In this document: one piece after another, positions 1 through 64,000 of the stretch | Layout of the letters: every line of letters starts with the position of its first letter | Numbering within the stretch: the first letter of the stretch is position 1 | Source: a virus | IMG/VR virus record: IMGVR_UViG_3300025314_000001 | Coordinates: 1-64,000 of that record | DNA: 64,000 bases | Direction: 5' to 3' (one strand) | Program-made: the position numbers and the translations under genes | The notes under the pieces: model-generated | What the model was told of the DNA's origin: nothing | The model's database searches: none | Seen by the model: the letters and a program-made list of their open reading frames with translations, nothing else

Positions 1-1447
1 GGCAGTGGAGCCCACTCGTCGGGCGGCTCGTCGTGCAGGGGTGCTGCAGTCGGAACGGAGAACAGGATGCGGAGGCAGTGGAGCAACAGCTCGGCGTATT
101 CGCCGTCCGTGAGCTCGAAGTCGGAACGGAGAACAGGATGCGGAGGCAGTGGAGCGCGGAAGCGTGAGCCAAGGTCGAGCAGGCGAGACACGTCGGAACG
201 GAGAACAGGATGCGGAGGCAGTGGAGCACGGTCGCCCAGGGCCGCGTCCTGCACCTTGATTACGAGTCGGAACGGAGAACAGGATGCGGAGGCAGTGGAG
301 CGACCGCTCCGCCCGACGGGCCTCGAGCTCCCGGGCGTCGGAACGGAGAACAGGATGCGGAGGCAGTGGAGCACGCAGGTCCCGGCGGTCACCTGGTTCG
401 TCGGCAAGTCGGAACGGAGAACAGGATGCGGAGGCAGTGGAGCCAGGTCGAGCTCGTGGACAGACAGGCCGACGGAGGGGGGGTCGGAACGGAGAACAGG
501 ATGCGGAGGCAGTGGAGCTGTCCTACCATTACCGACAGCTAACGGATGAGCGCCGGTCGGAACGGAGAACAGGATGCGGAGGCAGTGGAGCTGGGTCGAT
601 GACCTCGGGCAGGAGGACCCGTCGGGTTGTCGGAACGGAGAACAGGATGCGGAGGCAGTGGAGCGACACCTACTTTGGACTTTGCCGCCAAGCCGCCGAG
701 GTCGGAACGGAGAACAGGATGCGGAGGCAGTGGAGCGCGTCCTCGCTCGCCGGATTCGAGTTGCCCCGGCGAGTCGGAACGGAGAACAGGATGCGGAGGC
801 AGTGGAGCTGTTCAAGCGGCACGCTCGTTGGCCAGTGTGTCCGCGCGTCGGAACGGAGAACAGGATGCGGAGGCAGTGGAGCAGCACGCTACGGACGATC
901 CATCGGTCATCCAGGATTGGTCGGAACGGAGAACAGGATGCGGAGGCAGTGGAGCCTGAGGGCGTAGCGGTGCCGATTGAGCGTGACCATGCTGGTCGGA
1001 ACGGAGAACAGGATGCGGAGGCAGTGGAGCTGGTCGAGGTCGGCCAACGCATCGGAGGTGCGTTGCAGTCGGAACGGAGAACAGGATGCGGAGGCAGTGG
1101 AGCGATCGACCCGACGTCTTCGACGGCGGGCCCGAAGCAGTCGGAACGGAGAACAGGATGCGGAGGCAGTGGAGCTGGGTCGATGACCTCGGGCAGGAGG
1201 ACCCGTCGGGTTGTCGGAACGGAGAACAGGATGCGGAGGCAGTGGAGCTTGGCGTGCGGTACCGGCAATCTGCCGAGGTCATGTCGGAACGGAGAACAGG
1301 ATGCGGAGGCAGTGGAGCGGTTGGCCGTGCTGATCTAGGATGAGCCCATCCACTGGTCGGAACGGAGAACAGGATGCGGAGGCAGTGGAGCTTGCCCGGG
1401 AGGAAGCGGCCCGTAGGATCGCGATCAGGTCGGAACGGAGAACAGGA
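1..1447 (+). CRISPR. CRISPR array, repeat GTCGGAACGGAGAACAGGATGCGGAGGCAGTGGAGC (36 bp); 19 full repeats, a partial repeat at the window edge and a truncated terminal repeat; 20 spacers of 34-39 bp
   Basis: Identical repeats start at 49,120,192,266,337,408,483,556,629,701,773,847,920,995,1068,1140,1213,1283,1356; truncated copy at 1429-1447. Strand inferred from the truncated (trailer) repeat at the right end. Confidence 0.97.
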
Positions 1448-1879
1448 ATGAAAGCACGCAAATACGAAGGTTCACGAAGCGATTTCATCCGCGAGCAGCC
1501 GGACAGTCTGTCGACGTCCGCAGTCATTGCGGCCGGCAAGCAAGTCGGCCTGAAGATCACGGAAAACCTAGTCCGAATCGTCCGCTACAAGATGAGAAAA
1601 GCGGCCGGTACGGTCACCAAGCGCGGGCGCCGCAAGGGGACCGACGCTATCCAGGTAGCGCCTGCGCAGGCCACCAAAACGCGGCGTGGCCGGCCGCCGA
1701 AGAACCCTCCAGTTGCCACCGACGCCGATCCAACGGGCATGCCATTCGACAAGGTCGGAAGCCGTTTACCTCTACCAGAACTCGCTTCCTCGGCGCGGGA
1801 CGCGGACAGCTTCTGCCGACTCATCACCCGCATCGGTACCACGAAGGCCCGGGCTCTCTTGGACGAGCTAGAGAAGTGA
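1448..1879 (+). CDS. Basic putative DNA-binding protein with AT-hook-like motif
   Basis: ATG at 1448 (MKARKYEGSRSDFIREQP...), RRGRPPK and KRGRRK motifs; the upstream extension of the ORF is only read-through from the array. Confidence 0.7.
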   Translation: MKARKYEGSRSDFIREQPDSLSTSAVIAAGKQVGLKITENLVRIVRYKMRKAAGTVTKRGRRKGTDAIQVAPAQATKTRRGRPPKNPPVATDADPTGMPFDKVGSRLPLPELASSARDADSFCRLITRIGTTKARALLDELEK

Positions 1880-1995
1880 CCCTCCCCCTCTTCCTTATCG
1901 CGACCGGAATCGCGATGTTCTTCTACCTGCTCGGCTTCAGCGCCGGGCAGAAGTCCAAAAACGACATCCAATGGAGAGACACGCATGCCACCTAG
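1876..1995 (+). CDS. Small membrane protein (39 aa; not in ORF track)
   Basis: GTGA overlap with the previous stop; MTLPLFLIATGIAMFFYLLGFSAGQK... has one hydrophobic helix. Confidence 0.55.
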   Translation: MTLPLFLIATGIAMFFYLLGFSAGQKSKNDIQWRDTHAT

Positions 1996-2326
1996 AAAAC
2001 TGACCGTTACCCAAGAGACTCCGGGTCCCGAGGTTCAGGAATCATTCCTGGCAGATCCCCAAGATCCACGCACCTACTCGGCCTCCGAAAAGGCTACACT
2101 CAAGGGCCGGGTGGATTCAATTACCGCCGAGGTCGAGGACCTGAAGCGCCAGATCGACCTCAAGAAAGAACTCCTGAGCGACGCCGTGTTCGAGCTCAAG
2201 CAGGCGTTGGGTGGGAAGCCCTTCAAGGACGTCCACGGTAACGTCTGGATGTTCTCGAGTCGCGGCAAGGAGAACCCCACCCACTTCCTGCGGCGTCAAG
2301 GCGCGCAGGACATCGAGGAGCTGTGA
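1985..2326 (+). CDS. Hypothetical protein (coiled coil)
   Basis: GGAGA RBS, GC3-biased codons, operon packing. Confidence 0.75.
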   Translation: MPPRKLTVTQETPGPEVQESFLADPQDPRTYSASEKATLKGRVDSITAEVEDLKRQIDLKKELLSDAVFELKQALGGKPFKDVHGNVWMFSSRGKENPTHFLRRQGAQDIEEL

Positions 2327-3105
2327 ACCACCAACCCCGTTCCTTAGCCCAGCAGAACGGATGCCAGCAAGCCGAGGCATTCTGCCTGATGCTCTACCGA
2401 GACACCGCCGGCAACGAGGAGTGGATCTGGAACTCCCGGGACGGGGTTACCCATTTCATTGTGCAGTCCCGTCAAGGCCTGGAGTCAAAGCACGTCGAAT
2501 GGACCCGCGATCGATTCCTTCCGTACCACTTTCCGAAAGTCGGAGAACGGATCTTCGTGGACACAACACCAGCGCGGGCCAGGGAGCGCGCTGAAACCTG
2601 GTACGACAGATTTGCGGCGCACCTCGTATGGTCCTCGGACTTCGTAATCCGCCATCCAGACCGCGAAAAGGCCATCACCAACAAGGCCCAGGAAATCCTC
2701 GCCTACATGGCGCCGAACTCCCCCGACCTCATCGAAGTCACCGAAGAGGTGCAGCAACAGATCATGGACCGCCCAGCACTGGTGCTCTCGAGAGAGAAGT
2801 GGGCTCAATTACAGCGTGAACTGCTCGCCGAGAACGCCAATCTGGCGCAGCTTGCCGAAGCTAAGGCAGTACAGGTCAACCAACTGACTCCAGCAAGAAA
2901 GCCTATGCGTGTCACCATTACCCCCACGGCCTCGATCGTTCAGCTGAACGATTCTCCCTGCCGGGTCTGGACCGGGACGACCGAGCGAGGGATTCCAGTC
3001 ACGCTTTACGTTACTCGTGTCCAGGTCGACCTGGACCGAGACCAGTCGGAGTTTCTGGCCGAGCTCACAGAAACGGAACCACCCAAGATCCAGCTGCCTC
3101 TGTGA
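2323..3105 (+). CDS. Hypothetical phage protein
   Basis: GTGA overlap with the upstream gene; 260-aa ORF with natural composition. Confidence 0.75.
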   Translation: MNHQPRSLAQQNGCQQAEAFCLMLYRDTAGNEEWIWNSRDGVTHFIVQSRQGLESKHVEWTRDRFLPYHFPKVGERIFVDTTPARARERAETWYDRFAAHLVWSSDFVIRHPDREKAITNKAQEILAYMAPNSPDLIEVTEEVQQQIMDRPALVLSREKWAQLQRELLAENANLAQLAEAKAVQVNQLTPARKPMRVTITPTASIVQLNDSPCRVWTGTTERGIPVTLYVTRVQVDLDRDQSEFLAELTETEPPKIQLPL

Positions 3106-3254
3106 CTGGTTTGCTAGGGGGTCCCTGGGGTGCTACAGAAAGTGAGCCCGCGGCGCTATCAACGCCCGGGCTCGGCCCCAGCGACTCCGCAAGAGTCCAA
3201 TGGGGCAAGAAGACGCTTAGCAGCCGGCCGGACTGCTAGCAAGCGAGGGAAACC

Positions 3255-6200
3255 ATGAAACTCATATCCACCGGTGACCATCACTGGAACGAGCGCCGTC
3301 GATTCGCCGAATCCGTGCGGATTCACCGCGAGATAGCGGAGCTTGTCGCCGCCGAGAAGCCCGACGTATTCCTATCCGGCGGAGACCTCTACGAAGGGGC
3401 GTCCACTCCGGTGGAGCGGGAGGCGGTAGCCGATTGGGTGACGTCGGTGGCGGAGCATTGCCCGGTCCTGGTGACCAAGGGCAACCACGATCGCCCGGTG
3501 GACTGTCTCCTGCTACGACGTCTTCGGACCCGTTACCCGGTCATCGTCGAAGAAGGCGCGGGGCTACACCGGATCGGTGGAGCTCAGATCGCCGCCATGG
3601 CGTGGCCGACGCGAGAAGGTCTCTTGAAGATGTCGGTCGACACTGAGGTCGACCGGGATGCCCTTACTTCCGAGGCTCTACGTGCTGTTCTGCGCTGGCT
3701 CGGTTCACAGTTCGAAGACCTGCATGGACCGCGCATTCTTCTCGGCCACTTCATGGTCGACGGGTCCGTAACGAGCACCGGTCAAGAGCTCGTCGGCGCC
3801 CCGTGTAGCGTGGCGCTTTCCGACCTGGACCTCGTGGGTGCTCAGGTCGGCCTAATGTCGCACGTCCACAAGTTCCAGCAGTGGGATTCTACCGGGACTC
3901 CCTACCTGTACACTGGGAGCCCCCTGCGGCAGAACTTCGGTGAGCTAGAGGACAAGTCGGTCACCCTCGTCGAATTCGACGGGCCGAAGCTGGTGTCGAT
4001 TCGGCAGGTGCAGACCTCGGCGACCCGGATGCTTCTACTCGACGGGGAATGGTCCGTCGACCATTGGAAGCCAGGACCCGTAGGACCTGGGTGCACTCCG
4101 CTGATGGAGCCTTCCGGAGCCGAGATCCGGTTTCGATACCGGTGCTCATCCGAGCACCGAACCCAGGCAGCGGCGGCCGCGTCCAAGATTCGAGACGACC
4201 TTCTCGCCAATGGCGCCGTCTCGGTGCAGGTCGAGCCGGTGATCGAGGTCAAGAACTCCGCCCGCGCCCCAGAGATTGCGCTGGCGCGCGGAATGGCCGA
4301 GAAGCTCCCGGCCTTTTGGGCCGCCCGGGCTACCACTCCCGAGGAGCCCCGACGGTCCCGCCTGCTCGACCTGGCATGCCAGGTCGAGGCCAATACCCCC
4401 CGCCCGGTTGGGATTTCGACCGGTGCCGCCCTCTTGGACTGGATTAAGCTCCGGGGGATCGGTCCCTTCAAGGGCACGGTGGAAGTCGACTTCCGGAACC
4501 TGCCGCCCGGGATCGTGGCCCTAACGGGTAGGATCGGGGCTGGCAAGACCACCCTGCTGGACTCCTACGCCGCGGCGCTCTACCGGAAGCTCCCGACGTC
4601 CGAGCGGGGGCTCCTGTCCAAAATGGCGGTTTCACGCGACGCGTTCGTGGACGTCGGCATCCAGAACGGGAAGTCTCTGCGTATCGTTCACGCCATCGAC
4701 GCCGGCAAGCAGACCGCCGGCTGGGAGGTGTCGGTATACGACCGCGCGGCGGATGGTTCCGAGTCGCTCACCGGGTCGAGCAAGGTTTCTTCCTTCGACG
4801 ACTGGCGGGATCGGAACATGCTCCCGATGGAGATCTTCCTTGCAGGGCCCTACCAGGCCCAGGGGGCGAACGCGCTGGTCAATGCCCTCGATTCCGAGCG
4901 GGCTTCGATCATCCTGCGGGCTCTCGGGCTCGAGTACTACGAGACCATGGCCGAGACGTTCCGGAAGCGCGCCAGCGCGGCCAAGGAAGAACTCGAGAAG
5001 GCCACGGCCCGCGTGGACGACGAGCGGGCCCGCGGGGGCTACGTCGCTCAGTGCGAGCAAGCTGTGATCGACGAACGCATGGGGCTCGGCCCGTCCCAGT
5101 GGGCACTCCAGGTAGCCCGCGACGCTCTCACGGCTGCCGAGCAGGCGCTCCGGGAGCACTCCAGGGCCCAGGAGGCCTACCTGGAGGCCGTGGCGGCTCG
5201 CGGGGAGCTCGAGTCCAAGATCCGGGACAACCGCGCCCAGCATGCCGACCTGACCGAGCGGCTGACGAACAACCGGAAGCGGCTAGACCAGAAGCCGAAG
5301 ATCTTGGCCGCGGTGAAGCGCTCGGACGAGCTTCGGGCCAGCGTATCCGCTGCCGAGGCGGAGCTGGCCCGGCTCACGGCCGAGCACCAGGGGCTCCAGC
5401 GGGAAGAGTTAGCGCTGCGCCAGGAAGCCGCCGGCAACAAACAATCGTCCGTATCGGCTCAGGCTCGGGCGGACGCCGCCAATCGGCGCCTCGGACGAAA
5501 GCCTGATATTGACGCCGCCGCGGCCAGCATCCCCGGGCTTCGAGCGGCCTGGGAGGAAACATCGAAAGCAGCTGAAGAAGCCGTCCAGATGGTCCGCGGC
5601 GACGTGGCGGCTGCCGAAGCGGAGCTCGATCGGCTCCGTGGGCTGCGTGTAGCTGGGGCGGACGAGCGGATCTTTGGGCTCCGTAGTGGACTCGCTTCCG
5701 TCGTGGAGTGCGAGGGCGAGGCTGAGGACATGGCCGAGCTAGCGGCCTCCGCCCTTGACCGCGATACCATCGCCCTGGACACAGCCGCCGAGCTCCCGTC
5801 CCAAATCACCCGCCAGGCTGCCGAGGTCACCCGTCTGCGCCGGCTCCTGGATACCGTCACCCTGCAGACTGGACAAAAGCGCGACGAAGCCGCTCGGGCG
5901 CTGTCCAAAGCCGAACAGGTTGCGGTCGAGGCAACGCACTTGGAGGCAGCCCAAGCGGAACTCGAAGCCGCGCTCGGTGACCTACAGCGCTACCAGCAGG
6001 CCGAGCGGGCTTGCGTCGCGAAGTCCACTGAGGTCGTACAGCGCCGGACTGCCGCCGGCAGTGAACGCGACACCAATGAGCGAAGGCTCGCTTCGCTCAA
6101 GGAAGAGCTCCAAAAGCTCGCCGCAATCGTCGCCTACAAGGAGCAGGCGGACAAGGCGGAGGCTCGAATCGAACAGCTCGAGAAGGAGCTCAGGCGTGTC

Positions 6201-6962
6201 GACGCCGAGCACACCGAGCTTACCCAAAAACTTGCCCGAGGTCCGGCGGTGGTCCTTCCCCCTCCACCACCGCCGGACGTCTCGGGCCTACGGATTGCCG
6301 TCGGCAACGCCGAAAGCCAAGTCCAGGCCGTGACTACCGCAATCGCCCGGGCCGAGCAACGTCTAGAGCTGGCCCGGCAGAGCGCCCTACGGGTCCTGGA
6401 GCTCGAGTCCGCCCGGGCAGAGCGCTCCGAAGCGCTCTCCGACTGCCAGCGGCTCGCCGAAGACCTCGGCAAAAAAGGCCTCCAGAGCGCCGAGATTGAT
6501 GCCGTTGGCCCCGAGCTCACGGCAGACACGAACGATCTGCTCCACTCCTGCCTCGGGAGCACGTTTACGGTCTCGGTAGAGACGACCAAGAAAGTCGAAC
6601 AGGGAAAGCGGGAGGTCGACGCCCTACCGATCGTCGTCTTCAACTCCGAAGACGGCTACGAAGGGGAGGTCCGGACCTACTCCGGAGGGCAAAAGGCGCT
6701 GATCGGCGAAGCGCTCTCTCTGGCGCTGACTATTCTGTCGTGCCGTCGCGCTGGAATCGATCATGGGTTGACACTCATACGTGATGAACCAACGGCATCG
6801 TTGTCCCCTGAAGATGCGCGAGCATACGTTTCTATGATGCGCGCCGCTTCCGCGATCGTTCATGCACGACATGTTCTCTGCATTACTCACAATCCAGACG
6901 TTGTCGCCTCTTCTGATTGTCGGATACACGTGCACGATGGCACTGCAGAGGTTGTTTTATGA
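3255..6962 (+). CDS. Fused SbcD (Mre11-like metallophosphoesterase) - SbcC (Rad50/SMC-like ABC ATPase) nuclease
   Basis: N-terminal GDHH, GGDLY, GNHD, GHF, SHVH phosphoesterase motifs; Walker A GRIGAGKT; long coiled coil; signature YSGGQ; Walker B IRDEP; H-loop ITH. Confidence 0.92.
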   Translation: MKLISTGDHHWNERRRFAESVRIHREIAELVAAEKPDVFLSGGDLYEGASTPVEREAVADWVTSVAEHCPVLVTKGNHDRPVDCLLLRRLRTRYPVIVEEGAGLHRIGGAQIAAMAWPTREGLLKMSVDTEVDRDALTSEALRAVLRWLGSQFEDLHGPRILLGHFMVDGSVTSTGQELVGAPCSVALSDLDLVGAQVGLMSHVHKFQQWDSTGTPYLYTGSPLRQNFGELEDKSVTLVEFDGPKLVSIRQVQTSATRMLLLDGEWSVDHWKPGPVGPGCTPLMEPSGAEIRFRYRCSSEHRTQAAAAASKIRDDLLANGAVSVQVEPVIEVKNSARAPEIALARGMAEKLPAFWAARATTPEEPRRSRLLDLACQVEANTPRPVGISTGAALLDWIKLRGIGPFKGTVEVDFRNLPPGIVALTGRIGAGKTTLLDSYAAALYRKLPTSERGLLSKMAVSRDAFVDVGIQNGKSLRIVHAIDAGKQTAGWEVSVYDRAADGSESLTGSSKVSSFDDWRDRNMLPMEIFLAGPYQAQGANALVNALDSERASIILRALGLEYYETMAETFRKRASAAKEELEKATARVDDERARGGYVAQCEQAVIDERMGLGPSQWALQVARDALTAAEQALREHSRAQEAYLEAVAARGELESKIRDNRAQHADLTERLTNNRKRLDQKPKILAAVKRSDELRASVSAAEAELARLTAEHQGLQREELALRQEAAGNKQSSVSAQARADAANRRLGRKPDIDAAAASIPGLRAAWEETSKAAEEAVQMVRGDVAAAEAELDRLRGLRVAGADERIFGLRSGLASVVECEGEAEDMAELAASALDRDTIALDTAAELPSQITRQAAEVTRLRRLLDTVTLQTGQKRDEAARALSKAEQVAVEATHLEAAQAELEAALGDLQRYQQAERACVAKSTEVVQRRTAAGSERDTNERRLASLKEELQKLAAIVAYKEQADKAEARIEQLEKELRRVDAEHTELTQKLARGPAVVLPPPPPPDVSGLRIAVGNAESQVQAVTTAIARAEQRLELARQSALRVLELESARAERSEALSDCQRLAEDLGKKGLQSAEIDAVGPELTADTNDLLHSCLGSTFTVSVETTKKVEQGKREVDALPIVVFNSEDGYEGEVRTYSGGQKALIGEALSLALTILSCRRAGIDHGLTLIRDEPTASLSPEDARAYVSMMRAASAIVHARHVLCITHNPDVVASSDCRIHVHDGTAEVVL

Positions 6963-7606
6963 ACTTTTGGATACGACTTGCCTCGTTCTGTGGTGGGACA
7001 TTATCCTCTAACATCCGGTCCCATATTGATGTTTCTGGAACATCCCCCGAAGCCCGTTGTTACAACGGGACACCGTGCTGGATTTGGAATGGCTCCCGAC
7101 ACCAAGAAGGCTACGGTCGGCTCCAGTTTCACAATCGAACGTACCGCATAACGCGCATTGTTCTTGGTACCAGTGCCGGTCGCACATTATTACGCTCGGA
7201 ACTTGCATGTCATCATTGCGACAACCCACCGTGCTGCAATCCTGACCATTTGTTCGTTGGTGATCACCAAGCCAACGAAGATGATAAGTGCCGTAAGAAT
7301 CGGCAAGCTGTAGGAAGGAGCCATGGAAGTCACACTCATCCAGAGCGACGCGCAACCAGTGACCGCCATGGTAGCCATACTCACCCGGAACGATGGCGCC
7401 GCGGCGAAGCCAATGGTGCTAGTCGATTTCACGAATCCGAAATTCGTAAGATGTTTCAGCTGTATGCCAGCGGTTACAGCCAAAGTGCGATTGCCCGCAT
7501 CTTCCATACTACACAGGGTACCGTATGGACCATACTGCGCGGTCGCTGCTGGAGACATCTTGGGCTCTACCTAATCGCCAACGGCACCGTCGAGGTCGTG
7601 CAGTGA
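6959..7606 (+). CDS. HNH homing endonuclease with C-terminal HTH
   Basis: CWIWNG...GYG, ACHHCDNPPCCNPDHLFVG..N..D motif; SQSAIARIFHTTQGTVWTIL HTH; ATGA overlap; lower GC than its flanks. Confidence 0.9.
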   Translation: MNFWIRLASFCGGTLSSNIRSHIDVSGTSPEARCYNGTPCWIWNGSRHQEGYGRLQFHNRTYRITRIVLGTSAGRTLLRSELACHHCDNPPCCNPDHLFVGDHQANEDDKCRKNRQAVGRSHGSHTHPERRATSDRHGSHTHPERWRRGEANGASRFHESEIRKMFQLYASGYSQSAIARIFHTTQGTVWTILRGRCWRHLGLYLIANGTVEVVQ

Positions 7607-8025
7607 CCCAATCGCACATCATCAACTCGGAACTTACGGTCACCGTGCATTCAGACGGCACGGTCACTTGGTCGAGCGCTTCTTGCGCTGGCCTCTCCGA
7701 GGTAGAGCGCCAAATCGTTCGGGAACGCGGTCTAGCAGCCGAGCGTATCGACGAGATGGATCGCATCCTTACGGCGATGCGGAGTTGCTTTCCTAGCGTC
7801 GCAATCTCGGTCCTGAGAAGCATTCTCGATCACGGTTATCCGGGCCATCCCGAACTCAAGTTTATGCACTTCGTTGGGGTAATACGTATCGAACTTGCCC
7901 ACGAGCTGCCGCCTAAAGAATCGGCGCCATACATCGCCACCATCGCCTCAACTCTCGAGGCCGCCGGCTACTCCTGCACCCGTAGCCGGACTCGGGTCAC
8001 GGTGCAGATGAAGTGTGTTCCATGA
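7603..8025 (+). CDS. Hypothetical protein
   Basis: GTGA overlap with the HNH stop; in frame with ORF 7525..8025. Confidence 0.6.
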   Translation: MTQSHIINSELTVTVHSDGTVTWSSASCAGLSEVERQIVRERGLAAERIDEMDRILTAMRSCFPSVAISVLRSILDHGYPGHPELKFMHFVGVIRIELAHELPPKESAPYIATIASTLEAAGYSCTRSRTRVTVQMKCVP

Positions 8026-8267
8026 CGTGCACACCACTTCGCGACAACGAAGGTCGCATCGCCGGATTTGTATGCGGCCGGGGGCGTTTCGGGAACAACT
8101 GCCACCTGTGTAGAAAGACCGCCAAGCTCCAATGCGACTTTTTCCTCCATGCCGAGCGCCGAACCTGCGACAAGTGGCTCTGCAAGAGCTGCGCTGTCCG
8201 AGTCGCACCTAACACCGACTACTGTCCGGGGCATCGCCGGGAGGAGTCGATCGAGAAGTCGAAGTAA
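8022..8267 (+). CDS. Small Cys-rich zinc-finger-like protein
   Basis: CHLC, CDF, CDKWLCKSC, YCPGH; ATGA overlap. Confidence 0.7.
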   Translation: MTCTPLRDNEGRIAGFVCGRGRFGNNCHLCRKTAKLQCDFFLHAERRTCDKWLCKSCAVRVAPNTDYCPGHRREESIEKSK

Positions 8268-8285
8268 CCACAGAAAAGTACAACA

Positions 8286-8582
8286 ATGCGCCCATATACC
8301 ACGCTGATTGTCCTATCACTCATGGCCCTAGCCGGTTGCAACAACTCCCTCGAATGCGAGGATGGTCGTCTAACCAAAGGCGGCGACCCCTTTACATCGT
8401 GCGAACAGTGCGAAGAACCGTCGACTTGTCGGTTTACCAAAAATCAAACCGTATCCTACGACATCACGGGGCACATAGCTTTCGGCTCGGGTACCGTGAC
8501 GGCTTCATGCGACGAGGAGACGGCTAGCTACAGCTACCAGCTCGATTCGACTGGTTCTGTCATCAACCGAAAGTGCCAGTAG
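8286..8582 (+). CDS. Cys-rich lipoprotein
   Basis: Signal peptide with lipobox LAGC. Confidence 0.75.
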   Translation: MRPYTTLIVLSLMALAGCNNSLECEDGRLTKGGDPFTSCEQCEEPSTCRFTKNQTVSYDITGHIAFGSGTVTASCDEETASYSYQLDSTGSVINRKCQ

Positions 8583-8640
8583 TCGCGTCGCAAATAGGCA
8601 AAGGCGTGCGACTTGTCACGCCGGACTCGTCATAGAGAAA

Positions 8641-8889
8641 ATGAAGCCCTACTCGGCCCCGCGCCTCACGACCTTCGGGAAGGTTCAGTCCGAACCCACG
8701 ACACCGATCCTCACCCTCCTCGCATTGGCTGACTTCCATCTGTCCGCCACAGAAAAAATCCCACAGAATCTTCCCGAAGAACGATTGGCCGTCGAAGAAC
8801 GGCGGCGCCGGCTCCGGGAGGCAAAGGCCTGGCTCAACCGACAACTTCCTTACGCTGCCCTGCCTTATGCTCCCGTCAAACCCAGATGA
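8641..8889 (+). CDS. Hypothetical protein with lasso-leader-like N-terminus
   Basis: MKPYSAPRLTTFGKV; purine-rich RBS region. Confidence 0.5.
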   Translation: MKPYSAPRLTTFGKVQSEPTTPILTLLALADFHLSATEKIPQNLPEERLAVEERRRRLREAKAWLNRQLPYAALPYAPVKPR

Positions 8890-9026
8890 AATGCAAGACC
8901 AGTTCCCTGCTACCGGGTGCTCATTGGTGCCCTTTTTCGGGATACCAAACAGCCTTCAGACCCAGCGTAGGGGGTTCGTTCCTGCGACAGTCTCTTAGTA
9001 GTCAAGCCAAAATCACCACAACCATC

Positions 9027-9055
9027 TTGACACGGCCGGCCGAACGCATTATCGT
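9027..9055 (+). promoter_or_regulatory. Sigma70-like promoter
   Basis: TTGACA-N17-TATCGT in an intergenic region upstream of 9111. Confidence 0.6.
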
Positions 9056-9110
9056 CCTCCTATGACGAGCTGACCGGCGGCCATAAGGCCGCGGAAAGAC
9101 CGGGCCTCCA

Positions 9111-9338
9111 ATGGAAAACATCCCTCGAATTGCAACCGCTACGCCGCTGAAACTGATCGGCCGCGTCGCCCTGCCGGACTCCCGGGACGCCCTACTCACA
9201 GGGGATGAGCTTTGGGGTCTCTGGACGGCCTCCCTGGAGCTCGTCGACGCAGGGCAGACCCCGGTGATCGGTGCCTTCGCCGTCACGAACGACGGGGCTC
9301 AGCGCTTCCTGCCTGAGACCGGAACCGGGGCGGCTTAA
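9111..9338 (+). CDS. Hypothetical protein
   Basis: 75-aa ORF downstream of the promoter, convergent with the next gene. Confidence 0.55.
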   Translation: MENIPRIATATPLKLIGRVALPDSRDALLTGDELWGLWTASLELVDAGQTPVIGAFAVTNDGAQRFLPETGTGAA

Positions 9339-9586
9339 CCGCCCATGCGGTTCCCAGAGTGCTCCGGTAGCACCCGCGTGATGGCCCCATCGGGGGCCAC
9401 GAGCAACCGGTACCGGTTCCCCCGGTGCGACCCCTTGAGCCGGTAGAGCGCGAGGCCGTTCTCCTGCTCGCGCACCTTGGTGGCATCGACAGCCCGACGT
9501 TCGAGCTCGGTGATGGCCTCTGCTTCTGTGACTCCGGCGAGCTCCGCGTAGTCACAGACGGCGGTTTTTGTCAGGCGGAACGGCAT
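9335..9586 (-). CDS. Hypothetical protein
   Basis: Likely start MPFRLTKTA at 9586; GC3-biased codons. Confidence 0.6.
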   Translation of the reverse strand: MPFRLTKTAVCDYAELAGVTEAEAITELERRAVDATKVREQENGLALYRLKGSHRGNRYRLLVAPDGAITRVLPEHSGNRMGG

Positions 9587-9698
9587 GGGGAACCCCAAAA
9601 AGGAAGCGCCCGATGGCTCAGGGGGGGCTGAGCCGCTCGGGCACTGAGAGTCCATGATGGACTACCGAGAAGTTGTGCGCAAGCTGTAGTTTCCCGTG

Positions 9699-9735
9699 AA
9701 ACGCCGAAATCCCCGCCGGCACGAAGCCAGCGGGG
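9699..9735 (-). terminator. Intrinsic terminator of the late operon
   Basis: Minus strand CCCCGCTGGC-TTCGT-GCCGGCGGGG hairpin followed by ATTTCGGCGTTT. Confidence 0.6.
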
Positions 9736-9868
9736 CTAGTCGACGCCGCGCCTTACCGGAGAGCTGCGCGCGGTTCAGTTTGGCCGCTAGGAGGGGCGAA
9801 AAACCGGGGTCATGAACACCCCCGGACAGGAGTCCCCGTAGCCCCCGGCAAGTCTTGGCGCCTGGCGC

Positions 9869-10393
9869 TCACCGGCCCCGCGCTGGGGCTGCTGATACCG
9901 TTGGCGCCGGCGCTGGCGGACTGACCTCGGTATGTTTTTTGGACCGCTCGCTCAGATAGCCCATGGCCGCCGTCCCAAAGGCGAGTAGCCCCATCACGAA
10001 GGCCCATAGGCGCCCGGAGCGCGCGGCGGCGCCAAACTCCTTGCGCATCAGTAGATGGTCCTCGGCGTTGGTGGACGCGACCTGCTGGGCGGCGAGCTTG
10101 GCCTCTCGGGCTTCGAGCTTTCCCTCCTTGGCCTCGAGCTGCCCCTTGTAGGCGCGCTGTTTGGCGTCACGCGCCAGCTCTTCGACAGACCTCATCCAGG
10201 CGATCTCTGCCCCCGACCGCACCCCCGGAGGGATGGAGTCCGCCTTGAGCGCCGGAGGTCGGTCGTGGATCCATGTCGCTTCGTGCAGGTCTTCCTCCGA
10301 AAAGTCCGGGTGTTCTGAGCTCGTCCAAGAATTCCGCGGCACCACCGTCCCCATCACGCGCATCATCGGCGGGGTGTCTTCGGGGTTCGTCAT
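9869..10393 (-). CDS. Membrane protein with coiled coil (lysis region)
   Basis: Start MTNPEDT overlaps the upstream stop (TAATG); C-terminal TM segment LWAFVMGLLAFGTAAMGYL. Confidence 0.65.
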   Translation of the reverse strand: MTNPEDTPPMMRVMGTVVPRNSWTSSEHPDFSEEDLHEATWIHDRPPALKADSIPPGVRSGAEIAWMRSVEELARDAKQRAYKGQLEAKEGKLEAREAKLAAQQVASTNAEDHLLMRKEFGAAARSGRLWAFVMGLLAFGTAAMGYLSERSKKHTEVSPPAPAPTVSAAPARGR

Positions 10394-10896
10394 TACTCGC
10401 CCGGACTGCCGTCGGGTAGTTGCCTGCCAATCATTTTCCAAACCATGCACTTCTCCTGCGGGCAGGCTAGCCGCTGGTCCATGACGTCGACCTTGTCCCG
10501 TAGGGACTCGAACATGGTAGTTTCGGCTAGCGCGTTGTCCGCCAGTTTGGTCACGATCTCCTTCGACCCCAGCGCGATGGTCTTCACCTGGTCGAGGCCG
10601 TTTCGAAGCTTACCGACTTCGTCCCAAAGCAGTTCGTGGTTGCCCAGTACCTTGTCGAGTTTCTCCTGTATGGATTTGAGTGCTTCGTTGAGTCTACTGC
10701 CCGGGATGAGTCCGTCTGGCCCCGGAGCAAGCGGGTCCTGAGGCGGCGAAGTCGCGATCACGGGTTCTGCTGGGATGCTGCTGACACGCTCAAGGTATTG
10801 CTCAGCAGTAAGCGTAAGGTCTCCGGCCAGCGTATCTGGAGCCACCCAATCTTCGCCGGGCGGCGGCGCGCTCAATCGGTCGTCGTTTTCTGACAT
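10393..10896 (-). CDS. Hypothetical coiled-coil protein
   Basis: 167-aa ORF in operon context. Confidence 0.65.
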   Translation of the reverse strand: MSENDDRLSAPPPGEDWVAPDTLAGDLTLTAEQYLERVSSIPAEPVIATSPPQDPLAPGPDGLIPGSRLNEALKSIQEKLDKVLGNHELLWDEVGKLRNGLDQVKTIALGSKEIVTKLADNALAETTMFESLRDKVDVMDQRLACPQEKCMVWKMIGRQLPDGSPGE

Positions 10897-10936
10897 CTGG
10901 TGTTCGAATCCTCAGCCCCCTCGAAGGGTCTCGGGT

Positions 10937-11734
10937 TCAGAACTCAAGCTCTGCAACGGTGCGGTTTCGCTCCGCCAGCATGGCGGCCGTAGTCTCCGGG
11001 TCTAGGGTGAGGGGGATGAGGTCGGGTTCGATAGGCGCAAGCTCCGGCGCCGGAGCGCCGATCACCGGCAGGGGCAGACGCGCAACGTCCTGGTCGACCG
11101 CACCTTTCGCCGTCGGGTCCTGGAGGACTACCTTGTCGAGCGGATCGACGAGCTGCTGCCAAAACGCCCACTGAACGTTCCCGGGTGTCGCTGGGCGCTC
11201 GAGCACCGCCTTGCTGCCCTTGGCGGGCCAGTGCGCCACCCACTGGGGGTAATCGAGTAGCCACGCGGGACGCCCGAGCTTCACCCAATCGGCCTGGGTC
11301 TCGTAGATGACGGGGCCACCGAACTGCTCGGCGACTCTCTCTACGAATTCCCGCAGAGGCCCGCACCACGCTGGCGTCGGCTGCGCCCAGTGGGTAGCGC
11401 GCCCGTTCTCCCACTTGTCCGGCCACGCCTCGACGTCGATCGCAGGCAGTAGGTCGCCGGAACCGATGTTCGTGGCCCCGCAAACCGAGCCCAACACCTC
11501 GAGCTGCTTGCCGACCTCCAGGTCTGGTCGAAAGAAAGCGTACACCCCTGGGGTTACTCCTGCCGCCCGAATACGGGCGATGTGGCGCGCGGTAAGCTTG
11601 TCCGGGCGCATCCCGTAGCACGCGCGCACGTAGGCAAACCTGATGCTGAGCTCAGCGCGCGCGTAACCCCAGTCAATCAGGTTTTCGTGCTGGAATTCTG
11701 AGATATCTACGCCCTTGGCCAGTACTTCAGGCAT
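10937..11734 (-). CDS. GH25 lysozyme (endolysin)
   Basis: GVDISEFQ, IDW, GVYAF, PAIDVE, WVAHW, WAFWQ, VDQD motifs; true start MPEVLAK. Confidence 0.9.
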   Translation of the reverse strand: MPEVLAKGVDISEFQHENLIDWGYARAELSIRFAYVRACYGMRPDKLTARHIARIRAAGVTPGVYAFFRPDLEVGKQLEVLGSVCGATNIGSGDLLPAIDVEAWPDKWENGRATHWAQPTPAWCGPLREFVERVAEQFGGPVIYETQADWVKLGRPAWLLDYPQWVAHWPAKGSKAVLERPATPGNVQWAFWQQLVDPLDKVVLQDPTAKGAVDQDVARLPLPVIGAPAPELAPIEPDLIPLTLDPETTAAMLAERNRTVAELEF

Positions 11735-12158
11735 GAAGCAGCCTTTCGATGCTGTAGTAGGTGACCCCCGTGTAGTTCCGCTGGCGCCGAATGCGCTGCA
11801 CCTTGCCCCCGGTGCTGTTCCCATCGATCGTCGAGACGAACCCGGCGCCGACTTCTTCCACGATGGCGTGATGCTGGAACTTCGGGAAGTACGCGCAGTC
11901 CCCGGGCTCGGGGTAGCGCGTGATCGTCAGGTGCTGGCTCACGAACGAGAACCCGATGGGCCAACGGACGTTCAGCAGGATGCCGGCTTCGTGGTACGCC
12001 CACAGACAAAATATCCCGCAGTAGTGCGGTGGCCTATCCTTCACACCGAGCCCGAGCGCCGACCAGTAGTACTCCTCTTTCGCGTCACAGCCGATCTGGC
12101 TCACGGCTGCGGAGACGACGGATGTCCTTACCGTGTGCGTTTCTTCGCCGTGGCGCAT
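11727..12158 (-). CDS. CHAP-domain peptidoglycan amidase/peptidase
   Basis: YCGIFCLWAY, PEPGD, HHAIVE, TIDGNS. Confidence 0.85.
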   Translation of the reverse strand: MRHGEETHTVRTSVVSAAVSQIGCDAKEEYYWSALGLGVKDRPPHYCGIFCLWAYHEAGILLNVRWPIGFSFVSQHLTITRYPEPGDCAYFPKFQHHAIVEEVGAGFVSTIDGNSTGGKVQRIRRQRNYTGVTYYSIERLLHA

Positions 12159-12666
12159 AGTCCTAAGAACTCCACCAACACCTGCACTTCGGAGAAACCG
12201 GCTGCCGTTAGGTGGTCACTGAGACTCCTTGCCGTGAACCCAGTTCGATGCGCCTGGTGGCGGTTGCCCTCACGGATCTCCCGCCGGTGTCCGTAGAGTA
12301 CATCCAGGGCTGCGATGGGGCCCATCGGGCTCACGTAGAGCGGCTCTTCAAGCCCCGTGGCCAGAATGGCGGCGGCTACTTGCGTAAGATCGGGAACCGA
12401 AACCACGACGTCACCACCAAAGCGCAAGACGCGCCAAAACTCCGCCAACGCTTGAGCGGTATCATGGGCCTCCAAGTGCTCGAGTGAGTGTGAGCACCAG
12501 ACAGCGTCGACCGATTCAGACTCGACCATCACCATTGCGGTCATCGGCGCAACGATGTCGGGCTCCATGTCGGGGTTCTGGTCGACCCTGAGCTCTTGCC
12601 AGCCGTCAAACCCTTCCGGTAGCTTGTGCCCAGCCGGACCGGACCCAACGTTCAGCACCGTCGGCA

Positions 12667-12670
<4 letters not shown>
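12128..12670 (-). CDS. Class I SAM-dependent methyltransferase
   Basis: VLNVGSG, SVDAVWCSHSLEHL, EFWRVLRFGG, VPD. Confidence 0.9.
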
Positions 12671-14918
<2,248 letters not shown>

Positions 14919-14936
14919 TCACCGTGTAGCGTAACT

Positions 14937-15641
14937 TCACAGGTCCGGAGCACACGCATCGCCACCACTCTCCAAGAGCAGTGCAAGGTCGTCGAAGGTG
15001 ATGTAGCCGTATCCCCAAAGACCACGGCGTTCGACCCCCCAGAGGCCCCAAGAGTTCCGGATCCAAACCCTTCGGTTCTCTGCGTCGACCTCATCGGCCT
15101 TGATCTCGTGCCCACCACGGAGCGAGCACGTTGAGGTCAGGCGGAGGCGCCCATCTTCGTCCGTGTCGTCGTACGTGCTGTACCAGTCGAGTCCCAGGAT
15201 GATGGGGCGCGTCTGAAGCGCCTGGAGGACCACCGTGAGGCCTGCGGTCATGGCGAAGCCAGAGAAGTACCCGGCCTCGCACGCCGCGGTCATGGCGGCC
15301 CACCCGGAGCTCCCGGTGTCCGACGGAGGGTAGGTGCCGGGGAAGGGGTCGAGCTGGGTGGCGCGCTTGTAGAGGTCTACGCACTGGGCGTTGGTCAGCC
15401 TGTTCCGGTAGGGCGCAGTTGAAGCGCACCCTCCGGTCGCAAACCCCGTGCAAGCCCCAAGGCTCCCCTGATCCAGCGGGGCCGCGACGTTCGGAGCATG
15501 CGCCACGGATTTGATCTCGACGCCTTCCTCGACCGGCATGTGCCGCGCGACGTCGCGCCAGTTCAGAAGGCGCTGCCGACCAAGCGGCTTGCCCGGTACC
15601 TCAATGAGCGTCGGAACCTGAACGACAATGGGTTCGGTCAT
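14937..15641 (-). CDS. Papain-like (C1) cysteine peptidase
   Basis: DQGSLGACTGFA (Q..C), GGHEI (H), NSWG (N). Confidence 0.88.
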   Translation of the reverse strand: MTEPIVVQVPTLIEVPGKPLGRQRLLNWRDVARHMPVEEGVEIKSVAHAPNVAAPLDQGSLGACTGFATGGCASTAPYRNRLTNAQCVDLYKRATQLDPFPGTYPPSDTGSSGWAAMTAACEAGYFSGFAMTAGLTVVLQALQTRPIILGLDWYSTYDDTDEDGRLRLTSTCSLRGGHEIKADEVDAENRRVWIRNSWGLWGVERRGLWGYGYITFDDLALLLESGGDACAPDL

Positions 15642-15973
15642 CGATACGACTCCTGGATGACACGGTCAGAGCAGACGCGGTGGACGAGTGTGCTGAGGGG
15701 TGTCCCGGATTCCGACGCGATGCGCCGGCTGACGGGGTCTTTGGTCTTCGCCTCGACGCATCGGTCGTAGGGAGACGGTACCGGCGACGTACCCCCGGTG
15801 GCTGTTCCTCCTTCTCCGCCCGACCCGCCCGTCGGCACCGGGACCGGCTGCGTACCCCCCATGGGACCCGGCGGGTTCGGTGGCGTTGGTTGGCAGCTCG
15901 CCCCGGGCAGCGTGGCCACCAAGTAGGCCAGCGCCAGCGTCAGTCCGACTCGTTGCTTCGTCAAATTCTGCAC
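15638..15973 (-). CDS. Pro/Gly-rich lipoprotein (possible o-spanin)
   Basis: Hydrophobic signal peptide ending GASC; located in the lysis region. Confidence 0.55.
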   Translation of the reverse strand: MQNLTKQRVGLTLALAYLVATLPGASCQPTPPNPPGPMGGTQPVPVPTGGSGGEGGTATGGTSPVPSPYDRCVEAKTKDPVSRRIASESGTPLSTLVHRVCSDRVIQESYR

Positions 15974-15983
15974 GTTCGTTCTC

Positions 15984-16142
15984 CTACCGAGGGTTTGGAA
16001 GCTGCGCGCTAGCGTCGTGGGGAATCTGCGAGATTTCCACGGCCAGCGCGGACCGCCATGCGTTCAGCCAATACCCGACCACGAGCGACACCAGGGCAAT
16101 CAGGAGCCAGTCCTGGATCCCATTGGTGTCCACCGGATGCAC
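15984..16142 (-). CDS. Small membrane protein (52 aa)
   Basis: MHPVDTNGIQDWLLIALVSLVVGYWLNAW...; fills a gap in the operon. Confidence 0.4.
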   Translation of the reverse strand: MHPVDTNGIQDWLLIALVSLVVGYWLNAWRSALAVEISQIPHDASAQLPNPR

Positions 16143-16148
16143 TTCTGC

Positions 16149-16241
16149 TCAGCGCGTAGCGATCAGCGCACCGACAATGAGCGACCCCCAGAACACAACC
16201 ACAAGGACAAGACAGCCGTTCAGCAGGGCCTCGCGCGTCAC
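16149..16241 (-). CDS. Small membrane peptide (30 aa)
   Basis: GTGA overlap with the upstream stop; single TM segment. Confidence 0.4.
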   Translation of the reverse strand: MTREALLNGCLVLVVVFWGSLIVGALIATR

Positions 16242-17029
16242 CCCGCCACGGGTGTGCCGCATCCGAGCGCTATCCATTCCGACTTGTAGCCATCGGCGAC
16301 CGTCTTTGCGAAGATCGCTGCGGCGTCGAGGAGCCCACTGGCGATGAGCGTCACGTAGACGGCCGAGTTGGCATCGCTGTCCTGCTGGAGCAGCACCGCG
16401 ATCCCGCCTACGGTTCCGGCGGTCCCGAGCGTCCCGGTCGCCAGCGAGGTCCCGAGCCACAGGTGCTCGCTGCGGCTGAGGTCGACGCACTCCGGAGACC
16501 CCGGAGTCGCTAGCTTCACCCCCGCGACGCTCGTCACCTTCGGCCTCACGCCCTCCAGGGTACCGGTGCAGGCGCAGAGGTAGCTGGGGGCAAGCAGGCT
16601 AGCGCCCAGCAGTAGCAGCAGGCCGGCCGCCGGCGGCTTGGGTGGACCGAACCGCTTCGTGTCGCTCTGTTCGCTCTCCGCGACCCCGCGCTTCTCCGCG
16701 GATTCCATGATGGCCAGCACCCGGGCCTCCCGCGCGGCCTTGACCTTTTGCTGAGCGGCCAGGCTCGCCACGAGCTGCCACAGCAGCACTCCCCAGCCGA
16801 GCGAAGACGTCGCGAGCGCGAACAGCAGCGACGTCCCTAACGGTTGTCCCGTCGCGGCTTGGTCGATCGCCGTCTGGAGCGCCACCACGATGGCCAGGCC
16901 AAACGCTCGCGCCGGACCCGAGAGCGTCCACGGAAACCACGTCGCGTTTGGGTTGAATCCCTGCGCCAGGCCCGCTAGAAGCCCGGCGACGATCATGTAA
17001 ACCGCCGTCTGTACCGTCATGTCCTGCAT
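16238..17029 (-). CDS. Multi-pass membrane protein (holin-like N-terminus, internal lipoprotein-like signal)
   Basis: Three N-terminal TM segments, then LLLLLGASLLAPSYLCAC and two more hydrophobic helices; AGGAG RBS. Confidence 0.65.
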   Translation of the reverse strand: MQDMTVQTAVYMIVAGLLAGLAQGFNPNATWFPWTLSGPARAFGLAIVVALQTAIDQAATGQPLGTSLLFALATSSLGWGVLLWQLVASLAAQQKVKAAREARVLAIMESAEKRGVAESEQSDTKRFGPPKPPAAGLLLLLGASLLAPSYLCACTGTLEGVRPKVTSVAGVKLATPGSPECVDLSRSEHLWLGTSLATGTLGTAGTVGGIAVLLQQDSDANSAVYVTLIASGLLDAAAIFAKTVADGYKSEWIALGCGTPVAG

Positions 17030-17069
17030 TGCCGTTTCTCCTGTTGTTCAGTCGTTGGCCGTCGTTCAG

Positions 17070-17249
17070 TCAGTACCCACGGGCGCCTACGCCAAGCACC
17101 GCCAGCACGAGCACGATGCCGGACTCGACGACGGCCTTGATCTCAGCGAGTCGTTCGGGCCCCCGGGCGCCTACGCCGAGCACGGCCAGCACGAGCACGG
17201 TGCCGGACTCGACGACGGCCTTGATCTGAGCGAGTAGTTCGGGGGTCAT
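17070..17249 (-). CDS. 59-aa membrane peptide built from an 84-bp tandem duplication
   Basis: MTPELLAQIKAVVESGTVLVLAVLGVGARG / PERLAEIKAVVESGIVLVLAVLGVGARGY; AGGAG RBS. Confidence 0.6.
   Translation of the reverse strand: MTPELLAQIKAVVESGTVLVLAVLGVGARGPERLAEIKAVVESGIVLVLAVLGVGARGY
17081..17248. repeat. 84-bp tandem direct repeat (2 copies)
   Basis: 17081-17164 and 17165-17248 are nearly identical. Confidence 0.9.
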
Positions 17250-17274
17250 GATTGTCTGCTCCTTTGCGCGCCGG

Positions 17275-19299
17275 CTAGGGTAGCCGGGCGATAATCTGAT
17301 TGCGGAGCCACTCCGTGATTGTGTGACCTCCGCTCGACGCAATGAGGGTCTGCACTCGACCTCCGCCGAGGGCGTAGGTCGCAACGGCATCTACCTCACC
17401 GACGTAGTCCGCGACGGCGCCAGCCCAGTCTAACCCGGCTAGTCGAGGGTGAATACTTTCATCATAAGCTGCTGGACCGAAATAAATATCGTCTAGTACG
17501 TAGCACAGCCACGACTGCCGGTGGGTCGCCGACAGCGCGTATATGTCGAGCCATCCCGCGTGTGCAAAAAATTCATGTGATGTTTGCTCGGTGTCCCCTA
17601 GGCTGTAACCAGCCCGCATGTACAACGGCAGAGAGCCGCAGATCCCAAACGACCTCACGACACGGGGGTCGATCGCGGCCCACACGGTCGAAGTCCACCC
17701 ACCTCCGGAAATCCCGATTGCGGTGTGCCCGTCCAGTCCTAGGCCAATCGCGTAGTTTAGGCACAGCAGAGGCGGCTCAAAAAAGATCTCAAACGCCCGA
17801 TAATCGGCGAGCACCAAACTGAAAATTGTCGCATGTACCCACGGATCTCGCGGCATCAGATACACGAAAACGTCCCACCCTAGACTGAGCAGCGCTTGCG
17901 CCATCGCAGGGAGACCTAGCACCGTGACGTCCGTATCGGAGTGCCCGTTGCAGAGGTAGGCAGCCTTGCCAATAGGCGCCTCAGGCACTAAGTGCCACGC
18001 CTGAGAGTGCTGCGGGACAGCACCGCCTGCAGTATAGGCGTTGACATATCCGTCCAGTTGGTCCGTGCGCGCCAGGCTGCTCAGACCTGTCATCGGGCAT
18101 ACGACATCCGTAGTGACAGCAGGCAGCCGATCCGTGGGTATTGCGGTGCAATCCACCCCCCACAAGTGTCGCCACAACAAGGCGCGAATAGACTCCGCAG
18201 CGTCAAGATCCGTCACACGAAGAACGCTGTCATCCGCTAGCCCGTTTGCCCTCAGCACTGGAGCGTATCCCTCGTCGTACAGCAGCCCGTCAAAAAAAGG
18301 GAGCGAATGCCTGTTGGCTGCTCCTGTGATGATGCGGAGTCTCTCGGCTGCTGACAGATCCCCGCGGCCCCAGCGTGCTAACTCCAGCACCTGCGATCCA
18401 GCTGACAGCACCCACTGGTCCGAGGCACCCGTCATCGCATTCAGATGCAACTGTTGCGAATCGATTACAGTGCCGAGTTCCGTGTACAGCGATATCGCTC
18501 CGCCGTAGTAGACATACAGGTACACATGGTGAGTGGAAGTGTCAATCGCGTTAGACGTATTGACCGAGTGATATGGCAATCCCGATGCATCCGTCGCGAA
18601 TGTCTGGACCTGCCCATCCTGTATGATGCTGCGGGCCTGACCTGTTAGTGATACAGCGAGAGGACCGTTAAGCCCCCCAGGGTAGGCAGTCTCTTTGCCG
18701 ACGTACATGAAGGCAAATCCGGCGTCATCGGACGTGAAAAATGTGGCGACCAATTCGGCATCCGTCGTGTTCGCCGTACCGGCTCCGACAATCTCTCCCC
18801 CACTCAGCGTGAGATTAGTCACGCTACGGTGATACGGACCTGTTTTTGACACTGGGTAGCTGCCAGCGGGCTGGACATCGTTTATTTGCGTGATGGGGTT
18901 GCTGCCGGCCACAACACCCCAGGGAGCGACTCCCCAGTACCCTAGGCATCCAGGGACCGTCCAGGCCGATTGCGCCACAATCGTAGAGTCCGTCGCCGGC
19001 GTCACGCTCACCCCGCCCGCCGCGGACCAGCCATAGGCATCAAGCTCGATCGCGCCCGATAGGGCAGTCGTGTGGATGTGTGTCTCGCCGACGTTGGTCC
19101 AGGTGCCGACTCCGTAGACCGGCGCAGGATCCCCGTGCGGCACCACGGTCCACTTCTCAGCGTCCGCCGAAAACGTGGCCGTGCAGTCCACGGTCTCGTC
19201 GGAGATTGCGGGGAGCGTGAGCGTGAGGGCCGTGGGGGGGGACGGCGCGGAGGCGCCCCCGCTACCGAGTCCAAACCGGAATCCAAATCCGAAGCCCAT
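17275..19299 (-). CDS. Putative virion protein with beta-sandwich region and C-terminal alpha/beta hydrolase domain
   Basis: MGFGFGFRFGLG N-terminus; GISGGGW nucleophile elbow; AAIDPRV; late GGH; GGAGG RBS. Confidence 0.75.
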   Translation of the reverse strand: MGFGFGFRFGLGSGGASAPSPPTALTLTLPAISDETVDCTATFSADAEKWTVVPHGDPAPVYGVGTWTNVGETHIHTTALSGAIELDAYGWSAAGGVSVTPATDSTIVAQSAWTVPGCLGYWGVAPWGVVAGSNPITQINDVQPAGSYPVSKTGPYHRSVTNLTLSGGEIVGAGTANTTDAELVATFFTSDDAGFAFMYVGKETAYPGGLNGPLAVSLTGQARSIIQDGQVQTFATDASGLPYHSVNTSNAIDTSTHHVYLYVYYGGAISLYTELGTVIDSQQLHLNAMTGASDQWVLSAGSQVLELARWGRGDLSAAERLRIITGAANRHSLPFFDGLLYDEGYAPVLRANGLADDSVLRVTDLDAAESIRALLWRHLWGVDCTAIPTDRLPAVTTDVVCPMTGLSSLARTDQLDGYVNAYTAGGAVPQHSQAWHLVPEAPIGKAAYLCNGHSDTDVTVLGLPAMAQALLSLGWDVFVYLMPRDPWVHATIFSLVLADYRAFEIFFEPPLLCLNYAIGLGLDGHTAIGISGGGWTSTVWAAIDPRVVRSFGICGSLPLYMRAGYSLGDTEQTSHEFFAHAGWLDIYALSATHRQSWLCYVLDDIYFGPAAYDESIHPRLAGLDWAGAVADYVGEVDAVATYALGGGRVQTLIASSGGHTITEWLRNQIIARLP

Positions 19300-19311
19300 C
19301 TTGACCTCCCT

Positions 19312-22300
19312 TTAGACCGTCTGCAGCTCCATCGGTCGATCAAACCACTTCCGTGGGCGCACTCTGCACGCTACTCCCGCTGGTCGGGTAATCTGTACCG
19401 TGAGAACGTTCGTCGCAACGGACAACGTCATGGTCGGCGCAAACCCCGCCGGTAGCCGTGAGTAGTCCGGCGCAGGAGTGGTGTTCAGCGCCAACGTCGC
19501 GACCCCACCCGAATTGGTCGTCACTATGACGTCGAGCGCGCAGCTCATCGTCCCCTCTTCCGTGGCGCTCCAGATGTGCGCGTTGATGTTGATCGGCACA
19601 AGGAACCGCTTGGACGCTGGAAACCCAGTGACCGTCCAGGTCTGCACGGTCGTGGCCGCGTCACTCGACAACACCACCTCATCACCAGGGCTGTAGAGTG
19701 GCACGAATACTCCCGCTGCGAAGGCGGTGTCCCAGTAGGGAATCATGGACCAACTGATGGTGTCCGGGGCATAGAAGTTCGATACGAAGAAGTCTCCTTT
19801 CGTGCCCGTAATATTCGGCGTCAAGAAGCTCCCACTGGTCCCACCGATGGAGCATCCTTCGAACATCCCCAGCCCGAATCCGGTATTGCCCTTACCCATG
19901 AGGACTCCGCCCGCCTGAACCTCGACGCGCGCGCAATGGGTGAGCACGATAGCGGCGTCTGCCACTGTAGAATCCCAGACCCCAGATGGAACGTAGATGT
20001 AGTTCGTGACTGCTCCCGCTGAGAAGCGTAGCCCCGCGGATTGTACGATGGCGGAAACCAGGTAGCCATGACTGATGGATAGGGAGATCCCTGGTGACGT
20101 TCCGATGAACGCCGAGTAATTAACCCCTACACTATGTACTCTAGTCACGGAGATATAGGCGTTGCTGCTGCGTATCCAGGCGCAACCAGTTATGGTCCAA
20201 TCAACGACGCTGGATAATTCGAGCCTGCATCCTGACAAATAGGACAGTATGCTTGTTGTCTTGTTCCCTATGCAGTACGAAGTCGTGTTCGTGATATTGA
20301 AGCTTCTTACGACCAAATATCCTTGCCCGGTTACCCCCATACTGGGAATGCCGACGATCGTCGGCAAGTCCTCAACCACAACATCATCTCCATCCTGTGG
20401 ATTCGTGCCTGCGGCCCCTAATACCCCCGTCGGATCCATCAAATATGACGTACTGATGCGCGCGACGTTGAGCCCGAGACCGTCGGGGTTCTCTTTTGCG
20501 ATGTGGTAGATGTTGTGCTGACGAGCTCCCGACGTAACTCGGACACGCTTGCCCACGTAGGGTGTCATGTCCGACACGCCCGTCAGGGTTAGCAGTTTCC
20601 ATTCGTTCGTCGTGGTGTTGATATCGGTGAAGGATTCCACCGTCGTTGTGAGTATAGTCGTCGCTGCCTGACTGCCGTCGATCACCAATCCCTGTGGATA
20701 GCTAATCCCGACGCCATCGCCGTCGAGCGTTGCTCCCGCAGCCATAACCCAGACGAACGTGTTCTGTTGTAGCGTGACTCCACGGAGTCGTCGGAACACC
20801 TCTTTGACGGTCAGCAGGGCCGTCCCACTCGCGGCGCCATCAGCTTCATCGCTACCGGTGCTCGGGTGGACGTACCAGTTCGCTTGCGTGGCCCAGGTGG
20901 AGTTCGGTAACGCCGGCGCCTCTCGCTCCCAGACCCTTCCGGCCGTTGCTGTCGCCACCCGCTCCATCGCCACGACGGCGTCAGCCGTCGTCCGGAGCGT
21001 CCAGTGGCAGCGGGTAGACCGGACCCAAAATCGCTCGCCATCAACGTAGTTGTAGACACCAATCAGCGCGAGTGCCGCCAAGTCGGCAACGGTGTTTCCT
21101 CCCTGCCCCACCACCGATGGCGCACCGAAGATTCCGGCGTTAGCGTCCTTGAGCCACATCGGCATCTGCGACCAGCTCATGGGGGCACGCGACGCCGATG
21201 GTGCTCCAATAGCTATGTCCCCCGCTGCGCCTGTCAGCCTATTGGGTGGTGTCGAGACGGTGGACGGCCACCCAAGCGCCGCACCTTCTGCGACCCAGAT
21301 ACCTAGATGGGCGTTGCCTTTGCCCAGTAGCGTTGCACTTGCATCCACGGTTGACGACCCGATTGCGGATAGCGCTGCTTTCGTCCCCGAGTTACAATCA
21401 AACACGCCAATGGTCCCAAATAATTCCGATGGCGATCCGACGCACTCCAGATACCCATCTTGGATTAAGATGTTAGACAAGCGTTGTTGTCTAGCTAGGA
21501 ATTGGGTGCCACCTGTCCCTTTACACAGGCACAGACTTACTACCCCATAAGGTCCACGAACAGTGAACACCCATGTGGATGCCAACCTGCACCCATAAAC
21601 GAACATCTCCATGCTGTTACTGCTGCTGTTACAGTAGCTACCAAGTAATACAGATCCTTGGGTGGGTGTTGTAATCGGTTGCCCGATTATGCTGCCGCTT
21701 ATGGACACGTCACAGACGCGCGCGTGTGGCCACAGCGTTGACACGCATTCAATTCCCGGGCAGTCCTCGATGACAATTTCGTCGTTAGGTTGCCACGCCG
21801 CTCCAGTTGTCCCTGTAAGCATCTCCGTGCGAGTGCACGGTATCGACACTCGCGCGGTCGCGACACCTAAACCATCGGGGTTGATCTTGGCGATCCAGCA
21901 CCATGCACCCGCGCGAGCGCCCGCAGTTATACGAATCCGTTTCCCTTCATACGCCGTAAGGTCCGTGATTCCCGAAACAGTGATGAGTGGGAATTCGTTG
22001 TTGGCAACCGATGTGGTGGTGTAGGTGCCGATGACCGCCGTGGCCAACGTCGTGAGCGCCAAGCTTCCGTCTAGAGCGACCCATGCCGTTGGCGATACAT
22101 CCAATTCGCCTTCAAGTGTCCCCCCGGCGGCCAGCATGTAGACTTGAGTGTTTGCGCGTACCACCGACCCGCGCCACCGCCGAGTGAACTCTTTGAACGT
22201 CTTGAGCGCCGTTCCGACTGAGCCCCCCGTGGCTTCGTCGTTCCCGGTTACTGGGTGTACGTACCAGGTCGTCTGGACCTGCCACGGATTCGCCGCATCG

Positions 22301-22548
22301 AGATTGATGGCGTGCCGAATCCATTTCCTACCCGACTCGAGCGTCGCAACGATCTCCATATCAACCGCGGCAGCAGCCGTAGTCTCCAGCACGAACAGAC
22401 ACTTCACCGAGTCTACGTGCACGGTGTTTCCGTCCGGCCACAGCTCCGTCGGTAGTGCGCTCAGCTCGGCTACGTCGGCTACCGTGTATTGGTGCAAACC
22501 GTAGTTGGTACCGAGGCGATCGAAGTCGCCGGTTAGGGGGATACCCAT
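19312..22548 (-). CDS. Tailspike/receptor-binding protein with two tandem beta-rich modules
   Basis: Duplicated WYVHP.TG.DE..G...GTAL.T.KE motif followed by beta-helix-like sequence; lower GC. Confidence 0.8.
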   Translation of the reverse strand: MGIPLTGDFDRLGTNYGLHQYTVADVAELSALPTELWPDGNTVHVDSVKCLFVLETTAAAAVDMEIVATLESGRKWIRHAINLDAANPWQVQTTWYVHPVTGNDEATGGSVGTALKTFKEFTRRWRGSVVRANTQVYMLAAGGTLEGELDVSPTAWVALDGSLALTTLATAVIGTYTTTSVANNEFPLITVSGITDLTAYEGKRIRITAGARAGAWCWIAKINPDGLGVATARVSIPCTRTEMLTGTTGAAWQPNDEIVIEDCPGIECVSTLWPHARVCDVSISGSIIGQPITTPTQGSVLLGSYCNSSSNSMEMFVYGCRLASTWVFTVRGPYGVVSLCLCKGTGGTQFLARQQRLSNILIQDGYLECVGSPSELFGTIGVFDCNSGTKAALSAIGSSTVDASATLLGKGNAHLGIWVAEGAALGWPSTVSTPPNRLTGAAGDIAIGAPSASRAPMSWSQMPMWLKDANAGIFGAPSVVGQGGNTVADLAALALIGVYNYVDGERFWVRSTRCHWTLRTTADAVVAMERVATATAGRVWEREAPALPNSTWATQANWYVHPSTGSDEADGAASGTALLTVKEVFRRLRGVTLQQNTFVWVMAAGATLDGDGVGISYPQGLVIDGSQAATTILTTTVESFTDINTTTNEWKLLTLTGVSDMTPYVGKRVRVTSGARQHNIYHIAKENPDGLGLNVARISTSYLMDPTGVLGAAGTNPQDGDDVVVEDLPTIVGIPSMGVTGQGYLVVRSFNITNTTSYCIGNKTTSILSYLSGCRLELSSVVDWTITGCAWIRSSNAYISVTRVHSVGVNYSAFIGTSPGISLSISHGYLVSAIVQSAGLRFSAGAVTNYIYVPSGVWDSTVADAAIVLTHCARVEVQAGGVLMGKGNTGFGLGMFEGCSIGGTSGSFLTPNITGTKGDFFVSNFYAPDTISWSMIPYWDTAFAAGVFVPLYSPGDEVVLSSDAATTVQTWTVTGFPASKRFLVPININAHIWSATEEGTMSCALDVIVTTNSGGVATLALNTTPAPDYSRLPAGFAPTMTLSVATNVLTVQITRPAGVACRVRPRKWFDRPMELQTV

Positions 22549-22601
22549 GGTGTTTCAGATCTCCAAGAACCCGTGAACAAATGGTCGGCGCTTCGCCGTG
22601 G

Positions 22602-24194
<1,593 letters not shown>

Positions 24195-24197
24195 GGC

Positions 24198-27100
24198 TCA
24201 CCCGTAGGGCATGAAGATTCGGATCTTGCGCGTGATCATCCAGTCCGCCTGCGCCGCGGATGTCGGCTGAATCTGCAGGCGCATCGTGTGATTGTCCGCA
24301 ACCTGCCAAAATGTGCTCGGAGGCGAAGTCATACAGTCCGCGAACAGGACCGAGCGGGTCATGATCAGAATGTTAGACGGGTAGTAGAACTCGTAATGCA
24401 CTTTCCAGCCACGTGACCCTTCGGCTGTCCCTATTGCGTTGGCGTAGGGCGCCTGAAGCGTTGCCTCGATATCAATCGAGGCCCCCAACCCAGCTGGGAA
24501 GAAGATGAAACCTCCCAGCGTCCCGAGCTCCAGGTTCCACTGAACGGCGCTAATGGAGGTTGTTCTTCCGACCCAGCAATCCTCGAACAATCCAATGATC
24601 GGTGTACTCGCGCCGCCGGCGATGATGTTGAGTTTGCCGACATACGAGCACCGGAGCCTGGAGGTCGATACCGCTCCCGCCGCGCCATCGAGCGTCCAGT
24701 GTTGGATTCTACCGCTGGATGGCGCCGTCGCCGTGTAGGCCGGAGCATTGAGCGTCAACAGCCCGTACTGGTTGGCGCGGACCATGGTGTTTCCGGCGGA
24801 ACTATAGATCCCAGCCTGCTTATCGACGCCCAACTGTGCGGCCTCGGCCCAGGTTAGCGTTTCTCCGTGCACTAACACGTCACCACTCGTCCCCGTGACA
24901 CTCGGCGGCACGGATGGATATCTCAGTGTTGCGCCTATTTGGAGCTGCATTCCACGATTCGCGTTCCCGTCCCCAAATATCCCTGTGTTCGACTCGACGT
25001 AGTTATCCCCGGACAACAGCCACACACCGTAACCCAAAGCCCCTACGGCGGCGTAGACGGCGCTTGGGTACAAGAACGTGATTCGTGTGCCAACAATTCG
25101 TGAGGCTTGGCTTAAGGTCGACGCCATGACGCAGTCTGTCCACGTTTGTGGTATCGAGTTCATGCCCAGTAAGCACCCGATGATGTCGGTGTTTCGAATC
25201 GTGAGGCTCGAGGTCAGCCCCTGCAATCGGCACTGATAGAGCTTAGGTGTCCCGCAAATCTCGGTCGCGTTGATATGGCACCCATAGAAGGCACTCCGCG
25301 CGTATCCGCTAGTCGTAATCGAGACCCGAGCGTTGGCGGCCTGGGCACTATTGATGGTGGCGTTGGCGATGATAACGCCCCACTGTGACTCGGTACCGAG
25401 GGATGCTTCCGATACGACCTCCAGGGCCACCTCTGGAATGTTCCCCGGGATTTCGAAGGATACCGTGTTCCCGACTGTCGGTAGAGCGTTGACTGTCCCC
25501 GTGGGTGCCGCGACTACGATGCTGGTCAGCACCATGCTGGTCCACCAGGACACTCGAGCAACACTGTCGCCGGCACCATGGGGATTTTGCACCGCGATCC
25601 AGGACAATGCCGCCGCGTTGGTGCCGTTGACGAGCCGAAGGCGCTGCCCCACGTAGGGGGTAAACGAGGCGATTCCGCTACACGATAGCGTGTTGAATTC
25701 CTGGGATGCCGGCACGAGCCCGGCAACGGCGCTTACCGTAACGACCGCCTGCGCGCTCGCGGCCTGCGCCATGTCGAGCACCACCATGCCTTGCGGTCCT
25801 AGGTGGATCTTGCCCGTGACGGCCCCGAGGGCGGTCATTCCGTAGACGGTCACGAGCCGGTTGACTCGTTGGTTTCGCCAGCGGTACATGAGCTCGTCCC
25901 AGCTCTGCAGCGCGGCCCCCGACGTGGTCCCGAGGTTCTCGTTGTTACCGGTGGAAGCGTTGATGTAAAACGACGAGTACTCGGCCCACCGTGCGTTCCC
26001 CGTTAGCTTCCGATGCCATCGCGCCGTGGCGGAGGCCCCGGCCTGCACGATGAGCCCGGCCACCGGGGTCGCCGACGAGTTGTTCAGCAGCTCCCATCCG
26101 TCTTGGTGGCTGCCGACGAAGCAGGTCGCGCCATCTGGAAGACCAGCATAAGAAAGCGCGTTCAGCGCGGCTTCGTTGGCTGCGTAGAGGAATGGGCCCG
26201 GCGGACCCGTGGGTCCGGTGGCTCCAGTAGCGCCCGTAGCGCCCGTGGCACCAGTGGCCCCGGTGGGTCCAGTGGCTCCGGTAGCCCCGGTGGGTCCCGT
26301 GGCTCCAGTCGCGCCCGTGGCGCCAGTGGCACCAGTGGCTCCAGCGGTGCCCGTTGACCCAGTGGCGCCCGTGGAGCCCGTTGACCCAGTGGCCCCAGTC
26401 GCTCCGGTGGCCCCAGTCGCGCCCGTGGCGCCGGCTGCTCCCGTCGCACCCGTGGCCCCGGTGGCTCCGGTGGCCCCAGTGGCACCCGTGGCTCCGGCTG
26501 CCCCAGTCGCTCCGGTTGTGCCCGTTGCCCCGGTGGCTCCAGTCGCGCCGGTGGCTCCCGTCGCGCCCGTTGCGCCCGTTGACCCCGTAGTTCCGGTCGA
26601 TCCGGTGGCACCAGACGGCCCCGTAGCACCTGTGGCTCCAGTAGGGCCTACTGCGCCCGTCGCTCCAGTAGCCCCGGTGGCCCCCGTAGGACCTGCCGGT
26701 CCTGTGGCTCCGGCGGCCCCCGTCGCGCCCGCCGCTCCGGTGGGCCCAGTGGGACCCGTCGCCCCTGTTGGCCCCTGCGGCCCAACTTCGCTCTCGGTGT
26801 CCTGCACTGCTGGGCGCCGGCAGATCGTCAAGTTCCCCTCAGGGTCGAGCGTCCCGAGCGGGTAGTCCCCCACCGCGTAAGCGTCCACCGCACTGGCTCG
26901 CGCCGTGGCCGCATCGACAATGACGAGCTTCGGGACCCCGGGCTGCGCCAGGCCGTGAATGACCCACGGGAGAATCCCGTCCAGCGCCCCCAGGATCATC
27001 GCCCCCGGCTCGCACACCTGCACCGCAATCCCGGCGGCCATGCCCGCCGCAAGGAGCGTCGAAGCCGTGACTCGCGTGACGGTCCGTCCCAACGGGTCCG

Positions 27101-27320
27101 ACTCGCTCACGACGAACACATCACCAATCGCCAGCGCCGGGCTGCCCGGGGAGAGCCGATACCAGGTACAATGGACGCCATTGATCAGGCAGTCCACCTC
27201 CTGCTGCTGGGTCCCACGGATTTGGTCGTCGATGAACCGACGGTCCGTGTGGTCGAGCTGGTAGTTCGCCGGCAGGACGACGGGGTCGTCGACCTCGCGG
27301 TCGCTGATGATTTTCGACAT
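24198..27320 (-). CDS. Collagen-like tail fibre with beta-rich tailspike module
   Basis: Long GAT/GPT run followed by the module shared with 19312..22548. Confidence 0.85.
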
Positions 27321-27325
27321 GGCCC

Positions 27326-28633
27326 TTACTTGGCGTTGCGGTACTGCGCGCTTGCGATCGCCAGGATCATGAACTTCATATCGAGGTCGGTGTCCGTGTA
27401 GACGTATTGAGCCGTCAGCCGCCCCGACGTGTCAGTCGATATCTCGAGTTCGGCGTGCTGCCCTGCGCCCCAGAACTCCCACTCGGAATCCAGGACCAGT
27501 GCCGGCACAGTCTGATTGAAGGTGTTCCCCATAAAGAACACGGTCTGGTTTTGGGGTTCTCCTACGACCGAGATCTGTCTCCCCTGCGGCTCGAGCTGAA
27601 CCAGGGGGGCCTCGCTCGGCATCCACGCGAAGTCCGTGGCGGCGCTATTGCGCATCGCATAGATCCAGAACCAAATGATCCTGTTCGACCAATCCATCGA
27701 CTCGTCGATGATCGTTACGGTGTTCTGGTCAAGGCTCTTGGTCGCGTCGCTCATGTCGAGCGCGAGAAAGCGCATGGCTCCTCCGGACATGACCGAAGGT
27801 AGGAACTCCTGGGGCCTGCCGGCGCTTGGGCTCCACGTGCGTTGTGTCCACAGCGGCGAGGCATCAGCATGGGTGAAGGTTGCGGGCTCTGCCGTCACTG
27901 CCCCGGTGGATGACGCCAAGCGCGCGATCGGAGCGATCTCACAGATGTTTCGCGTGGCTACCAGTGAGCCACTCGTGAACGGGTGCTCCAACAGCACGTA
28001 AGCAAGCGGGATGTAGTAGAAGTTCGGCCCCAGATCCCCGTCTACCGGCAGAGCCGGATAGCTGGGGTTGGTATCTTCGGTTCCATTGACCACCCCCAAC
28101 GTCACCCAGTTGTTCGTGTAGAGCGGGATAGCTTGCGTCGCCACTCCGCTGATCGTTCGGACAACTCGATTCTCGTTCCCCGTCGGCAGATCGACCTGGA
28201 CTCGCGCATAGATCAGGTCCCAGCGATTATTGGCTGCGGTATCGTCTAACTGGACAGCTTGTCCCAGGGTCGGTCCGTTCGTGTCTCCGACGAATCTTCC
28301 GCTCCGGGCCTCGTACCACGCCGCCGGTGCCACGTTGGTAATTGGGCCGACGAAGGCGCGGAACGAGAACACCATCACCTGCCCGGTGGCTCCATTGGGA
28401 CGCACTAGGGCCGAGGAGTTCAGTGCTCCCGGAGGTGACCCTCCGTCATTGACGTAACCTTCGATCCGGTAGGGCAGGATCATCTTCTGAAGCGAGGTCG
28501 TTGTTCGCGGACAGAACCGGAAGAGCTCTGCCAACAATCGATCGTCGGCCTTGGCGGCTTCCTCCGCTACCAGGTTGAGCTCGGTCTGGTCGAACGCCTG
28601 CCCGTCGACGGAGTGGATGTAACGCTGTTCCAT
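27326..28633 (-). CDS. Baseplate/fibre-attachment protein, paralog B
   Basis: Colinear similarity to 28637..29884; follows the wedge genes. Confidence 0.7.
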
Positions 28634-28636
28634 GGC

Positions 28637-29884
28637 TTACTTCGCGTTGGTGAATTGCCCCGTGGCGTGCACGAGAATGCAGTACTTTTCGACGAGCGGC
28701 GTGGTCCCGGAAATGTACGTTGCCGTGAGTTCTCCGGTGGTCGCTACCCCAATAACCAAGCTCGAATCGCTGGTGATGACCGGGAAGCTCGTCGAGTTCA
28801 GAGTGAGCGCCGGCATGGCTGAGTTGAACGTGTTCCCCATGAAGGTCGACGTGGCGCCTCCCGGCTCGACCTCGACCAATGGGTCGCTGTTTGGCATCCA
28901 AGAAAAGCGCCGCCCCGCAACGGCGGTTCCGTAGACCGTGAAGGTCAGAATCCGGTTGCTCCAATCGATGGAGTTGTCGATGATGGTTGCCGCGTCCGGG
29001 TCGAGGCTCTTCACCACGTCCAGGAAGTCGAAGGCAAGGATCCGCTCGGCGCCACCCGTCATGGTGGCTGGAAGGTGCTCTTCGGGCCGCTCGTCGGATG
29101 GACCCCAGGCTCGCTGGGCCCAAAGCGGCGAGTCGTCAGCATACGCGAACGAGGCCGGCTTGAGCGTTACGGCTCCGGTGGAAGAGGCGATGGGAGCCGT
29201 TGTCGCGTTTTCGTGGATCCACGCGGGCTCGACGGCGGTGCTCGACGTAAACGGGTGCGGCAGGACCACGTAGGCCAGCGCGACGTAGTAGGCTCCGCTC
29301 CCATCGCTCGGCAGTACCGGCTTCGTGGGGCTAGCGCCTTCTGCCCCCTTCACGACCCCAAGCGTGACGGTGGTGTTGGTGTAGAGGCTGATATCCTCGG
29401 CGGCGTCACCGCCGCCGCTGCGCACGATGCGCTCTACCGGAGTGGACTCCACCGTGAGGTCGACGCGCGCATAAATGAGGTCCCACCGGTGGTTTGCGAC
29501 GGTGGCGTCCAGCACCAATTGGTATGCCCAGAGCGGGTCGATATTTCCCAGATACCGCGCCGTCCGGATATCGTACCAAGTGCTGCTTGACGCAACGTAG
29601 CGGCTCCCGATGAGGGCTCGGAACGGATGCACCAGCACACTTCCCGTGGTGCCATACGGGGTAATGAGCGCCGTCGTACTGTGGGCCGTCTCGTCCGGGT
29701 GCAGGCCTTCGATTCGGTACGGTAAAATGGCTTTGTGGACATACCCCGCGGCTAGCCCGGGAATCATGCGCAGCAATTCCGCCAAGACCCGGTCATCCGC
29801 CTTGGCGGATTCTGCCGAAACGAGGTTCAGCTCCTCTTGATCCAAGGATTGGCCGGCTACGGTATGCGTGTAGAGCGTTTCCAT
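28637..29884 (-). CDS. Baseplate/fibre-attachment protein, paralog A
   Basis: True start METLYTHTVAG overlaps the upstream stop; paralogy with the next gene fixes the start. Confidence 0.7.
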   Translation of the reverse strand: METLYTHTVAGQSLDQEELNLVSAESAKADDRVLAELLRMIPGLAAGYVHKAILPYRIEGLHPDETAHSTTALITPYGTTGSVLVHPFRALIGSRYVASSSTWYDIRTARYLGNIDPLWAYQLVLDATVANHRWDLIYARVDLTVESTPVERIVRSGGGDAAEDISLYTNTTVTLGVVKGAEGASPTKPVLPSDGSGAYYVALAYVVLPHPFTSSTAVEPAWIHENATTAPIASSTGAVTLKPASFAYADDSPLWAQRAWGPSDERPEEHLPATMTGGAERILAFDFLDVVKSLDPDAATIIDNSIDWSNRILTFTVYGTAVAGRRFSWMPNSDPLVEVEPGGATSTFMGNTFNSAMPALTLNSTSFPVITSDSSLVIGVATTGELTATYISGTTPLVEKYCILVHATGQFTNAK

Positions 29885-30663
29885 CAGAGCGTCCTGTCCT
29901 CGATCATGGTGAAGCTGATTGAGTGCCCCGCGATCTGCAGGACTGCGTTTTCGATCGCCCGGTAGACCATGGTCATGTTGGCCCCCGGGGGATGAATGAA
30001 GGCGTCGTAGCCCACGAAAAGCCCGTAGCCGATGATCGACTGAGGCCACACGTCGGCCGGCTCGAGCATACTCAGGCTCGGTAACAGAATCGTGAACATC
30101 CGGAGCGCCGTGTTCGAGTAGATGTGCGCCCCGGTGCCGCCGCGCCCCGTTACCGTGGCGACTGTCCCGTCGTCGTAGAGCCTGTCTGGGTAGAGCGCTT
30201 GGAATCCGATGAATGCGTGCCAGTCGAGCGCTGTCGTGTTCGAGCGCACGCAAAATCGGTCCAGGTGGCTTTCGATGATCTGGCAAGTCGTAGCGGTCCA
30301 GGGAGCTAGAATCGCGTTGACCGCGGCGTAGATCGCCGAAAGCGATGCGTTTGGGGTAATGCCTAGTGTGCGCGCTCGGAAAGCTTCGTCTTCCTCACCG
30401 CTGGCCCGCTCTGCTCCCCGGTCCGAGGCCACCGCGTCTAGGGGGGAATCTTCCGCCCGCTCGGGGTCGCACCCGGCGATGCACCGGTCCGAGTCCCGCT
30501 GGTACTCGAGGCTCATCGCCACGAGAATGTCGACGATGGCATTCAATACCGGCTGCGCCTCTTCGGAGCGGAGCTCCGGCGGCACGAGCACCAGGACATC
30601 CTCGCGCTCGGCGTAGGCCAGCCGGGGCGCCCCCGGCACCAGGTATTCGACGTCAACGGTCAT
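29884..30663 (-). CDS. Baseplate wedge protein (P2 gpI / Mu gp48-like)
   Basis: LDAVASDRGAERASGEEDEAFRAR motif; directly follows baseplate J. Confidence 0.65.
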   Translation of the reverse strand: MTVDVEYLVPGAPRLAYAEREDVLVLVPPELRSEEAQPVLNAIVDILVAMSLEYQRDSDRCIAGCDPERAEDSPLDAVASDRGAERASGEEDEAFRARTLGITPNASLSAIYAAVNAILAPWTATTCQIIESHLDRFCVRSNTTALDWHAFIGFQALYPDRLYDDGTVATVTGRGGTGAHIYSNTALRMFTILLPSLSMLEPADVWPQSIIGYGLFVGYDAFIHPPGANMTMVYRAIENAVLQIAGHSISFTMIEDRTL

Positions 30664-30666
30664 GGG

Positions 30667-31794
30667 TTACGCTGCGACGGTGATTTTGACGACGACCTTC
30701 CACGCGCAGGCTTCCCACTCCACGACGGGCGGGGTAAAGAGCGTGGCTAGGACGGGTTCTGCGGTTCCGGAGACGGCAATGGTGTGTACGTCGCTGAGTC
30801 CCCTTAGGGCAGCCGCCTCGATAGCCGCGTATTTCCAGACGAACGGGTTTTCCCGGTTCTGGAAGTAGTCGATGATGGCGTTTGCGGCTTCGATCTCGGT
30901 AGACCTCGGGTTGGCCATCGGCTGCCAGAGCTCCACGTTCACCGCGAGCTCCACTTGCTGGCGAGTCATCGGTAGGGCCTGGACGTTGGCCCCCACCATG
31001 GAGACGCGCGCCAGGGCGAGTCGGCACGCCAGAAGCAAAGCATCCGGGGTTTCGCCGCCGGCATCGCCTACCACGACGTTGTTGATGCCGATGTCCCCGC
31101 CCGTGTAATCGGAACGGAACAGAACGACCCGGGAAGCCCCGGCGTCTTTGCAGGCCTTCTCGATTGCGGACTCGTACCCGACGCGCGCTTCCAGCACCGT
31201 ATCGTCGGCCCGGGCGAGATAGTCCTCGTCCTTCTCGTAAGCCTGCCCGGCCGTGCACACCAGCTTGGTGACGGTCCAGCTCTCCTCGAGCAGGTCCAGG
31301 AGCTCGAGCCTCTTGCACTGCACCGACACCACCGAGAGGTCGGCGGACAGTCCCGAGATCTCCTGCTCGATGGGCAGCGGAATCGAGGTCACCCCGGGCA
31401 GCACCGTGTAGTCAGAAGAGGCCCGGACGATGATCGGGTCTTGGCCGTCCAGCGACACCAGGATCCGGGTCCAGCGCCAGATCGTGGTGCCGGCCGTCCC
31501 GACGCGGGTCATGTAGGCGATACCGGTGCCGCGCTGGTCGGCGTTCCGCGTTACCCCGCGGCGGCTCAGCACGCGTTGGTCGAGGTCTGCACCCCGGGCC
31601 CCCGAAAGGTAGATCTTCCGGGCGTGGTCGCGTTCTCGCGCCGAGAGCCCCCTGAACACCAGGGCGCCGACTCCCCCGAGGTAGTCGTAGAGGGACCCCG
31701 TGTGCCCGTCGGAGTCGTCCCGTCGGGTATGGACGGCCGCGTGGAAGGCACTGTCGAGCTCGGACAGGGTAGGCAGGGGTCGGTGGCTAGGCAC
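30667..31794 (-). CDS. Baseplate J-like protein (copy 1)
   Basis: YLSGARGADLD, GVTR, GQAYEKDEDYLAR motifs; position in operon. Confidence 0.75.
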   Translation of the reverse strand: MPSHRPLPTLSELDSAFHAAVHTRRDDSDGHTGSLYDYLGGVGALVFRGLSARERDHARKIYLSGARGADLDQRVLSRRGVTRNADQRGTGIAYMTRVGTAGTTIWRWTRILVSLDGQDPIIVRASSDYTVLPGVTSIPLPIEQEISGLSADLSVVSVQCKRLELLDLLEESWTVTKLVCTAGQAYEKDEDYLARADDTVLEARVGYESAIEKACKDAGASRVVLFRSDYTGGDIGINNVVVGDAGGETPDALLLACRLALARVSMVGANVQALPMTRQQVELAVNVELWQPMANPRSTEIEAANAIIDYFQNRENPFVWKYAAIEAAALRGLSDVHTIAVSGTAEPVLATLFTPPVVEWEACAWKVVVKITVAA

Positions 31795-32464
31795 GGCTCA
31801 GTACCTCCACGCCTGAGCTGCTGGCGCCGCTGGCCCACTCGACGTCGCTGAAGATCGTCACTTCCCCGCTCGGGAGACGGGTCGCGTCGGCGGCCAGCGT
31901 GACCCGCCCGATGCGGTCGTCTCGCCTGGCCTGCGCCATGATGTTCCCGCTCATCTGAATGAGCACCGGGTCCGGTGCCCCCACGAATTCGCGGAGCTTG
32001 CCGCCCCAATCAGGGGCCCACGGCAGCCCTTCGCAGAGCATCCCACGTTGGAATGCCGCGCGACCGTTTGGCTCCCCCGCGAGCTCCGCGAGGTCCCCGT
32101 CGATCTGCTCGACGAAGTCAGTGCCGTCGAAAAATAGGTCTACCTTGAAGAATTCCCGGTCGAACGAGTTACCGGTGAGCCCGGCTGCAATGGCCGGACG
32201 CGGCTCGGGGGTCACGAATCTGGTCGTAGACACACCGTCGCTGAGCGAGTAGCTGGCTCCGCCCACGAGCTCCCAGCTCAGCACGAGCTCACGCTGGGTC
32301 GAGTCTGCAGCCACCACCAGCACGGCCACCGCCGTCGGCGGCGCTCCGCGGCCATCCAGGGACAACAGGGTGTAGCTCCCCGGCGCCGAGGGGATTCCTG
32401 TGGCGGAGCTCCAGAAGACCCGGATCCGCGTGGTGCTGCGGATTTCCAGCGTTTTGATCGGCAT
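31787..32464 (-). CDS. Baseplate wedge / sheath initiator (gp25/gpW-like)
   Basis: DGDLAELAG, LPWAPDWGGKLREFVG, RDDRIGRV. Confidence 0.65.
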   Translation of the reverse strand: MPIKTLEIRSTTRIRVFWSSATGIPSAPGSYTLLSLDGRGAPPTAVAVLVVAADSTQRELVLSWELVGGASYSLSDGVSTTRFVTPEPRPAIAAGLTGNSFDREFFKVDLFFDGTDFVEQIDGDLAELAGEPNGRAAFQRGMLCEGLPWAPDWGGKLREFVGAPDPVLIQMSGNIMAQARRDDRIGRVTLAADATRLPSGEVTIFSDVEWASGASSSGVEVLSRA

Positions 32465-32526
32465 GTAGGACTAGGGGTCAGATGTTCAGTTTGCGGGCCG
32501 GCCTTCGTCGGGTCACCTTGATCGAC

Positions 32527-33111
32527 ATGCGCGTTATTCTGGTGGCCGTACTGGTCTCGAGTTGCGGCAGTGAGTTCTCACAGAGTTCATCCATGAGTTC
32601 TGGGGGCGTTACCGCCGAAATCCCACAATCCAACGGTGGAACCGAGGTAGTCGGTGTCTCTGCCCAGCGACAGATATCCGGTGGTAGCCAGGCACTTGAG
32701 TCCATCGGCGGCCGCTATGACTCTGGTGGGGCCACGAGTTCTGGCGGTTCATCCTTTGGCGGTTTGCGTCCCATGCCGGTGGCCACCGGGGGTACCGGAG
32801 GTTCCGTTACCGGGGGGGCCGCGTCCTATGGCGGATTCGGTGGCGGTTCTCTTCTACCCCGATGCGACTGCACCCTCCGGAATTGCTTGGCGCTCACCAG
32901 CTGTGAGCTCGAATGCGCATTCGCACGGTGTGCGTGCGATCCGAACGTTCCGGACTGCCAAAAGGTCTTCGAATGCTACCTGGCCAATGCTTGCCGAGCT
33001 ACCGATCCGTGTGCCACGAATAGCGACGGCAAATGCGGGATGAATGTGCTCGCTGTCGGGACAGCTGCTGTGAAGTCCGCGGCTGCCGTTTACGCCTGTC
33101 ACTGCGGGTAG
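32527..33111 (+). CDS. Gly/Ser-rich, Cys-rich lipoprotein (moron)
   Basis: MRVILVAVLVSSC lipobox; Gly-rich linker; Cys-rich C-terminal domain; opposite strand to the operon. Confidence 0.7.
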   Translation: MRVILVAVLVSSCGSEFSQSSSMSSGGVTAEIPQSNGGTEVVGVSAQRQISGGSQALESIGGRYDSGGATSSGGSSFGGLRPMPVATGGTGGSVTGGAASYGGFGGGSLLPRCDCTLRNCLALTSCELECAFARCACDPNVPDCQKVFECYLANACRATDPCATNSDGKCGMNVLAVGTAAVKSAAAVYACHCG

Positions 33112-33120
33112 GAGCGAAGA

Positions 33121-33578
33121 ATGCGCGCTCTTCAGTTCCTGGTCGGAAGTCTCGTCGTTTACGGGGTCGTGGCGTCGTGCGGGAACCCCGCCTCCCCGGG
33201 CTCTCCCCGCTCGAGCTCGGTCACGCCCGGGGTCACTTCCCCGGTTCCCATGGCGTCCGCCCAGGAGAGCGGGGGGGCACCCGGCGCGGGGCCGGCGGCG
33301 CCGGCAGCGCCGGCTCAGCCCACGGTGATCTCCACGACCTGCGACAAGACGTTTCTGTCAGTCCCCGGAAACGTCACCAACTACTACGCCGAAGCAAGCT
33401 TTCCCGGAAGACGATGACGGACCTTGCTAGGGTAGTGGTGTTAGCTCGCCCGGTGGCGATCGCTGGGTACGAATGGGCCACCATGTCCTATTGGCATGTC
33501 CGTGACGGCTCGGTAGCGTATCATTGCGGAACTATTCCAGCGTCTTTGCCAACTGAAGTACGCTTCGTGCTGCCTTAG
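33121..33578 (+). pseudogene. Lipoprotein split by a frameshift near 33410 (or two coupled small ORFs, 33121..33417 and 33414..33578)
   Basis: Lipobox VVASC, AGGAG RBS; ...ASFPG continues as KTMTDLARVVVL in the -1 frame. Confidence 0.5.
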
Positions 33579-33769
33579 TCGTTCAGTGGGCAGCTCAGAT
33601 CGATCGTAAATCCGAAATCCAAGTCTGGAATCGGAATCGGTGGCGGGAACGGGGGGATCCCAGGGATCGTGAACGGCAGAGGCGGGAGAGGGAACACGCA
33701 CAGTCCTACTGCCACTGAGCTCGGTGGTGCCGGTGGGCGCGGCGGCGGGGGCGGGAAGTTGTAGGCCAT
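33575..33769 (-). CDS. Small Pro-rich protein after the spike gene
   Basis: Start overlaps the spike stop (TGATG); 64 aa. Confidence 0.6.
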   Translation of the reverse strand: MAYNFPPPPPRPPAPPSSVAVGLCVFPLPPLPFTIPGIPPFPPPIPIPDLDFGFTIDLSCPLND

Positions 33770-34599
33770 CAGACAGCCATGATGGTTCGGGTGGACGGAA
33801 ACATCGTGGGTGGAGTTAGAGTTCCAGCAACCGGGATTGCGCCAATAACGTCACCAAGCACACCTACTTGGTAGAGATTGATCCACTGCAATGCCGTCAT
33901 AGACATCCATTGGCCGCTCTTCATTTTGAGCTTCACTTGGTCGCCGTTGCTGGCCACATTGAAGATCTGCGTCCCGTCGGGGCCTGATAGCTGAAGCCCT
34001 GCCACCGATTCACCGGCGGCGTTCGAGCAGTAGAACATCCATTTGCCGTCTTTGAGGATGCACCCCGAGAGGTCGCGTGCCGAGTTGTCGGTGATGCGCC
34101 CCGCGCCCATCTTGATCCCGTAGGTTGGACCCAGCGTAATGAAACGGTCCTGATAATCGCTGAGCGTGACCGACCTTGCCTTGATGACCAAGTCGACCTC
34201 GGGGCCGAAGTCCATCTTGGCCTTGGTGGCCGAGTGCTGGGTTGCTGGGGCGTTGCTCGCAACGGCGAGAATGAACCCAGCCCCCGGGGTCTCCTGAAAC
34301 CCGGCGGGGATGCCCACCAAGACCTCTTCCCCGTCTTCGGGGATGAAATTCAGGGGTCGGGTGATACGGCAGAGGATCTGCATTCCTCCGGCGCGCCCGT
34401 CGCGCGGCTTCTTGTCCTCCCCGGGGCGGTACCCGCGATAGAGCGTCACCTTGACCAGCGTGCGCTCGCCCCCATCGAGGTCGTAGTGTGGCTTCCCGTC
34501 GTCCCATCCGACGGTGCCGCTCTCGAGCCGTCCGCCATCTTCCTGGGCGGGGCCGTAGCACTCCATGGCCCGGCGGAAGCTATCGCCTTCACTGCTCAT
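33769..34599 (-). CDS. Baseplate spike (gpV/gp45-like)
   Basis: OB-like N-terminus with FIPEDGEEVLVGIPAG, beta-repeat C-terminus; follows the hub. Confidence 0.7.
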   Translation of the reverse strand: MSSEGDSFRRAMECYGPAQEDGGRLESGTVGWDDGKPHYDLDGGERTLVKVTLYRGYRPGEDKKPRDGRAGGMQILCRITRPLNFIPEDGEEVLVGIPAGFQETPGAGFILAVASNAPATQHSATKAKMDFGPEVDLVIKARSVTLSDYQDRFITLGPTYGIKMGAGRITDNSARDLSGCILKDGKWMFYCSNAAGESVAGLQLSGPDGTQIFNVASNGDQVKLKMKSGQWMSMTALQWINLYQVGVLGDVIGAIPVAGTLTPPTMFPSTRTIMAV

Positions 34600-35981
34600 G
34601 TCGTCGCCTCATACGCGCTTCCGTCTAGCTGGATGCGGTTGATGTACTCGATTGAAATCTCGAACGTTCCGTCGTCGCGGCTCACGTCAAACACGATCTG
34701 GCAGCTCTTGACCATGAAGACCGACGGTAGCCCGGCGATGATTTCGGCGTTCTTTGCGATGAGCTCCGCCGCGTCGCTCGAGTATCCGCGCCGGGTCAGG
34801 TAGTTGATGCGCTCTTGGGTGCTGCCGAGCTTCACCAGGCGGTTTCGGTCTGCCGGGTCAATCGAGACCTCGATCGAGTCGCCGGCCTTCAGGTTGAGTA
34901 GGTCAAACTCTCCGAGCTGCATCGTCGAGACCTTCATCTCGGCCGTGGTGCAGCGCCCGGTGAGTTCCTGCCGGCTCCGCTCTTCCCAGATCCGCTCGGC
35001 CATCGTATCGAGCCACGCCTGGTCGGAGATCCCTGGAACTTGGAGATACTCGCGGTCTTCGCCCTGCAGAGCCGCCGCCTCCGACTTGGCCTTCTTGGCT
35101 GCGATCCGCTTCTTCTTTGCCCTTGGGTCTCCGATGGGCGGGAAGAACGATTCAATCACCTGCGATGTTTCTGGGTTGAAGCTCGTGAGGGCAATCCCCT
35201 TGTGCGCCAGGTAGCCAGAGCGGGACTCTTCCCAGCTCTTGATGTTCCGACCCCACACGAGCTTCGGGGTCGTCGTCTGGCCCGTGTAGAGGTCGGTGGC
35301 GGTTGAGACGATGCAGGCGTCGAGGTCGATCCAGCTGACGAGCCCCAGCATCCCGACGCAGTGCTGCCACACCGACCACGCATCGGAGTCGGGCTTGGTG
35401 TGGACCTTGCCGGCTTTACGGAAGCGCTCGGGGACCGCCTTGCCGATTTGTGCGCTCTTGTCGACGTCCCCCAAGAACAGCAGCCGGTCCTTCAGAACCT
35501 CCGCCCCGGGGGTCTGAGAGACGACCCGGCGCCACGCATCCTCGAGGGTGTCGGAGTACAGGGGGGTGCCGCTCGACCCGAACGGCTTGGCCATGATAAA
35601 AAGGCTCGTGTAGTCGACGCACGTCATGTGCACGGCCGGCGGAGCACCTTCGGCCATCTCATTGCTGACGTTCCGGGCGTGACCGAGGAACCGAAGCTCG
35701 GTTTCTCCGGGTCCCCAGGACCCAAACTCGTCGGCGTTGGCCAAGTAGAACTCGACCTCCGTATCGTCCAAGAGCCGAGGGTCAATACCGCTCTCCATCC
35801 AGTCGATATCGAGCTCCAGCGTGTCCGCCTGATTGTGGTCCTGACGGTCGATGCGCGCCTGCCGGGGGCGCACTTCGAGCCGAACGACGTCGGTCGACTT
35901 GGCTTGGCGGATCCGTTGCTCACGAGTCCCGAGTACCGGGACCGTCAGCATCGCCAGCATCCGCGGGCGGTAGAGAGGCAT
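34596..35981 (-). CDS. Baseplate hub (gpD/gp27-like)
   Basis: Size and position between the LysM protein and the spike; CVDYTSL and LKAGDSIEV type motifs. Confidence 0.7.
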   Translation of the reverse strand: MPLYRPRMLAMLTVPVLGTREQRIRQAKSTDVVRLEVRPRQARIDRQDHNQADTLELDIDWMESGIDPRLLDDTEVEFYLANADEFGSWGPGETELRFLGHARNVSNEMAEGAPPAVHMTCVDYTSLFIMAKPFGSSGTPLYSDTLEDAWRRVVSQTPGAEVLKDRLLFLGDVDKSAQIGKAVPERFRKAGKVHTKPDSDAWSVWQHCVGMLGLVSWIDLDACIVSTATDLYTGQTTTPKLVWGRNIKSWEESRSGYLAHKGIALTSFNPETSQVIESFFPPIGDPRAKKKRIAAKKAKSEAAALQGEDREYLQVPGISDQAWLDTMAERIWEERSRQELTGRCTTAEMKVSTMQLGEFDLLNLKAGDSIEVSIDPADRNRLVKLGSTQERINYLTRRGYSSDAAELIAKNAEIIAGLPSVFMVKSCQIVFDVSRDDGTFEISIEYINRIQLDGSAYEATT

Positions 35982-35984
35982 GGG

Positions 35985-37043
35985 CTACTTGGGGATCCTG
36001 TACGTTGCCCCTTCGCGCGGGGGCTGCCCGGCATCGATGCCGTTGGCCTGCCGGACGGCGTCGGCCTTCTCGGCGGAGCCCGCTTTATTCCGTGCGATGC
36101 TCTCCCAGGTGTCTCCGCCGCGTGCCGTGTAGAGCGAGAGCGTCTGGCCGCGCTCGGCCAGCACCGTCTGCCGGTCGAGCTCCGCCGCCGTTCTGAGTGC
36201 CTGGTACTGGCCGTCGCTGAACTCCGCCCGGAGGCCCAGGAAGGTCTGAATGTCCTCGGCGCGCTCGGTCTCGAGGGCCGCGTTGGCCAGGAGGTCGTCG
36301 TAGGTCGTGTGAAGGCGCACCAGCACGGTCTGGAACTGCCGGTTGGTGGCCCTGAGGGACCGGAGGGCAGCGAAGGGGGCGTTGGCGAGCGAGTCGATCT
36401 GGCCGGCCACACTCAGGAGCGATGACGAGACGGAGTTCATGGAGGCCAGAAGTCCGTTCAGGAGGGCGAGTACCGATCCCTTGAGCCTCGGCTGCTTCGA
36501 AAAGTCGACATCGACGAGCCGAAGGGCAGCGATGATCTCGCCGATGTACTCCTTCGGGCGCTTCGAACTGATGAGCTCGGGGGTGACGAGCAGGAAGTTG
36601 TCGCGGTCGATCTGAATGTGCATCGACCAGACAACTTCTCCGCGGCCTTCGTGGGTCGAGTCGAACTGGTCGATGAAACCCCCAAGCGACAGGATGTTTC
36701 CCCAGGTGACCAAGACTTCCTGCCGGTCATCAACGAAGCTCCGCATTACCTCGTTCATCGCATCAGCAGCCTCGCTCCCGAGGTAGCGGTCCGACCAGCG
36801 GCCATTCAGGTCGATAGGCTCGAAGCGTCGCCCGAATTCGTGCCTCGTGGGCTCGGTGTCTCCGGAGTAGTAGACGGTCTCGTTGGCGATCTTCAGCGAG
36901 TTCTTGACGACCGTTCCGTGCCGGGGGCGCCCCAAGGGGGCGTACTTTCCGGGCAGAGAAATGCGCTTGCGCTTTGCCCCGAGCTGCTCGAACGACCAGA
37001 TGTCGTTGGCGCCCGCTACGGCGGCCGGCATGGACATCGTCAT
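35985..37043 (-). CDS. Tail tube initiator with C-terminal LysM domain
   Basis: YTARGGDTWESIARN...AVRQANGI...YRIP; start MTMSMP overlaps the TMP stop. Confidence 0.8.
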   Translation of the reverse strand: MTMSMPAAVAGANDIWSFEQLGAKRKRISLPGKYAPLGRPRHGTVVKNSLKIANETVYYSGDTEPTRHEFGRRFEPIDLNGRWSDRYLGSEAADAMNEVMRSFVDDRQEVLVTWGNILSLGGFIDQFDSTHEGRGEVVWSMHIQIDRDNFLLVTPELISSKRPKEYIGEIIAALRLVDVDFSKQPRLKGSVLALLNGLLASMNSVSSSLLSVAGQIDSLANAPFAALRSLRATNRQFQTVLVRLHTTYDDLLANAALETERAEDIQTFLGLRAEFSDGQYQALRTAAELDRQTVLAERGQTLSLYTARGGDTWESIARNKAGSAEKADAVRQANGIDAGQPPREGATYRIPK

Positions 37044-38950
37044 GGCACGGCGTTCCTGGCGCTGAAGTTCGTGGCGTAGCCCGAGGTCCGCTTGACCTTC
37101 GCGAACTTGCCGAGCTCGTCCAGGACGCCGCGGGCGAAGCGGCTCGGGTTCTGGTTCGTCGTGACGACGATCTCGACCTTCTGGATTGATGTGCCGCCGC
37201 CTCCGCCGTGCTTCGGCGTTGACTTCTTCGGGTCCTGCTCTCCCTCGCGTGTGCCTGTTCCCTCCTTGGGGTCTGGAGGTCTCCACCCTCGCGGCATAAC
37301 TTTTCCGCCCCACGTGCCAAACATATTGTACTCTTGCATCGGCGAGATCTCGATGCTCGGCGGGCGGATCGAGGCTAAGTTACCGAGCTCCCTGGTGGCG
37401 CTCCTTAGCCCCACAACGAAGTCATCGATGGCCAGCGGAGCTCCCGTGCCGATGTTCGTGATCAGCTTCTGAGTGGCGTCGTCCTCCATCTTCTTGGTAG
37501 CGGCCATCTTCCGCTGTTCCTCGTCGGCTTTTACCGATGCATCCGCCAAACCGGCAATGACGCCGGCCAGGAGAACCATCGACATTCCCATCGCGGCCGT
37601 GCCCGCCATGCCTCCCGCGGCGAGCCCGCCAAGAGCCGTTCCGCCGGCGCCGGCGCCTGCTGCAGTTGCCGCGGCGGCCGCGCCCCCCGCGCCCACGGTG
37701 GTCAGCATCCCAGGGTTCAGCAACGACATCATCTGCATGGTTCCCGCGCCCATCTTGAGGAGGTCGCCGCCGATGCTGAGACCGCCCATGCCGACCTTCA
37801 GGGCCAGGTAGGCCTCTGCCAGGTGGATCAGCTTGTCGATGGTCCCGGGATCCTTCAGCGCCTCCTTCATGGTTTCGCCAAAGGACTTCACGGTCGGCGC
37901 AATGTCCTCCCAGATCGCGCTCAGGCGATAGTAGGCGTTGGTCGCGAATTCGCGGAGCGATGGCCACCATTCTTGAATGGTCCGTTTTCCCCACTCAAAC
38001 GCGGAGGACAACCGTTCTCCGATGCTTTCCGCCCAGTACTTGACCTGGTCCTGGTTCCGCGTGAACCAGTCGTTGAACCAGCTCAGGACCTCTTTCCCCT
38101 TCTCGAACATCGGGGCCGTAGCGAGCCGAAGGAAGGTCTTACCGTTGTCGATCGCCGTACTGAACATCGCATCGAAACTCTTCTCGTAGAGCCCGATGAC
38201 CGGCGCGTACTTGTCGAGCTCAGTGCGGAGCTTCTCCAGCCGCTTATCCGGCGCCATCTTGTTGAACTCTTCGGCTTTGGCCCCCGTGAGCCCCATGATG
38301 CGCGTGCCGAATACGTTGTGGGCTCCGGATCGCCCAGAGAGCAACTGCCCCATCTCGCGCGCCACCATGTCCATCGGTAGCTGAGACACGGCCCCCGCGG
38401 CCATGACGTTCGACGCCATCTTGCGCCACTCGGCGGGGTTCATCCCGGTTTGAAACGCCGGGATGGCGCCGGTCACGAAGATGTTCCGGAGGTCCTGGAA
38501 CTCGCCCGGTAGCGCCGCGGCTTCCTTGCGCATCTCGGCAACCTGCTCGGCCGCCATCTGCATACCGCTCTGGACGTTCTTGGTGATGCCCTGGGCGGCG
38601 AAGACCCCCGCCAAGGCGATCTGCGCGCCCTCCGCCTCCTTGTTGAGGCCCATGACACCGTAGGTGATGCCGGCGATACCGGCGGCCGCCGCGCCCCCGA
38701 TGGCCATCTTGGCCATGCTGGCCCCGATGCCGACGACTCTGTCGGCGACGCGCTCTAGCGAATGGATCATCCCACCGGCGCCCGCCACGAACTGATTGGC
38801 TCCCTCGCGCAGCGACGCGAATCGATTCTTGATCCCGCCGAGGTTCCGGTCGAGATGAACGGCCTTCTGCGAAGCCGTCGCCATCGCGACGGCACCGAAG
38901 TCCCCCGTCTTACTGAGGTTCAGCTCTACCGTGTACTTGGTGTCAGCCAT
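37040..38950 (-). CDS. Tape measure protein
   Basis: Ala/Gly-rich helical 636-aa protein upstream of the LysM and hub genes. Confidence 0.85.
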   Translation of the reverse strand: MADTKYTVELNLSKTGDFGAVAMATASQKAVHLDRNLGGIKNRFASLREGANQFVAGAGGMIHSLERVADRVVGIGASMAKMAIGGAAAAGIAGITYGVMGLNKEAEGAQIALAGVFAAQGITKNVQSGMQMAAEQVAEMRKEAAALPGEFQDLRNIFVTGAIPAFQTGMNPAEWRKMASNVMAAGAVSQLPMDMVAREMGQLLSGRSGAHNVFGTRIMGLTGAKAEEFNKMAPDKRLEKLRTELDKYAPVIGLYEKSFDAMFSTAIDNGKTFLRLATAPMFEKGKEVLSWFNDWFTRNQDQVKYWAESIGERLSSAFEWGKRTIQEWWPSLREFATNAYYRLSAIWEDIAPTVKSFGETMKEALKDPGTIDKLIHLAEAYLALKVGMGGLSIGGDLLKMGAGTMQMMSLLNPGMLTTVGAGGAAAAATAAGAGAGGTALGGLAAGGMAGTAAMGMSMVLLAGVIAGLADASVKADEEQRKMAATKKMEDDATQKLITNIGTGAPLAIDDFVVGLRSATRELGNLASIRPPSIEISPMQEYNMFGTWGGKVMPRGWRPPDPKEGTGTREGEQDPKKSTPKHGGGGGTSIQKVEIVVTTNQNPSRFARGVLDELGKFAKVKRTSGYATNFSARNAVP

Positions 38951-40152
38951 CAGGAAACCGCCTGCACGGTGAGCCGCACGCCGTCCGAAGCTAGGTAATA
39001 GTGGGGTAGCAGAACGTCACCCGAAGGCACCCACCGCGCCGCCGTCTCTGTAACCGCTGTCCCATCAGGGTTGGTCAGTGACACACTCGGAACCCCCACG
39101 ATGCGCCGGTCTGCGTTGCAGATGGCGCCGGCTAAGGTCTTGTTCGTGTAGGTCCACCATCCCGGCCGCACGTCGAAATACCACTTGCAGGCCTTGATGA
39201 CGGCCGCCATGAGCTCGGTCGCATCCACGGTCTCCCGGGTCTGTACCGTGGCGTGAACTACGGTACGTATGCTTTGGATGCCCAGCACTTCCACGGATGC
39301 CCCGAACCCGAGCCAACTTCGCTGCCCGTCTCTTCCACGGAGGTCCTGGGCGAGCAGGCTCCGCAGCGCGTCTGACCAGGCCCAGGAAGCGTCGGCAACG
39401 TAGACCACGCCCCGGTGCCCATCTGGGTCGTGGAAGTACGCGGCGTGCCGAACCCCCCGGCCAGCGCTCAGCACTCCGGCCAGGACCGCAGAGTCGTTAG
39501 GTCCCTGCCGCCCGAGGTAGCAGTGACGGCCAATGTCTCGAATCACCGAATCATCGAGGCCTGTGCTGCCTCCACCCGCCACGATGTCGTAGACGGTGAA
39601 CGCGGGGTCGAACATCGGCTCACAGGTACCGACATTCAGGCCGTCCAGGTAGGGCGTGTTCCCGTGCTCACCGGTGGCCGAGCAGACGATGGAGAGTCCG
39701 ACTGCCGGAGAGTTTGGTGGCACTACGGCCGGCTGGGTGATGGTGTACTCGGCGCCCAAGATCGGTGGGTTCGCCTGGTCGTCGGCGGTCTTGAAGATCT
39801 TCTGCCCCACCCGAATGACTCCCCCCGGCATGTTTCCGGAGACGGGGCGCACCAACACAGCTTCGCCGATTGCCGCCGTTCCTGCGTCGGCTGACAGGAT
39901 CGCGAAGCACTCGGACAGGACGAGTTCTCGGAGTCCATCCCCGTCGGCCTTGGTCAGGCGCGCTTGGAAGAGCTCGTCCTTCAGCCTCGAACGACAAATG
40001 GCCGCCTGGGCAACCCATCCTTCGACGGCGTCACCGTAGCGGCCTGCGTAGAGGTGCGAATACGCCCTCCTTCGATTGTCGTAAAGGAATTGCGCTGCAG
40101 CACTCCGATAGTCCGCGAGTCGCGGAATCTGGTCAGTCCTCGGAATCGGCAT
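38950..40152 (-). CDS. Baseplate J-like protein (copy 2)
   Basis: RLTKADGDGLREL, VCSATGEHGN, AGGGSTGLDDSVIR motifs. Confidence 0.7.
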   Translation of the reverse strand: MPIPRTDQIPRLADYRSAAAQFLYDNRRRAYSHLYAGRYGDAVEGWVAQAAICRSRLKDELFQARLTKADGDGLRELVLSECFAILSADAGTAAIGEAVLVRPVSGNMPGGVIRVGQKIFKTADDQANPPILGAEYTITQPAVVPPNSPAVGLSIVCSATGEHGNTPYLDGLNVGTCEPMFDPAFTVYDIVAGGGSTGLDDSVIRDIGRHCYLGRQGPNDSAVLAGVLSAGRGVRHAAYFHDPDGHRGVVYVADASWAWSDALRSLLAQDLRGRDGQRSWLGFGASVEVLGIQSIRTVVHATVQTRETVDATELMAAVIKACKWYFDVRPGWWTYTNKTLAGAICNADRRIVGVPSVSLTNPDGTAVTETAARWVPSGDVLLPHYYLASDGVRLTVQAVS

Positions 40153-40830
40153 GGTCGTCGTCGGGCTGCAGCGTTACGGTCTTGTCGTCGTCGCGCGGCG
40201 AGTTTTCTTCGTTCACGATCTCAGCGAGGCTTGCGATGAACGCGGCTCGGTAGAACGGCCTCCACCCTCGACTTTCCGAGGGCGGGACGTTCCCGTACCG
40301 AGCGATATAGGCCTCATTTTTGACTTGAGCGAAGTAACGTCCCCAGTACTCTCCCGGTCGTCCACGGTACCACTTCAGACGACCTGAATCGCTTTTCCCA
40401 TCAGCTCCTGGACCTCACCGTAAGTCACGTGGTGAAGTTTTGCGTAGAGCTGCTTCAGTGCCTCAAGGTCCTTGACCTTCAGGAGTCCGCCGCCGCCCGA
40501 TTGCATCAGCTGAGCGTTCATCCGCTTGAACTTGACCTCATTCAGCGCCGGGTAGTTCGCTGGGTCGACCGGATGCTCGGAGATCTCGACCGTGAATCGG
40601 TTGGCGCCGAGTCGCTGCATGGACTTCTGTAGCTTGTCCATCCATTCGCTTTCCCTGCCGACCGGGGGCGGACCCACCATGATGTTTGCGGTGCTTTCGA
40701 ATCCGGCGATCGTGTCTTCATCGAGTTCTCGGAAGCGCACTACGCGCCCCGAGAACCCGAATCCGAACAGAGGCACCTGGTAACATGTGCCACCGTCGGT
40801 GGCCGTAACTTCGCTGACTTCCGTCTTCAT
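40133..40830 (-). CDS. Tail assembly chaperone, long (G-T) form via -1 frameshift at GGGAAAA (40399-40393)
   Basis: ATG GGA AAA slippery heptamer; the -1 frame is open for 86 codons (SDSGRLKWYRG...AYIARYGNVPPSE...) to TGA at 40135-40133. Confidence 0.85.
40375..40830 (-). CDS. Tail assembly chaperone, short (G) form
   Basis: Follows the tube gene; ends ELMGKAIQVV. Confidence 0.85.
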   Translation of the reverse strand: MKTEVSEVTATDGGTCYQVPLFGFGFSGRVVRFRELDEDTIAGFESTANIMVGPPPVGRESEWMDKLQKSMQRLGANRFTVEISEHPVDPANYPALNEVKFKRMNAQLMQSGGGGLLKVKDLEALKQLYAKLHHVTYGEVQELMGKAIQVV

Positions 40831-40885
40831 GATGCACGACTCCCTTTGCTCCTGTTGACCCCCCACGGACCCGAGCGCTGTGGCC

Positions 40886-41329
40886 TTACAGCGTCAGACC
40901 CTTGATGTACTTGACCCGTACCTTGAGCGGCATTTCGTTACGCTGCCGCTGCCCGCCTACGCTCATCTTCCAGGGTAGGATGGTGAATCCCGCCATGGTG
41001 AGCGCCTTCTGTGTCCCGTCGTTGAACGTGACCTTCACGGCCACCCAGCCCTCTAACGGCTCGGTGTTCGAGTCGGTGTTGTCGGTGTCGACTAGAAGTC
41101 GCTCCAAGAGCTCGAACTTCGTCTGCTTCGTCTGGAGCTCGATCTCGTAGAACTTCGTCAGCTTCTGCGAATCCGTGCGGTCTTCACCGCAGAAGTCATC
41201 CTCGACCACGTCTGCGACCTCGTCGATCGTGAAGGACACGACGTCGATCGCTGTCTGCTGGTCGTCCAAGCTGAAGAGCCACTTGGCGTTTTTGCCCGCC
41301 CATTTCGGTGTGCGCGTACCACGTGCCAT
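40886..41329 (-). CDS. Tail tube protein
   Basis: 147 aa, beta-rich, immediately after the sheath. Confidence 0.75.
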   Translation of the reverse strand: MARGTRTPKWAGKNAKWLFSLDDQQTAIDVVSFTIDEVADVVEDDFCGEDRTDSQKLTKFYEIELQTKQTKFELLERLLVDTDNTDSNTEPLEGWVAVKVTFNDGTQKALTMAGFTILPWKMSVGGQRQRNEMPLKVRVKYIKGLTL

Positions 41330-41373
41330 GTCTATTCTCCCAGTTACGGAAATAGTGCTGTGTAACGCGCCGG

Positions 41374-42885
41374 TTAGGACGCCGTGACCGTGACGGTTTC
41401 CCCGAACTTCATGCTGAGGAAGATCCGGTCCATCCCGCTCGAGGTCGTCACATCGAGCGGCACGATGAAGTTGCCCTCCGCAATGGATTGCGGGGAGTTT
41501 GCTGCTGCGCGGTCGCCGAAGCCGTAATCGACGACGTGCGGCATCTTCAGCGGGTCGAGCTTCACGTTCTTCTTTAGGTTCGACATGAAGCGGTCGATGG
41601 CGATAATGACGTCGTCTTGGATGACCTGAACGTTCGGCGCGCCGGCGAAGTCGCGCAGGCTGCTGACGACACTGGTCGCGATGTAGTGACCGATGCGGGT
41701 GCGGGTGATCCGCTTCTTGGCTGGCGTCGACGGCGCAATCGTCGTCACGCCACCCTCGAAGCTCCAGCCGCCGTTCGGCTCTTTGATGATGGTGTTGATC
41801 CCACGCAGGGTGTTCGATCCCGCGGCTTCGCCGCGCGACGTCTCGAGTGAGACGATGCCGTTCAGCATTTCTCGGATGAATCCCGCTTTGCAGGCCGGCG
41901 AAGTGGACGGCGAGATCTGCGTCATGACCGACGCCAAGAACGAATCCCCCGGCACGAGCCGAAGCGTTCCGTCAATGTCGTCGCGGATCCGTACCCAACC
42001 GTCGACGTAGGCTGCTTGCCAGGACGAGTAACCAGAGGTGGCGACGTCGGTCTGGGCTTGCGCCAGCGTGAGCCCAGAGTCCCCGTGGATCAGTGCCATC
42101 CGGTCGCCCATGAGGGTCGCGTGAGCCACGAGCCCCGCCATGACGCCGGCTCGGTCAACGTCTCCGGGGTCATCCGCAAAGACGACCCGCACGTCTCGGT
42201 CGGACTCGGCTAGCGCTAGACCGTAGTCTCCGGACCCAGCCGTACCGAGGTAACGCGCCGAGTTTACGGTGCCGTCGGAACCGGTGCTGAAGCTTCCGGT
42301 GCCGTCTGTCGGACGTCCCGTGTTCGAGCGCGTCATGGACCCGAGCAGGATGCATCCCGTTGTCGTCGGGTCCGTGTAGGACGACCCCGACGCATCGACG
42401 TTGCGCAGGATGTCTGAGCTGGTACCGCTCGCCCCGGTGATCGTGATCGTTAGGTCGAAGTGGTTGGCGTCTCCGTCGGATGCGGCGGCGATGGTCCACG
42501 TGACGGAGTTGCCGGCGGCCCCAACGTACTTCAGCGTGGCGACCAGGATGGTGGTTCCGCCATTCACTAGGTTCGCCGTCGCCTTCGCCGCTGCGCTCCC
42601 GACGGCGCGCACGATACGGAGGTCGTACCAGCCCTTTTTTAGCAGTGCGAGATACCCTGAACCGGTGCGGGTCATCCCGGGAGGCGCCATCGTCAACGCC
42701 AGGTCTCCGATGTTCGTCGGGTGAAAGGGCGTTGCCTGGTCGACATGGGTGGGACCCCACGGGAACTGTCCCAGTAGTAACGCGGTAGCGGTCCCGGCGG
42801 ACTGCACCAGCGCCGGGGGCTCGCGCTCGATCGCGTAGATCCCCATCAACGTTGGAGTCGTGATGGATTGGACGAATACAGGCAT
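41374..42885 (-). CDS. Tail sheath protein
   Basis: GIYAIE, GQFPWGP, IVRAVG, LKYVGAAGN, GINTI, RITRTRI motifs. Confidence 0.92.
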   Translation of the reverse strand: MPVFVQSITTPTLMGIYAIEREPPALVQSAGTATALLLGQFPWGPTHVDQATPFHPTNIGDLALTMAPPGMTRTGSGYLALLKKGWYDLRIVRAVGSAAAKATANLVNGGTTILVATLKYVGAAGNSVTWTIAAASDGDANHFDLTITITGASGTSSDILRNVDASGSSYTDPTTTGCILLGSMTRSNTGRPTDGTGSFSTGSDGTVNSARYLGTAGSGDYGLALAESDRDVRVVFADDPGDVDRAGVMAGLVAHATLMGDRMALIHGDSGLTLAQAQTDVATSGYSSWQAAYVDGWVRIRDDIDGTLRLVPGDSFLASVMTQISPSTSPACKAGFIREMLNGIVSLETSRGEAAGSNTLRGINTIIKEPNGGWSFEGGVTTIAPSTPAKKRITRTRIGHYIATSVVSSLRDFAGAPNVQVIQDDVIIAIDRFMSNLKKNVKLDPLKMPHVVDYGFGDRAAANSPQSIAEGNFIVPLDVTTSSGMDRIFLSMKFGETVTVTAS

Positions 42886-43021
42886 TGCGCCCTCGTTTTG
42901 GTTGTGACGAGGGCAGAGCTTGCCCTCGGGTTCCTACGTCAGCTGAGCTCGTGGCTCAGGCAACCCAGATCGCTTCACCGTCTACGGTGATGTTTGCTCC
43001 GCCCAGTGTCAGATGGTCGTG

Positions 43022-43645
43022 TTACGGAATGCGATTGTCGAACACGTCAATCTCTTCACGCGGTAAGGCGCTGTCGAGCAGAATACCCAGCGCAATCCGT
43101 AACAGCTGCGGGCTTTGCGCGGTCACCGTCGCCACCATGTGGGCCTCCCCATCGATAGTGGCGCGCCACTCATTGACCCGAACTGGGCTCGGAGAATCCG
43201 TGATGTCCGGGGGGTCGAAATCGAAGTCGACGTGCCCTTCGAACCCGTCGAGCTGAGCGTTGAACTCGAGCAGGATTCCGTCGCGTACCGGGTTGCCGGC
43301 GCCCAACGTGAAGAGCGGACCCTTGTGCAGTACGTCCTCCAGGTCCGCCAGCATCTGGTCTCGCTCGGCCTGGGACTGCGACCAGATGTCGATCTGGATG
43401 GGCTGATTCCGGTCTGCGAAACGCCACGTGTAGAGCCCCGTGGTCGCGTCCACCGGTACCATATCGACGTCGTCGATGTTAACCTGCTCGTCCTCGGCAG
43501 AGCCGGCGCACAGGATGGTCACGGCCCGCGGGGGAAGCGGTGCATCAGCCGCCGGCCACTCGTAGCTGATGACGGTGTCCGGCATCTGCCCAGCGATGAA
43601 CCGCCCAAGCGCCGCGCAGGCGGCTTTCTGGATGGGCTGGGTCAT
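43022..43645 (-). CDS. Tail terminator/completion protein
   Basis: IQIDIWSQSQAERD; upstream of the sheath. Confidence 0.65.
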   Translation of the reverse strand: MTQPIQKAACAALGRFIAGQMPDTVISYEWPAADAPLPPRAVTILCAGSAEDEQVNIDDVDMVPVDATTGLYTWRFADRNQPIQIDIWSQSQAERDQMLADLEDVLHKGPLFTLGAGNPVRDGILLEFNAQLDGFEGHVDFDFDPPDITDSPSPVRVNEWRATIDGEAHMVATVTAQSPQLLRIALGILLDSALPREEIDVFDNRIP

Positions 43646-43648
43646 GGG

Positions 43649-43912
43649 TCAAGCTTCCGGGAAGTCCGAGGCGCCGCAGCACTCACAGAAGTTGAATTCC
43701 TGTCCCATCCATAGACGCAGTACCAATGGGCGAAGGTGGTAGACGACCTCCGTGTCCTCGTGCCTCGGAGCATCGCAGAGCCGGGCGCGGCCCATGCGCA
43801 AGAGTAGGTTATCATGCGCCCTGTCCCACACCTGTACGTCGCAACGTTCAGGATCTGATTCCGCCTCGCCTAGAGCCACGAGTGCCGCAGCGGTCTGCCT
43901 GTCGTAGATCAT
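43649..43912 (-). CDS. Hypothetical protein (C-terminal Cys cluster)
   Basis: ATGA overlap; fills the operon. Confidence 0.5.
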   Translation of the reverse strand: MIYDRQTAAALVALGEAESDPERCDVQVWDRAHDNLLLRMGRARLCDAPRHEDTEVVYHLRPLVLRLWMGQEFNFCECCGASDFPEA

Positions 43913-44487
43913 CGGTTCCCGCCCCGGTCGGGCAATGCCCTGCGTACTTCCTCAGCAAGAATCTCGCGAACCCGGGGTATGGACGACCTCATGAACCAGT
44001 GAGGTCTGGTCCCGTGGGCCGCGATGGACCGCTGGATGCCGCGGGCGATGCGCGCAGCGTCTTCGACCTGCTGGCCTCCGGCCGCGGCGGCCATGGCGTG
44101 CAGCTCTCCAGCGATGCGTGCTGCATGATGCCGAGTCGTGCTTCCGGTAAGCCTACGGTGAGGGTTCACTCGCCCACGGGTGTCTATCCCCTGCATCCCT
44201 CGGAGATTCACCCAGTCGATAAGGGGAGCCAGTGGGGGCCAGTGGGGCCTAGACCCGCGCTCCACCGAAGCAGCATGGGGAGCGTCGGCGATGATGGTGT
44301 GGAAGGGGCCCGTGTGGACGGAGTCCCGGAGTTCCCCGAACGCCACCGGCATGTGCCGCCGGACGTACTGGGCTCCCCGATCGGCGGCCCGTCGCCTGGC
44401 GTCGTCAAGCCTGCGCTCACGCGACTCGTGGTCCCTTGAGATCTTCCTTAAGGCCGCCGCGAGCGACTTGAACTTGAACTCAGCCAC
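43909..44487 (-). CDS. HK97 gp10-like neck/tail completion protein
   Basis: MPVAFGELRDS, APHAASVERGSRPH, GTRPHWFMR. Confidence 0.8.
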   Translation of the reverse strand: MAEFKFKSLAAALRKISRDHESRERRLDDARRRAADRGAQYVRRHMPVAFGELRDSVHTGPFHTIIADAPHAASVERGSRPHWPPLAPLIDWVNLRGMQGIDTRGRVNPHRRLTGSTTRHHAARIAGELHAMAAAAGGQQVEDAARIARGIQRSIAAHGTRPHWFMRSSIPRVREILAEEVRRALPDRGGNR

Positions 44488-44496
44488 GGGCGTGCC

Positions 44497-45588
44497 TCAG
44501 TGAAGCTTCTCCACCGCAAACCGCAGGTTCTGCTCAATGCGGGGCCGGTGCTCTACAGGGAGCAGACCCATGAGCAACCGCCGAGCTACCCTTGCGCTCT
44601 CTTCGTACTTGCCGACCCAGTAAGCCGCGATAGAGAGCTCATCGAGGCTCCGCCACCGGTAGACGCCTTCGTCCAGAAATAGCGTGTCGTCCGGCTTATC
44701 GATGCGCGTAGCGGCGGAGGCAAACAGGTAAGCGGGCCAGAGGGCTCCGGTTTCCCGGTGCATCCGTGCGAGCTCGCAGAGCGGCTCGGCGCGCGTCGGG
44801 CGGACCTGGTAGGCCCGGAGATAGGCCTCGATGGCCTCGGCTCTGCGCCCCAGGTGTTCGAGGTTCCGCGCTACCTGAAACTCAGAGTACCAGACCTCTT
44901 CATCCCAACCGCCCATTTGGGCTCGGCGCCGGTAGGCTTCTAGCGAATTCTCGTACTGCTTGGCGTCCCGCCAGCTCTGGCCGAGGTAGAAGACGTAACG
45001 CGAGTTGTTCGGTTCCTTCTCGAGCGCCTTGGTGATGCCCAGGGCGTGCCGCGTGTACTTCTCCTCCGGGCTCAGCTGGTTCTGCGCCGAGTCGAAGAGG
45101 CCGTGCACGAGTGGCCCCGGCAGACGAGATTCAGTGTGCGGGGCGTCGCAGTAAATGGCCTCGTGGTAGGCGCCACGGTACTCCCACGGGGTCGAGCTCC
45201 GGACCAGCTTCGTCAGCCAGAACCGTACTTCTGAAGCGCCAGACCGTAGCTGCAGCTGGTAGCCGTCGTGTTCGAGCTTTGGCCAGCTGAAGCGCTCTGG
45301 AGCGACAAAGACTTCGTCGGCGTCGAGCACCAGGATGTAGTCGGCTTTTCCGCGCGCCAGTTCCAGAGCCTCGGTTCGGTTGGTGCCGAAGTCCTGCCAG
45401 GGGCGCCGGTGGAGCTCTCCGGGCTTCTGGGCGCCGGCCATGAACTCGCGGATGACCGCGTCGGTTCCGTCCGTGGACTCCAGGTCGTCAACGATGACCC
45501 AGCTATCGATGAACGGCGCGACGGAGCCGAGGCAACGCCGGATGACGTGCGCCTCGTTCTTCACGATCATGTTGAGGCAGACGCTCAT
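44497..45588 (-). CDS. GT2 glycosyltransferase with TPR repeats
   Basis: CLNMIVKNEA..IRRCL.SV, STDGT, WQDFGTNR, LDADE, YHE; C-terminal TPRs. Confidence 0.92.
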   Translation of the reverse strand: MSVCLNMIVKNEAHVIRRCLGSVAPFIDSWVIVDDLESTDGTDAVIREFMAGAQKPGELHRRPWQDFGTNRTEALELARGKADYILVLDADEVFVAPERFSWPKLEHDGYQLQLRSGASEVRFWLTKLVRSSTPWEYRGAYHEAIYCDAPHTESRLPGPLVHGLFDSAQNQLSPEEKYTRHALGITKALEKEPNNSRYVFYLGQSWRDAKQYENSLEAYRRRAQMGGWDEEVWYSEFQVARNLEHLGRRAEAIEAYLRAYQVRPTRAEPLCELARMHRETGALWPAYLFASAATRIDKPDDTLFLDEGVYRWRSLDELSIAAYWVGKYEESARVARRLLMGLLPVEHRPRIEQNLRFAVEKLH

Positions 45589-46106
45589 CCAAACGTTCCG
45601 TACCGACTCGGCTTGATGGCGTGCATCGAGAAGAATAGGTTTCCGCCCTGCCGCTGCGTCCACATCTTCCCGAAGTCGGCCTTGAAGAGCCACCGGTAGT
45701 CGGACATCCAGGTGTGGCCGACCTGAATCCAGTATTGCTCCTGATCGAGAAAGACCAGCGTCTGCTCGGTGAGCATCCGGCGGTGCCCAGGGTCGCCCCA
45801 GGCGTGCTCATGGCTCGCCAGCGGGACCGAGGCCGCAAACAGACCGCCCGGCTTCAGGATGCGCCAGAACTCCGTGAACTGCTCGAAGAAGAACCGGTAG
45901 TCCCCCTGCATACCCGTGTGCTCGAGCACTTCGTAGGCGTGAATCTCGTCGAAGGCGTCCGCCTCGAAAGGGAGGGGTAGGCGCTCGAGGTCATGCAAAA
46001 CGTCGGGCTTGTGGTCGGGGTTGATGTCGAGCGTGACCAGCTTCGTCCACGGCGTATTGCCGACGCGCTTTTCGTGCAGCGCGCCGCAGCCAAGGAGAAG
46101 TTCCAT
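45585..46106 (-). CDS. Class I SAM-dependent methyltransferase
   Basis: LLLGCG, LPFEADAFDEIHAYEVLEH, WRILKPGG, AWGDPGH. Confidence 0.9.
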   Translation of the reverse strand: MELLLGCGALHEKRVGNTPWTKLVTLDINPDHKPDVLHDLERLPLPFEADAFDEIHAYEVLEHTGMQGDYRFFFEQFTEFWRILKPGGLFAASVPLASHEHAWGDPGHRRMLTEQTLVFLDQEQYWIQVGHTWMSDYRWLFKADFGKMWTQRQGGNLFFSMHAIKPSRYGTFG

Positions 46107-46108
46107 GA

Positions 46109-46219
46109 TTACTCCCCCCGCGAGGCGCATCGACGCGCTCGTCCGCGTTCAATTAGTGCGCGGTACTGCTTGCCTGTGAATCGTTGCAGATCATCGAATA
46201 CCAGGACGCTGATGGACAT
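46109..46219 (-). CDS. 36-aa peptide resembling the terminase Walker B segment (not in ORF track)
   Basis: MSISVLVFDDLQRFTGKQYRALIERGR...; start overlaps the bfr stop (TGATG); stop is 2 nt before the MTase start. Confidence 0.55.
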   Translation of the reverse strand: MSISVLVFDDLQRFTGKQYRALIERGRARRCASRGE

Positions 46220-46692
46220 CAGCCCCCCGCGACCTGATTCGCCAGGTAGTTGTCGATTCCGATCTGGGCAATCTGGTCAAGCTGCTGCTCGCTCCACAGA
46301 AGGTGGTCTTCTTCGGACTTCAGATGCTCCTCGAAGAGCGCCCGGCTGCCTTCGTCCTTGAGCTCCACGGCGAGCAACACGGACTCGTTGTACTTGGATA
46401 CGGCGTCGGCTTCCGCCGCCCGGTCGTTCTCGAGCATGGCCTTGGGTTCCGCACCGATCCGGATCTCGTTGAGCTTGCTCACGATGGGCTTTCCCTCGAG
46501 GAACAGGATCCGGTCGATGAGTTCATCGGCGTGCCCCATCTCGGAGCGAGCGAGCCCCATGACGTGTTTTGCCAACGCCGCGTATCCCCATCGGCCATAC
46601 ATGGCCGCGTGTACCACGTACTGGTTGATCGCCGTTAGCTCCTCGGAGAGACGCTCGTTCAGAGCTGCGATGATTCTTGGGTTGCCTTTCAT
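46219..46692 (-). CDS. bfr: Bacterioferritin
   Basis: MKGN..I...LN..L..ELTAINQY; EMGHAD (E51, heme Met52, H54); RILFLEG.P; E94; EEDH (E127/H130). Confidence 0.95.
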   Translation of the reverse strand: MKGNPRIIAALNERLSEELTAINQYVVHAAMYGRWGYAALAKHVMGLARSEMGHADELIDRILFLEGKPIVSKLNEIRIGAEPKAMLENDRAAEADAVSKYNESVLLAVELKDEGSRALFEEHLKSEEDHLLWSEQQLDQIAQIGIDNYLANQVAGG

Positions 46693-46695
46693 GAC

Positions 46696-47355
46696 TCACC
46701 ACTTGGGGTAAAAAACTGTGTTTCCGTCGGTGTGGCCCAGGACGACTCCGGGGTGCGCCCAAATCTGCGTGCCGATGTCGCGCACTCGGCAATGGAAGGC
46801 GGTGTCCTCACCTTGCAGGATCCCCTTGTGGAAGAACTGCATGTGCAGGGCCCTAGTCATTCCGGCCTTCTCGGAAGTCTTGTAGGCCAGTGAGCGATAC
46901 TCATCAAAGAGCCGCACCACCAACCCCCGCTTGACAACCTGGAACCCATACCCCGCACTCTCGAACGTCCAGGGTGCCGACGGTTTCGGCTTCGGACACG
47001 GCATGATTACCGGCTCTGCCGCCGCGTTCTTGTAGCAGTAGACGCCGATCGCCAGGTCGACGTTCATGTCGATCAGTGTCTCGGCTTGCTCTGGAGTCCA
47101 CCCGATGTCGGCGTCGACGCTCAGGAAGTGCGACAACCCAGAGTCGAGAAACCGAAGAATCATCTCGTCGCGTGAGTTGCAGATCCCCATTGCTTTGAGG
47201 CTATCCACGCGCACGCGCCCTTGCCAGCGCACCCTTGCTTCGAGCATTCCGGCAACGCAAACGTCGTGGATCTGCCCTTTCTCACTCTGCACGCCGACGA
47301 AGATACCCGCCGTCTCGCTCACACCCATACTCTGCTCCTGTTCTTCAGCCGACAC
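46696..47355 (-). CDS. GT-A fold glycosyltransferase
   Basis: SRDEM...FL, SVDADIGW (DxD), GYGF..VKR, GEDTAF, VVLGH. Confidence 0.8.
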   Translation of the reverse strand: MSAEEQEQSMGVSETAGIFVGVQSEKGQIHDVCVAGMLEARVRWQGRVRVDSLKAMGICNSRDEMILRFLDSGLSHFLSVDADIGWTPEQAETLIDMNVDLAIGVYCYKNAAAEPVIMPCPKPKPSAPWTFESAGYGFQVVKRGLVVRLFDEYRSLAYKTSEKAGMTRALHMQFFHKGILQGEDTAFHCRVRDIGTQIWAHPGVVLGHTDGNTVFYPKW

Positions 47356-47400
47356 CCCGGGCCAACGGGGAGAGGACTGGTTCCTTGCGCTACCCCGCGT

Positions 47401-47835
47401 CTACGGAGTGCGCCTTGATCGCGTCAGCACGACGAACCACGCCAACGGGTCGGTCGTGTCGAGATTCTGTACCTTGAATTCCCCCTCGTAGTCCCCGCTC
47501 AGCATGTACAGGATCTCGGTGTGCGTCGATCCTGTCGGCATCAGCTGAGCGCGCGAAAATCCTCCACCACTTCCTTGGGTAAAGGGTGGCGTGATGGGCC
47601 CGAGCTTTACGTCGCCCATCTCGTAGAGACCCCCGGAGCTGCTGACCTCACGCGCCGAGAGCTGGCGAACTGGGTATCGAATCGGGAGCACGGTATCGAC
47701 GTCCCGGGGCGTGGTATTGGGCTGTCCAATCTTGCTCGGCCAGGTTCGTTCGCGTACCGTGACGGTGATGGTACGGATCGGGGTGGCGACGTTCCGAATT
47801 CGGTCGGCCACGAATCGGAAGCGGTCGAGGTTCAT
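47401..47835 (-). CDS. Head closure (stopper) protein
   Basis: Size, beta-rich character and position after the connector. Confidence 0.55.
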   Translation of the reverse strand: MNLDRFRFVADRIRNVATPIRTITVTVRERTWPSKIGQPNTTPRDVDTVLPIRYPVRQLSAREVSSSGGLYEMGDVKLGPITPPFTQGSGGGFSRAQLMPTGSTHTEILYMLSGDYEGEFKVQNLDTTDPLAWFVVLTRSRRTP

Positions 47836-47838
47836 CCC

Positions 47839-48213
47839 TTACCGCTCCCTATAGAGCACCGGCGACCCAAAGACGTCACAGCGGGGTGAGTAGTTCATAG
47901 CGTTGAAGAGTCGCCCAATCAACTGCCTCCCCCGCTTGCACAGAATCGCTAACCCGCGCGCCGGATCTATCGTGAGCTCGTTGACCTTGAAGGCCTCGGG
48001 TGCTGTCAGGACCTCCTGAATCTGAAGGTCCAGCGCTGCCAGCTCTGTAAGGTACCCGATGATCAGCAGCTCGGCTGACGAGTCCGGGTTGATCCCACCG
48101 TCCGCAATCGACTGGCACGCCGTGATCTGGCGCTCCAGCTGGAGATCTCGATGAGCAGCCGCCCATCCTCCCCAGGCTCGGATTGCGGCGCGGTGGGACT
48201 CGGTAAAGGCCAT
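47839..48213 (-). CDS. Head-tail connector/adaptor
   Basis: MAFTESHRAAIR..GW; helical; position. Confidence 0.55.
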   Translation of the reverse strand: MAFTESHRAAIRAWGGWAAAHRDLQLERQITACQSIADGGINPDSSAELLIIGYLTELAALDLQIQEVLTAPEAFKVNELTIDPARGLAILCKRGRQLIGRLFNAMNYSPRCDVFGSPVLYRER

Positions 48214-48217
48214 TGGT

Positions 48218-48721
48218 CTATCTGCCTTTGGGTCCCTTCGGGGCCTGGTCGATCTTGGCGATCTCCGCCTGAAGCTCGGCGAGCTCTTCGTCTTCGCCGA
48301 CCACGACCTGGGGCCGCTGTTGCATCATGTTTTGCACGATGGCCGCGGTCTCGGCGGCCGCCGTGACCTTTTCCTTGAGCTCACGCTTGCGTGCCGTAGC
48401 GGGGTCGAGCGCGGGGTGCATCGGCGCCGGCTCGCGGCCGCGCTTCTTGAGCTGCGGGGCGAGTCCAGACTGGATGACGCCGTTCTTGTCCGTGAACTGG
48501 ACCGCTTGGTCGTAGATCTTCTCCAAACGGATAGACCCACCTGGTGGTACCACGACATCCTTGTACTTACGGGGCCGTGTCCCTTCAGCCCACTGCTTTT
48601 GCGAAAACTTGTGACCCGCCGCGTCTATCCACAGTCGCAACGTCACGATCTGTTTGGTTGGATTTTCCCAGATGGTGTATTCGTCCTCATTGACGACTGT
48701 CGACATGGTTTCTTGTGGCAT
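48218..48721 (-). CDS. Hypothetical virion-region protein
   Basis: GGAG RBS; operon context. Confidence 0.65.
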   Translation of the reverse strand: MPQETMSTVVNEDEYTIWENPTKQIVTLRLWIDAAGHKFSQKQWAEGTRPRKYKDVVVPPGGSIRLEKIYDQAVQFTDKNGVIQSGLAPQLKKRGREPAPMHPALDPATARKRELKEKVTAAAETAAIVQNMMQQRPQVVVGEDEELAELQAEIAKIDQAPKGPKGR

Positions 48722-48779
48722 GAGACTCTTTGACTCCCTGTTCGTTGTGAAGGTGTACCCGAAGCGTTGTTTGCTTCGA

Positions 48780-49316
48780 CTACGGATCGATGGGCTCGAT
48801 ATGCGCTCCGGCTAACCCAGCCACCACGTGGGCGTTGAGCTGGACAGCTTCGTCGTTGACCAGCGTGATGAGTGTAGCCGTGTTGGTGCAGGTCGCTGCC
48901 GTGATGGCGTTGACGGTGTCGTTGGTCGCGTGGACTCCCGATGCCGTTCGGTGAGCCGTGTATCCGGTGAGGATCGCGTTGGCCAGCGTGATGCCGGTCG
49001 TGACGTCGGTCGCATCGGCTACTGTGATCGACGCCGAGGCGGTCGTTCCGTGGGGAACTCCGTCGGGTGCGTGCTGGTTGTAGATGCCCTTGACGTCGTT
49101 GACGAGCGTTACGGCTGTCGCCGCCGTTGTCGCCGCTACGGTGCTACATGCCAGCGCACCCGGCATGGTGGGCTCCATCGGGTCATCCACCGAAGCGCGC
49201 GAAATGTCGTAGTGGATGTTCGTCGAAACCACTGCTTCGCGCAGCGCATTGAATGCCAGCGCGATCGTCTTGAGCAGCGAGGCCGGCTCGATGCCTTTTC
49301 TGACTTTCAGACTCAT
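48780..49316 (-). CDS. Putative capsid decoration/head protein
   Basis: Ala/Thr-rich with three internal repeats (TLVND.K..YN.H); follows the MCP. Confidence 0.55.
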   Translation of the reverse strand: MSLKVRKGIEPASLLKTIALAFNALREAVVSTNIHYDISRASVDDPMEPTMPGALACSTVAATTAATAVTLVNDVKGIYNQHAPDGVPHGTTASASITVADATDVTTGITLANAILTGYTAHRTASGVHATNDTVNAITAATCTNTATLITLVNDEAVQLNAHVVAGLAGAHIEPIDP

Positions 49317-49356
49317 GGTGTTGCTCCAGGTCCAGAGGAATGGAAAGGGGTTGGCC

Positions 49357-49403
49357 TGGACGGCGCCGCGCCGCAGGGAGTCACCCCAGCGCGGCGCCCT
49401 CCA
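49357..49403 (-). terminator. GC-rich hairpin after the capsid gene
   Basis: GGCGCCGCGC / GCGCGGCGCC inverted repeat, extended by TGGA/TCCA; no clear U-tract. Confidence 0.4.
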
Positions 49404-49414
49404 GAGCGGCTTGG

Positions 49415-50455
49415 CTACTCGGCGATGTCCGCGATGTACCCGAAGGCACCACGGCGCTTCAGACAGAGCGCCACGGTCGCTTCCATGACGAACTGCACGT
49501 AGCTGCCCAGACGTCCCAGCGGGTAGATCCTGATCGGAATGCTCGACGCGTCGAACACGTTTCCGTCGGCGGTACCCCTAGCCTGGACGATCTGTTGCAT
49601 CGTCTGTTCCCCGAAGGGCGCCGGGGGCAGAAACTGCATCTCGCATTGGTCGGGGTTGAAGGCGACCATGTATCCCGCGCTGCAGTCGATGTCGTCGTCG
49701 ATTGGACGACCTCTCCAGAACAGGTCCTCGGCTCCGAGGTTCGCAGCTCCGCCCATGCCGGCAACGACGGTCTTCTGGTTGAAGAGCCCTTCGTACTTGG
49801 TCTTCACTCCGGGCGAGCAAAGGAAACGCTTCGGCGTGTTGGCCTGGCCGGCGTGCGTTCTGATTCCCTGGTTCAGCTGGGCGATGAGGTCCAGCGTCAG
49901 GGGGCGGTCCGTTCCGCCATTGGCCAACACGGTGCTGACCCAGTAGGTCGAATCGGTGATTGCCGCATAGGCGCCAGACGACGCAATGGCTCCGCCCAGG
50001 AGACCCACGCAGTTCGCGTTCCCTGATCCGTCGGTTCCATCGCCGGTCCACATGTCGGTATTGATGGCCCGAGCGATCGTGGCCGCACCTTCCATGATAC
50101 GGTTGGCGAGCTTGTTCCCGATGATCAGGGGGTTACGTTGCCCGGTCGACGCCAAGACATCGAGCTCGGTCGTCGTGAAACCGAAGGTGTGCCGATAGAT
50201 GCCCCAGCTCAGATAGGCGTTGTCTTCGACCATCTGCGTCGCGTCGCTGGCAGCCACGGTCGCGCCTTCGGCAACGGTTGCGGCGGTTGCACCACCGAGC
50301 TGGGCAGCCCACGCGGCTCGAGGACCACGGGGAACTCCGGTGGGGGCCGGCACCAACGACAGGAGTTTACACTCCTTGTTCCACGTGCGGGCGATATCGG
50401 GCCCGAACTGATCGACGAGAATTGCCGCAGCAACGGTCAGGGTTTCGACAGCCAT
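49415..50455 (-). CDS. Major capsid protein (HK97 fold)
   Basis: 346 aa after the scaffold; VAEG, INTDMWTGDGT...GL, GRPIDDDIDC..G, C-terminal GYIADI. Confidence 0.85.
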   Translation of the reverse strand: MAVETLTVAAAILVDQFGPDIARTWNKECKLLSLVPAPTGVPRGPRAAWAAQLGGATAATVAEGATVAASDATQMVEDNAYLSWGIYRHTFGFTTTELDVLASTGQRNPLIIGNKLANRIMEGAATIARAINTDMWTGDGTDGSGNANCVGLLGGAIASSGAYAAITDSTYWVSTVLANGGTDRPLTLDLIAQLNQGIRTHAGQANTPKRFLCSPGVKTKYEGLFNQKTVVAGMGGAANLGAEDLFWRGRPIDDDIDCSAGYMVAFNPDQCEMQFLPPAPFGEQTMQQIVQARGTADGNVFDASSIPIRIYPLGRLGSYVQFVMEATVALCLKRRGAFGYIADIAE

Positions 50456-50496
50456 GATGACCTCTTCTGGGCGGATCCCCGCCCTCTTGGCTGGGC

Positions 50497-51288
50497 CTAC
50501 TGGCCCAGCAGATTCGCAAACGCGTTACCCACAACCTCTTGCGGGGTGCGCTTTTCACCTGCAGCTGGCGGGAGTCCAGCGCGTTGTCCCGGCTTCTCGC
50601 CGGATCCCGAAGCCCCGACAGGGGGCAGGTACAGTTTCGCCTCTGGCGTCTTGATCCAGGATGAGAGGCCCTGAGTTAACGGGAGTTCTCCCTTCTCGGG
50701 GTCCTTGTAAACGAGCGTTTCTCCGTCTTCGGAGTAACCGATGCGCTTCTTGCCGTCGTAGAGGAACAGCTCCGCCGCTTCGGCGGCCTCTTCCGCGGTG
50801 ATGCCGTTCTTGCCGAGTTCCTTGCGGAGGGCTTGCCGCAGGTTGAGCTCGGTCCGGGCTTTCTTCTCGGCGTCGCGCTGTTGCTCAGCCGACTTGAACT
50901 TCGTGTCGAGCTCGGTGCTATGCTTGGTCAGCAAAGCGATCTGCTTCTTGAGCTCGATGACTTGTGGATCGTCGGGCTTCTCGCCCTGCTTACCCTTGAG
51001 CTCCTTGCCCTTCGTTTCGTCCTCTTCGGCTCGCTGGGTCGGCTGAAGTTCGGACCTCAACTTCGCTTCGAACGCATCGAAGGTCGGCTTCAAGGACTCG
51101 CCCACGGCAGACCCAATTCCTGCAGTGAGCTCCTTCTTGAGCCGCGTACCGAGGCCCGTGATCATCTCGGTTTGCTGAACTTGGAATCCCTCGAATCGCT
51201 TCCCGATGTCGTCGTTCAGCGTCTTGAGGTCATCGGTTCCTAGAACTTCGTGCTCGTTTCCAAACGCATCCTTGATCTTGACGGTCAT
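50497..51288 (-). CDS. Capsid scaffolding protein
   Basis: Charged coiled coil with C-terminal GASGSG; directly upstream of the MCP. Confidence 0.75.
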   Translation of the reverse strand: MTVKIKDAFGNEHEVLGTDDLKTLNDDIGKRFEGFQVQQTEMITGLGTRLKKELTAGIGSAVGESLKPTFDAFEAKLRSELQPTQRAEEDETKGKELKGKQGEKPDDPQVIELKKQIALLTKHSTELDTKFKSAEQQRDAEKKARTELNLRQALRKELGKNGITAEEAAEAAELFLYDGKKRIGYSEDGETLVYKDPEKGELPLTQGLSSWIKTPEAKLYLPPVGASGSGEKPGQRAGLPPAAGEKRTPQEVVGNAFANLLGQ

Positions 51289-51425
51289 GTGCCATTCACC
51301 TTGTCGGTGCCCTGGGATGGAAAACGACGTCCCAGCCGCGTCGCTCGGCTGCTGTTAACCCGTGCTCACTCGTTGCCGCGAACGAGTGCGGGGGTGACTT
51401 TTTGTTGGCCGCCTTACGCCGGGGC

Positions 51426-52076
51426 CTAAACTGGGCGCTCTACGCCAAGGATCGGATTCAGGTACTCCGAGGCTCTGCGTTTCGGTCGCTCACTGACTAC
51501 TGAGGTCAGGTAAATCGAATTCGCGGGCTGTGCGAGCTCGTACTCGATCCAGTCCGGCAACGGCTCGAACAGGCGCTCCTTTTCCACGGAAGCGACAATG
51601 CGCGCTGGGGCCGTTGGAAGGTCACGTAAACGATCCACAATCTGCTTGTACTGTTCTCTCGTGAACCTGGTCAGATGATCGAATGCCACGATGTTGAGCT
51701 CGAGCCCGCAAAGCTCGTTTCCGGTTTCTACGACTTTGCCAATGAACGTGCCCCCATCGGGGAACACGAACATCGGGAAAGGATCACGTCGGAATGAGTA
51801 CTTCACCCACTCGAATGCTTCGGTCGCCTGCCCCACCAGGAACTGTAAGTGGTGCGGATTGGTTGACACGAGCGCCGCGCGGTAGCTGCTGCCGTATCCC
51901 CTTCGCAGCCTGCTCGCCATGACGGACAGAAGCCCCATCGTCTTTCCGGTGGCACGCGGACCGACAATGAAGCTCTGACGGGACTTACTCTCGATGAGCG
52001 CCTGCTGGTGAGGATATGGGTGGAAGTTGAACATGGTTCTTTTGTAGATCTGGCGGCTTGTGCTGACCGGGCTCAC
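51426..52076 (-). CDS. Truncated, degenerate terminase-ATPase paralog
   Basis: PYPHQQ (adenine-binding Q), GPRATGKT Walker A, FVFPDGG, GLELNIVAFDHLTRFTREQY (Walker B E to H); no nuclease domain. Start may be at the later Met (MFNFHP). Confidence 0.75.
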   Translation of the reverse strand: MSPVSTSRQIYKRTMFNFHPYPHQQALIESKSRQSFIVGPRATGKTMGLLSVMASRLRRGYGSSYRAALVSTNPHHLQFLVGQATEAFEWVKYSFRRDPFPMFVFPDGGTFIGKVVETGNELCGLELNIVAFDHLTRFTREQYKQIVDRLRDLPTAPARIVASVEKERLFEPLPDWIEYELAQPANSIYLTSVVSERPKRRASEYLNPILGVERPV

Positions 52077-52103
52077 TCGCGGCCGCGGGCGAGTGGCGGG
52101 GAC

Positions 52104-52970
52104 CTAAGCGCTGAAGAGCGGTCCGCTGCTGGCGCTTCGTCGCCGGTGATACGTCTTGAACTCTGCCTGTCTCTCTTCGCGGAATACCGGAGACTTCAGA
52201 CGCTCATTGCATTCCGGGCAGACTGGCCACGTCGCGACCAGACTCGCATCAGAGACCTTGAAGTTGTGGTCGATGTGGCCAACGAATCGTCCCTCTGTGA
52301 ACAGGTCTACCCCTCCGCAGCAAGGGCATTTTCCGCCTGACGCATAGAGATAGTCCAAGTGCAGCTTCTGGGTCAGCTTGGAAGGGTTCTTACGCTTCGC
52401 GTCGAGGCACCGGAGATTGGACTCTTTGAGTCCGTCTACGTCGGTTCTCAGCCGCGCAAGTTCATGTCCCTGCCGATGTTGCTCGTCCTGAATGGTTGCC
52501 AGAACCGGACCGATCCTTCGCGCAGTAGCTTCCCCAATCATCTCGCATGACTCGGGGGCCAGCCGGACCATGGCCTCTGATGCCTCTTGCCCAAGCTTCC
52601 CCCGTCGCACAGCTTTGAGGGTTCTAGCGAACTCCTGCCGGAGAACCTTTGCCGTGTCCGATCGGACCCGCATAATGACTAGGTAGACTGCCTCTTCTGG
52701 CAGGTAGCATTCGTCGAAGTCGTAGATTCGCTGACCATCGCTTCCTGGATGGCCGGTTCTTTGGCGTCCGGATTCTGGACGCCAAAGAACCCCGCAAATT
52801 TCACTATCTGCCTCCAGTTCTCGGACCGCAGACCGGACCTTTCGTGGCTCTCTTCCGAGCTTCTCGGCTAAGGCCGTGCCAGAGACCCAGTACTCGACGT
52901 CTCCATCCAGTTCACGAGGCAGGAAGGCCCATCCATCACGCAGTACCAGTGCGGAGTTAGGTTCGTTCAT
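52104..52970 (-). CDS. Antirepressor/Bro-N-like DNA-binding protein with C-terminal HNH-like zinc domain
   Basis: CYLPEEAVYLVIMRVRSDTAK; CPCC...HIDH...CPECN. Confidence 0.65.
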   Translation of the reverse strand: MNEPNSALVLRDGWAFLPRELDGDVEYWVSGTALAEKLGREPRKVRSAVRELEADSEICGVLWRPESGRQRTGHPGSDGQRIYDFDECYLPEEAVYLVIMRVRSDTAKVLRQEFARTLKAVRRGKLGQEASEAMVRLAPESCEMIGEATARRIGPVLATIQDEQHRQGHELARLRTDVDGLKESNLRCLDAKRKNPSKLTQKLHLDYLYASGGKCPCCGGVDLFTEGRFVGHIDHNFKVSDASLVATWPVCPECNERLKSPVFREERQAEFKTYHRRRSASSGPLFSA

Positions 52971-53146
52971 TACGCTTCCCAAAAAGCCGGGCGTCCGTCG
53001 CCCGGGGTAGAATCGCCGCTATTCACCGCGTCCGTTGGGGTTCGGGCTCGGCTAGGCCAGCGGCGTGGCCCGTAGTGTTAGCGTCCCAGCCCCTGAGAGA
53101 TCCTCGGCGCCAGAGTTCCTGCGCTTGAAGCGGGAACCGGCCGTGT

Positions 53147-53692
53147 CTACTCAGCAGCGTCGGCGAGCGGCTCCGGACTCGGTGCCCGGCATTCCGGTGA
53201 CAAACCAAACGTGTCGTCTATTTTCGACCCCAAAAACCCGACACGAATCAGCGCAGATTGCTGGTGCTTGGTCAGCTCTGTGAGCTCCACTTGGAGCTTC
53301 CCGACCTTGTCGTCCCACGATCGTTTCTGCGACATCTGGTCCTCTAGCAGGGCCCAGATTTCTGCTAGCTCAGAGAGCTTTTGCCCCCAAGAGTTACGAT
53401 GCTGCTCTAGTTTACCGATAACATCCCCAGCCCACTGGATTCCCGTCTCCAAAGACGTGCAATCTCTCTGTATCGTGTAAGTTCCCCCTGGACGTTGGTT
53501 CAACACCACAGCAACGGTTACTTTGCACTTGTTCGTGTGAATCGACATCATGCTTCGGATGTCGCCGGGGTCATATTTGTCGGAACTCCAGTTCCAATAA
53601 GCGCTTACACCACCGTGGTTCCACGTGCATACCCTCCAGGTTCTACCTTGGTGTGCTTGCTGTTCTTCGTGGATGATGCTGTTCTCGGACAT
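53147..53692 (-). CDS. Hypothetical protein
   Basis: AGGAG RBS before MSENSII; lower GC. Confidence 0.6.
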   Translation of the reverse strand: MSENSIIHEEQQAHQGRTWRVCTWNHGGVSAYWNWSSDKYDPGDIRSMMSIHTNKCKVTVAVVLNQRPGGTYTIQRDCTSLETGIQWAGDVIGKLEQHRNSWGQKLSELAEIWALLEDQMSQKRSWDDKVGKLQVELTELTKHQQSALIRVGFLGSKIDDTFGLSPECRAPSPEPLADAAE

Positions 53693-53730
53693 AGACTTCT
53701 CCTGTTTACCCGTCGCCAAACGGGCATGAA

Positions 53731-54972
53731 TCACTCTCGTTTTCCCCGCGGACCCGGAGGAGGGTAGAGCCTCGGGCGGGTCGCTCCCGCGCTCGACCGG
53801 AAACGGCTGCCCCTGCCGGCGGGCTTCTGCATGTCGTTCAGCCGCTTCAGAAGCGCTTCCGGGCTGCTCTGCCGCACGCCGGGGCGAATACCCTGTGGCC
53901 CTTGCGTAACGGCCCTGATGTAACGGAGGGCGCTTCGGTCCTGGATCTGGAAGACGTTGACAGGGTTGGTCGCCGCCAGCGCGTTGCGCGCTTCCGGTGT
54001 CATCCTTCCCCGTGGAGAGCGCGCCCCAATGAGTTCTCGGAGCTCAGCCTTGATCTCGCCGTAGTCGACCTGGAGCCCCGGGAGCCGGCGCCGCATCGCC
54101 TCGGGGATGACCATGCTCACGACGGCGCACCGGCAGCGGTTGTGCAGTGGTACTTGGGCGTCTTCGTCGAATGGCTTGTCAAACGGGACCATCTGGGCAT
54201 CGAGTCTCCAGCAGACCGCGCAGGTCCGACCGTCCAGGAACGCCGACCAGACCTTGAAGGTCATGGCGGTCCAGCCCCATGGGAGGCCGATGTCCGAGTC
54301 GGTGACCTCGTCGACCCGGGGTCGTGTTCGTCGGGCTGCCTCGTCCCGGAGCCGAGATATCTCGCCCCAGGCGCTTCGGTGCTCGTGGCCGTAGGCCTCG
54401 AAGGCCTGGTAGCTCGCGTGCCCCACGAGCTTGTCGGAGAGCGTTCCGCCGGCGCGCTTCAGCGCTTCCTCGAGTCGCCCCCCGTCGCGCCCCCAAAGCG
54501 AGGTCCCGAGCATCATTGCGCTCGCCCACTGCGACACCGCGGAGCCGGTGGCGATCGTTGCGGCGAGCTCGTCGACCTGTACCGCCTCCCAGACCTTGGG
54601 GGCCGCTGGGATCGTCCAGCCGAATCCCTTGGCCTTCCCGTAGGCCCCGACGATGGCCAGCTCGGACGCTACCTGACCCTGGGCGAGGTCGCGGGCCGCC
54701 ATCCGGCCCCGGGTCGTAGCCTCCCAGAACTGGTCTTCGAGCTGCCCGGTCTCCTGGTGGATGGCCTGGCGAAGGAACCGCTGGGACTCGTCGGCGTCTC
54801 GCGTCTTGGCCCGGCGCCGGTTCGCCTCGATGAGCCTCCCCGTCGCTGCCTGCGTCGCCTCGGTCATCATGCCGAGGCTGACCGCCTCAGCGGCGACGAC
54901 CCGTTGAATTGCGTCCCGGTGCTGAGCCAGCAGACGCTTTCGGGTTTCCTCGCTCAGTACCTTCGGCGGCAT
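53731..54972 (-). CDS. MuF / SPP1 gp7-like minor head protein
   Basis: KVWSAFLDGRTCAVCWRLD...PLHNRCRC. Confidence 0.85.
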   Translation of the reverse strand: MPPKVLSEETRKRLLAQHRDAIQRVVAAEAVSLGMMTEATQAATGRLIEANRRRAKTRDADESQRFLRQAIHQETGQLEDQFWEATTRGRMAARDLAQGQVASELAIVGAYGKAKGFGWTIPAAPKVWEAVQVDELAATIATGSAVSQWASAMMLGTSLWGRDGGRLEEALKRAGGTLSDKLVGHASYQAFEAYGHEHRSAWGEISRLRDEAARRTRPRVDEVTDSDIGLPWGWTAMTFKVWSAFLDGRTCAVCWRLDAQMVPFDKPFDEDAQVPLHNRCRCAVVSMVIPEAMRRRLPGLQVDYGEIKAELRELIGARSPRGRMTPEARNALAATNPVNVFQIQDRSALRYIRAVTQGPQGIRPGVRQSSPEALLKRLNDMQKPAGRGSRFRSSAGATRPRLYPPPGPRGKRE

Positions 54973-56596
54973 TTCGCGGCTTTTCCTCTTCGAGCTCTTC
55001 GTTGCCCTCTTCCGTCCCCTCTTCTCCCGCTCGGAGCGCAGCCTCACGAAGCGCGTCGGTCATGGCCTGGTTCTCGTCGATCCCTTCGTCGATTTCCTTC
55101 TGAATCTGCACCCGCGTCTCGGGCGAGCAGTGCGGGACCAGGGACAGTGCCAGACTGGTCTTGTACTCTTTTTGGAATGTGCTCGACGGGATCGGAATCG
55201 TCTCCACCGTCAGTGCTTCATCGACCAATTCTCCGCGCTCGTTTAGCCGGAACTTCGAGCACCCGTACACGGCCCAGACGACTGCTTCTCTGCGCGCATC
55301 ACTGAGACAGCTGTAGACCTCTTTGGTGGCACGGCGAACGAACTTCCCGAGCGCACCCAAGACCTTCTCGGCTGACGACGAATCCTCTTTTTTGCTCTCC
55401 CCGGAGCGTCCGACCGTGGACGCCGTGTTGGGCAGCGATAGCGCCATCGCCGTTACGGTCAGGTAGATCTCTTCCTTGAGACTTTGGAGGCTCTTGTCGG
55501 CAATACTGAAGGCGTTCCCGCTCGGACTGGCATAGCCGATCTCATCCTTGTCCCCGATGGGTACGATGCCTTTCTCAAGTAAGGCCTGTAGGGTCTTTTC
55601 TCCGCGCTTCTCGTCCTCTCCGGTGGCACTCGGAAGTGCTTCTCCGACTCCTCGGACTTCCGAACCCTGTCGATACCACGGGATTTCGATCAGATTCCTG
55701 CCTATCGCACCGAAGAGATCGGAGCGCCGCTGGAAGTGCTCTTCGGCTAACGCTCCGATCTTATTGCCCGCCCAAAGCCCATCCGGTAGCTCAAGCACTA
55801 CGATCGGAATGCGATTAAACGAGGTCGTTCCCTCACCCACCTGGAACATGATCTCGTTGTCGCCGATGGGATCTCCGATCTTGTGGAGTTTTGACTCGAG
55901 CACCACGAACTTGGCAACCCCGCCCTCCATGTACCAGCACTTGAATCGGCACTTGTACTCGGTGCGCTCGTTCCAAGGGTCAAGGCGCTCGATGAGTTTG
56001 CGCATCGTGATGGCCCATAGCCACTTGCCATCATCTCCGATTCGCCAATCCAAGAGCTCTTGCTGGTCCAGTCCCTCGTCCCAGCAATACCCGCGCCCCG
56101 CCCCCGTCTTCTCTTCTTGGGCCCGGTTCGTGATCTCTGCGCCAACAGGGGGGAAGTCGAGATAGATGACGCCACGCTTGAAGAGCAGCGCCTGCGTCAC
56201 GATGCGGCGCATCACTTCTGCGAAAGGGCTTCCGGCTCGGTCCGCGTCGTTTGCGAAGTCTGGCCAGAATGCCTTGTCCGGTAGCTCCCCCGGAGTGTTC
56301 GGGTCTTTGGCGTCCCCCGCTGCGGTTACCGAAAGCTCTTCCTCGAAAAGCGCCGCGACCAAGTAGTCGACGACCTGGCCAAAGTAGTTGATGTACGAGA
56401 CGCGCTGAATCCGGTACTCGTAAGTCTGCTGCGTCTCGTTGATCGCTTTCTCGATGAATTTTCGCGCCTGCTCCTTGAGCTCATACCCGCCCTTGTAGAG
56501 CAAGCGGATGCGCTGCCAGATCTCCGGCTTGTTCTCCGGATTCTGCTGCGACAGCTTCTTGAAGCCGACGCTGGAAACAGACTCGGCGAAGGCCAT
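54887..56596 (-). CDS. Portal protein
   Basis: ETQQTYEYRIQRVSYINYF, DADRAG, RIPIV, SGESKKED; acidic tail; position. Confidence 0.88.
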   Translation of the reverse strand: MAFAESVSSVGFKKLSQQNPENKPEIWQRIRLLYKGGYELKEQARKFIEKAINETQQTYEYRIQRVSYINYFGQVVDYLVAALFEEELSVTAAGDAKDPNTPGELPDKAFWPDFANDADRAGSPFAEVMRRIVTQALLFKRGVIYLDFPPVGAEITNRAQEEKTGAGRGYCWDEGLDQQELLDWRIGDDGKWLWAITMRKLIERLDPWNERTEYKCRFKCWYMEGGVAKFVVLESKLHKIGDPIGDNEIMFQVGEGTTSFNRIPIVVLELPDGLWAGNKIGALAEEHFQRRSDLFGAIGRNLIEIPWYRQGSEVRGVGEALPSATGEDEKRGEKTLQALLEKGIVPIGDKDEIGYASPSGNAFSIADKSLQSLKEEIYLTVTAMALSLPNTASTVGRSGESKKEDSSSAEKVLGALGKFVRRATKEVYSCLSDARREAVVWAVYGCSKFRLNERGELVDEALTVETIPIPSSTFQKEYKTSLALSLVPHCSPETRVQIQKEIDEGIDENQAMTDALREAALRAGEEGTEEGNEELEEEKPRNAAEGTERGNPKASAGSAPGRNSTGRRR

Positions 56597-56599
56597 CGA

Positions 56600-57232
56600 T
56601 TACCACTGCACGCCGAGGCCAGTCGGGGCTCCGGTGGCGGTTCCGTTCGTCACCCCCACCGAAAGGCCCAGGGTCGTCCCGACGCCCGCAGCGCTGAACG
56701 CAACGACCTCCACCGCTGCGGCCGTCCCGTGGGCGCGCCCGGTCAGAACGTACTCGTCGATCACCACGGCTACGAAGGCGTGGGTTGTGGCCTTGCCCTC
56801 TAGTACCAAGACAGCAGCCTGAACCGCCGCGTTGATCCGAGCGGCGACCAGCGCCTGCGTATCGTCCGTCGCTAAGAACGTGACCACAACGTCCCCGGTG
56901 TCGTAGATCGTTCCTTCGTCGAAACGAAGCGTGACCGTTTCGCCGCCGGCAAAGGTCGGCGTCGTGTCTGCGCTGCTACTCGTGACCGTGGCTGCCGTCC
57001 CGGTCCCAACGGTCTTCCACGGCCCCATGATTCCGTTGGTGTAGCCCGCTCCCAGCGGGATCGCCTTCGTACCCCGACTATCCGTCAGGTAGATCGTCGC
57101 CTCTGAGTTCGCCCATACCAACGCCGCCGGCTTGCCGCCTCCGCCCTCGGCGACCAAGTCGAGGTCGCTGGCAAGCGACGTGTAGTACTCGGTAACGATC
57201 GGCGAAAGGGCCGCCAGAAGCTTGTTGCTCAT
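56600..57232 (-). CDS. Hypothetical virion structural protein
   Basis: Ala/Thr/Val-rich beta protein between TerL and portal. Confidence 0.6.
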   Translation of the reverse strand: MSNKLLAALSPIVTEYYTSLASDLDLVAEGGGGKPAALVWANSEATIYLTDSRGTKAIPLGAGYTNGIMGPWKTVGTGTAATVTSSSADTTPTFAGGETVTLRFDEGTIYDTGDVVVTFLATDDTQALVAARINAAVQAAVLVLEGKATTHAFVAVVIDEYVLTGRAHGTAAAVEVVAFSAAGVGTTLGLSVGVTNGTATGAPTGLGVQW

Positions 57233-57236
57233 CGGT

Positions 57237-58874
57237 TCAACTCATGGTCGGCAGAAACCTAGACCGCATCGCCCGGTCACGTTCCGCCTGTTGGGTGTTG
57301 CAGAGTTCGTCGTGCAGGGCCGCCAACGCATCCACGATATCGTCGTGGTCGTCTTTCTTGGGGTCCCCGGTGAACGACAGGACCTCGTTCAGGAAGACGT
57401 CGACCCATTCGCCGTAGAGCTCAGAGTCTTCTCCGGGCACGAATATGTGTCCCCGTTTCCCTTCGATGGGTTTTCCTTCGTCGTCGGTCGGAACGTTCCA
57501 AGTGGATGAGACCGGGGTTGCGCGGACAAGCTTGTCGGCCGTCGCGCGCAGGGCTCTCAGATAGGTTCGGTTGTTGGCGTCACAGAGGTGCTTTGCGATG
57601 AACTGCGCAGTGCCCTTCTCTCCTCCGCCACCGATGTACCATCGGATGATTCCCCGGCGTTCAGTCAGCTTCGCCTTCATCGTCAGGACGAACGACGTTG
57701 CCTCGACCTGCTTTCGCTCCATCCCGACAACGTAGATGTCACTTCCGAAGATGTAGCCGCGGAGCAGCACCGACCAGTCGGATTTGGTGCCCACCGTGTA
57801 GGCGAGGTCGGCGCCGTAGGCGATCGCGTACCCGCCTTCGCTCGGGAGCCTGGTGAAGCGCTGAACTCCATTAAAGAGCGCTCCCTCGACGGTCTTGACG
57901 AGCCAGTTACCGTCGCGGAGCTGAAGGCGCCTGACGCGGTCTGGAATCGACGCAACGCGCGCCCCGTACTTCGGGTCTGCCCTCGGGTTGTCCGCGAGCA
58001 TTGCCGGAATGAAGGTCCGCGAAAGTGACTTCGGTGTGCCGTCTGGGTTCAGGACCCGTTCTCGGCAGTAGACCTCGTTCCCTGCATCATCGAGGTAGAC
58101 GTGCCAGATTTCTCCGGGCTTGGCCGGAGGAAGCTGTCCAGCCTCGTCTTTGCGCTCTGTCAGTCCCTGCGCTTTGAAGTTCGGGTTGAGCCACGCCCCC
58201 CAGCGTCGGAAGACCCACTCGTGCCCGTTGCCGCCGGGGTTGGTGGTAGCCCGCACGTAGACCGGGAGTCCAGGACGACTTGATCGGTTTCGTCCAATGA
58301 GGAAGGTGTACTGCTGCTCGGTGAAGTGAGTGAGCTCATCGAAGATCAGAAGGTTGATTTCCCAACCGTCGTAGTTCTTCCAGTCGTCCTCGTTGTTGCA
58401 GTGGCTGAGACTGACCTCGGCACCGCTCGGAAACGTCCACCGATAGTGAGGGCTCTGGACCTTCGTCGCACCGGGGCACACCGCCGGGTATAAATCCCAG
58501 CTCTTGTGAATGAGGTCGTCGAGATCTTTGCTTTGGCGACGCAGGATGAGAGTCCGCATCCCCGGCAGGTGACCCCACTTGAGCGGGAACGCGACGGATG
58601 CGGCGGATTTGCCACCCCCAGCGGCCCCGCCATACAGTACCTCATCGCAATCGATGTCCCAGAAAAGCTCCTGAGGGCTTTTCCCGTTGTCGTAGGTGGG
58701 CCTGCCTTCGACGGGCGGATTCGGATTCCAGACTGCGGAGACGTCAAGCGGAACCGGGTCCGACTCTTCGTCCTCAACCGCCCGCAGTCTCGCCAGCCTC
58801 GCGCCGGCGATCGAGCTCCATGAGGTCTTCGAGGATCCCCTGGAGAATCTTTCTTGCAAGAACCCCTTTGACAT
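57237..58874 (-). CDS. terL: Terminase large subunit
   Basis: LYGGAAGGGKS Walker A, LIFDELTHF Walker B, ATTNPGG, RTFIPA.L.DNP, GADLA, HDDIVDA nuclease. Confidence 0.96.
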   Translation of the reverse strand: MSKGFLQERFSRGSSKTSWSSIAGARLARLRAVEDEESDPVPLDVSAVWNPNPPVEGRPTYDNGKSPQELFWDIDCDEVLYGGAAGGGKSAASVAFPLKWGHLPGMRTLILRRQSKDLDDLIHKSWDLYPAVCPGATKVQSPHYRWTFPSGAEVSLSHCNNEDDWKNYDGWEINLLIFDELTHFTEQQYTFLIGRNRSSRPGLPVYVRATTNPGGNGHEWVFRRWGAWLNPNFKAQGLTERKDEAGQLPPAKPGEIWHVYLDDAGNEVYCRERVLNPDGTPKSLSRTFIPAMLADNPRADPKYGARVASIPDRVRRLQLRDGNWLVKTVEGALFNGVQRFTRLPSEGGYAIAYGADLAYTVGTKSDWSVLLRGYIFGSDIYVVGMERKQVEATSFVLTMKAKLTERRGIIRWYIGGGGEKGTAQFIAKHLCDANNRTYLRALRATADKLVRATPVSSTWNVPTDDEGKPIEGKRGHIFVPGEDSELYGEWVDVFLNEVLSFTGDPKKDDHDDIVDALAALHDELCNTQQAERDRAMRSRFLPTMS

Positions 58875-59304
58875 GCTGGTTCAGGTGCTTTTCGACGATG
58901 TCGAGAAACTCCTCTTTCGCTTGCTTGACCTCGACATTGACCTTCTGCCCGTACTTGCCGGGCCTGGTCCGCTCAAGCAGGAAGGCCAGCGCCGTCCATT
59001 GCCCATTACGAATAAGATGTTCGTTGCCGTTGGCGTCGGTGGTGAATGCGTCTTGACCCGCTTTTTGGATGGCTTCGAGCGCCGTCTGCTCGAACATTGC
59101 CTGAGCCTGGTTGACCTTCGTGGCGAAGTCCGTGTAGGCGTTCGTTCTGCCTTCACTCAACGCCTTGTCTCCCCAGCGCTTCCACTCGTAGATAAGCTGG
59201 CGAGACAGCCCGCATCGCTCAGCTGCTGTGGATAGCGGCATCCCCTTGTTGGCGCAGACGCAAATCTTGTTCGTGGTCTCTGTGTCGGGTTTCTGTGCTG
59301 CCAT
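58774..59304 (-). CDS. terS: Terminase small subunit (HTH)
   Basis: AAERCGLSRQLIYEW HTH; WTALAFLLERTRP.KYG; overlaps terL. Confidence 0.8.
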   Translation of the reverse strand: MAAQKPDTETTNKICVCANKGMPLSTAAERCGLSRQLIYEWKRWGDKALSEGRTNAYTDFATKVNQAQAMFEQTALEAIQKAGQDAFTTDANGNEHLIRNGQWTALAFLLERTRPGKYGQKVNVEVKQAKEEFLDIVEKHLNQHVKGVLARKILQGILEDLMELDRRREAGETAGG

Positions 59305-59307
59305 GGA

Positions 59308-60027
59308 CTATTCCGCGGCGGTCGACTCGGGCTCTCCGGCTTTGCGCATTCGGAAGATCTCACGGAGCTTGTCACCGGACTGGAAGCGGTTCGCCTCGAG
59401 TCCAAGCTCTTCCAGAAAGGCCGCCGCGTCTTCTGGCGACTTGAACACCGAGACGAAGTAGAAGTCCGTGGTGTTGTAACGAGCCCCAGCCTCGGCCGTC
59501 TTCGCAACAACCTCACGCGCTGCCCGTAGCCGGTCGGCCATTTCCTCAAGCTTTTGTGCCTCGGCGTTGTCGACCTGGTCTCCGAGCATCCGCATGACGT
59601 CGGCATCGTCGAATCCGGTAGCCTCCAGGTCGAGCCCCGGCAGCATCTCGTTGAGCTTCTCTGGATCCCAATCGCCCTGAGCGGACCAGTTGTTCAGGAG
59701 CAGGTTCGCTTCCTTCTCCTGCTTTTCGTCAAGGTCGACTACCGCAACAGTCAGCAGATAGTCTGGCTTCGTCTCCATCTGGTCTAGAATCGAGAGCCGC
59801 TGGTGCCCGCCAACGAGGTTCCCTGTGCGCTTGTTCCACTGCACGGGCCCCAATAGTTTCAGCTTCTTGATCCCGTTGCGAAGCTTCTTTCGTGCCGCAT
59901 CGCTGATGCGGCGCGGGTTGTAAGGCGCATTCTTGAGCTCACTCCGTCGCCTTACCTCACAGACGAATCCTTCGAATTGCGTCAGCGTGAGCTCTTCGAG
60001 TGAACTAGCCGAGTCCATAGAACTCAC
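59308..60027 (-). CDS. ParB/Sulfiredoxin-like N-terminal domain protein
   Basis: APYNPRRI, PVQWNKRTGNLVGGHQR, EKEANLLLN. Confidence 0.88.
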   Translation of the reverse strand: MSSMDSASSLEELTLTQFEGFVCEVRRRSELKNAPYNPRRISDAARKKLRNGIKKLKLLGPVQWNKRTGNLVGGHQRLSILDQMETKPDYLLTVAVVDLDEKQEKEANLLLNNWSAQGDWDPEKLNEMLPGLDLEATGFDDADVMRMLGDQVDNAEAQKLEEMADRLRAAREVVAKTAEAGARYNTTDFYFVSVFKSPEDAAAFLEELGLEANRFQSGDKLREIFRMRKAGEPESTAAE

Positions 60028-60676
60028 GTCGCGCCGGGACTACCCCGACGTAGGGAAAGACCTGGGCAATCCGATCGAAGTCATCAGGGTAGTTGTCAAA
60101 GAGCCACAGCAATCGAGGGATCGACAGATCAATCCCGGTCGTTTGGGTGCCCTTCTGAGCGTCTGGCAGCGGTATGTTCCGAGCCTTCAAGTACGCCAGC
60201 ACGTCGAACTTGTTCCACCCGACAATCGGGCAAATCGTCTTCGTTCTCTGCGCCTTCCGCGCGTTGGATGCGCGGAACATGTAGTCGGCTCGACGCTGCC
60301 CGTTGGCTATCAGCCGAATTCCCGTGTCTTGCGCAGCCACCTCGTAGATATCCTGAATGGAGAGCTTCTCGAGGTCGCTGTATTGGTCGCGCACAGGGCA
60401 GAAGATCTCGTTCTGTAGCGACACCAAGACTTGCGGGTGAATGTACTCCCGGACCGTTACCCCCCAGCGCTCCTTCGCGTAATCCATGAGCGGCTGACAG
60501 CACCGCAATCCAGGCAGGAACGACATGAAGAAAGCCTCCATCCGCTTGAAGGCTCTCGAACAGAGGTCGATGACAGCGAGACTGTCTTTTCCGCCTGAGT
60601 AGGCGACCAGAACAGCCTCGCTCTCATCCGCGGCTTCGCGCAGGATCCTTTCGGTCTCCTGCCATGGCCGCTCCAT
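60005..60676 (-). CDS. PAPS-reductase-family (PP-loop) protein lacking the reductase Cys motif
   Basis: AYSGGKDS PP-loop, GQRRADYMFR, PIVGWNKFDVLAY; no C-terminal ECGxH. Confidence 0.88.
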   Translation of the reverse strand: MERPWQETERILREAADESEAVLVAYSGGKDSLAVIDLCSRAFKRMEAFFMSFLPGLRCCQPLMDYAKERWGVTVREYIHPQVLVSLQNEIFCPVRDQYSDLEKLSIQDIYEVAAQDTGIRLIANGQRRADYMFRASNARKAQRTKTICPIVGWNKFDVLAYLKARNIPLPDAQKGTQTTGIDLSIPRLLWLFDNYPDDFDRIAQVFPYVGVVPARREFYGLG

Positions 60677-60690
60677 CGCTTTCGGCAAGT

Positions 60691-60804
60691 TCAGCCTGCG
60701 GAACTGCCCACGCCGGGCGTAAAGCGGATCGCTCCGCCGCCAGATGCCTTACTGAACCTCACGGGCGCCTTTCGCACGGGAGCCTTCTTTTTTCGAGCTG
60801 CCAT
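60691..60804 (-). CDS. 37-aa basic peptide MAARKKKAPVRKAPVRFSKASGGGAIRFTPGVGSSAG (not in ORF track)
   Basis: GGAGG RBS; C-terminal 22 aa nearly identical to the next peptide. Confidence 0.85.
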   Translation of the reverse strand: MAARKKKAPVRKAPVRFSKASGGGAIRFTPGVGSSAG

Positions 60805-60863
60805 TGTTCAACCTCCGGAGGGTTGTTGTTGTCGAACGCCGGACGACCCGGCGAGTCGTCTGT

Positions 60864-61025
60864 TCACCCAGCAGAACTACCAGCGCCGGGCGTAAAGCGG
60901 ATCGCTCCGCCGCCGGCTGCTTTACTGAAACGCGCCGGGGACTTCCTACTCTCCCGACGCAATTTGGACTTCACGTCGTAGGGTCCACCCTTGCGGGTGT
61001 AGCTGGGTAGCTTTGCTGATGCCAT
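60864..61025 (-). CDS. 53-aa basic peptide MASAKLPSYTRKGGPYDVKSKLRRESRKSPARFSKAAGGGAIRFTPGAGSSAG (not in ORF track)
   Basis: GAGGTG RBS; paralogous C-terminus with synonymous third-position changes. Confidence 0.85.
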   Translation of the reverse strand: MASAKLPSYTRKGGPYDVKSKLRRESRKSPARFSKAAGGGAIRFTPGAGSSAG

Positions 61026-61110
61026 TTGTCACCTCTCAAAGTTCGGTGTTGACCTGGTGTCGTGATGTCCCCGCGCGCGCGTAGGCGTCGGTCGCTGATC
61101 GGGTGTAAGG

Positions 61111-61203
61111 CTACTTCCCCTTACCTTTTCCCTTGCCCTTGCCGCCCTTGGGCATCTTCGGACCGCCGTTTCCCTTACCTTTGCCTTTTCCGCCGCATCC
61201 CAT
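61111..61203 (-). CDS. 30-aa Gly/Lys peptide MGCGGKGKGKGNGGPKMPKGGKGKGKGKGK (not in ORF track)
   Basis: AGGAG RBS; GK repeat encoded with varied synonymous codons. Confidence 0.7.
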   Translation of the reverse strand: MGCGGKGKGKGNGGPKMPKGGKGKGKGKGK

Positions 61204-61258
61204 GATGGTTTTCTCCTGTTGCTGCCGCCGGACGGCGGCTTGAAGTCTTCGAATCTAG

Positions 61259-61332
61259 GCCCGGAGGCGGGAGTCGAACCGCGCTGCTTCCGGGGTATGA
61301 ACCTCAGTGCCCTTCCGTTGGGCCACTCCGCA
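61259..61332 (-). tRNA. Degenerate tRNA with CAT anticodon (Met/Ile2-like; possibly pseudo-tRNA)
   Basis: D-arm GCCC/GGGC, loop TT-CAT-AC, T-loop GGTTCGACTCC, acceptor CGGAG/CTCCG; mismatches in the stems; no encoded CCA. Confidence 0.6.
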
Positions 61333-61524
61333 GTAGCCCCCTTGGTGCCGTTGCGACGGATCGCAGAAGCTCGGGGGCCTGTCGGTGCTCCCGGCGTCTC
61401 GAGCCCTCGAGTGGTGCCGACCCACTCCCCGGCGGGTACAGGCCGCCGGGCATCGCCGGATGGCGAGGGCTTACGTTCTGACCAGAGGGTTCTCGGTTCC
61501 AAGCCGAGCGGCCCACCCCGGGCC

Positions 61525-61812
61525 ATGACGCTTGAATCGGTTGATGATTTGTGGCCCGTCCTTGCTGCTCCCGGAAGTGGCCCTAGCCAAACGGGTATGT
61601 CCCAGGATGAGCTCTGCGAGACGACCGAGGCGGACTTGGAGGCGGCCCTATCTGCGCCCGGGGTCCACATCTACACCTGCATGGTAGCGACGGGAGGGAC
61701 CCCCGAGCACATCCTCGCGATCCGTGGGCACAGCGGCCGATGCTTCGTCTCGACTGACGCTGTCCGGGGCGAACCGGAGGCCTCGTCTGAACCGCGCGGG
61801 ATCCTGACCTGA
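61525..61812 (+). CDS. Hypothetical protein
   Basis: 3' part of ORF 61219..61812 from MTLESV; composition is plausible but no motif. Confidence 0.35.
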   Translation: MTLESVDDLWPVLAAPGSGPSQTGMSQDELCETTEADLEAALSAPGVHIYTCMVATGGTPEHILAIRGHSGRCFVSTDAVRGEPEASSEPRGILT

Positions 61813-62131
61813 CAGGTTGTTCCGCCTGGGTGCAGAGGGTCGCTCGCTTCGCTCGCTCCGGCTCCTCCCCCCAGTCTTCGGGCTCGCCCAGAGGCGATCC
61901 CTCAGACAGCCCCCAGGTTCGAAACTGCCACCCTCCTATCCATCTCGCTTTCGCGTGGTTCGTGCTGGTCAGTAATGGTCAGTCTAACACCGGCCAACCG
62001 AGCGTATTTCAGAGCCTGAATCGGCTGAAGTACGAATAAAATTCAGGAATTTTCAAAAAGGCTCCGGAACCCATGGGCCGGGCGTACATCTCCGGACATC
62101 GTGGCCCGTACTTTGCACTGCTGGGGCGGCT

Positions 62132-62578
62132 ATGCCCGACCCATGCTCCGTTGAACTCGGAAGACAAATCTACGAAGCCATTAGAGACCAAGCCTTTGGC
62201 TCTTTCGAGCGACGGCTAAGCAAGCGTGCAGGGGGCCGAGCTCCGGAGAAACCTGTTCTTGTCGAGCATTTCCTTCCCAAATTTCGCCAGGAAACTGGCC
62301 GGCGACAGCCCACGCAGGTCGTTTATTTCATCCAATCGAGCTCCGGGGCGATCAAAATTGGGACAAGCTTGTCGGTCCGGTTAGCCAAGAGGCTCACCGA
62401 GCTCCAGAGCGGTAACGATGGCGATTTGAGCGTGATTGCTACGCTTCCCGGTGGCCTCCCGCTCGAGCGCAGGCTTCACCGCAAGTTTCGGTTGGCTCGA
62501 ATTCGACACAACAACGAATGGTTTCGACCGGTTGAGCCGCTTCTGGCCTTCGTTCGAAGGGTCGCGCAAGCGCCATGA
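62132..62578 (+). CDS. T5orf172 / GIY-YIG-like domain protein
   Basis: VYFIQ...IKIG.S...RL..LQ.G...ERRLH.KF...R...EWF. Confidence 0.85.
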   Translation: MPDPCSVELGRQIYEAIRDQAFGSFERRLSKRAGGRAPEKPVLVEHFLPKFRQETGRRQPTQVVYFIQSSSGAIKIGTSLSVRLAKRLTELQSGNDGDLSVIATLPGGLPLERRLHRKFRLARIRHNNEWFRPVEPLLAFVRRVAQAP

Positions 62579-62913
62579 CCAACGACCCACGCACTTGGGC
62601 CTATGGCCACTTACTGAGAGAGCCGGGCGGCAAAACCCCGCCTCTAGTTCGCCAGTTGCGCCGGACGGCCATTGCTGGCATCAGGCGCGCCCTTAGGGAC
62701 GCCAATAGCGCCACTGCCGCGGCCAGGGCACTAGGACTGAGCTACCACGCTCTGATGCGTTTAGTGCGAGCCCATAGGAGCGAGCTCGGAGCAGCCTATG
62801 AGGCCTGCGCCAATACGGCCTGCCGACCCAAGACGGGGCCCACGCAACCATTGCATGGTGCCTATGACGTGGACGCCATACCGGTCGAGCGCGGGGACCA
62901 GGGCACCAAGTAG
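62575..62913 (+). CDS. Fis-like HTH DNA-binding protein
   Basis: IRRALRDANSATAAARALGLSYHALMRL; ATGA overlap. Confidence 0.65.
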   Translation: MTNDPRTWAYGHLLREPGGKTPPLVRQLRRTAIAGIRRALRDANSATAAARALGLSYHALMRLVRAHRSELGAAYEACANTACRPKTGPTQPLHGAYDVDAIPVERGDQGTK

Positions 62914-63274
62914 CCGTAACCACTAAGGTTTCTTGGCGCACCGGGCGTTCGACTGACTGTCGGCCAGTCGTTAGCTATGACATTAGCGCCATACCGGGCT
63001 AGTGGACCAGATCGGTACCCGGCCTGGTTTCGCGGACTTGGCCTACCCGTTGCGGCTATGGCGTGCATGGCATAGCTCATGCATTAGCAGTGGGCATGAG
63101 CCGCAACGCAAGGCGGCCCAGGCCCGCACCCCGCAAGGGGCCGGGCCTTCGGGCGTTAGAGGGAGCCCCGCCGTAGGCGGCCGTCACCCCTCGCCCCATA
63201 TCGAAACGGGAGTCGGCTCGTGTCTAGCGAGCGCCACCCAACCCACCCAACCCACCCAACCCAAGGGACCAATC

Positions 63275-63586
63275 ATGAACACCGTCGCAACCGTCTCATG
63301 CACCTACGCGAAACTGCACAACGGCAGTTGGGGAATTCGTGCCAAGGGCATCGTAACGGCCGGCGAGACCGTTACGGTCACCAAACGGGACGGCACCACG
63401 AAAACCGAAACGGTTGGCCGGGTGCTGTCTTGCAAAGACGGCCTGAGCATTTGCGCCATCGAGCAGGCTACCTCAGGCAGCCGGGGCGGACGGCGAGGCA
63501 GCCGGAGCGCCCGCCGGGAATGCGACGAATGCGGGGAGTATGCCACCCCCGGCACGGTTTGCTGGGAGACCGGTTGCACACACTGA
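63275..63586 (+). CDS. Small phage protein with C-terminal zinc ribbon
   Basis: AAGGGA RBS; GETVTVTKRDG; CDEC...CWETG..H. Confidence 0.7.
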   Translation: MNTVATVSCTYAKLHNGSWGIRAKGIVTAGETVTVTKRDGTTKTETVGRVLSCKDGLSICAIEQATSGSRGGRRGSRSARRECDECGEYATPGTVCWETGCTH

Positions 63587-63594
63587 TCTTTTGG

Positions 63595-63622
63595 TTGACA
63601 ATACCGTATCATGCGCTATTCT
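63595..63622 (+). promoter_or_regulatory. Sigma70-like promoter
   Basis: TTGACA-N16-TATTCT just upstream of ATG 63632. Confidence 0.6.
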
Positions 63623-63631
63623 AGGATCAAC

Positions 63632-63919
63632 ATGAGCCGCACCGACCTTCTCACCGAACTGACCGGTATTCTCGCCGAGACGGCCGACCCTAGGTCGCGC
63701 AACGACCGCCACCTAGGGGAGGTCATCTGGCAGTTGGTCGACCGGCTGCGCTTTTGGGGCGCCGGTGTTTACGAGCCGCGCGGGCTCTCGGACGCCGGGC
63801 TCTCGGATGATGATCTGCACAAGGTCTCACTCTACCACCTACCCCCCTACGCCCAGGACGAACTGTTCGCCCGGTTCGACGCTCAAATCGCTGCAATGCT
63901 CGGGAGCGATGCCCAATGA
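63632..63919 (+). CDS. Hypothetical protein
   Basis: Start MSRTDLL after the promoter. Confidence 0.6.
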   Translation: MSRTDLLTELTGILAETADPRSRNDRHLGEVIWQLVDRLRFWGAGVYEPRGLSDAGLSDDDLHKVSLYHLPPYAQDELFARFDAQIAAMLGSDAQ

Positions 63920-64000
63920 ACAAGCGCTCTAATCACCCTGCCTACGCCGCCATGCTGGCCGCCAGCAAAGCAACCGGCCTACCCCGATCTTTCGAGACCG

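Follow-up and report, generated by a model that had tools for sequence, protein, structure and literature searches.

The virus record IMGVR_UViG_3300025314_000001 carries a CRISPR array on the same strand as a gene for a miniature Cas12f1-like protein, and the whole is best read as a mobile phage device for RNA-guided DNA binding or silencing, with guides assisted by a tracrRNA-like element. Probably it is a self-contained type V cassette borne by the phage, in which the array would be the guide store, the effector a non-cutting protein of Cas12f1 type, the second RNA a product of a module in the effector gene, and guided silencing the outcome. The window analysed here is the stretch of the first 64,000 nt of this record. 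Window coordinates are record coordinates, and all features of the cassette are on the + strand, in the order effector, partner gene, leader, array (Table 1).

The complete record is 106,685 bp long and its ends overlap by 76 bp, so it is circular or terminally redundant. The overlap lies inside the array, where one unique spacer has a partial repeat on each side, and the cassette straddles the junction of the 106.6-kb genome. The genome is that of an uncultured tailed phage, with large terminase, portal and tail sheath genes. Self-closure through a unique spacer, these genes and the presence of the cassette in two further virus records show that array and effector belong to a genuine phage genome and not to host DNA. 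Relatives of the terminase among cultured phages are distant (<32% identity), and no terminase match was found in the two related virus records G001 and G002, both incomplete. No tRNA was predicted by ARAGORN in the last 18.7 kb.

The initial annotation, made from the window, read the trailer as lying on the right and placed the leader and any effector gene left of position 1. After circular closure the effector, the partner gene and the 97-nt leader are indeed found directly upstream. Host class 1 origin of the array was rejected, as the upstream sequence is the phage cassette and not a host chromosome with a class 1 cas operon. The annotation also described the 62 kb that follow the array as free of cas genes, and this agrees with the searches: the Cas12f1-like TNB domain (PF07282) was not matched within the window, and Cas1, Cas2 and Cas4 were not matched anywhere in the 106,685-bp record. 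In the whole record PF07282 is matched only by the effector (575 aa) and by a TnpB-like ORF of 293 aa.

Table 1. Features of the cassette in record coordinates (identical to window coordinates).
Feature	Position	Strand	Description
Effector gene	103,919-105,646	+	575 aa, Cas12f1-like; outside window
tracrRNA-like module	103,961-104,044 (L009:15962-16045)	+	84 nt, predicted; effector codons 15-42
Partner gene	105,612-106,343	+	243 aa (P0002), helical with coiled coil
Leader	106,344-106,440	+	97 nt, between partner gene and first repeat
First three repeats	106,441, 106,513, 106,585	+	Outside window
Window part of array	1-1447	+	3' 11 nt of a repeat (1-11), 19 full repeats, 20 spacers, truncated terminal repeat
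Junction segment	1-76	+	Identical to record 106,610-106,685; ties window to rest of cassette
Truncated terminal repeat	1429-1447	+	Repeat nt 1-19 only
First gene past array	1448-1879	+	143-aa basic protein, no family

The array extends from record position 106,441 across the junction to window position 1447. It consists of 22 identical 36-nt repeats (GTCGGAACGGAGAACAGGATGCGGAGGCAGTGGAGC), 22 spacers of 34-39 nt (n = 22) and a truncated last repeat of 19 nt. Nineteen full repeats lie in the window, from 49-84 through 1356-1391, with a start-to-start distance of 70-75 nt and 100% identity, and the homogeneity noted earlier extends to all 22 repeats. Spacers 11 and 19 are identical (109 nt when the flanking repeats are counted), which could be an assembly ambiguity inside the array. 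The repeat was described from the letters as purine-rich and without an obvious hairpin; it has 27 purines in 36 positions, and its fold is not significant on either strand, with MFE of -4.0 and -1.3 kcal/mol and z of 0.15 and 0.54 against shuffles. A consensus scan detected no sigma-70-like promoter. Of the stretches complementary to the anti-repeat segments (nt 17-27 and 29-35), the truncated terminal repeat retains very little. The ATG of the ORF at 1448 directly abuts it, and its GGAG...A doubles as the ribosome-binding context of this ORF. The right-hand limit of the cassette is set by this ORF, whose membership in the system is putative only.

The order effector, partner, array is common to this genome and two other IMG/VR virus records. 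The locus in G002 (L012) has an effector, a 211-aa partner and an 8-repeat array with a different repeat, the last copy of which is likewise truncated (nt 1-20 kept). The locus in G001 (L019) has an effector, a partner 66% identical to the one found here and a 3-repeat array that shares the 3' half of the repeat. In both loci the array is adjacent to the effector on the same strand. When IMG/VR was scanned with the 3' half of the repeat, G001 and one further match (L024) were obtained; L024 was rejected as a related array, since it lies in a structural gene of a low-GC phage stretch and matches by chance.

A compact class 2 effector, possibly of type V, had been predicted to lie left of the window, and the 575-aa TnpB/Cas12f-like gene on the same strand, with its stop codon 795 nt before the onset of the array, bears this out. 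With the single sequence, matches to PF07282, to the TnpB family model NF040570 and to AsCas12f were weak. A profile of 21 relatives matched Cas12f1 structures with E values of 6e-34 to 1e-32. The AF2 model of the protein has pLDDT of 82.8, and its top Foldseek matches are all Cas12f, with AsCas12f (8j12) as the best (E 3.9e-21, TM 0.69 by target length). A GxGxRGHGxxR segment and a CxxC...CxxC zinc ribbon are conserved, the four Cys of the ribbon being invariant. By profile and fold searches the effector is placed with Cas12f1, as a miniature protein of this type. About 130 metagenomic homologues are known; about 15 homologues have an N-terminal 'GE....SA' motif, and there is a wider 'HRG' clade. 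A viral scan with the single effector protein and a genome scan with protein alignment A3 gave nothing, a metagenome protein-pattern scan led to one short contig (L013), and a second viral scan (alignment A6) returned the L012 contig alone, which had already been found.

The catalytic residues of RuvC, the loss of which was not anticipated in the initial annotation, were compared in aligned homologues. The column of the catalytic Asp in the GIDLG motif of AsCas12f is occupied by R, P, V, L or C in the family and by C333 in the effector of this phage. The RuvC-I Asp is missing in all but 5 of 114 aligned homologues, and those five are canonical Cas12f-like outliers. At the Glu column of the EDL motif (RuvC-II) there is A444; A, S, V, H, D or E stand there across the family, and A, S, V, H or D in the clade of this effector. 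The column of the third catalytic Asp is D522, which is retained, so the intact D-E-D triad is absent and D522 alone remains. Because the RuvC-I Asp is replaced family-wide and the RuvC-II Glu is lost in the clade, the effector is probably nuclease-dead.

An active nuclease would be conceivable if the RuvC site had been rebuilt from other residues. The effector and its two closest relatives have an Asp (D337) four residues past the canonical RuvC-I position and also retain D445 and D522; with these three residues the protein might cut, and the cassette would be a type V-F-like immune or competition system. P0001, P0003 and the G001 protein share the motif CPG(I/V)DS, whose Asp falls close to where RuvC strand 1 ends, D445 is invariant among the nine nearest aligned relatives and D522 among the four closest, and the zinc ribbon and the entire C-terminus are intact, as opposed to the truncated dCas12f proteins of PMC13472631. 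In the next relatives (37-40% identity), however, the D337 position is C, R, G, N or A and the Glu position is V, S, H, D or A, and such drift is not expected of a catalytic residue. Moreover, Arg sits at the RuvC-I Asp position across nearly the whole superfamily. A cutting effector is considered unlikely, and the effector is treated below as a probable DNA binder.

The initial annotation suggested that the effector might depend on a tracrRNA or scout RNA, and that upstream sequence be searched for a TnpB-like gene, Cas1 and an anti-repeat. The TnpB-like gene and a predicted tracr-like anti-repeat module were both found, and Cas1 was not. The best complement of the repeat near the locus falls within the 5' codons of the effector. 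There, the P1 loop of the module, CUCCAC(U), is complementary to repeat nt 29-35, and its 3' tail, CCUCUGCAUCC, to repeat nt 17-27. A whole-genome duplex scan for an anti-repeat with the full repeat gave scattered and uninformative matches only, and the signal emerged only from a search around the locus with the two halves of the repeat. With a two-segment anti-repeat score, no other position equals the module site in L012 (score 21, the maximum being 21; 34,536 positions) or in L019 (score 18; 29,802 positions), and in the genome of this phage the site is tied best (18, reached at 5 of 213,018 positions). The module is at the same place in three related loci, and in each it matches the repeat of its own locus.

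The structure of the module has an MFE of -30 kcal/mol (z -3.47). When covariation was computed (3 sequences), its 21 base pairs were 100% paired with four compensatory double changes and none broken, the basis being three closely related sequences and one distant; slid controls had no compensatory changes. A covariance model recovered the homologous site in L012 with E of 4e-8. Identity to L013 at third codon positions is 0.78-0.92 in codons 12-46 and 0.2-0.6 in most other parts of the gene compared. In-frame start codons exist only upstream of the module or inside it, so the module is also translated. Its conservation could partly be due to peptide constraint, and the synonymous-site signal argues otherwise. 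No Rfam family was found in the locus. A DNA motif scan of bacterial genomes gave one match, in Blautia celeris (L014), rejected as chance because it lies in a GGDEF-type sensor gene.

In a rival reading the module chiefly regulates the effector mRNA in cis and is not a tracrRNA, with guides loaded without any separate tracrRNA. Pre-crRNA repeats or the effector would then bind the 5' coding region and throttle translation in an autoregulatory manner. The module is in a translated region, where pairing would occlude codons 15-42, and the array is seemingly co-transcribed with the effector, as there is no gap in L012 and only the leader, and no promoter found, in this genome. The dCas12f proteins of PMC13472631, which have single guide RNAs and no tracrRNA, also speak for this reading. 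Against it, the repeat alone offers the protein no structure to grip, and Cas12f1, the nearest relative of solved structure, depends on a tracrRNA whose anti-repeat is split, a geometry that recurs here. A mainly regulatory element is quite unlikely, and the two readings are not mutually exclusive. In the preferred reading the module gives rise to a tracrRNA-like second RNA.

In each of the three phage loci the partner gene keeps its position after the effector and before the array, and its product is 51-66% identical among close homologues. No family was recognized for it in Pfam, NCBIfam or PHROG, sigma factors included, and there was coiled-coil noise only. Its AF2 model is moderate (pLDDT 69) and had no Foldseek match in the PDB; a language-model (atlas) lead to DUF3102 is weak. 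The constant place and conservation of this gene would suit a recruiter, in which the dead effector carries its coiled-coil partner, and through it a further activity (such as RNA polymerase, recombinase or nuclease), to guided sites, similarly to dCas12f with the sigma-E factor or Cas12k with TnsC of CRISPR-associated transposons. Nuclease-dead Cas12f relatives do work via genetically linked partners (PMC13472631). However, the protein has no family or fold match apart from the weak lead, and the cassette has no linked gene for a sigma factor, a transposase or a recombinase; recruitment seems improbable. In the preferred reading of silencing by binding, the partner may have an auxiliary role.

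No significant match of the spacers was found in the phage's own genome, none in about 50,000 GenBank phage records (all E >= 0.4) and none in the related records G001 and G002; two exact 22-mers of spacers had no match in IMG/VR. As a protospacer is absent for every spacer in the searched sets, no PAM is derivable. Inter-phage competition as the role of the array is a guess. The initial annotation considered an array that hijacks host Cas proteins; this is not needed, because the phage has its own effector. More broadly, an orphan array could borrow host Cas, or the dead effector and the tracr could be a decoy that soaks up host crRNAs as an anti-CRISPR. The phage is without adaptation genes, and phage mini-arrays and phage dead Cas9 with a tracrRNA were proposed for such roles (PMC11656645). 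This is very improbable here, since the effector is encoded beside the array and the anti-repeat segments fit the repeat of each locus even where the repeats differ wholly. Also, an array with 22 spacers of unique sequence fits poorly with a pure decoy, and the 3' half of the repeat was found in no other IMG/VR array beyond that of G001.

In the proposed mechanism of the self-contained cassette, the effector most likely binds DNA without cutting. As the repeat is without a hairpin, maturation and loading of guides would depend on a second RNA, predicted to be the 84-nt module of three hairpins encoded in the 5' coding region of the effector. Once expressed and processed, its P1 loop and 3' tail would pair with the repeat beside the spacer, which implies that the crRNA is a repeat handle followed by the spacer, the polarity of type V. 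Led by one of the 22 guides, the complex, which is probably dimeric like that of Cas12f, would settle on complementary DNA in the host or in rival mobile elements. The bound complex would block transcription or replication there, possibly with the aid of the coiled-coil partner.

More tentatively, and with somewhat less confidence than doubt, the three loci may represent a clade of phage nuclease-dead Cas12f systems with the tracrRNA inside the translated 5' end of the effector, so that translation is coupled to guide load; with the partner, such a system would be a multi-guide silencer or recruiter that is mobile among phages. If this is true, the same nucleotides serve as codons 15-42 and, at the RNA level, as the pairing partner of each repeat in the array, and each tracr drawn from the mRNA destroys or blocks that mRNA, which ties translation of the effector to guide load. 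Phages would then move the cassette between genomes to reprogram hosts or to shut down rivals without cutting of DNA.

Phage-encoded CRISPR systems and nuclease-dead Cas12f relatives are each known, and this locus combines both: a multi-guide, probably non-cutting Cas12f cassette is present on at least three different phage genomes, always with a partner gene of no known family. A tracrRNA-like element inside the effector coding sequence would explain why a reading of the sequence alone sees neither a hairpin nor space for a tracrRNA. Such dual use was not found described for any Cas12 system in the literature searched. It would provide a compact guide scaffold of about 84 nt and an inherent feedback that links the supply of guides to that of the protein. 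If the effector binds without cutting, the cassette would be CRISPRi of natural origin, run by a phage with 22 guides, and its targets would reveal what the phage silences. The effector and the short scaffold are of practical size for engineered DNA-binding tools.

Two leads from the repeat had been given in the initial annotation. Cas12b is an RuvC effector of about 1100 aa that requires a tracrRNA, and the annotation ascribed to it a repeat resembling GTCGGA...AGTGGCAC; a literature search for this repeat found nothing. The Cas12b lead failed, and membership was rejected, as only the 575-aa effector and the 293-aa TnpB-like ORF match PF07282 and there is no RuvC ORF of Cas12b size in the record. 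CasPhi has an effector of 700-800 aa and a self-processed repeat with a 3' hairpin. The likeness to CasPhi-2 holds for the first 9 nt of the repeat (GTCGGAACG), which are common to both (CasPhi-2 repeat according to PMC11048056), and not for the remainder. CasPhi (Cas12j-2) is also phage-borne, but the 3' half of its repeat is unrelated and its hairpin is absent here. The effector is not CasPhi: the effector profile matched CasPhi-3 with E of 0.07 and in the zinc ribbon only, the repeat is without a hairpin, and the protein has 575 aa.

The cassette resembles type V-F1 Cas12f1 systems (AsCas12f 8j12/7wju; SpCas12f1 9i8y; Un1Cas12f/Cas14a 7l48/7c7l) in its miniature TnpB-derived effector of the same fold and domain order, adjacent CRISPR array, unstructured repeat and two-segment split anti-repeat. 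The guide of Cas12f1 requires a tracrRNA, the anti-repeat of which is split, and the predicted module would be its counterpart here. The effector is within the 400-700 aa of type V-F1 and has its WED, REC, RuvC and zinc ribbon (TNB) domains. Unlike in Cas12f1, neither the Asp of RuvC-I nor the Glu of RuvC-II is conserved, and about 150 residues form an additional domain at the N-terminus. The tracr-like element is short (about 84 nt) and within the effector coding sequence instead of intergenic. Furthermore, there is a conserved coiled-coil partner between effector and array, cas1, cas2 and cas4 are missing, and the cassette is phage-borne.

Nuclease-dead dCas12f proteins were described by Hoffmann, Wiegand et al. 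(Nature 2026; PMC13472631; PDB 9n9c). They are C-terminally truncated (about 365 aa), have a single chimeric guide RNA and mostly no array, are partnered with sigma-E (rpoE, an ECF factor with C-terminal extension) or HTH proteins, and are found on Bacteroidota chromosomes. Foldseek aligned the effector with 9n9c at E of 2e-13. Mutated RuvC, an expected RNA-guided DNA binding that acts on transcription, and a genetically linked partner are common to both. In contrast, the effector of this phage is full length (zinc ribbon, D522), is borne by a phage with a 22-spacer array and a tracr-like module, and has a partner without family. Membership in dCas12f-sigmaE was rejected, as the partner is not a sigma factor, the C-terminus is intact and the 22-repeat array is present. 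The same paper includes a "distinct cluster" of CRISPR-associated putative dCas12f; together with Cas12m (PMC11656645), it offers an earlier example of type V systems that reside on mobile elements and are defective in interference.

The closest functional analogue is Cas12m, an interference-defective type V effector of plasmids and some prophages that silences by binding (PMC11656645). Membership was rejected, as the PDB profile match had E of 7e-8 in the C-terminal part, the Foldseek TM was 0.37, and a tracr-like module is present here. Cas12m uses crRNA only and is not known to need a tracrRNA. TldR is a nuclease-dead TnpB-like repressor, an RNA-guided DNA binder encoded by some phages, and the effector found here is similarly a probably dead protein of TnpB lineage in a phage. 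Membership in TldR was likewise rejected: TldR has a fixed omega-RNA-like guide and no CRISPR array, whereas this system has a 22-spacer array with 22 exchangeable guides.

The CRISPR array at window 1-1447 has 19 identical copies of the 36-nt repeat GTCGGAACGGAGAACAGGATGCGGAGGCAGTGGAGC, with repeat starts 70-75 nt apart. The repeat is 75% purine, and its fold is no better than that of shuffled sequence on either strand (z 0.15 and 0.54), as the initial annotation had described it. The IMG/VR virus record is 106,685 bp long and is designated as having 'direct terminal repeats', the window being its first 64 kb. The 76-bp terminal repeat spans a single unique spacer flanked by the end of one repeat and the beginning of the following one, and the record therefore closes on itself inside the array. 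Across this junction, the array comprises 22 full repeats, a truncated terminal repeat, and 22 spacers, which are 34-39 nt long. The genome is that of a tailed phage, with large terminase, portal, and tail sheath genes, and Cas1, Cas2, and Cas4 had no match on it. The spacers matched neither the phage itself nor GenBank phages, nor the IMG/VR phage records G001 and G002 with a related cassette, and a search of IMG/VR with two exact 22-mers of spacers returned nothing. Spacer 11 is identical to spacer 19; the spacers next to them are different. The corresponding exact 109-nt duplication (repeat-spacer-repeat) could be due to intra-array recombination, repeated acquisition, or assembly ambiguity, the last being conceivable because the block exceeds the 76-nt end overlap.

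At the right end of the array, GGAG...A of the truncated last repeat just precedes the ATG of an ORF whose 143-aa product is very basic, contains an RGRP (AT-hook-like) motif, and belongs to no family. In full repeats, GGAGAACAGGATG could also serve as ribosome-binding site and start codon. Three genes after the array, a calcineurin-like phosphoesterase (Mre11/SbcD-like) is fused to an SMC/Rad50-like ATPase, a predicted single-chain SbcCD-type nuclease.

Features of the cassette and of the phage genome
Feature	Coordinates	Strand	Remarks
Part-repeat	window 1-11		
109-nt duplicate blocks	window 556-664 and 1140-1248		
Truncated repeat copy	window 1429-1447		repeat nt 1-19
ORF for basic protein	window 1448-1879		ATG at 1448
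Phosphoesterase/ATPase fusion	window 3255-6962	+	1235 aa
TnpB-family ORF	record 67437-68318 (L010:3437-4318)	+	293 aa, outside the window
tRNA-like element	record ~103830-103875		just upstream of effector
Effector ORF (P0001)	record 103,919-105,646	array's strand	575 aa
RNA module	record 103,961-104,044		84 nt
Post-module hairpin	record 104080-104100; L019 ~5005-5030		~30 nt past the module
Partner ORF (P0002)	record 105,612-106,343	array's strand	243 aa, 35-nt overlap with effector
Leader	record 106,344-106,440	array's strand	97 nt
Three further repeats	record 106,441, 106,513 and 106,585		

Left of position 1, where the initial annotation had placed the leader and any effector gene, there are an effector ORF, a partner ORF, and the leader. 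As a single query, the effector P0001 gave weak matches to PF07282 (E 1e-3), a TnpB subfamily model (1e-3), and AsCas12f (2e-3). An exhaustive HMMER search recognized 132 relatives, 18 of them with E <1e-30, and a profile from 21 relatives matched Cas12f1 proteins of solved structure with E 6e-34 to 1e-32. The AF2 model (pLDDT 82.8; residues 1-53 disordered) has AsCas12f as its nearest fold (Foldseek E 3.9e-21; TM, normalized by target length, 0.69-0.71). CasPhi and Cas12b, both suggested earlier from likeness of the repeats, were rejected; CasPhi matched the P0001 family at zinc-ribbon level only (E 0.07), and the CasPhi-2 repeat has only its first 9 nt in common with the array repeat (PMC11048056). 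Cas12m, Cas12g, and Cas12k are distant from P0001.

The RuvC-I Asp of AsCas12f (motif GIDLG) is R, P, or C in the family and C333 in the window protein. The RuvC-II Glu (motif EDL) falls in a column of E, D, A, S, V, or H and is A444, and the third Asp (RuvC-III), mostly D in the family, is D522. All three residues are kept in only 5 of 114 aligned homologues, which are outliers with canonical GVDLG...E(D/N)L...NADYNAA, and nearly all the remaining ones have V(H/R)RG at RuvC-I. The RuvC-II Glu is additionally lost in the clade of the window protein. Judged from these residues, the effector is probably nuclease-dead. A rewired RuvC site is conceivable, as the window protein, like its two closest relatives, has an Asp (D337) four residues downstream of the RuvC-I position, but the next relatives have no Asp there.

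In the family alignment P0003-P0134, V(H/R)RG replaces the Cas12f G(I/V)D in most of about 110 homologues, with RuvC-II Glu and RuvC-III Asp retained in them. These proteins apparently represent a large, nuclease-impaired Cas12f-like superfamily, with the clade of the window's phage as a further-degraded branch. A second TnpB-family ORF (OrfB_IS605, E 4e-28; TNB domain, E 8e-25), unlinked to the array, has RuvC motifs GIDLG, VESL, and DRDHNAA that look canonical and intact. As about 100 N-terminal residues are missing, it may be a truncated TnpB or what remains of an IS605-type element.

A tracrRNA was expected because the effector is of Cas12f type and the repeat is unstructured, and the locus has almost no non-coding space. 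When repeat halves were searched against the locus, the best complement of the 3' half was on the + strand in the first codons of the effector ORF. At the homologous place of L012, the cassette locus of G002, the perfect 10-mers CCTTCGATCC (8000-8009) and CATCCGCCAA (8054-8063) complement nt 27-36 and 18-27, respectively, of that locus's own, different repeat. The corresponding segments of the window's genome are the tail CCTCTGCATCC (record 104,033-104,043), whose pairing with repeat nt 17-27 includes one G-U pair, and CTCCACT (record 103,970-103,976), complementary to nt 29-35. The G001 tail is a perfect complement of GGATGCAGAGG of its own locus (L019). A two-segment anti-repeat score was computed over the whole sequences. 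The module site was the unique best of 34,536 positions in L012 (21 of 21 possible), the unique best of 29,802 in L019 (score 18), and tied best (5 of 213,018 positions) in the window's genome (score 18).

The module forms three hairpins (MFE -30 kcal/mol, z -3.47). Among residues identical to those of a 54%-identical relative on metagenomic contig L013, third-codon-position identity is 0.78-0.92 in codons 12-46; most windows elsewhere in the gene have 0.2-0.6. When the window, G001, and L013 are aligned, each of the three sequences forms all 21 base pairs; four of these are changed on both sides and none is broken, whereas slid controls were all without such changes. The remaining variable columns are confined to loops or junctions. 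A covariance model from these three sequences recovered the L012 site at E 4e-8, where the second helix is kept via different distal pairs, and the four-way arrangement of co-folded module and repeat-spacer is common to L012 and L019. The conserved peptide motif G.L..P.GE....SA of the family N-terminus, in the AF2-disordered part of the effector, coincides with the module stems, and GGC GAG pairs with CUC.GCC. The module region is translated, with in-frame starts only upstream of the module (all loci) or inside it; the upstream start of L012 has a good Shine-Dalgarno sequence. A further perfect hairpin past the module in both close loci, with different sequences (GACCCAAG/CTTGGGTC versus AGAGAC/GTCTCT) and deleted in L013, may be an optional extra stem or the 3' boundary of the RNA.

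The partner P0002 has four close homologues and belongs to no Pfam, NCBIfam, or PHROGs family. Its model is helical, with a C-terminal helix of about 60 residues, and has no fold match. The order effector-partner-array recurs in two more IMG/VR records. In G002/L012, the effector has 474 aa (26% identity to that of the window), the 211-aa partner overlaps the effector end, and the 36-nt repeat, present in eight copies, is quite unlike that of the window; this array, too, ends in a truncated repeat, nt 1-20. In G001/L019, the effector has 603 aa, the partner is 66% identical to that of the window, and the 3' half of the repeat in a three-repeat array is nearly that of the window. In tblastx, likeness between the window's phage and G001/L019 covers the cassette only (record 103864-106609, with effector, partner, leader, and array), and the flanking genes differ. 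Third-position GC of the two cassette genes is 0.57-0.62, versus 0.7-0.85 in most phage genes. Because of this lower value and the restriction of the shared sequence to the cassette, it looks like a horizontally mobile unit.

In L012, the motif TTGCAATACATAAAGGGAAGAGC occurs just upstream of the effector (~7900-7935) and just downstream of the array (~10575-10600), and looks like a repeated phage promoter or a unit border bracketing the cassette. The element upstream of the window's effector resembles a tRNA 3' half, with T-arm GGTTCGAGTCC and an acceptor-like end, and ARAGORN called no tRNA there. It lies outside the shared cassette, as homology to G001 starts only at ~103864; it may represent a tRNA fragment of attP-like kind or a signal for RNA processing.

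The cassette is probably transcribed as a single unit, since no promoter was recognized ahead of the array and in L012 the array follows without any gap. Each repeat would pair through its last 20 nt with the module at the 5' end of the effector transcript, or with a short RNA released from it, and the effector would thereby gain a structured handle ahead of the spacer, in type V polarity. The truncated terminal repeat, retaining the non-pairing part only, would bound the last spacer without turning the phage sequence that follows into a guide. The complex would bind complementary DNA and, without a RuvC site, would block transcription or replication; alternatively, it would recruit the partner protein. 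Both modes have precedents, as Cas12m blocks transcription or replication, on plasmids (PMC11656645), and dCas12f recruits sigma-E (PMC13472631). If mRNA 5' ends served as tracrRNA, effector synthesis and guide load would be coupled.

Unlike active V-F1 members, the window effector is without the full catalytic triad, and the locus differs from dCas12f-sigmaE systems in its partner, in truncation, and in the type of guide. CRISPR-linked putative dCas12f proteins form a cluster described from metagenome-assembled genomes, whose guide RNAs were looked for in intergenic sequence (PMC13472631), and the clade of the window's phage possibly overlaps this cluster. The locus is best described as a Cas12f cassette carried by a phage, with multiple guides, a probably nuclease-dead effector, and a conserved partner lacking a known family, and its tracr-like module is embedded in the effector coding sequence.

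Follow-up and report, generated by a model that had tools for sequence, protein, structure and literature searches.

The phage T4 protein vs.8 (NP_049732, 219 aa) is an ATPase-like protein that is homologous to the ATPase domain found in T4's terminase (PMC13601566). Isolated ATPase domains of large terminases (TerL) and the TerL-like vs.8 do not block the bacterial sensor Avs2 but activate it, and Avs2 makes contact with the ATP bound by TerL (PMC13601566). On the basis of AlphaFold 3 models, Upx was proposed to thread unfolded strands of the TerL ATPase core by beta-augmentation (PMC13601566). Ksap2 of phage Bas60, which has no sequence homology to TerL, activates KpAvs2 (PMC11564622). Stand-alone look-alikes of the terminase ATPase, such as vs.8 and Ksap2, trigger Avs2, and the question of how they benefit the phage has been raised (PMC13601566).

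Here we analyzed a stretch of 64,000 nucleotides (the window; positions 1 to 64,000 of IMG/VR record IMGVR_UViG_3300025314_000001) from a soil phage with a genome of 107 kb. An initial annotation of the window had noticed three versions of the TerL Walker-B region, located in TerL, in an open reading frame (ORF) of 216 aa, and in a mini-ORF of 36 codons. We propose, with a probability of about 0.55, that the phage has one working TerL and two older TerL-like derivatives, the ATPase-only paralogue being under selection and the mini-ORF being a relic. Of the two extra copies, only the paralogue looks like a working gene.

Three homologous Walker-B segments

The Walker-B segments were located at positions 58275-58358 (TerL), 51615-51698 (216-aa ORF), and 46130-46213 (mini-ORF), all on the minus strand, where the initial annotation had placed them, and translation reproduced its three motif strings exactly. 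A six-frame regular-expression search of all 106,685 bases found the pattern [hydrophobic]DxLxx[FY][ST]xx[QE][FYW] in exactly these three places. In pairwise BLASTP, TerL was identical to the 216-aa ORF at 13 of 28 residues (E 6e-6) and to the mini-ORF at 14 of 28 (E 7e-8), and the two extra copies were identical to each other at 10 of 27 (E 6e-7). The mini-ORF was also found by whole-genome tblastn with TerL (E 0.003) or the paralogue (E 0.007) as the query, the top unrelated match having 24.6 bits, and the observed scores were reached in none of 60 triplet-shuffled genomes. A hidden Markov model (HMM) of the 30-residue Walker-B segment, built from six proteins with the mini-ORF left out, identified the mini-ORF at E 1e-7 in a six-frame search of the whole genome, while the next unrelated frame had an E of 2.7. 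Chance similarity was ruled out by the shuffled genomes and by the HMM built without the mini-ORF, and the homology claimed in the initial annotation was confirmed by these sequence comparisons.

Nucleotide identity among the three segments was 49-63%, so none of them is a recent copy, which rules out recent duplication as the source of the extra copies. The residue after the Walker-B Asp is Glu in TerL (DE), His in the 216-aa ORF (DH), and Asp in the mini-ORF (DD), and the catalytic Glu is missing from both extra copies, as had been noticed before. Extra copies are not habitual in the TerL clade of this phage: none of 80 TerL loci (964 kb) contained a second Walker-B segment.

An ordinary large terminase

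TerL (57237-58874, minus strand; 545 aa) contains an ATPase and an RNaseH-like nuclease domain. It matched the PHROG TerL profile phrog_979 at E 9e-57, with the profile spanning residues 61-533, and its translation carries Walker A (GGAAGGGKS) and Walker B (LLIFDE) motifs. The Pfam families Terminase_6N and Terminase_3 scored above the Pfam cut-offs, and the C-terminal domain matched Terminase_6C at E 0.0023, below the cut-off. The gene is flanked upstream by that of the small terminase subunit TerS (58774-59304, minus strand; phrog_4102, E 2.7e-15) and downstream by the portal gene. With the ATPase, the nuclease, and the TerS/portal position all present, this TerL is an ordinary large terminase and a regular member of the canonical group that includes phrog_979 and the solved proteins Sf6 gp2 (4IEI), D6E (5OEA), and P74-26 (4ZNI).

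A stand-alone TerL ATPase domain

The second copy (51426-52076, minus strand) is a paralogue consisting of the TerL ATPase domain only. The coordinates and Walker motifs reported for the 216-aa ORF held, but its start is probably the ATG at 52034 (202 aa), because the gene call and both known homologues begin with MFNFH. No Shine-Dalgarno sequence was found ahead of this ATG. The paralogue matched phrog_979 at E 2e-6 over profile positions 144-302 and was aligned with TerL by hhalign over 147 columns (97.5%, E 7e-12). Its AlphaFold model (pLDDT 71) had TerL ATPases as the top Foldseek matches (E 5e-7), and the independent model of the ESM Atlas also matched TerL ATPase domains; searching the PDB by sequence returned no match of note for the paralogue. 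The TerL-type ATPase fold and the P-loop are present, the protein ends after the ATPase core, and the alignment stops at about TerL residue 300, without a nuclease domain. The profile and structure comparisons that the initial annotation had suggested as a check support its reading of the ORF as a nuclease-less TerL ATPase. Besides ordinary TerLs, no fused form of the paralogue was found in an exhaustive HMMER search.

The paralogue shares with canonical large terminases the ATPase core from the Q motif through the strand after motif III, retaining the adenine-binding Q motif, the P-loop (Walker A, GPRATGKT), and the Walker-B Asp. It is without the catalytic Glu, however, and neither the nuclease domain nor the N-terminal extension is present. 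In the alignment, the Arg-Arg pair conserved in TerL and in P0012 is replaced by ST, CG, or TT in the paralogue family, and the ATTNP coupling motif of TerL by ASVEK. Another TerL-like protein, the 228-aa P0010, has DN at Walker B and may be a truncated call.

Because the Q motif, P-loop, and Walker-B Asp are kept, the paralogue probably still binds ATP-Mg. It is unlikely to hydrolyse ATP, translocate, or cut DNA, because the Glu, the Arg-Arg pair, ATTNP, the N-terminal extension, and the nuclease are lost. We suggest that this selected, stand-alone ATPase domain would be produced from the late head operon and would most likely act through protein-protein contacts that it has retained from the TerL ATPase fold. 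It may serve, without catalysis, as an accessory to or modulator of either the packaging machinery or a host factor that binds TerL.

Genomic setting and origin of the paralogue

The paralogue gene is bracketed by a 35-nt, palindrome-containing direct repeat, with an upstream copy at 52067-52101 and a downstream copy at 51360-51394 that is 80% identical and has a compensatory change in the stem. Two copies of this repeat were found in the whole genome, compared to 0.11 expected by chance. Directly upstream of the paralogue lies an HNH gene (52104-52982, minus strand; phrog_1035, E 1.4e-4; Pfam Bro-N, E 0.006), likely encoding a mobile endonuclease. The N-terminus of its product is weakly BRO-N-like, below the Pfam threshold, and the C-terminus is HNH/endonuclease VII-like, with CxxC...HxDH...CxxC in the translation. 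GC3 was low in the HNH gene (0.62), g195 (0.63), and the paralogue (0.71), compared to 0.74-0.85 in other late genes. The paralogue was 20% identical to the phage's own TerL and 23-25% identical to foreign TerLs. Since identity to the own TerL was not higher, GC3 was low, and the repeat brackets the gene, the paralogue is probably of foreign origin, having come by horizontal transfer in a low-GC3 island beside the HNH gene and not by a recent duplication of terL.

Conservation and selection of the paralogue

The paralogue family has only three known members, the other two being P0007 and P0008, which are 67% and 65% identical to the paralogue and are each encoded on a Logan contig. No relatives were found among 50,697 phage records, either by megablast of positions 45500-59400 or when the paralogue and the HNH protein served as tblastn queries. 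Viral, metagenome, and genome contigs that were scanned with the paralogue, or with its alignment, likewise yielded none. No relatives were obtained by scanning with the major capsid protein or with the bacterioferritin gene bfr either, and no RNA datasets carrying the phage were listed among public runs.

The initial annotation had named absence or frameshifting in relatives as arguments against its proposal, but the paralogue is present and intact in two relatives. The reading frames of the three lineages are intact and of equal length, with 107 invariant columns that include the P-loop (GxxTGKT), ASVEK, a C-terminal LFEPLPDWIE block, and DH, which is found in three of three homologues. Divergence is uneven along the protein: in comparison with P0007, the N-terminal 46 residues are 91% identical and the centre 47-56%, and the central 97 codons have diverged by more than 20% at the nucleotide level, whereas the neighbouring genes are ~90% identical.

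Several of these features could also be explained by decay, the paralogue being a remnant without function, such as the N-terminal half of a foreign terL that the HNH endonuclease brought along. The protein has neither the catalytic Glu nor the Arg pair, the coupling motif and nuclease domain are gone as well, a Shine-Dalgarno sequence is lacking, the codon adaptation index (CAI) is lowish (0.656) and GC3 low, the centre has diverged more than the neighbouring genes, and the repeat-bracketed gene adjoins the HNH gene. However, neutral drift over the distance separating three lineages at 65-67% identity should give stops or frameshifts, while the frames are intact and equally long, with their invariant columns and a highly conserved N-terminus. 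We therefore consider decay unlikely and read the paralogue, from these comparisons, as a selected pseudo-ATPase.

The fast-evolving centre between conserved ends, next to neighbours of ~90% identity, resembles the pattern of an arms race. Together with the TerL ATPase fold, the intact P-loop, the missing catalytic Glu, and the contact of Avs2 with TerL-bound ATP (PMC13601566), it would suit an anti-defence protein, in which an ATP-locked TerL look-alike soaks up Avs1-3 or Upx without triggering them. Such a decoy role, one of those put forward in the initial annotation, gained no support from the analysis and seems quite unlikely to us. Isolated TerL ATPase domains, vs.8, and Ksap2 activate Avs2 (PMC13601566, PMC11564622), so a mimic would by default be a trigger and not a block, and mutants of the Walker-B Asp still activate Avs2 and Upx (PMC13601566, PMC11564622). 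In addition, the paralogue gene sits in the late head operon and its product would thus be made together with TerL, not before it, and the family has only three known members. A selected, non-catalytic derivative of TerL remains our preferred reading of the paralogue.

The mini-ORF as a probable relic

The mini-ORF (46109-46219, minus strand), a probable relic, is homologous at residues 3-30 to the Walker-B strand of TerL and to the helix that comes after it, so that only 28 residues of a canonical large terminase are left. It is located between bfr (46219-46692, minus strand; Pfam Ferritin, E 5.5e-29) and a SAM methyltransferase gene (MT; 45585-46106, minus strand; Pfam Methyltransf_11), and a putative GT-A glycosyltransferase gene (46696-47355, minus strand; 50% identical to its counterpart in the relative L003, which directly adjoins the MT gene there) lies upstream of bfr. 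The ATG of the mini-ORF overlaps the TGA of bfr by a shared A (TGATG), the start is preceded at a distance of 3 nt by a G-rich stretch, and its TAA is 2 nt ahead of the MT ATG at 46106, which is preceded by GGGGGGAG within the 3' end of the mini-ORF. The GC3 of the mini-ORF was 0.61, and those of the flanking genes were 0.81 and 0.85. Its CAI was 0.646; 18% of in-frame 36-codon windows from real genes did not exceed this value, and 10% of off-frame windows that are open reached or exceeded it. The fold z-score of the RNA around the mini-ORF was -0.32, and no Rfam families were found in 44000-60000. A 10-nt direct repeat flanking the mini-ORF, TCGCGGGGGG, was not significant, because chance alone would give a genome ~25 repeats of this kind.

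Three loci (L003, L004, and L005) are collinear with the phage from the scaffold gene to GT2-TPR, and their MT is 93% identical to that of the phage. In all three, the GT-A stop is 4 nt before the MT ATG, with neither bfr nor the mini-ORF and without a TerL motif in any of the frames. The block of 589 nt (46107-46695) missing from L003 consists of bfr and the mini-ORF, and the blastn breakpoint places the beginning of nucleotide homology to L003 exactly at the MT ATG. A contig of 20,960 nt (X6), which encodes P0007, is ~90% identical on both sides and keeps bfr, but 46050-46217 is replaced there by a stretch of 340 bases for which no alignment at 80% was obtained. Two further runs (X3, X4) contained the same strain as the phage, in short contigs outside the mini-ORF.

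Searches for homologues gave a similar picture. The mini-ORF was absent from the called proteins of the protein collection, a 40-aa version had no match among proteins of near or greater length, and a pattern search with back-translated FDDLQRFTGKQY found no relatives. With tblastn against phages, only matches with E of at least 1 were obtained, two Rhizobium phage TerLs among them. A PHROGs excisionase match (E 0.14) was regarded as noise.

Absence in relatives, which the initial annotation had named as an argument against its proposal, applies to the mini-ORF: a collinear relative lacks both it and bfr, and in a second its place is taken by 340 unalignable bases. Because it is missing or replaced in relatives, the alternative offered in the initial annotation, a relic of recombination, is the better reading. 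Phage genomes are mosaic, and fragments of genes stay behind where morons and modules are joined. The mini-ORF likewise fills a variable junction that differs among relatives, although here the frame is still open and closely coupled to the genes on either side, as a relic need not be. Most likely, the mini-ORF is what is left, over 28 residues, of another TerL-like gene, and it lies at the 3' flank of the bfr insertion, where the junction is prone to recombination. Translation may occur via the TGATG overlap with bfr, and the mini-ORF is taken to be dispensable, its only role being to carry the ribosome-binding site of the MT gene.

The tight coupling raises the prospect, doubtful in our view, of a functional micropeptide that mimics the TerL Walker-B strand and helix, competing for a host sensor of unfolded TerL strands or acting as a dominant negative against a competitor's terminase. 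The open frame fills exactly the space between the bfr stop and a point 2 nt ahead of the next start, with TGATG and a G-run, and all family-conserved residues, exactly those common to TerL and the paralogue, are retained at 50% identity despite a nucleotide identity of only 49-63%. The strand-threading proposal for Upx (PMC13601566) offers a possible target, and the 340 bases of the relative may hold a diverged or longer homologue. However, a recently truncated gene would account equally well for the retained residues and the exact open frame, and a strand and one helix cut from a Rossmann core are unlikely to fold alone. The peptide is also gone with bfr in one relative and replaced by other sequence in the second, has no gene call or homologue, and has lower GC3 and CAI than the flanking genes. 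The combined scheme of non-catalytic look-alikes directed against immunity, in which the paralogue would occupy Avs/Upx sensors without triggering them and the peptide might do so for strand-threaders, appears distinctly improbable.

The sequence GCG GGG GGC TGA at the end of bfr sets G GGG GGC in the zero frame, and a -1 slip at this G-run before the stop would enter the mini-ORF frame and add a C-terminal extension to bacterioferritin. We regard this as highly improbable, since no downstream stimulatory structure is predicted, relatives vary in the region or do without it, and G GGG GGC is, to our knowledge, not among the known efficient slippery sites. The relic reading thus stays preferred for the mini-ORF, which serves as a caution that even a conspicuous motif, in a mini-ORF closely coupled to its neighbours, may be left over from module exchange.

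Comparison with known TerL look-alikes

The paralogue is a natural separation-of-function variant, with the nucleotide-binding parts kept and the catalytic parts lost. It could be used to ask whether such proteins work by binding rather than hydrolysis, whether the packaging motor is joined or regulated by them, and whether their effect on terminase sensors is to trigger or to blunt them.

Ksap2 is without sequence homology to TerL (PMC11564622), whereas the paralogue is clearly homologous by phrog_979 and hhalign. The nearest precedent of the paralogue is T4 vs.8. Both are stand-alone proteins of ~200 aa that have the TerL ATPase fold, contain a P-loop, and lack a nuclease domain, and each is encoded alongside a full TerL and limited to one phage lineage. 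However, the two have no detectable sequence similarity (BLASTP, E 19). T4 vs.8 retains the Walker-B DE and is encoded outside the head and packaging genes, next to denV, while the paralogue has DH and lies within the late head operon. T4 vs.8 comes from the T4-type TerL clade and the paralogue from the phrog_979 clade, and the paralogue thus appears to have arisen independently, from a TerL clade other than that of T4 vs.8.

The genome and its late operon

The viral record is a 106,685-base genome from IMG/VR that was rated complete, and the window covers its first 64 kb. The public runs in which it occurs were soil metagenomes, and the GC content was ~62%. A late operon occupies 44–60 kb on the minus strand. 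Listed in transcription order, it encodes, all on this strand, TerS (58774–59304), TerL (57237–58874), a 210-aa protein, the portal (54887–56596), a MuF-like protein, a 195-aa protein, an HNH/endonuclease VII-like protein with a weak BRO-N-like N-terminus (52104–52982), a 216-aa ORF (51426–52076), a scaffold-like protein, an SU10-type major capsid protein (49415–50455), four small head/neck proteins, a glycosyltransferase (46696–47355), bacterioferritin (bfr, 46219–46692), a 36-codon mini-ORF (46109–46219), a methyltransferase (45585–46106), and a GT2-TPR protein.

A nuclease-less TerL paralogue in the head gene cluster

The 216-aa ORF had been proposed in the initial annotation to be a degenerate TerL-derived ATPase without a nuclease domain, and this identity was borne out by profile, profile-profile, and structural comparisons. 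The ORF, hereafter the paralogue, matched the PHROG TerL family phrog_979 (E 2e-6, profile positions 144–302). Only two close homologues, P0007 (67% identity) and P0008 (65%, encoded by a 12,678-nt contig), were found among 5.8 billion clustered proteins, and an exhaustive HMMER search of 1.84 billion representatives added nothing beyond a TerL-like protein of 228 aa with DN at Walker B (P0010, below) and an ordinary TerL of 465 aa. The paralogue's own gene call begins at Met15, as do P0007 and P0008, which puts the probable start at 52034 (202 aa). When the three homologues were compared with two TerLs, the profile-profile alignment had a probability of 97.5% (E 7e-12) over 147 columns, covering TerL residues 73–230. 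The top Foldseek matches of an AlphaFold model (pLDDT 71, pTM 0.71) were the TerL ATPase domains of D6E, Sf6, P74-26, and T4 (E 5e-7, TM 0.63), and an independent ESM Atlas model matched TerL N-terminal domains with a TM of 0.78.

In the alignment, the paralogue kept the Q-motif region, Walker A (GxxxTGKT), the FPDGGT strand, and the Walker-B Asp. The position of the catalytic Glu is occupied by His in all three homologues, confirming the proposed loss of this residue. The Arg-Arg pair that follows the second strand in TerL and in the compared protein P0012 is replaced by ST, CG or TT in the homologues, and ATTNP of TerL is ASVEK in the paralogue. The paralogue has no counterpart of the first 60 residues of TerL, of most of what follows motif III, or of the nuclease domain. 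We infer from the sequence that the product would bind nucleotide without hydrolyzing it. P0010, a 228-aa TerL-ATPase-like protein encoded by a 13,915-nt Logan contig of another lineage, has Asp-Asn for the Walker-B Asp-Glu; it may be a second short look-alike of TerL in which the catalytic Glu is missing, or else a truncated call.

Homology of three Walker-B segments

The three versions of the Walker-B segment described earlier were all found exactly as quoted, and a relaxed motif regex applied to six frames of the whole genome hit three places only, in TerL, the paralogue, and the mini-ORF. Pairwise BLASTP among the three gave E values of 6e-6, 7e-8, and 6e-7. In genome-wide tblastn, the mini-ORF was matched by TerL at E 0.003 and by the paralogue at E 0.007, scoring 8 bits over the best unrelated match in the whole genome, and the observed scores were reached in none of 60 triplet-shuffled genomes. 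A profile of the 30-residue segment, drawn from six proteins with the mini-ORF left out, was run against all open frames of the genome; it picked out the mini-ORF at E 1e-7, with E 2.7 for the unrelated frame ranked next. Together, these results indicate that the likeness of the three segments is homology. Nucleotide identity among the segments was 49–63%, and divergence at third positions was close to expectation, thus ruling out recent copying of any of them. In 80 viral loci (964 kb) surrounding TerLs of the same clade, the segment occurred once in 51 and twice in none, and the triple copy is peculiar to this phage lineage.

The mini-ORF at the bacterioferritin junction

The start codon of the mini-ORF is interlocked with the bfr stop (TGATG), 2 nt separate its TAA from the methyltransferase ATG, and the Shine-Dalgarno of the methyltransferase, GGGGGGAG, sits within its 3' end. 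We compared this junction with two related contigs. The IMG/VR relative L003, to which the metagenome contigs L004 and L005 are identical, is collinear with the window from the scaffold gene to GT2-TPR, and its methyltransferase is 93% identical. In L003, 4 nt separate the glycosyltransferase stop from the methyltransferase ATG, and nucleotide homology with the window starts exactly at 46106. Neither bfr nor the mini-ORF is present there, nor does any frame carry a TerL motif. The second contig (20,960 nt, sediment run X6), which encodes P0007, has bfr, but 340 bases not alignable at 80% replace 46050–46217, a stretch that takes in the entire mini-ORF along with methyltransferase codons 1–19. 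By these two comparisons, the mini-ORF lies where the locus varies most and is gained or lost together with bfr. The bfr gene, found in the window and the X6 contig and not in L003 (window 46107–46695 versus L003:4900–4910), is an accessory gene inserted among those for neck and decoration proteins; in the X6 copy, a 1-nt deletion is reported at 46309 without a listed compensating change.

The mini-ORF was not among the called proteins, and no relatives were detected in protein and sequence-pattern searches. At 0.61, its GC3 is far lower than in bfr (0.81) or the methyltransferase (0.85). Its CAI (0.646) was matched or undercut by 18% of in-frame 36-codon windows of real genes, and matched or exceeded by 10% of open off-frame windows. 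We found no RNA structure and no Rfam family accounting for the stretch. The 36-aa peptide had been put forward as one of three versions of the terminase Walker-B region, with absence in relatives named as speaking against a function; its absence in L003 and its replacement in the X6 contig favor the alternative raised with it, that of a recombination relic. In the simplest history, a bfr block that ended on its 3' side in ~110 bases of a TerL-like gene would have entered the glycosyltransferase–methyltransferase spacer, and the mini-ORF is most likely a relic. The residues conserved in the mini-ORF are just those conserved by the family, so that selection either lasted in the parent gene almost up to its truncation or still acts on the peptide. 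A G-run ahead of the bfr stop (GCG GGG GGC TGA, 46219–46232) is shaped like a slippery heptamer, and a −1 slip there would lead to the mini-ORF being read as a C-terminal extension of bacterioferritin.

Selection on and origin of the paralogue

The X6 contig is collinear over 45500–52034; its nucleotide identity is ~90% in the flanking genes but <80% over 292 bases in the middle of the paralogue. Protein identity between the paralogue and P0007 was 91% for residues 1–46, 47–56% in the center, and 79% for residues 144–186. Intact frames, equal length, and 107 invariant columns among the three homologues argue for selection on the paralogue. The absence or frameshifting in relatives that had been named as speaking against the gene was not seen, the frames of P0007 and P0008 being intact, and the paralogue is a real gene. 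Its fast-evolving center could reflect an arms race or relaxed constraint.

The paralogue is no closer to the TerL of this phage (20% identity) than to foreign TerLs (23–25%). With a GC3 of 0.71, it falls in with the 195-aa gene (0.63) and the HNH gene next to it (0.62), most late genes being at 0.74–0.85. Similarity to the X6 contig ends exactly at the ATG of the paralogue, and a 35-nt direct repeat (51360–51394 and 52067–52101), found nowhere else in the 107-kb genome, brackets it. Based on these sequence features, we read the paralogue as probably acquired horizontally inside a mobile island. The repeat contains a palindrome forming a 7–8-bp hairpin (CACTCG...CGAGTG), in whose stem the two copies differ by a compensatory change; it could mark the edge of a cassette, be a site of RNA processing, or act as a terminator lacking a U tract. 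A low-GC3 island (0.62–0.63) at 52104–53734 within the head operon holds the 195-aa orphan gene and the HNH protein; in the latter (292 aa), a weak BRO-N-like N-terminus precedes a zinc-finger C-terminus that resembles HNH/endonuclease VII, and the protein is probably a homing endonuclease of the free-standing kind.

Other features of the genome and relatives

At least about 19 copies of a conserved ~36-nt repeat, GTCGGAACGGAGAACAGGATGCGGAGGCAGTGGAGC, lie at 48–1392 of the window and 106440–106685 of the whole record, with variable spacers of ~36–37 nt and a period of 71–74 nt in a CRISPR-like layout. Because this array spans both record ends, the 76-nt 'terminal repeat' may belong to it. The adjoining 1235-aa gene is Mre11/Rad50 (SbcCD)-like, not Cas-like. 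Short tandem repeat arrays were located elsewhere in the second half of the genome, outside the window, at 79160–79354, 90333–90440, and 96197–96271, with periods of about 22/56, 57, and 24–36 nt, respectively. In one distant relative (L052:967–1584), the Walker-B-bearing TerL frame has 206 codons while the TerL match spans 1009–2330, and its terL may be split or frameshifted.

Comparison with known terminase look-alikes

Isolated TerL ATPase domains suffice for activating EcAvs2 and Upx, the TerL-like T4 protein vs.8 likewise activates Avs2, and Upx binds unfolded core strands of the ATPase in AlphaFold 3 models (PMC13601566). KpAvs2 is triggered by Ksap2, a small protein that weakly resembles a TerL ATPase in structure (PMC11564622). 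Since terminase look-alikes are triggers by default (PMC13601566, PMC11564622), the earlier reading of the extra copies as decoys is less natural. The earlier interpretation as a whole was partly supported: the nuclease-less TerL paralogue stands as a real gene, and the mini-ORF is most likely a relic. The T4 protein vs.8, taken from the T4 record, has 219 aa and keeps the Walker-B DE, whereas the paralogue has DH, and no sequence similarity was found between the two. Judged by its sequence, the paralogue appears to be an independent, catalytically crippled analogue of an already known kind.

Follow-up and report, generated by a model that had tools for sequence, protein, structure and literature searches.

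What kind of gene set do two tiny, very basic, glycine-tailed proteins form with the PP-loop and ParB-like genes that follow them at the head of a phage packaging operon? To address this question, we examined the 64,000-nucleotide window comprising positions 1 to 64,000 of IMG/VR virus record IMGVR_UViG_3300025314_000001. The original prediction was that two short ORFs with strong Shine-Dalgarno (SD) sequences share a C-terminal tail under selection, and that they precede a PAPS-reductase-family protein that retains its PP-loop but lacks the catalytic ECGxH motif, an overlapping ParB/Srx protein, terS and terL. We found every one of these parts in place on the minus strand, and the observation is therefore confirmed. 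The positions of the genes are collected in the table below.

Genes at the head of the packaging operon, in order of transcription
Coordinates	Strand	Feature	Size	Start signal or boundary
61111..61203	-	GK peptide MGCGGKGKGKGNGGPKMPKGGKGKGKGKGK, the first gene of the operon; role unknown		AGGAG SD
60864..61025	-	pepA, basic protein, paralogue 1, ending ...RFSKAAGGGAIRFTPGAGSSAG	53 aa	GAGG 7 nt before its ATG
60691..60804	-	pepB, basic protein ending ...RFSKASGGGAIRFTPGVGSSAG	37 aa	GGAGG 8 nt before its ATG; stop 2 nt before the TTG start of the PP-loop gene
60005..60688	-	Predicted PP-loop ATP pyrophosphatase of the PAPS-reductase fold, not a PAPS reductase		TTG start
59308..60027	-	Predicted ParB/Srx-fold protein with NPR, VGGHQR and LNN motifs		Overlaps the end of the PP-loop gene
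58774..59304	-	Small terminase (context)
57237..58874	-	Large terminase (context)

We first sought to determine if the two small ORFs are real genes. The tails of pepA and pepB match at 20 of 22 residues, and at the DNA level this corresponds to an 83-nt direct repeat that is 82% identical. Between the two tails (24 codons), we observed 9 synonymous and 4 non-synonymous changes (pS 0.45, pN 0.08). We then compared pepB with its orthologue in a near relative, L003, whose enzyme is 92% identical, and observed 20.5 synonymous and 6.5 non-synonymous changes (pS 0.69, pN 0.08). These values are close to those of the neighboring enzyme gene (pS 0.56, pN 0.04), indicating that the peptides are under purifying selection. 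The GK peptide shows 0 non-synonymous and 6 synonymous changes over 28 codons against L003, and another locus, L010, has a similar CGGKG... peptide in the same position. In contrast, pepA is absent from L003 and is thus a lineage-specific extra copy. A third variant of the peptide, P0003, apparently lies on the same 1217-bp contig as P0005, an enzyme that is 76% identical; this is inferred from the matching source and size of the two contig records, and the contig context itself was not inspected. A feature that had not been predicted is that the tail looks like an internal duplication of one motif, RFSKASGGGA followed by (I)RFTPGVGSSAG. Thus, in this phage the family motif appears to be duplicated within the tail, and the gene itself is duplicated with unrelated N-terminal parts.

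We next examined the genes downstream of the peptides. The PP-loop protein hits Pfam PAPS_reduct (PF01507) at 1.4e-11, with 45 bits against a cut-off of 22.5. It carries AYSGGKDS at residues 29-36, and among 51 homologues S31, G33 and K34 are invariant while G32, D35 and S36 are at least 90% conserved. In the AF2 model, which has a pLDDT of 91.6, the strand formed by residues 25-29 is followed by a helix from residue 34, as expected for the pyrophosphate-binding loop of the adenylating PP-loop enzymes. Its nearest folds are TtuA, including the complex of TtuA with the sulfur carrier TtuB (5gha), LarE, TilS, the GMP and NAD synthetases, and APS reductase (2goy and 4bwv). However, the protein ends in ...ARREFYGLG and has no ECGxH motif, no Cys is invariant or nearly invariant in the 51 homologues, and the best cysH scores in NCBIfam are 14-17 bits against cut-offs above 150, indicating that it is not a PAPS reductase proper. 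Likewise, it does not qualify as a DndC or BrxP DNA phosphorothioation enzyme, since the BrxP, DndC and QueC hits cover only the 30-residue PP-loop and no Cys is conserved.

The next protein hits phrog_9353 at 1.7e-54 and phrog_620 at 3.6e-28, and its motifs are conserved in 22 homologues, including the VGGHQR motif that represents the GxxR-type motif of the ParB/Srx superfamily. There is no Pfam ParBc hit at E <= 0.1, but a Foldseek search with its model matches CDP- and CTP-bound ParB N-domains (6sdk, ParB-CDP, at 3e-6, and 7bm8, 7bnr, Noc and KorB) and then sulfiredoxin, placing it in this superfamily with an NTP-binding ParB fold. As to whether it resembles a chromosome- or plasmid-partition ParB, no HTH family was detected, the C-terminal half is modelled with low confidence, and no ParA-like gene lies in the operon, observations that do not settle the matter either way. 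Every close homologue that has upstream DNA in its locus has the PP-loop gene upstream, so the pairing appears to be obligate. The terminase genes that follow were identified by hits to phrog_4102 at 2.7e-15 for the small subunit, and to phrog_979 at 9.4e-57 and Pfam Terminase_6N and 6C for the large subunit.

Given that the peptides and the enzymes are encoded side by side, we asked whether homologous PP-loop/ParB pairs also carry short basic upstream peptides that end in Gly, since the absence of such peptides had been put forward in advance as an outcome that would overturn the idea. We assembled 51 non-redundant phage loci with this enzyme pair, with GC contents of 34-69% and enzyme identity down to about 26%. 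Of these, 34 have an ORF that ends within -130 to +60 nt of the PP-loop start, finishes in Gly and has at least 2 Gly in its last 7 residues, whereas the rate among 4830 background ORFs is 2.3% (binomial P about 1e-33). We also applied a stricter test, requiring a basic ORF with at least 3 Gly, located anywhere on the gene strand. By this test, 37 of the 51 loci carry 49 such ORFs, and there is 1 on the opposite strand. None of 36 ParB-only loci has such an ORF, and the 35 distant PAPS-only loci have three chance-like ones. Loci without an upstream copy carry Gly-tailed basic proteins elsewhere in the module. The idea thus survived strongly, and the peptides and the two enzymes form one conserved functional unit of which the C-terminal Gly-rich tail is the conserved feature. 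At this locus, pepB fits the module in that it lies beside and co-oriented with the enzyme gene, has a KR fraction of 0.24 and no acidic residue, and ends in ...GVGSSAG. Two details of the original prediction need correcting. The S-x-G ending holds only for this lineage, the common tail being RRKSxGGxGG, and about a third of the upstream peptides do not end exactly in Gly (for example ...GAGSGR, ...GAGQ and ...GGGGA), such that a free terminal Gly is frequent but not universal.

We considered whether the tail could be a by-product of the ribosome-binding site of the next gene. Only 9 of 33 tails contain an SD-like word, most Gly codons are GGC or GGT, and loci with gaps of 25-84 nt to the next gene keep the tail, so this reading was rejected. 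Strong SDs stand before nearly all of the peptide genes, and stop/start overlaps with the enzyme gene are common; no expression data were obtained. No Rfam family matched the repeat, which provides no support for an RNA element there, and no DNA-level match to cultured phages was found.

Sequence searches for relatives of the peptides found little outside this phage lineage: 3 hits among 5.8 billion proteins, one viral contig and one metagenome contig. A family profile found 7 hits among 1.84 billion representatives, all of 43-52 aa, of which six end in ...RRKSxGGxGG-type tails and the seventh runs on past RRKSSGGHG. Pfam, PHROGs, NCBIfam and PADLOC have no model for the peptides, and a search of a protein atlas gave nothing usable. 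The family is too short for sequence search and has to be found by gene context.

The same two protein families are found in the same order, before terS/terL/portal, in phages and prophages that include three cultured phages, in which they are annotated as a PAPS reductase family protein and a ParB-like nuclease: Bacteroides phage BS-TP2 (gp54/gp55), Riemerella phage RAP44 (gp33/gp32) and Lactobacillus phage LR1. BS-TP2 gp53 is a 53-aa protein ending in ...GANGSNG, and LR1 has a 141-aa basic protein ending in ...GSSGKSSG between the two genes, while the RAP44 peptide is unannotated and ends in ...ANGAI. These pairs are only annotated, no function has been measured for them, and the records do not link the small protein to them. 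In the library searched, we found no paper on the trio or on a peptide partner of PAPS-reductase/ParB pairs. More distant counterparts are IbrA/IbrB and YbdN/YbdM of E. coli, a relation that rests on domain content; no direct comparison was made, and no IbrA or IbrB model matched in NCBIfam.

Other systems offer partial precedents. The QueC-family enzymes of Cap9-CdnD (type IV CBASS deazaguanylation) and QatC-QatB are small PP-loop ATP pyrophosphatases that act on a flexible, Gly-bearing terminal tail of a partner protein encoded beside them, with the carboxylate activated as an acyl-adenylate and attacked by an amine (10.1101/2025.04.06.647259; PMC13279940), and a profile of the phage enzyme weakly matches Cap9 (9nto_B, 9.4e-5 over 40 residues). 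However, the phage enzyme belongs to PF01507 rather than to QueC, and pepA and pepB start with MA and thus lack the N-terminal MG(G/T)S motif given for the substrates (PMC13279940); only the separate GK peptide starts with MGCGG. In those host defense systems, the protein supplies the N-terminal Gly amine and the nucleobase CDG supplies the carboxylate, whereas in the phage-borne system, which has a ParB partner, the conserved Gly is C-terminal and the peptide would supply the carboxylate. Ubiquitin-like and sulfur-carrier proteins (ThiS, MoaD, TtuB and Urm1 with E1-like enzymes; TtuA-TtuB) are small proteins with a C-terminal Gly-Gly-type tail, and such tails are substrates for adenylating enzymes. 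The phage peptides do not belong with these proteins: at 37-60 aa for the family, basic and probably disordered, they are too short for a beta-grasp fold, pepA and pepB have no family hit, no E1-like gene lies in the operon, the PP-loop enzyme has no conserved Cys or Fe-S site, and the tail is ...GSSAG rather than GG. With regard to the ParB partner, a phage ParB homologue, ParB176, activates the 5mYOX176 enzyme on double-stranded DNA (PMC13229309), and DpdB likewise acts with DpdA (PMC12839542). In both cases, a ParB N-terminal NTP-binding fold is encoded beside, and needed by, an enzyme that acts on double-stranded DNA, but those enzymes are a dioxygenase and a transglycosylase, and no peptide component is involved.

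Our analysis establishes that pepA and pepB are real, selected genes, and that they belong to a family of small, basic, probably disordered proteins with a Gly-rich C-terminal tail. Apart from the few chance-like ORFs noted above, this family occurs only together with one phage-specific pair of a PAPS-reductase-fold PP-loop ATP pyrophosphatase and a ParB/Srx-fold protein. The trio is found in many unrelated phages and usually stands just before the terminase genes, and the peptide gene is mostly translationally coupled to the PP-loop gene. What the trio does has not been measured and is a matter of inference, and we favor the following model only tentatively. The tail would be the substrate of the PP-loop enzyme, which most likely uses ATP to adenylate the free C-terminal carboxylate, as other PP-loop enzymes (NAD synthetase, QueC/Cap9 and LarE) do to carboxylates, and the activated peptide would then be passed to a nucleophile. 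The ParB-like partner most likely brings double-stranded phage DNA to the enzyme, as phage ParB homologues do for the 5mYOX176 dioxygenase and as DpdB does for DpdA, and the acceptor is therefore probably on phage DNA, around the time of packaging. There is no biochemical or structural evidence for adenylation or transfer, and the acceptor has not been identified. No PP-loop enzyme is known to adenylate a protein C-terminus, the published cases using the N-terminal amine of the protein as the nucleophile. For those peptides that do not end in Gly, the tail would need trimming, or the carboxylate is not the reactive group. Some members are 90-150 aa long and occur as several copies per module, which fits an abundant DNA-binding protein as well as a substrate. 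A co-fold of enzyme, pepB and ATP, a check of the kind suggested beforehand, scored 0.00 against a mark of 0.32, a result classed as no answer that counts neither for nor against binding. The original interpretation is thus supported in part: the functional linkage of peptides and enzymes holds, but it is not shown that the peptide is adenylated, ligated to DNA or protein, or modified RiPP-style, that ParB acts as a phosphotransferase, or that the role is DNA condensation or counter-defense. A bolder version of the model, which we regard as unlikely but not excluded, is a new kind of conjugation system in which the enzyme activates the C-terminal glycine of a ribosomally made basic peptide and joins it covalently to phage DNA, with the ParB partner loading the enzyme on DNA at packaging. 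This would be the first peptide hypermodification, or peptide end-cap, of a viral genome. In this lineage, the acceptor could instead be the N-terminal Gly or the lysines of the co-encoded MGCGGKGK... peptide.

Among the alternatives, the least improbable, although still doubtful, is that the peptides are abundant DNA-binding or DNA-condensing proteins, either packaging accessories or packaged with the DNA, while the PP-loop/ParB pair modifies DNA or the peptide by another route. The Gly tail would then be a flexible docking element that recruits or regulates the enzymes and is not covalently activated. The very basic composition (KR 0.2-0.37, with almost no acidic residues), the strong SDs, the position at the head of the packaging operon, the longer multi-copy members, the fact that the module precedes three different terminase families and the lack of a terminal Gly in about a third of the upstream peptides all speak for this view. 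However, composition alone does not explain why the tail so often ends exactly in Gly, and this view does not explain the distribution of such proteins across pair, ParB-only and PAPS-only loci or why the gene is so often coupled stop-to-start with the PP-loop gene. It is unlikely that the peptide is instead a carrier or a modified product, with its C-terminus becoming a thiocarboxylate or an amide, as in TtuB-TtuA or ThiS, or with the peptide maturing as a RiPP-like or microcin-C-like peptidyl-nucleotide. The top structural neighbors, TtuA and LarE, are both sulfur transferases, the Gly-rich tail resembles those of sulfur carriers, and microcin C shows that ribosomal peptides can be C-terminally adenylated. 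Nevertheless, the absence of a conserved Cys makes an Fe-S cluster or a persulfide unlikely, the peptides are too short for a beta-grasp, no E1-like enzyme, desulfurase, export or immunity gene was seen beside the trio in this operon or in the three annotated phages, and the obligate ParB partner and terminase context point to DNA rather than to a secreted product.

Equally unlikely is a regulator of late gene expression in which the peptide would be a cofactor or an anti-factor. IbrA (PAPS-reductase-like) and IbrB (ParB-like) are reported to activate prophage eib genes (Sandt et al. 2002), the trio is the first set of genes in the late/packaging operon, and KorB and Noc are among the fold matches of the ParB-like protein. 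However, a regulator made from the operon that it would switch on comes late for that job, and an intact ATP-pyrophosphatase motif with invariant residues argues for chemistry. Finally, the small ORFs could be non-functional leaders that only couple translation, or a chance DNA repeat, given that they are very short, of low complexity, without a Pfam or PHROG family and often unannotated. This reading is very improbable and already largely refuted by the purifying selection on the amino-acid sequence and by the co-occurrence of the peptides with the enzyme pair. The conservation of the C-terminal motif across the divergent loci described above and the lack of an RNA family on the repeat also count against it.

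Genes of this enzyme family are among the most common auxiliary metabolic genes (cysH, sulfur metabolism) called in viromes. Our results show that this phage subfamily lacks the catalytic cysteine and is tied instead to a ParB-like protein, to a glycine-tailed peptide and to the terminase genes, so the sulfur-metabolism label is almost certainly wrong for it. Since three cultured phages carry the module, its function is open to direct testing. If the peptide is the substrate of the enzyme, this is an unrecognized ATP-dependent peptide-activation chemistry carried by many phages of very different hosts, and the likely consequences concern how packaged DNA is marked, protected or condensed.

The window is the first 64 kb of an IMG/VR virus record that is 106,685 bp long and has direct terminal repeats, and the genes considered here lie on the minus strand, at the start of the structural and packaging operon. 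We first sought to determine if the two small ORFs of the original prediction, pepA and pepB, are genuine genes. Each follows a good SD, and their C-terminal 22 residues differ at two positions. At the DNA level, the shared region is a repeat of 83 nt that is 82% identical, and between the two tails we count 9 synonymous and 4 non-synonymous changes (pS 0.45, pN 0.08). The only close relative for which we had sequence is L003 (IMGVR_UViG_3300025174_000872), whose enzyme is 92% identical. L003 keeps pepB with 20.5 synonymous and 6.5 non-synonymous changes (pS 0.69, pN 0.08), indicating that pepB is as constrained as the neighboring enzyme gene (pS 0.56, pN 0.04). L003 lacks pepA, indicating that pepA is a recent extra copy. 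A third variant, the 55-aa protein P0003 (...RFSRSAGGGAIRFTPGVGSSVG), has yet another N-terminus, and it appears to share a 1217-bp JGI contig with P0005, an enzyme that is 76% identical, judging by the matching source and size of the contigs. The pattern is therefore one of a free N-terminal part and a fixed tail that ends in Gly, and the observation that prompted this analysis holds. The coordinates of these and other features are collected in the table.

Features of the window and of related loci
Feature	Location	Strand	Size
pepA	window 61025-60864	-	53 aa
pepB	window 60804-60691	-	37 aa
PAPS_reduct-family PP-loop enzyme	window 60688-60005	-	
ParB-like protein	window 60027-59308	-	
Overlap of the longest terL ORF with the end of terS	window 58774-58874	-	101 nt
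Gly-Lys (GK) peptide	window 61111-61203	-	30 aa
Hairpin before the SD of the GK peptide	window 61224-61239	-	
tRNA-like element	window 61262-61330	-	
Insertion between ParB and terS	L003 4960-6505		about 1.5 kb
Four basic proteins around ParB	L093 1973-4303		90-150 aa
Four basic proteins around ParB	L099 2078-4406		90-150 aa
Stretch without annotated genes upstream of the PAPS-reductase-like gene	L063 (Lactobacillus phage LR1, MH837542.1) 1531-3453		1.9 kb

We next examined the genes downstream of the peptides, which are as originally described. The first is a PAPS_reduct-family protein (PF01507, 1.4e-11). In an alignment of 51 homologs, S31, G33 and K34 of its PP-loop are invariant and G32, D35 and S36 are nearly so, while no cysteine is conserved and the ECGxH end of CysH is missing. 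The model of this protein (pLDDT 91.6) matches adenylating PP-loop enzymes in general, namely TtuA (including its complex with the sulfur carrier TtuB), LarE, TilS, GMP and NAD synthetases and APS reductase. The second gene overlaps the end of the enzyme gene. Its product hits phrog_9353 (1.7e-54) and ParB-like PHROGs, carries NPR, VGGHQR and LNN motifs, and has a predicted fold like that of the CDP/CTP-bound N-domain of ParB, Noc and KorB, and more distantly like that of sulfiredoxin. The terS and terL genes follow. The longest terL ORF runs into the end of terS, so the real terL start is probably further downstream. In the window the ParB-like gene and terS abut, whereas the near relative L003 carries an insertion between them.

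Given that the original prediction would fail if homologous enzyme pairs lacked upstream peptides of this kind, we tested whether such pairs carry them. For this purpose, loci were collected with the enzyme as query, with ParB as query, and from cultured phages. Every ParB of the roughly 230-aa orthologous group that has upstream DNA in its locus has the PP-loop gene upstream, while ParB-methyltransferase fusions do not. Of 51 non-redundant pair loci (GC 34-69%, enzyme identity down to about 26%), 34 have an ORF that ends within -130 to +60 nt of the enzyme start, finishes in Gly and has at least 2 Gly in its last 7 residues, and 32 of these have at least 3 Gly. Among 4830 other small ORFs of the same loci the corresponding rates are 2.3% and 0.6%, which gives binomial P values of about 1e-33 and 3e-48. 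With a stricter definition (basic, at least 3 Gly, ending in Gly), 37 of the 51 pair loci carry 49 such ORFs on the gene strand and 1 on the other strand. In contrast, 36 ParB-only loci carry none, and 35 distant PAPS-only loci carry 3, all chance-like. Loci without an upstream copy have Gly-tailed basic proteins between or after the two enzyme genes, examples being the 141-aa protein of Lactobacillus phage LR1, L077, L093, L097 and L099. In L093 and L099, the Gly-tailed partner has expanded into a small gene family of four proteins, all but one ending in ...S(T)GHSGG or ...GSRGG (one ends ...STGRNGH). Bacteroides phage BS-TP2 gp53 (53 aa, ...GANGSNG) is an annotated example of the peptide. 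In the GenBank record of phage LR1, the stretch upstream of the PAPS-reductase-like gene has no annotated gene.

The commonest form of the peptide is 40-65 aa long and follows the pattern MA..IQRRI..TG..R......RRKSxGGxGG. MAFFT aligns the RFSKASGGG of the window's peptides with that C-terminal motif, and the extra RFTPGVGSSAG looks like a second copy of the same motif, although this is our reading of the sequence. We also asked if the glycines could be a by-product of the ribosome-binding site of the next gene, and found that they are not. Only 9 of 33 tails contain an SD-like word, most Gly codons are GGC or GGT, and loci with 25-84 nt between the peptide stop and the enzyme start keep the tail. 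Many peptide stops do overlap the enzyme start (TAATG, TGATG). In the window the enzyme starts at TTG 2 nt after the stop, and in L003 it starts at GTG directly after it, indicating that the two genes are translationally coupled.

With regard to genomic context, in 9 of 10 sampled loci the next large gene is a large terminase, and these terminases are of three different Pfam types (GpA, Terminase_3 and Terminase_6). The three cultured phages show the same order up to the portal gene. Thus, the module goes with the start of the packaging operon, not with one packaging mechanism. In the window, the operon is opened by the GK peptide, MGCGGKGKGKGNGGPKMPKGGKGKGKGKGK, which has an AGGAG SD and shows 6 synonymous and no non-synonymous changes against L003. 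The locus L010 has a similar CGGKG peptide, MKFSKCGGKGTKKGRGKGKGR, in the same position. After Met removal the GK peptide would begin with Gly, like the substrates of Cap9 and QatC, but the suggestion that it is an acceptor is pure speculation. Just before its SD lies a hairpin, GCCGCCGTCCGGCGGC, which is conserved in L003, where the homology between the two phages begins, and which may be a start-of-operon regulatory element. Directly upstream of the operon is a tRNA-like element with the anticodon loop UUCAUAC (CAU). It scores 28.6 bits against Rfam tRNA, just under the gathering score of 29, it is not called by ARAGORN, and its acceptor stem is 5 bp, followed by a G:G mismatch. This element is absent from L003.

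While the constraint on the peptides and their association with the enzyme pair are results of the analysis, what the three genes do is inferred and has not been measured. The original prediction held that the peptides are substrates that are adenylated and ligated to DNA or protein, or are modified RiPP-style, and this interpretation is supported only in part. An intact PP-loop means ATP alpha-beta cleavage with an adenylated intermediate, and many PP-loop enzymes adenylate carboxylates. The lack of any conserved Cys argues against reductase, Fe-S or persulfide chemistry, that is, against an enzyme of the CysH, DndC or TtuA type. Two published systems show PP-loop enzymes of the QueC family acting on a flexible Gly-bearing terminus of a neighboring protein: Cap9 joins a deazaguanine carboxylate to the N-terminal Gly of CdnD, and QatC-QatB appear to do likewise. 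In the phage module the conserved Gly is at the C-terminus, so the peptide would supply the carboxylate and something else the nucleophile. A phage ParB homolog activates a DNA-modifying dioxygenase specifically on dsDNA (PMC13229309), and DpdB plays a similar part for DpdA. This, together with the terminase context, makes phage DNA the most likely target. Several points weigh against this view, since about a third of the upstream peptides do not end in Gly and some members are long and multi-copy. A co-fold of the enzyme, pepB and ATP gave no verdict, and we found no expression or proteomic data. We regard this chain of inference as a whole as tentative, while we are highly confident that the three genes work together.

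Full-text literature searches found no description of the trio or of a peptide partner, and the enzyme pair is only annotated in phage records. The trio in the window is somewhat divergent, with a duplicated tail motif, a ...GSSAG ending, two paralogous peptides and a GK peptide. Judged on what we tested, this is a real, widespread and uncharacterized three-gene system, and one that can be tested in cultured phages.
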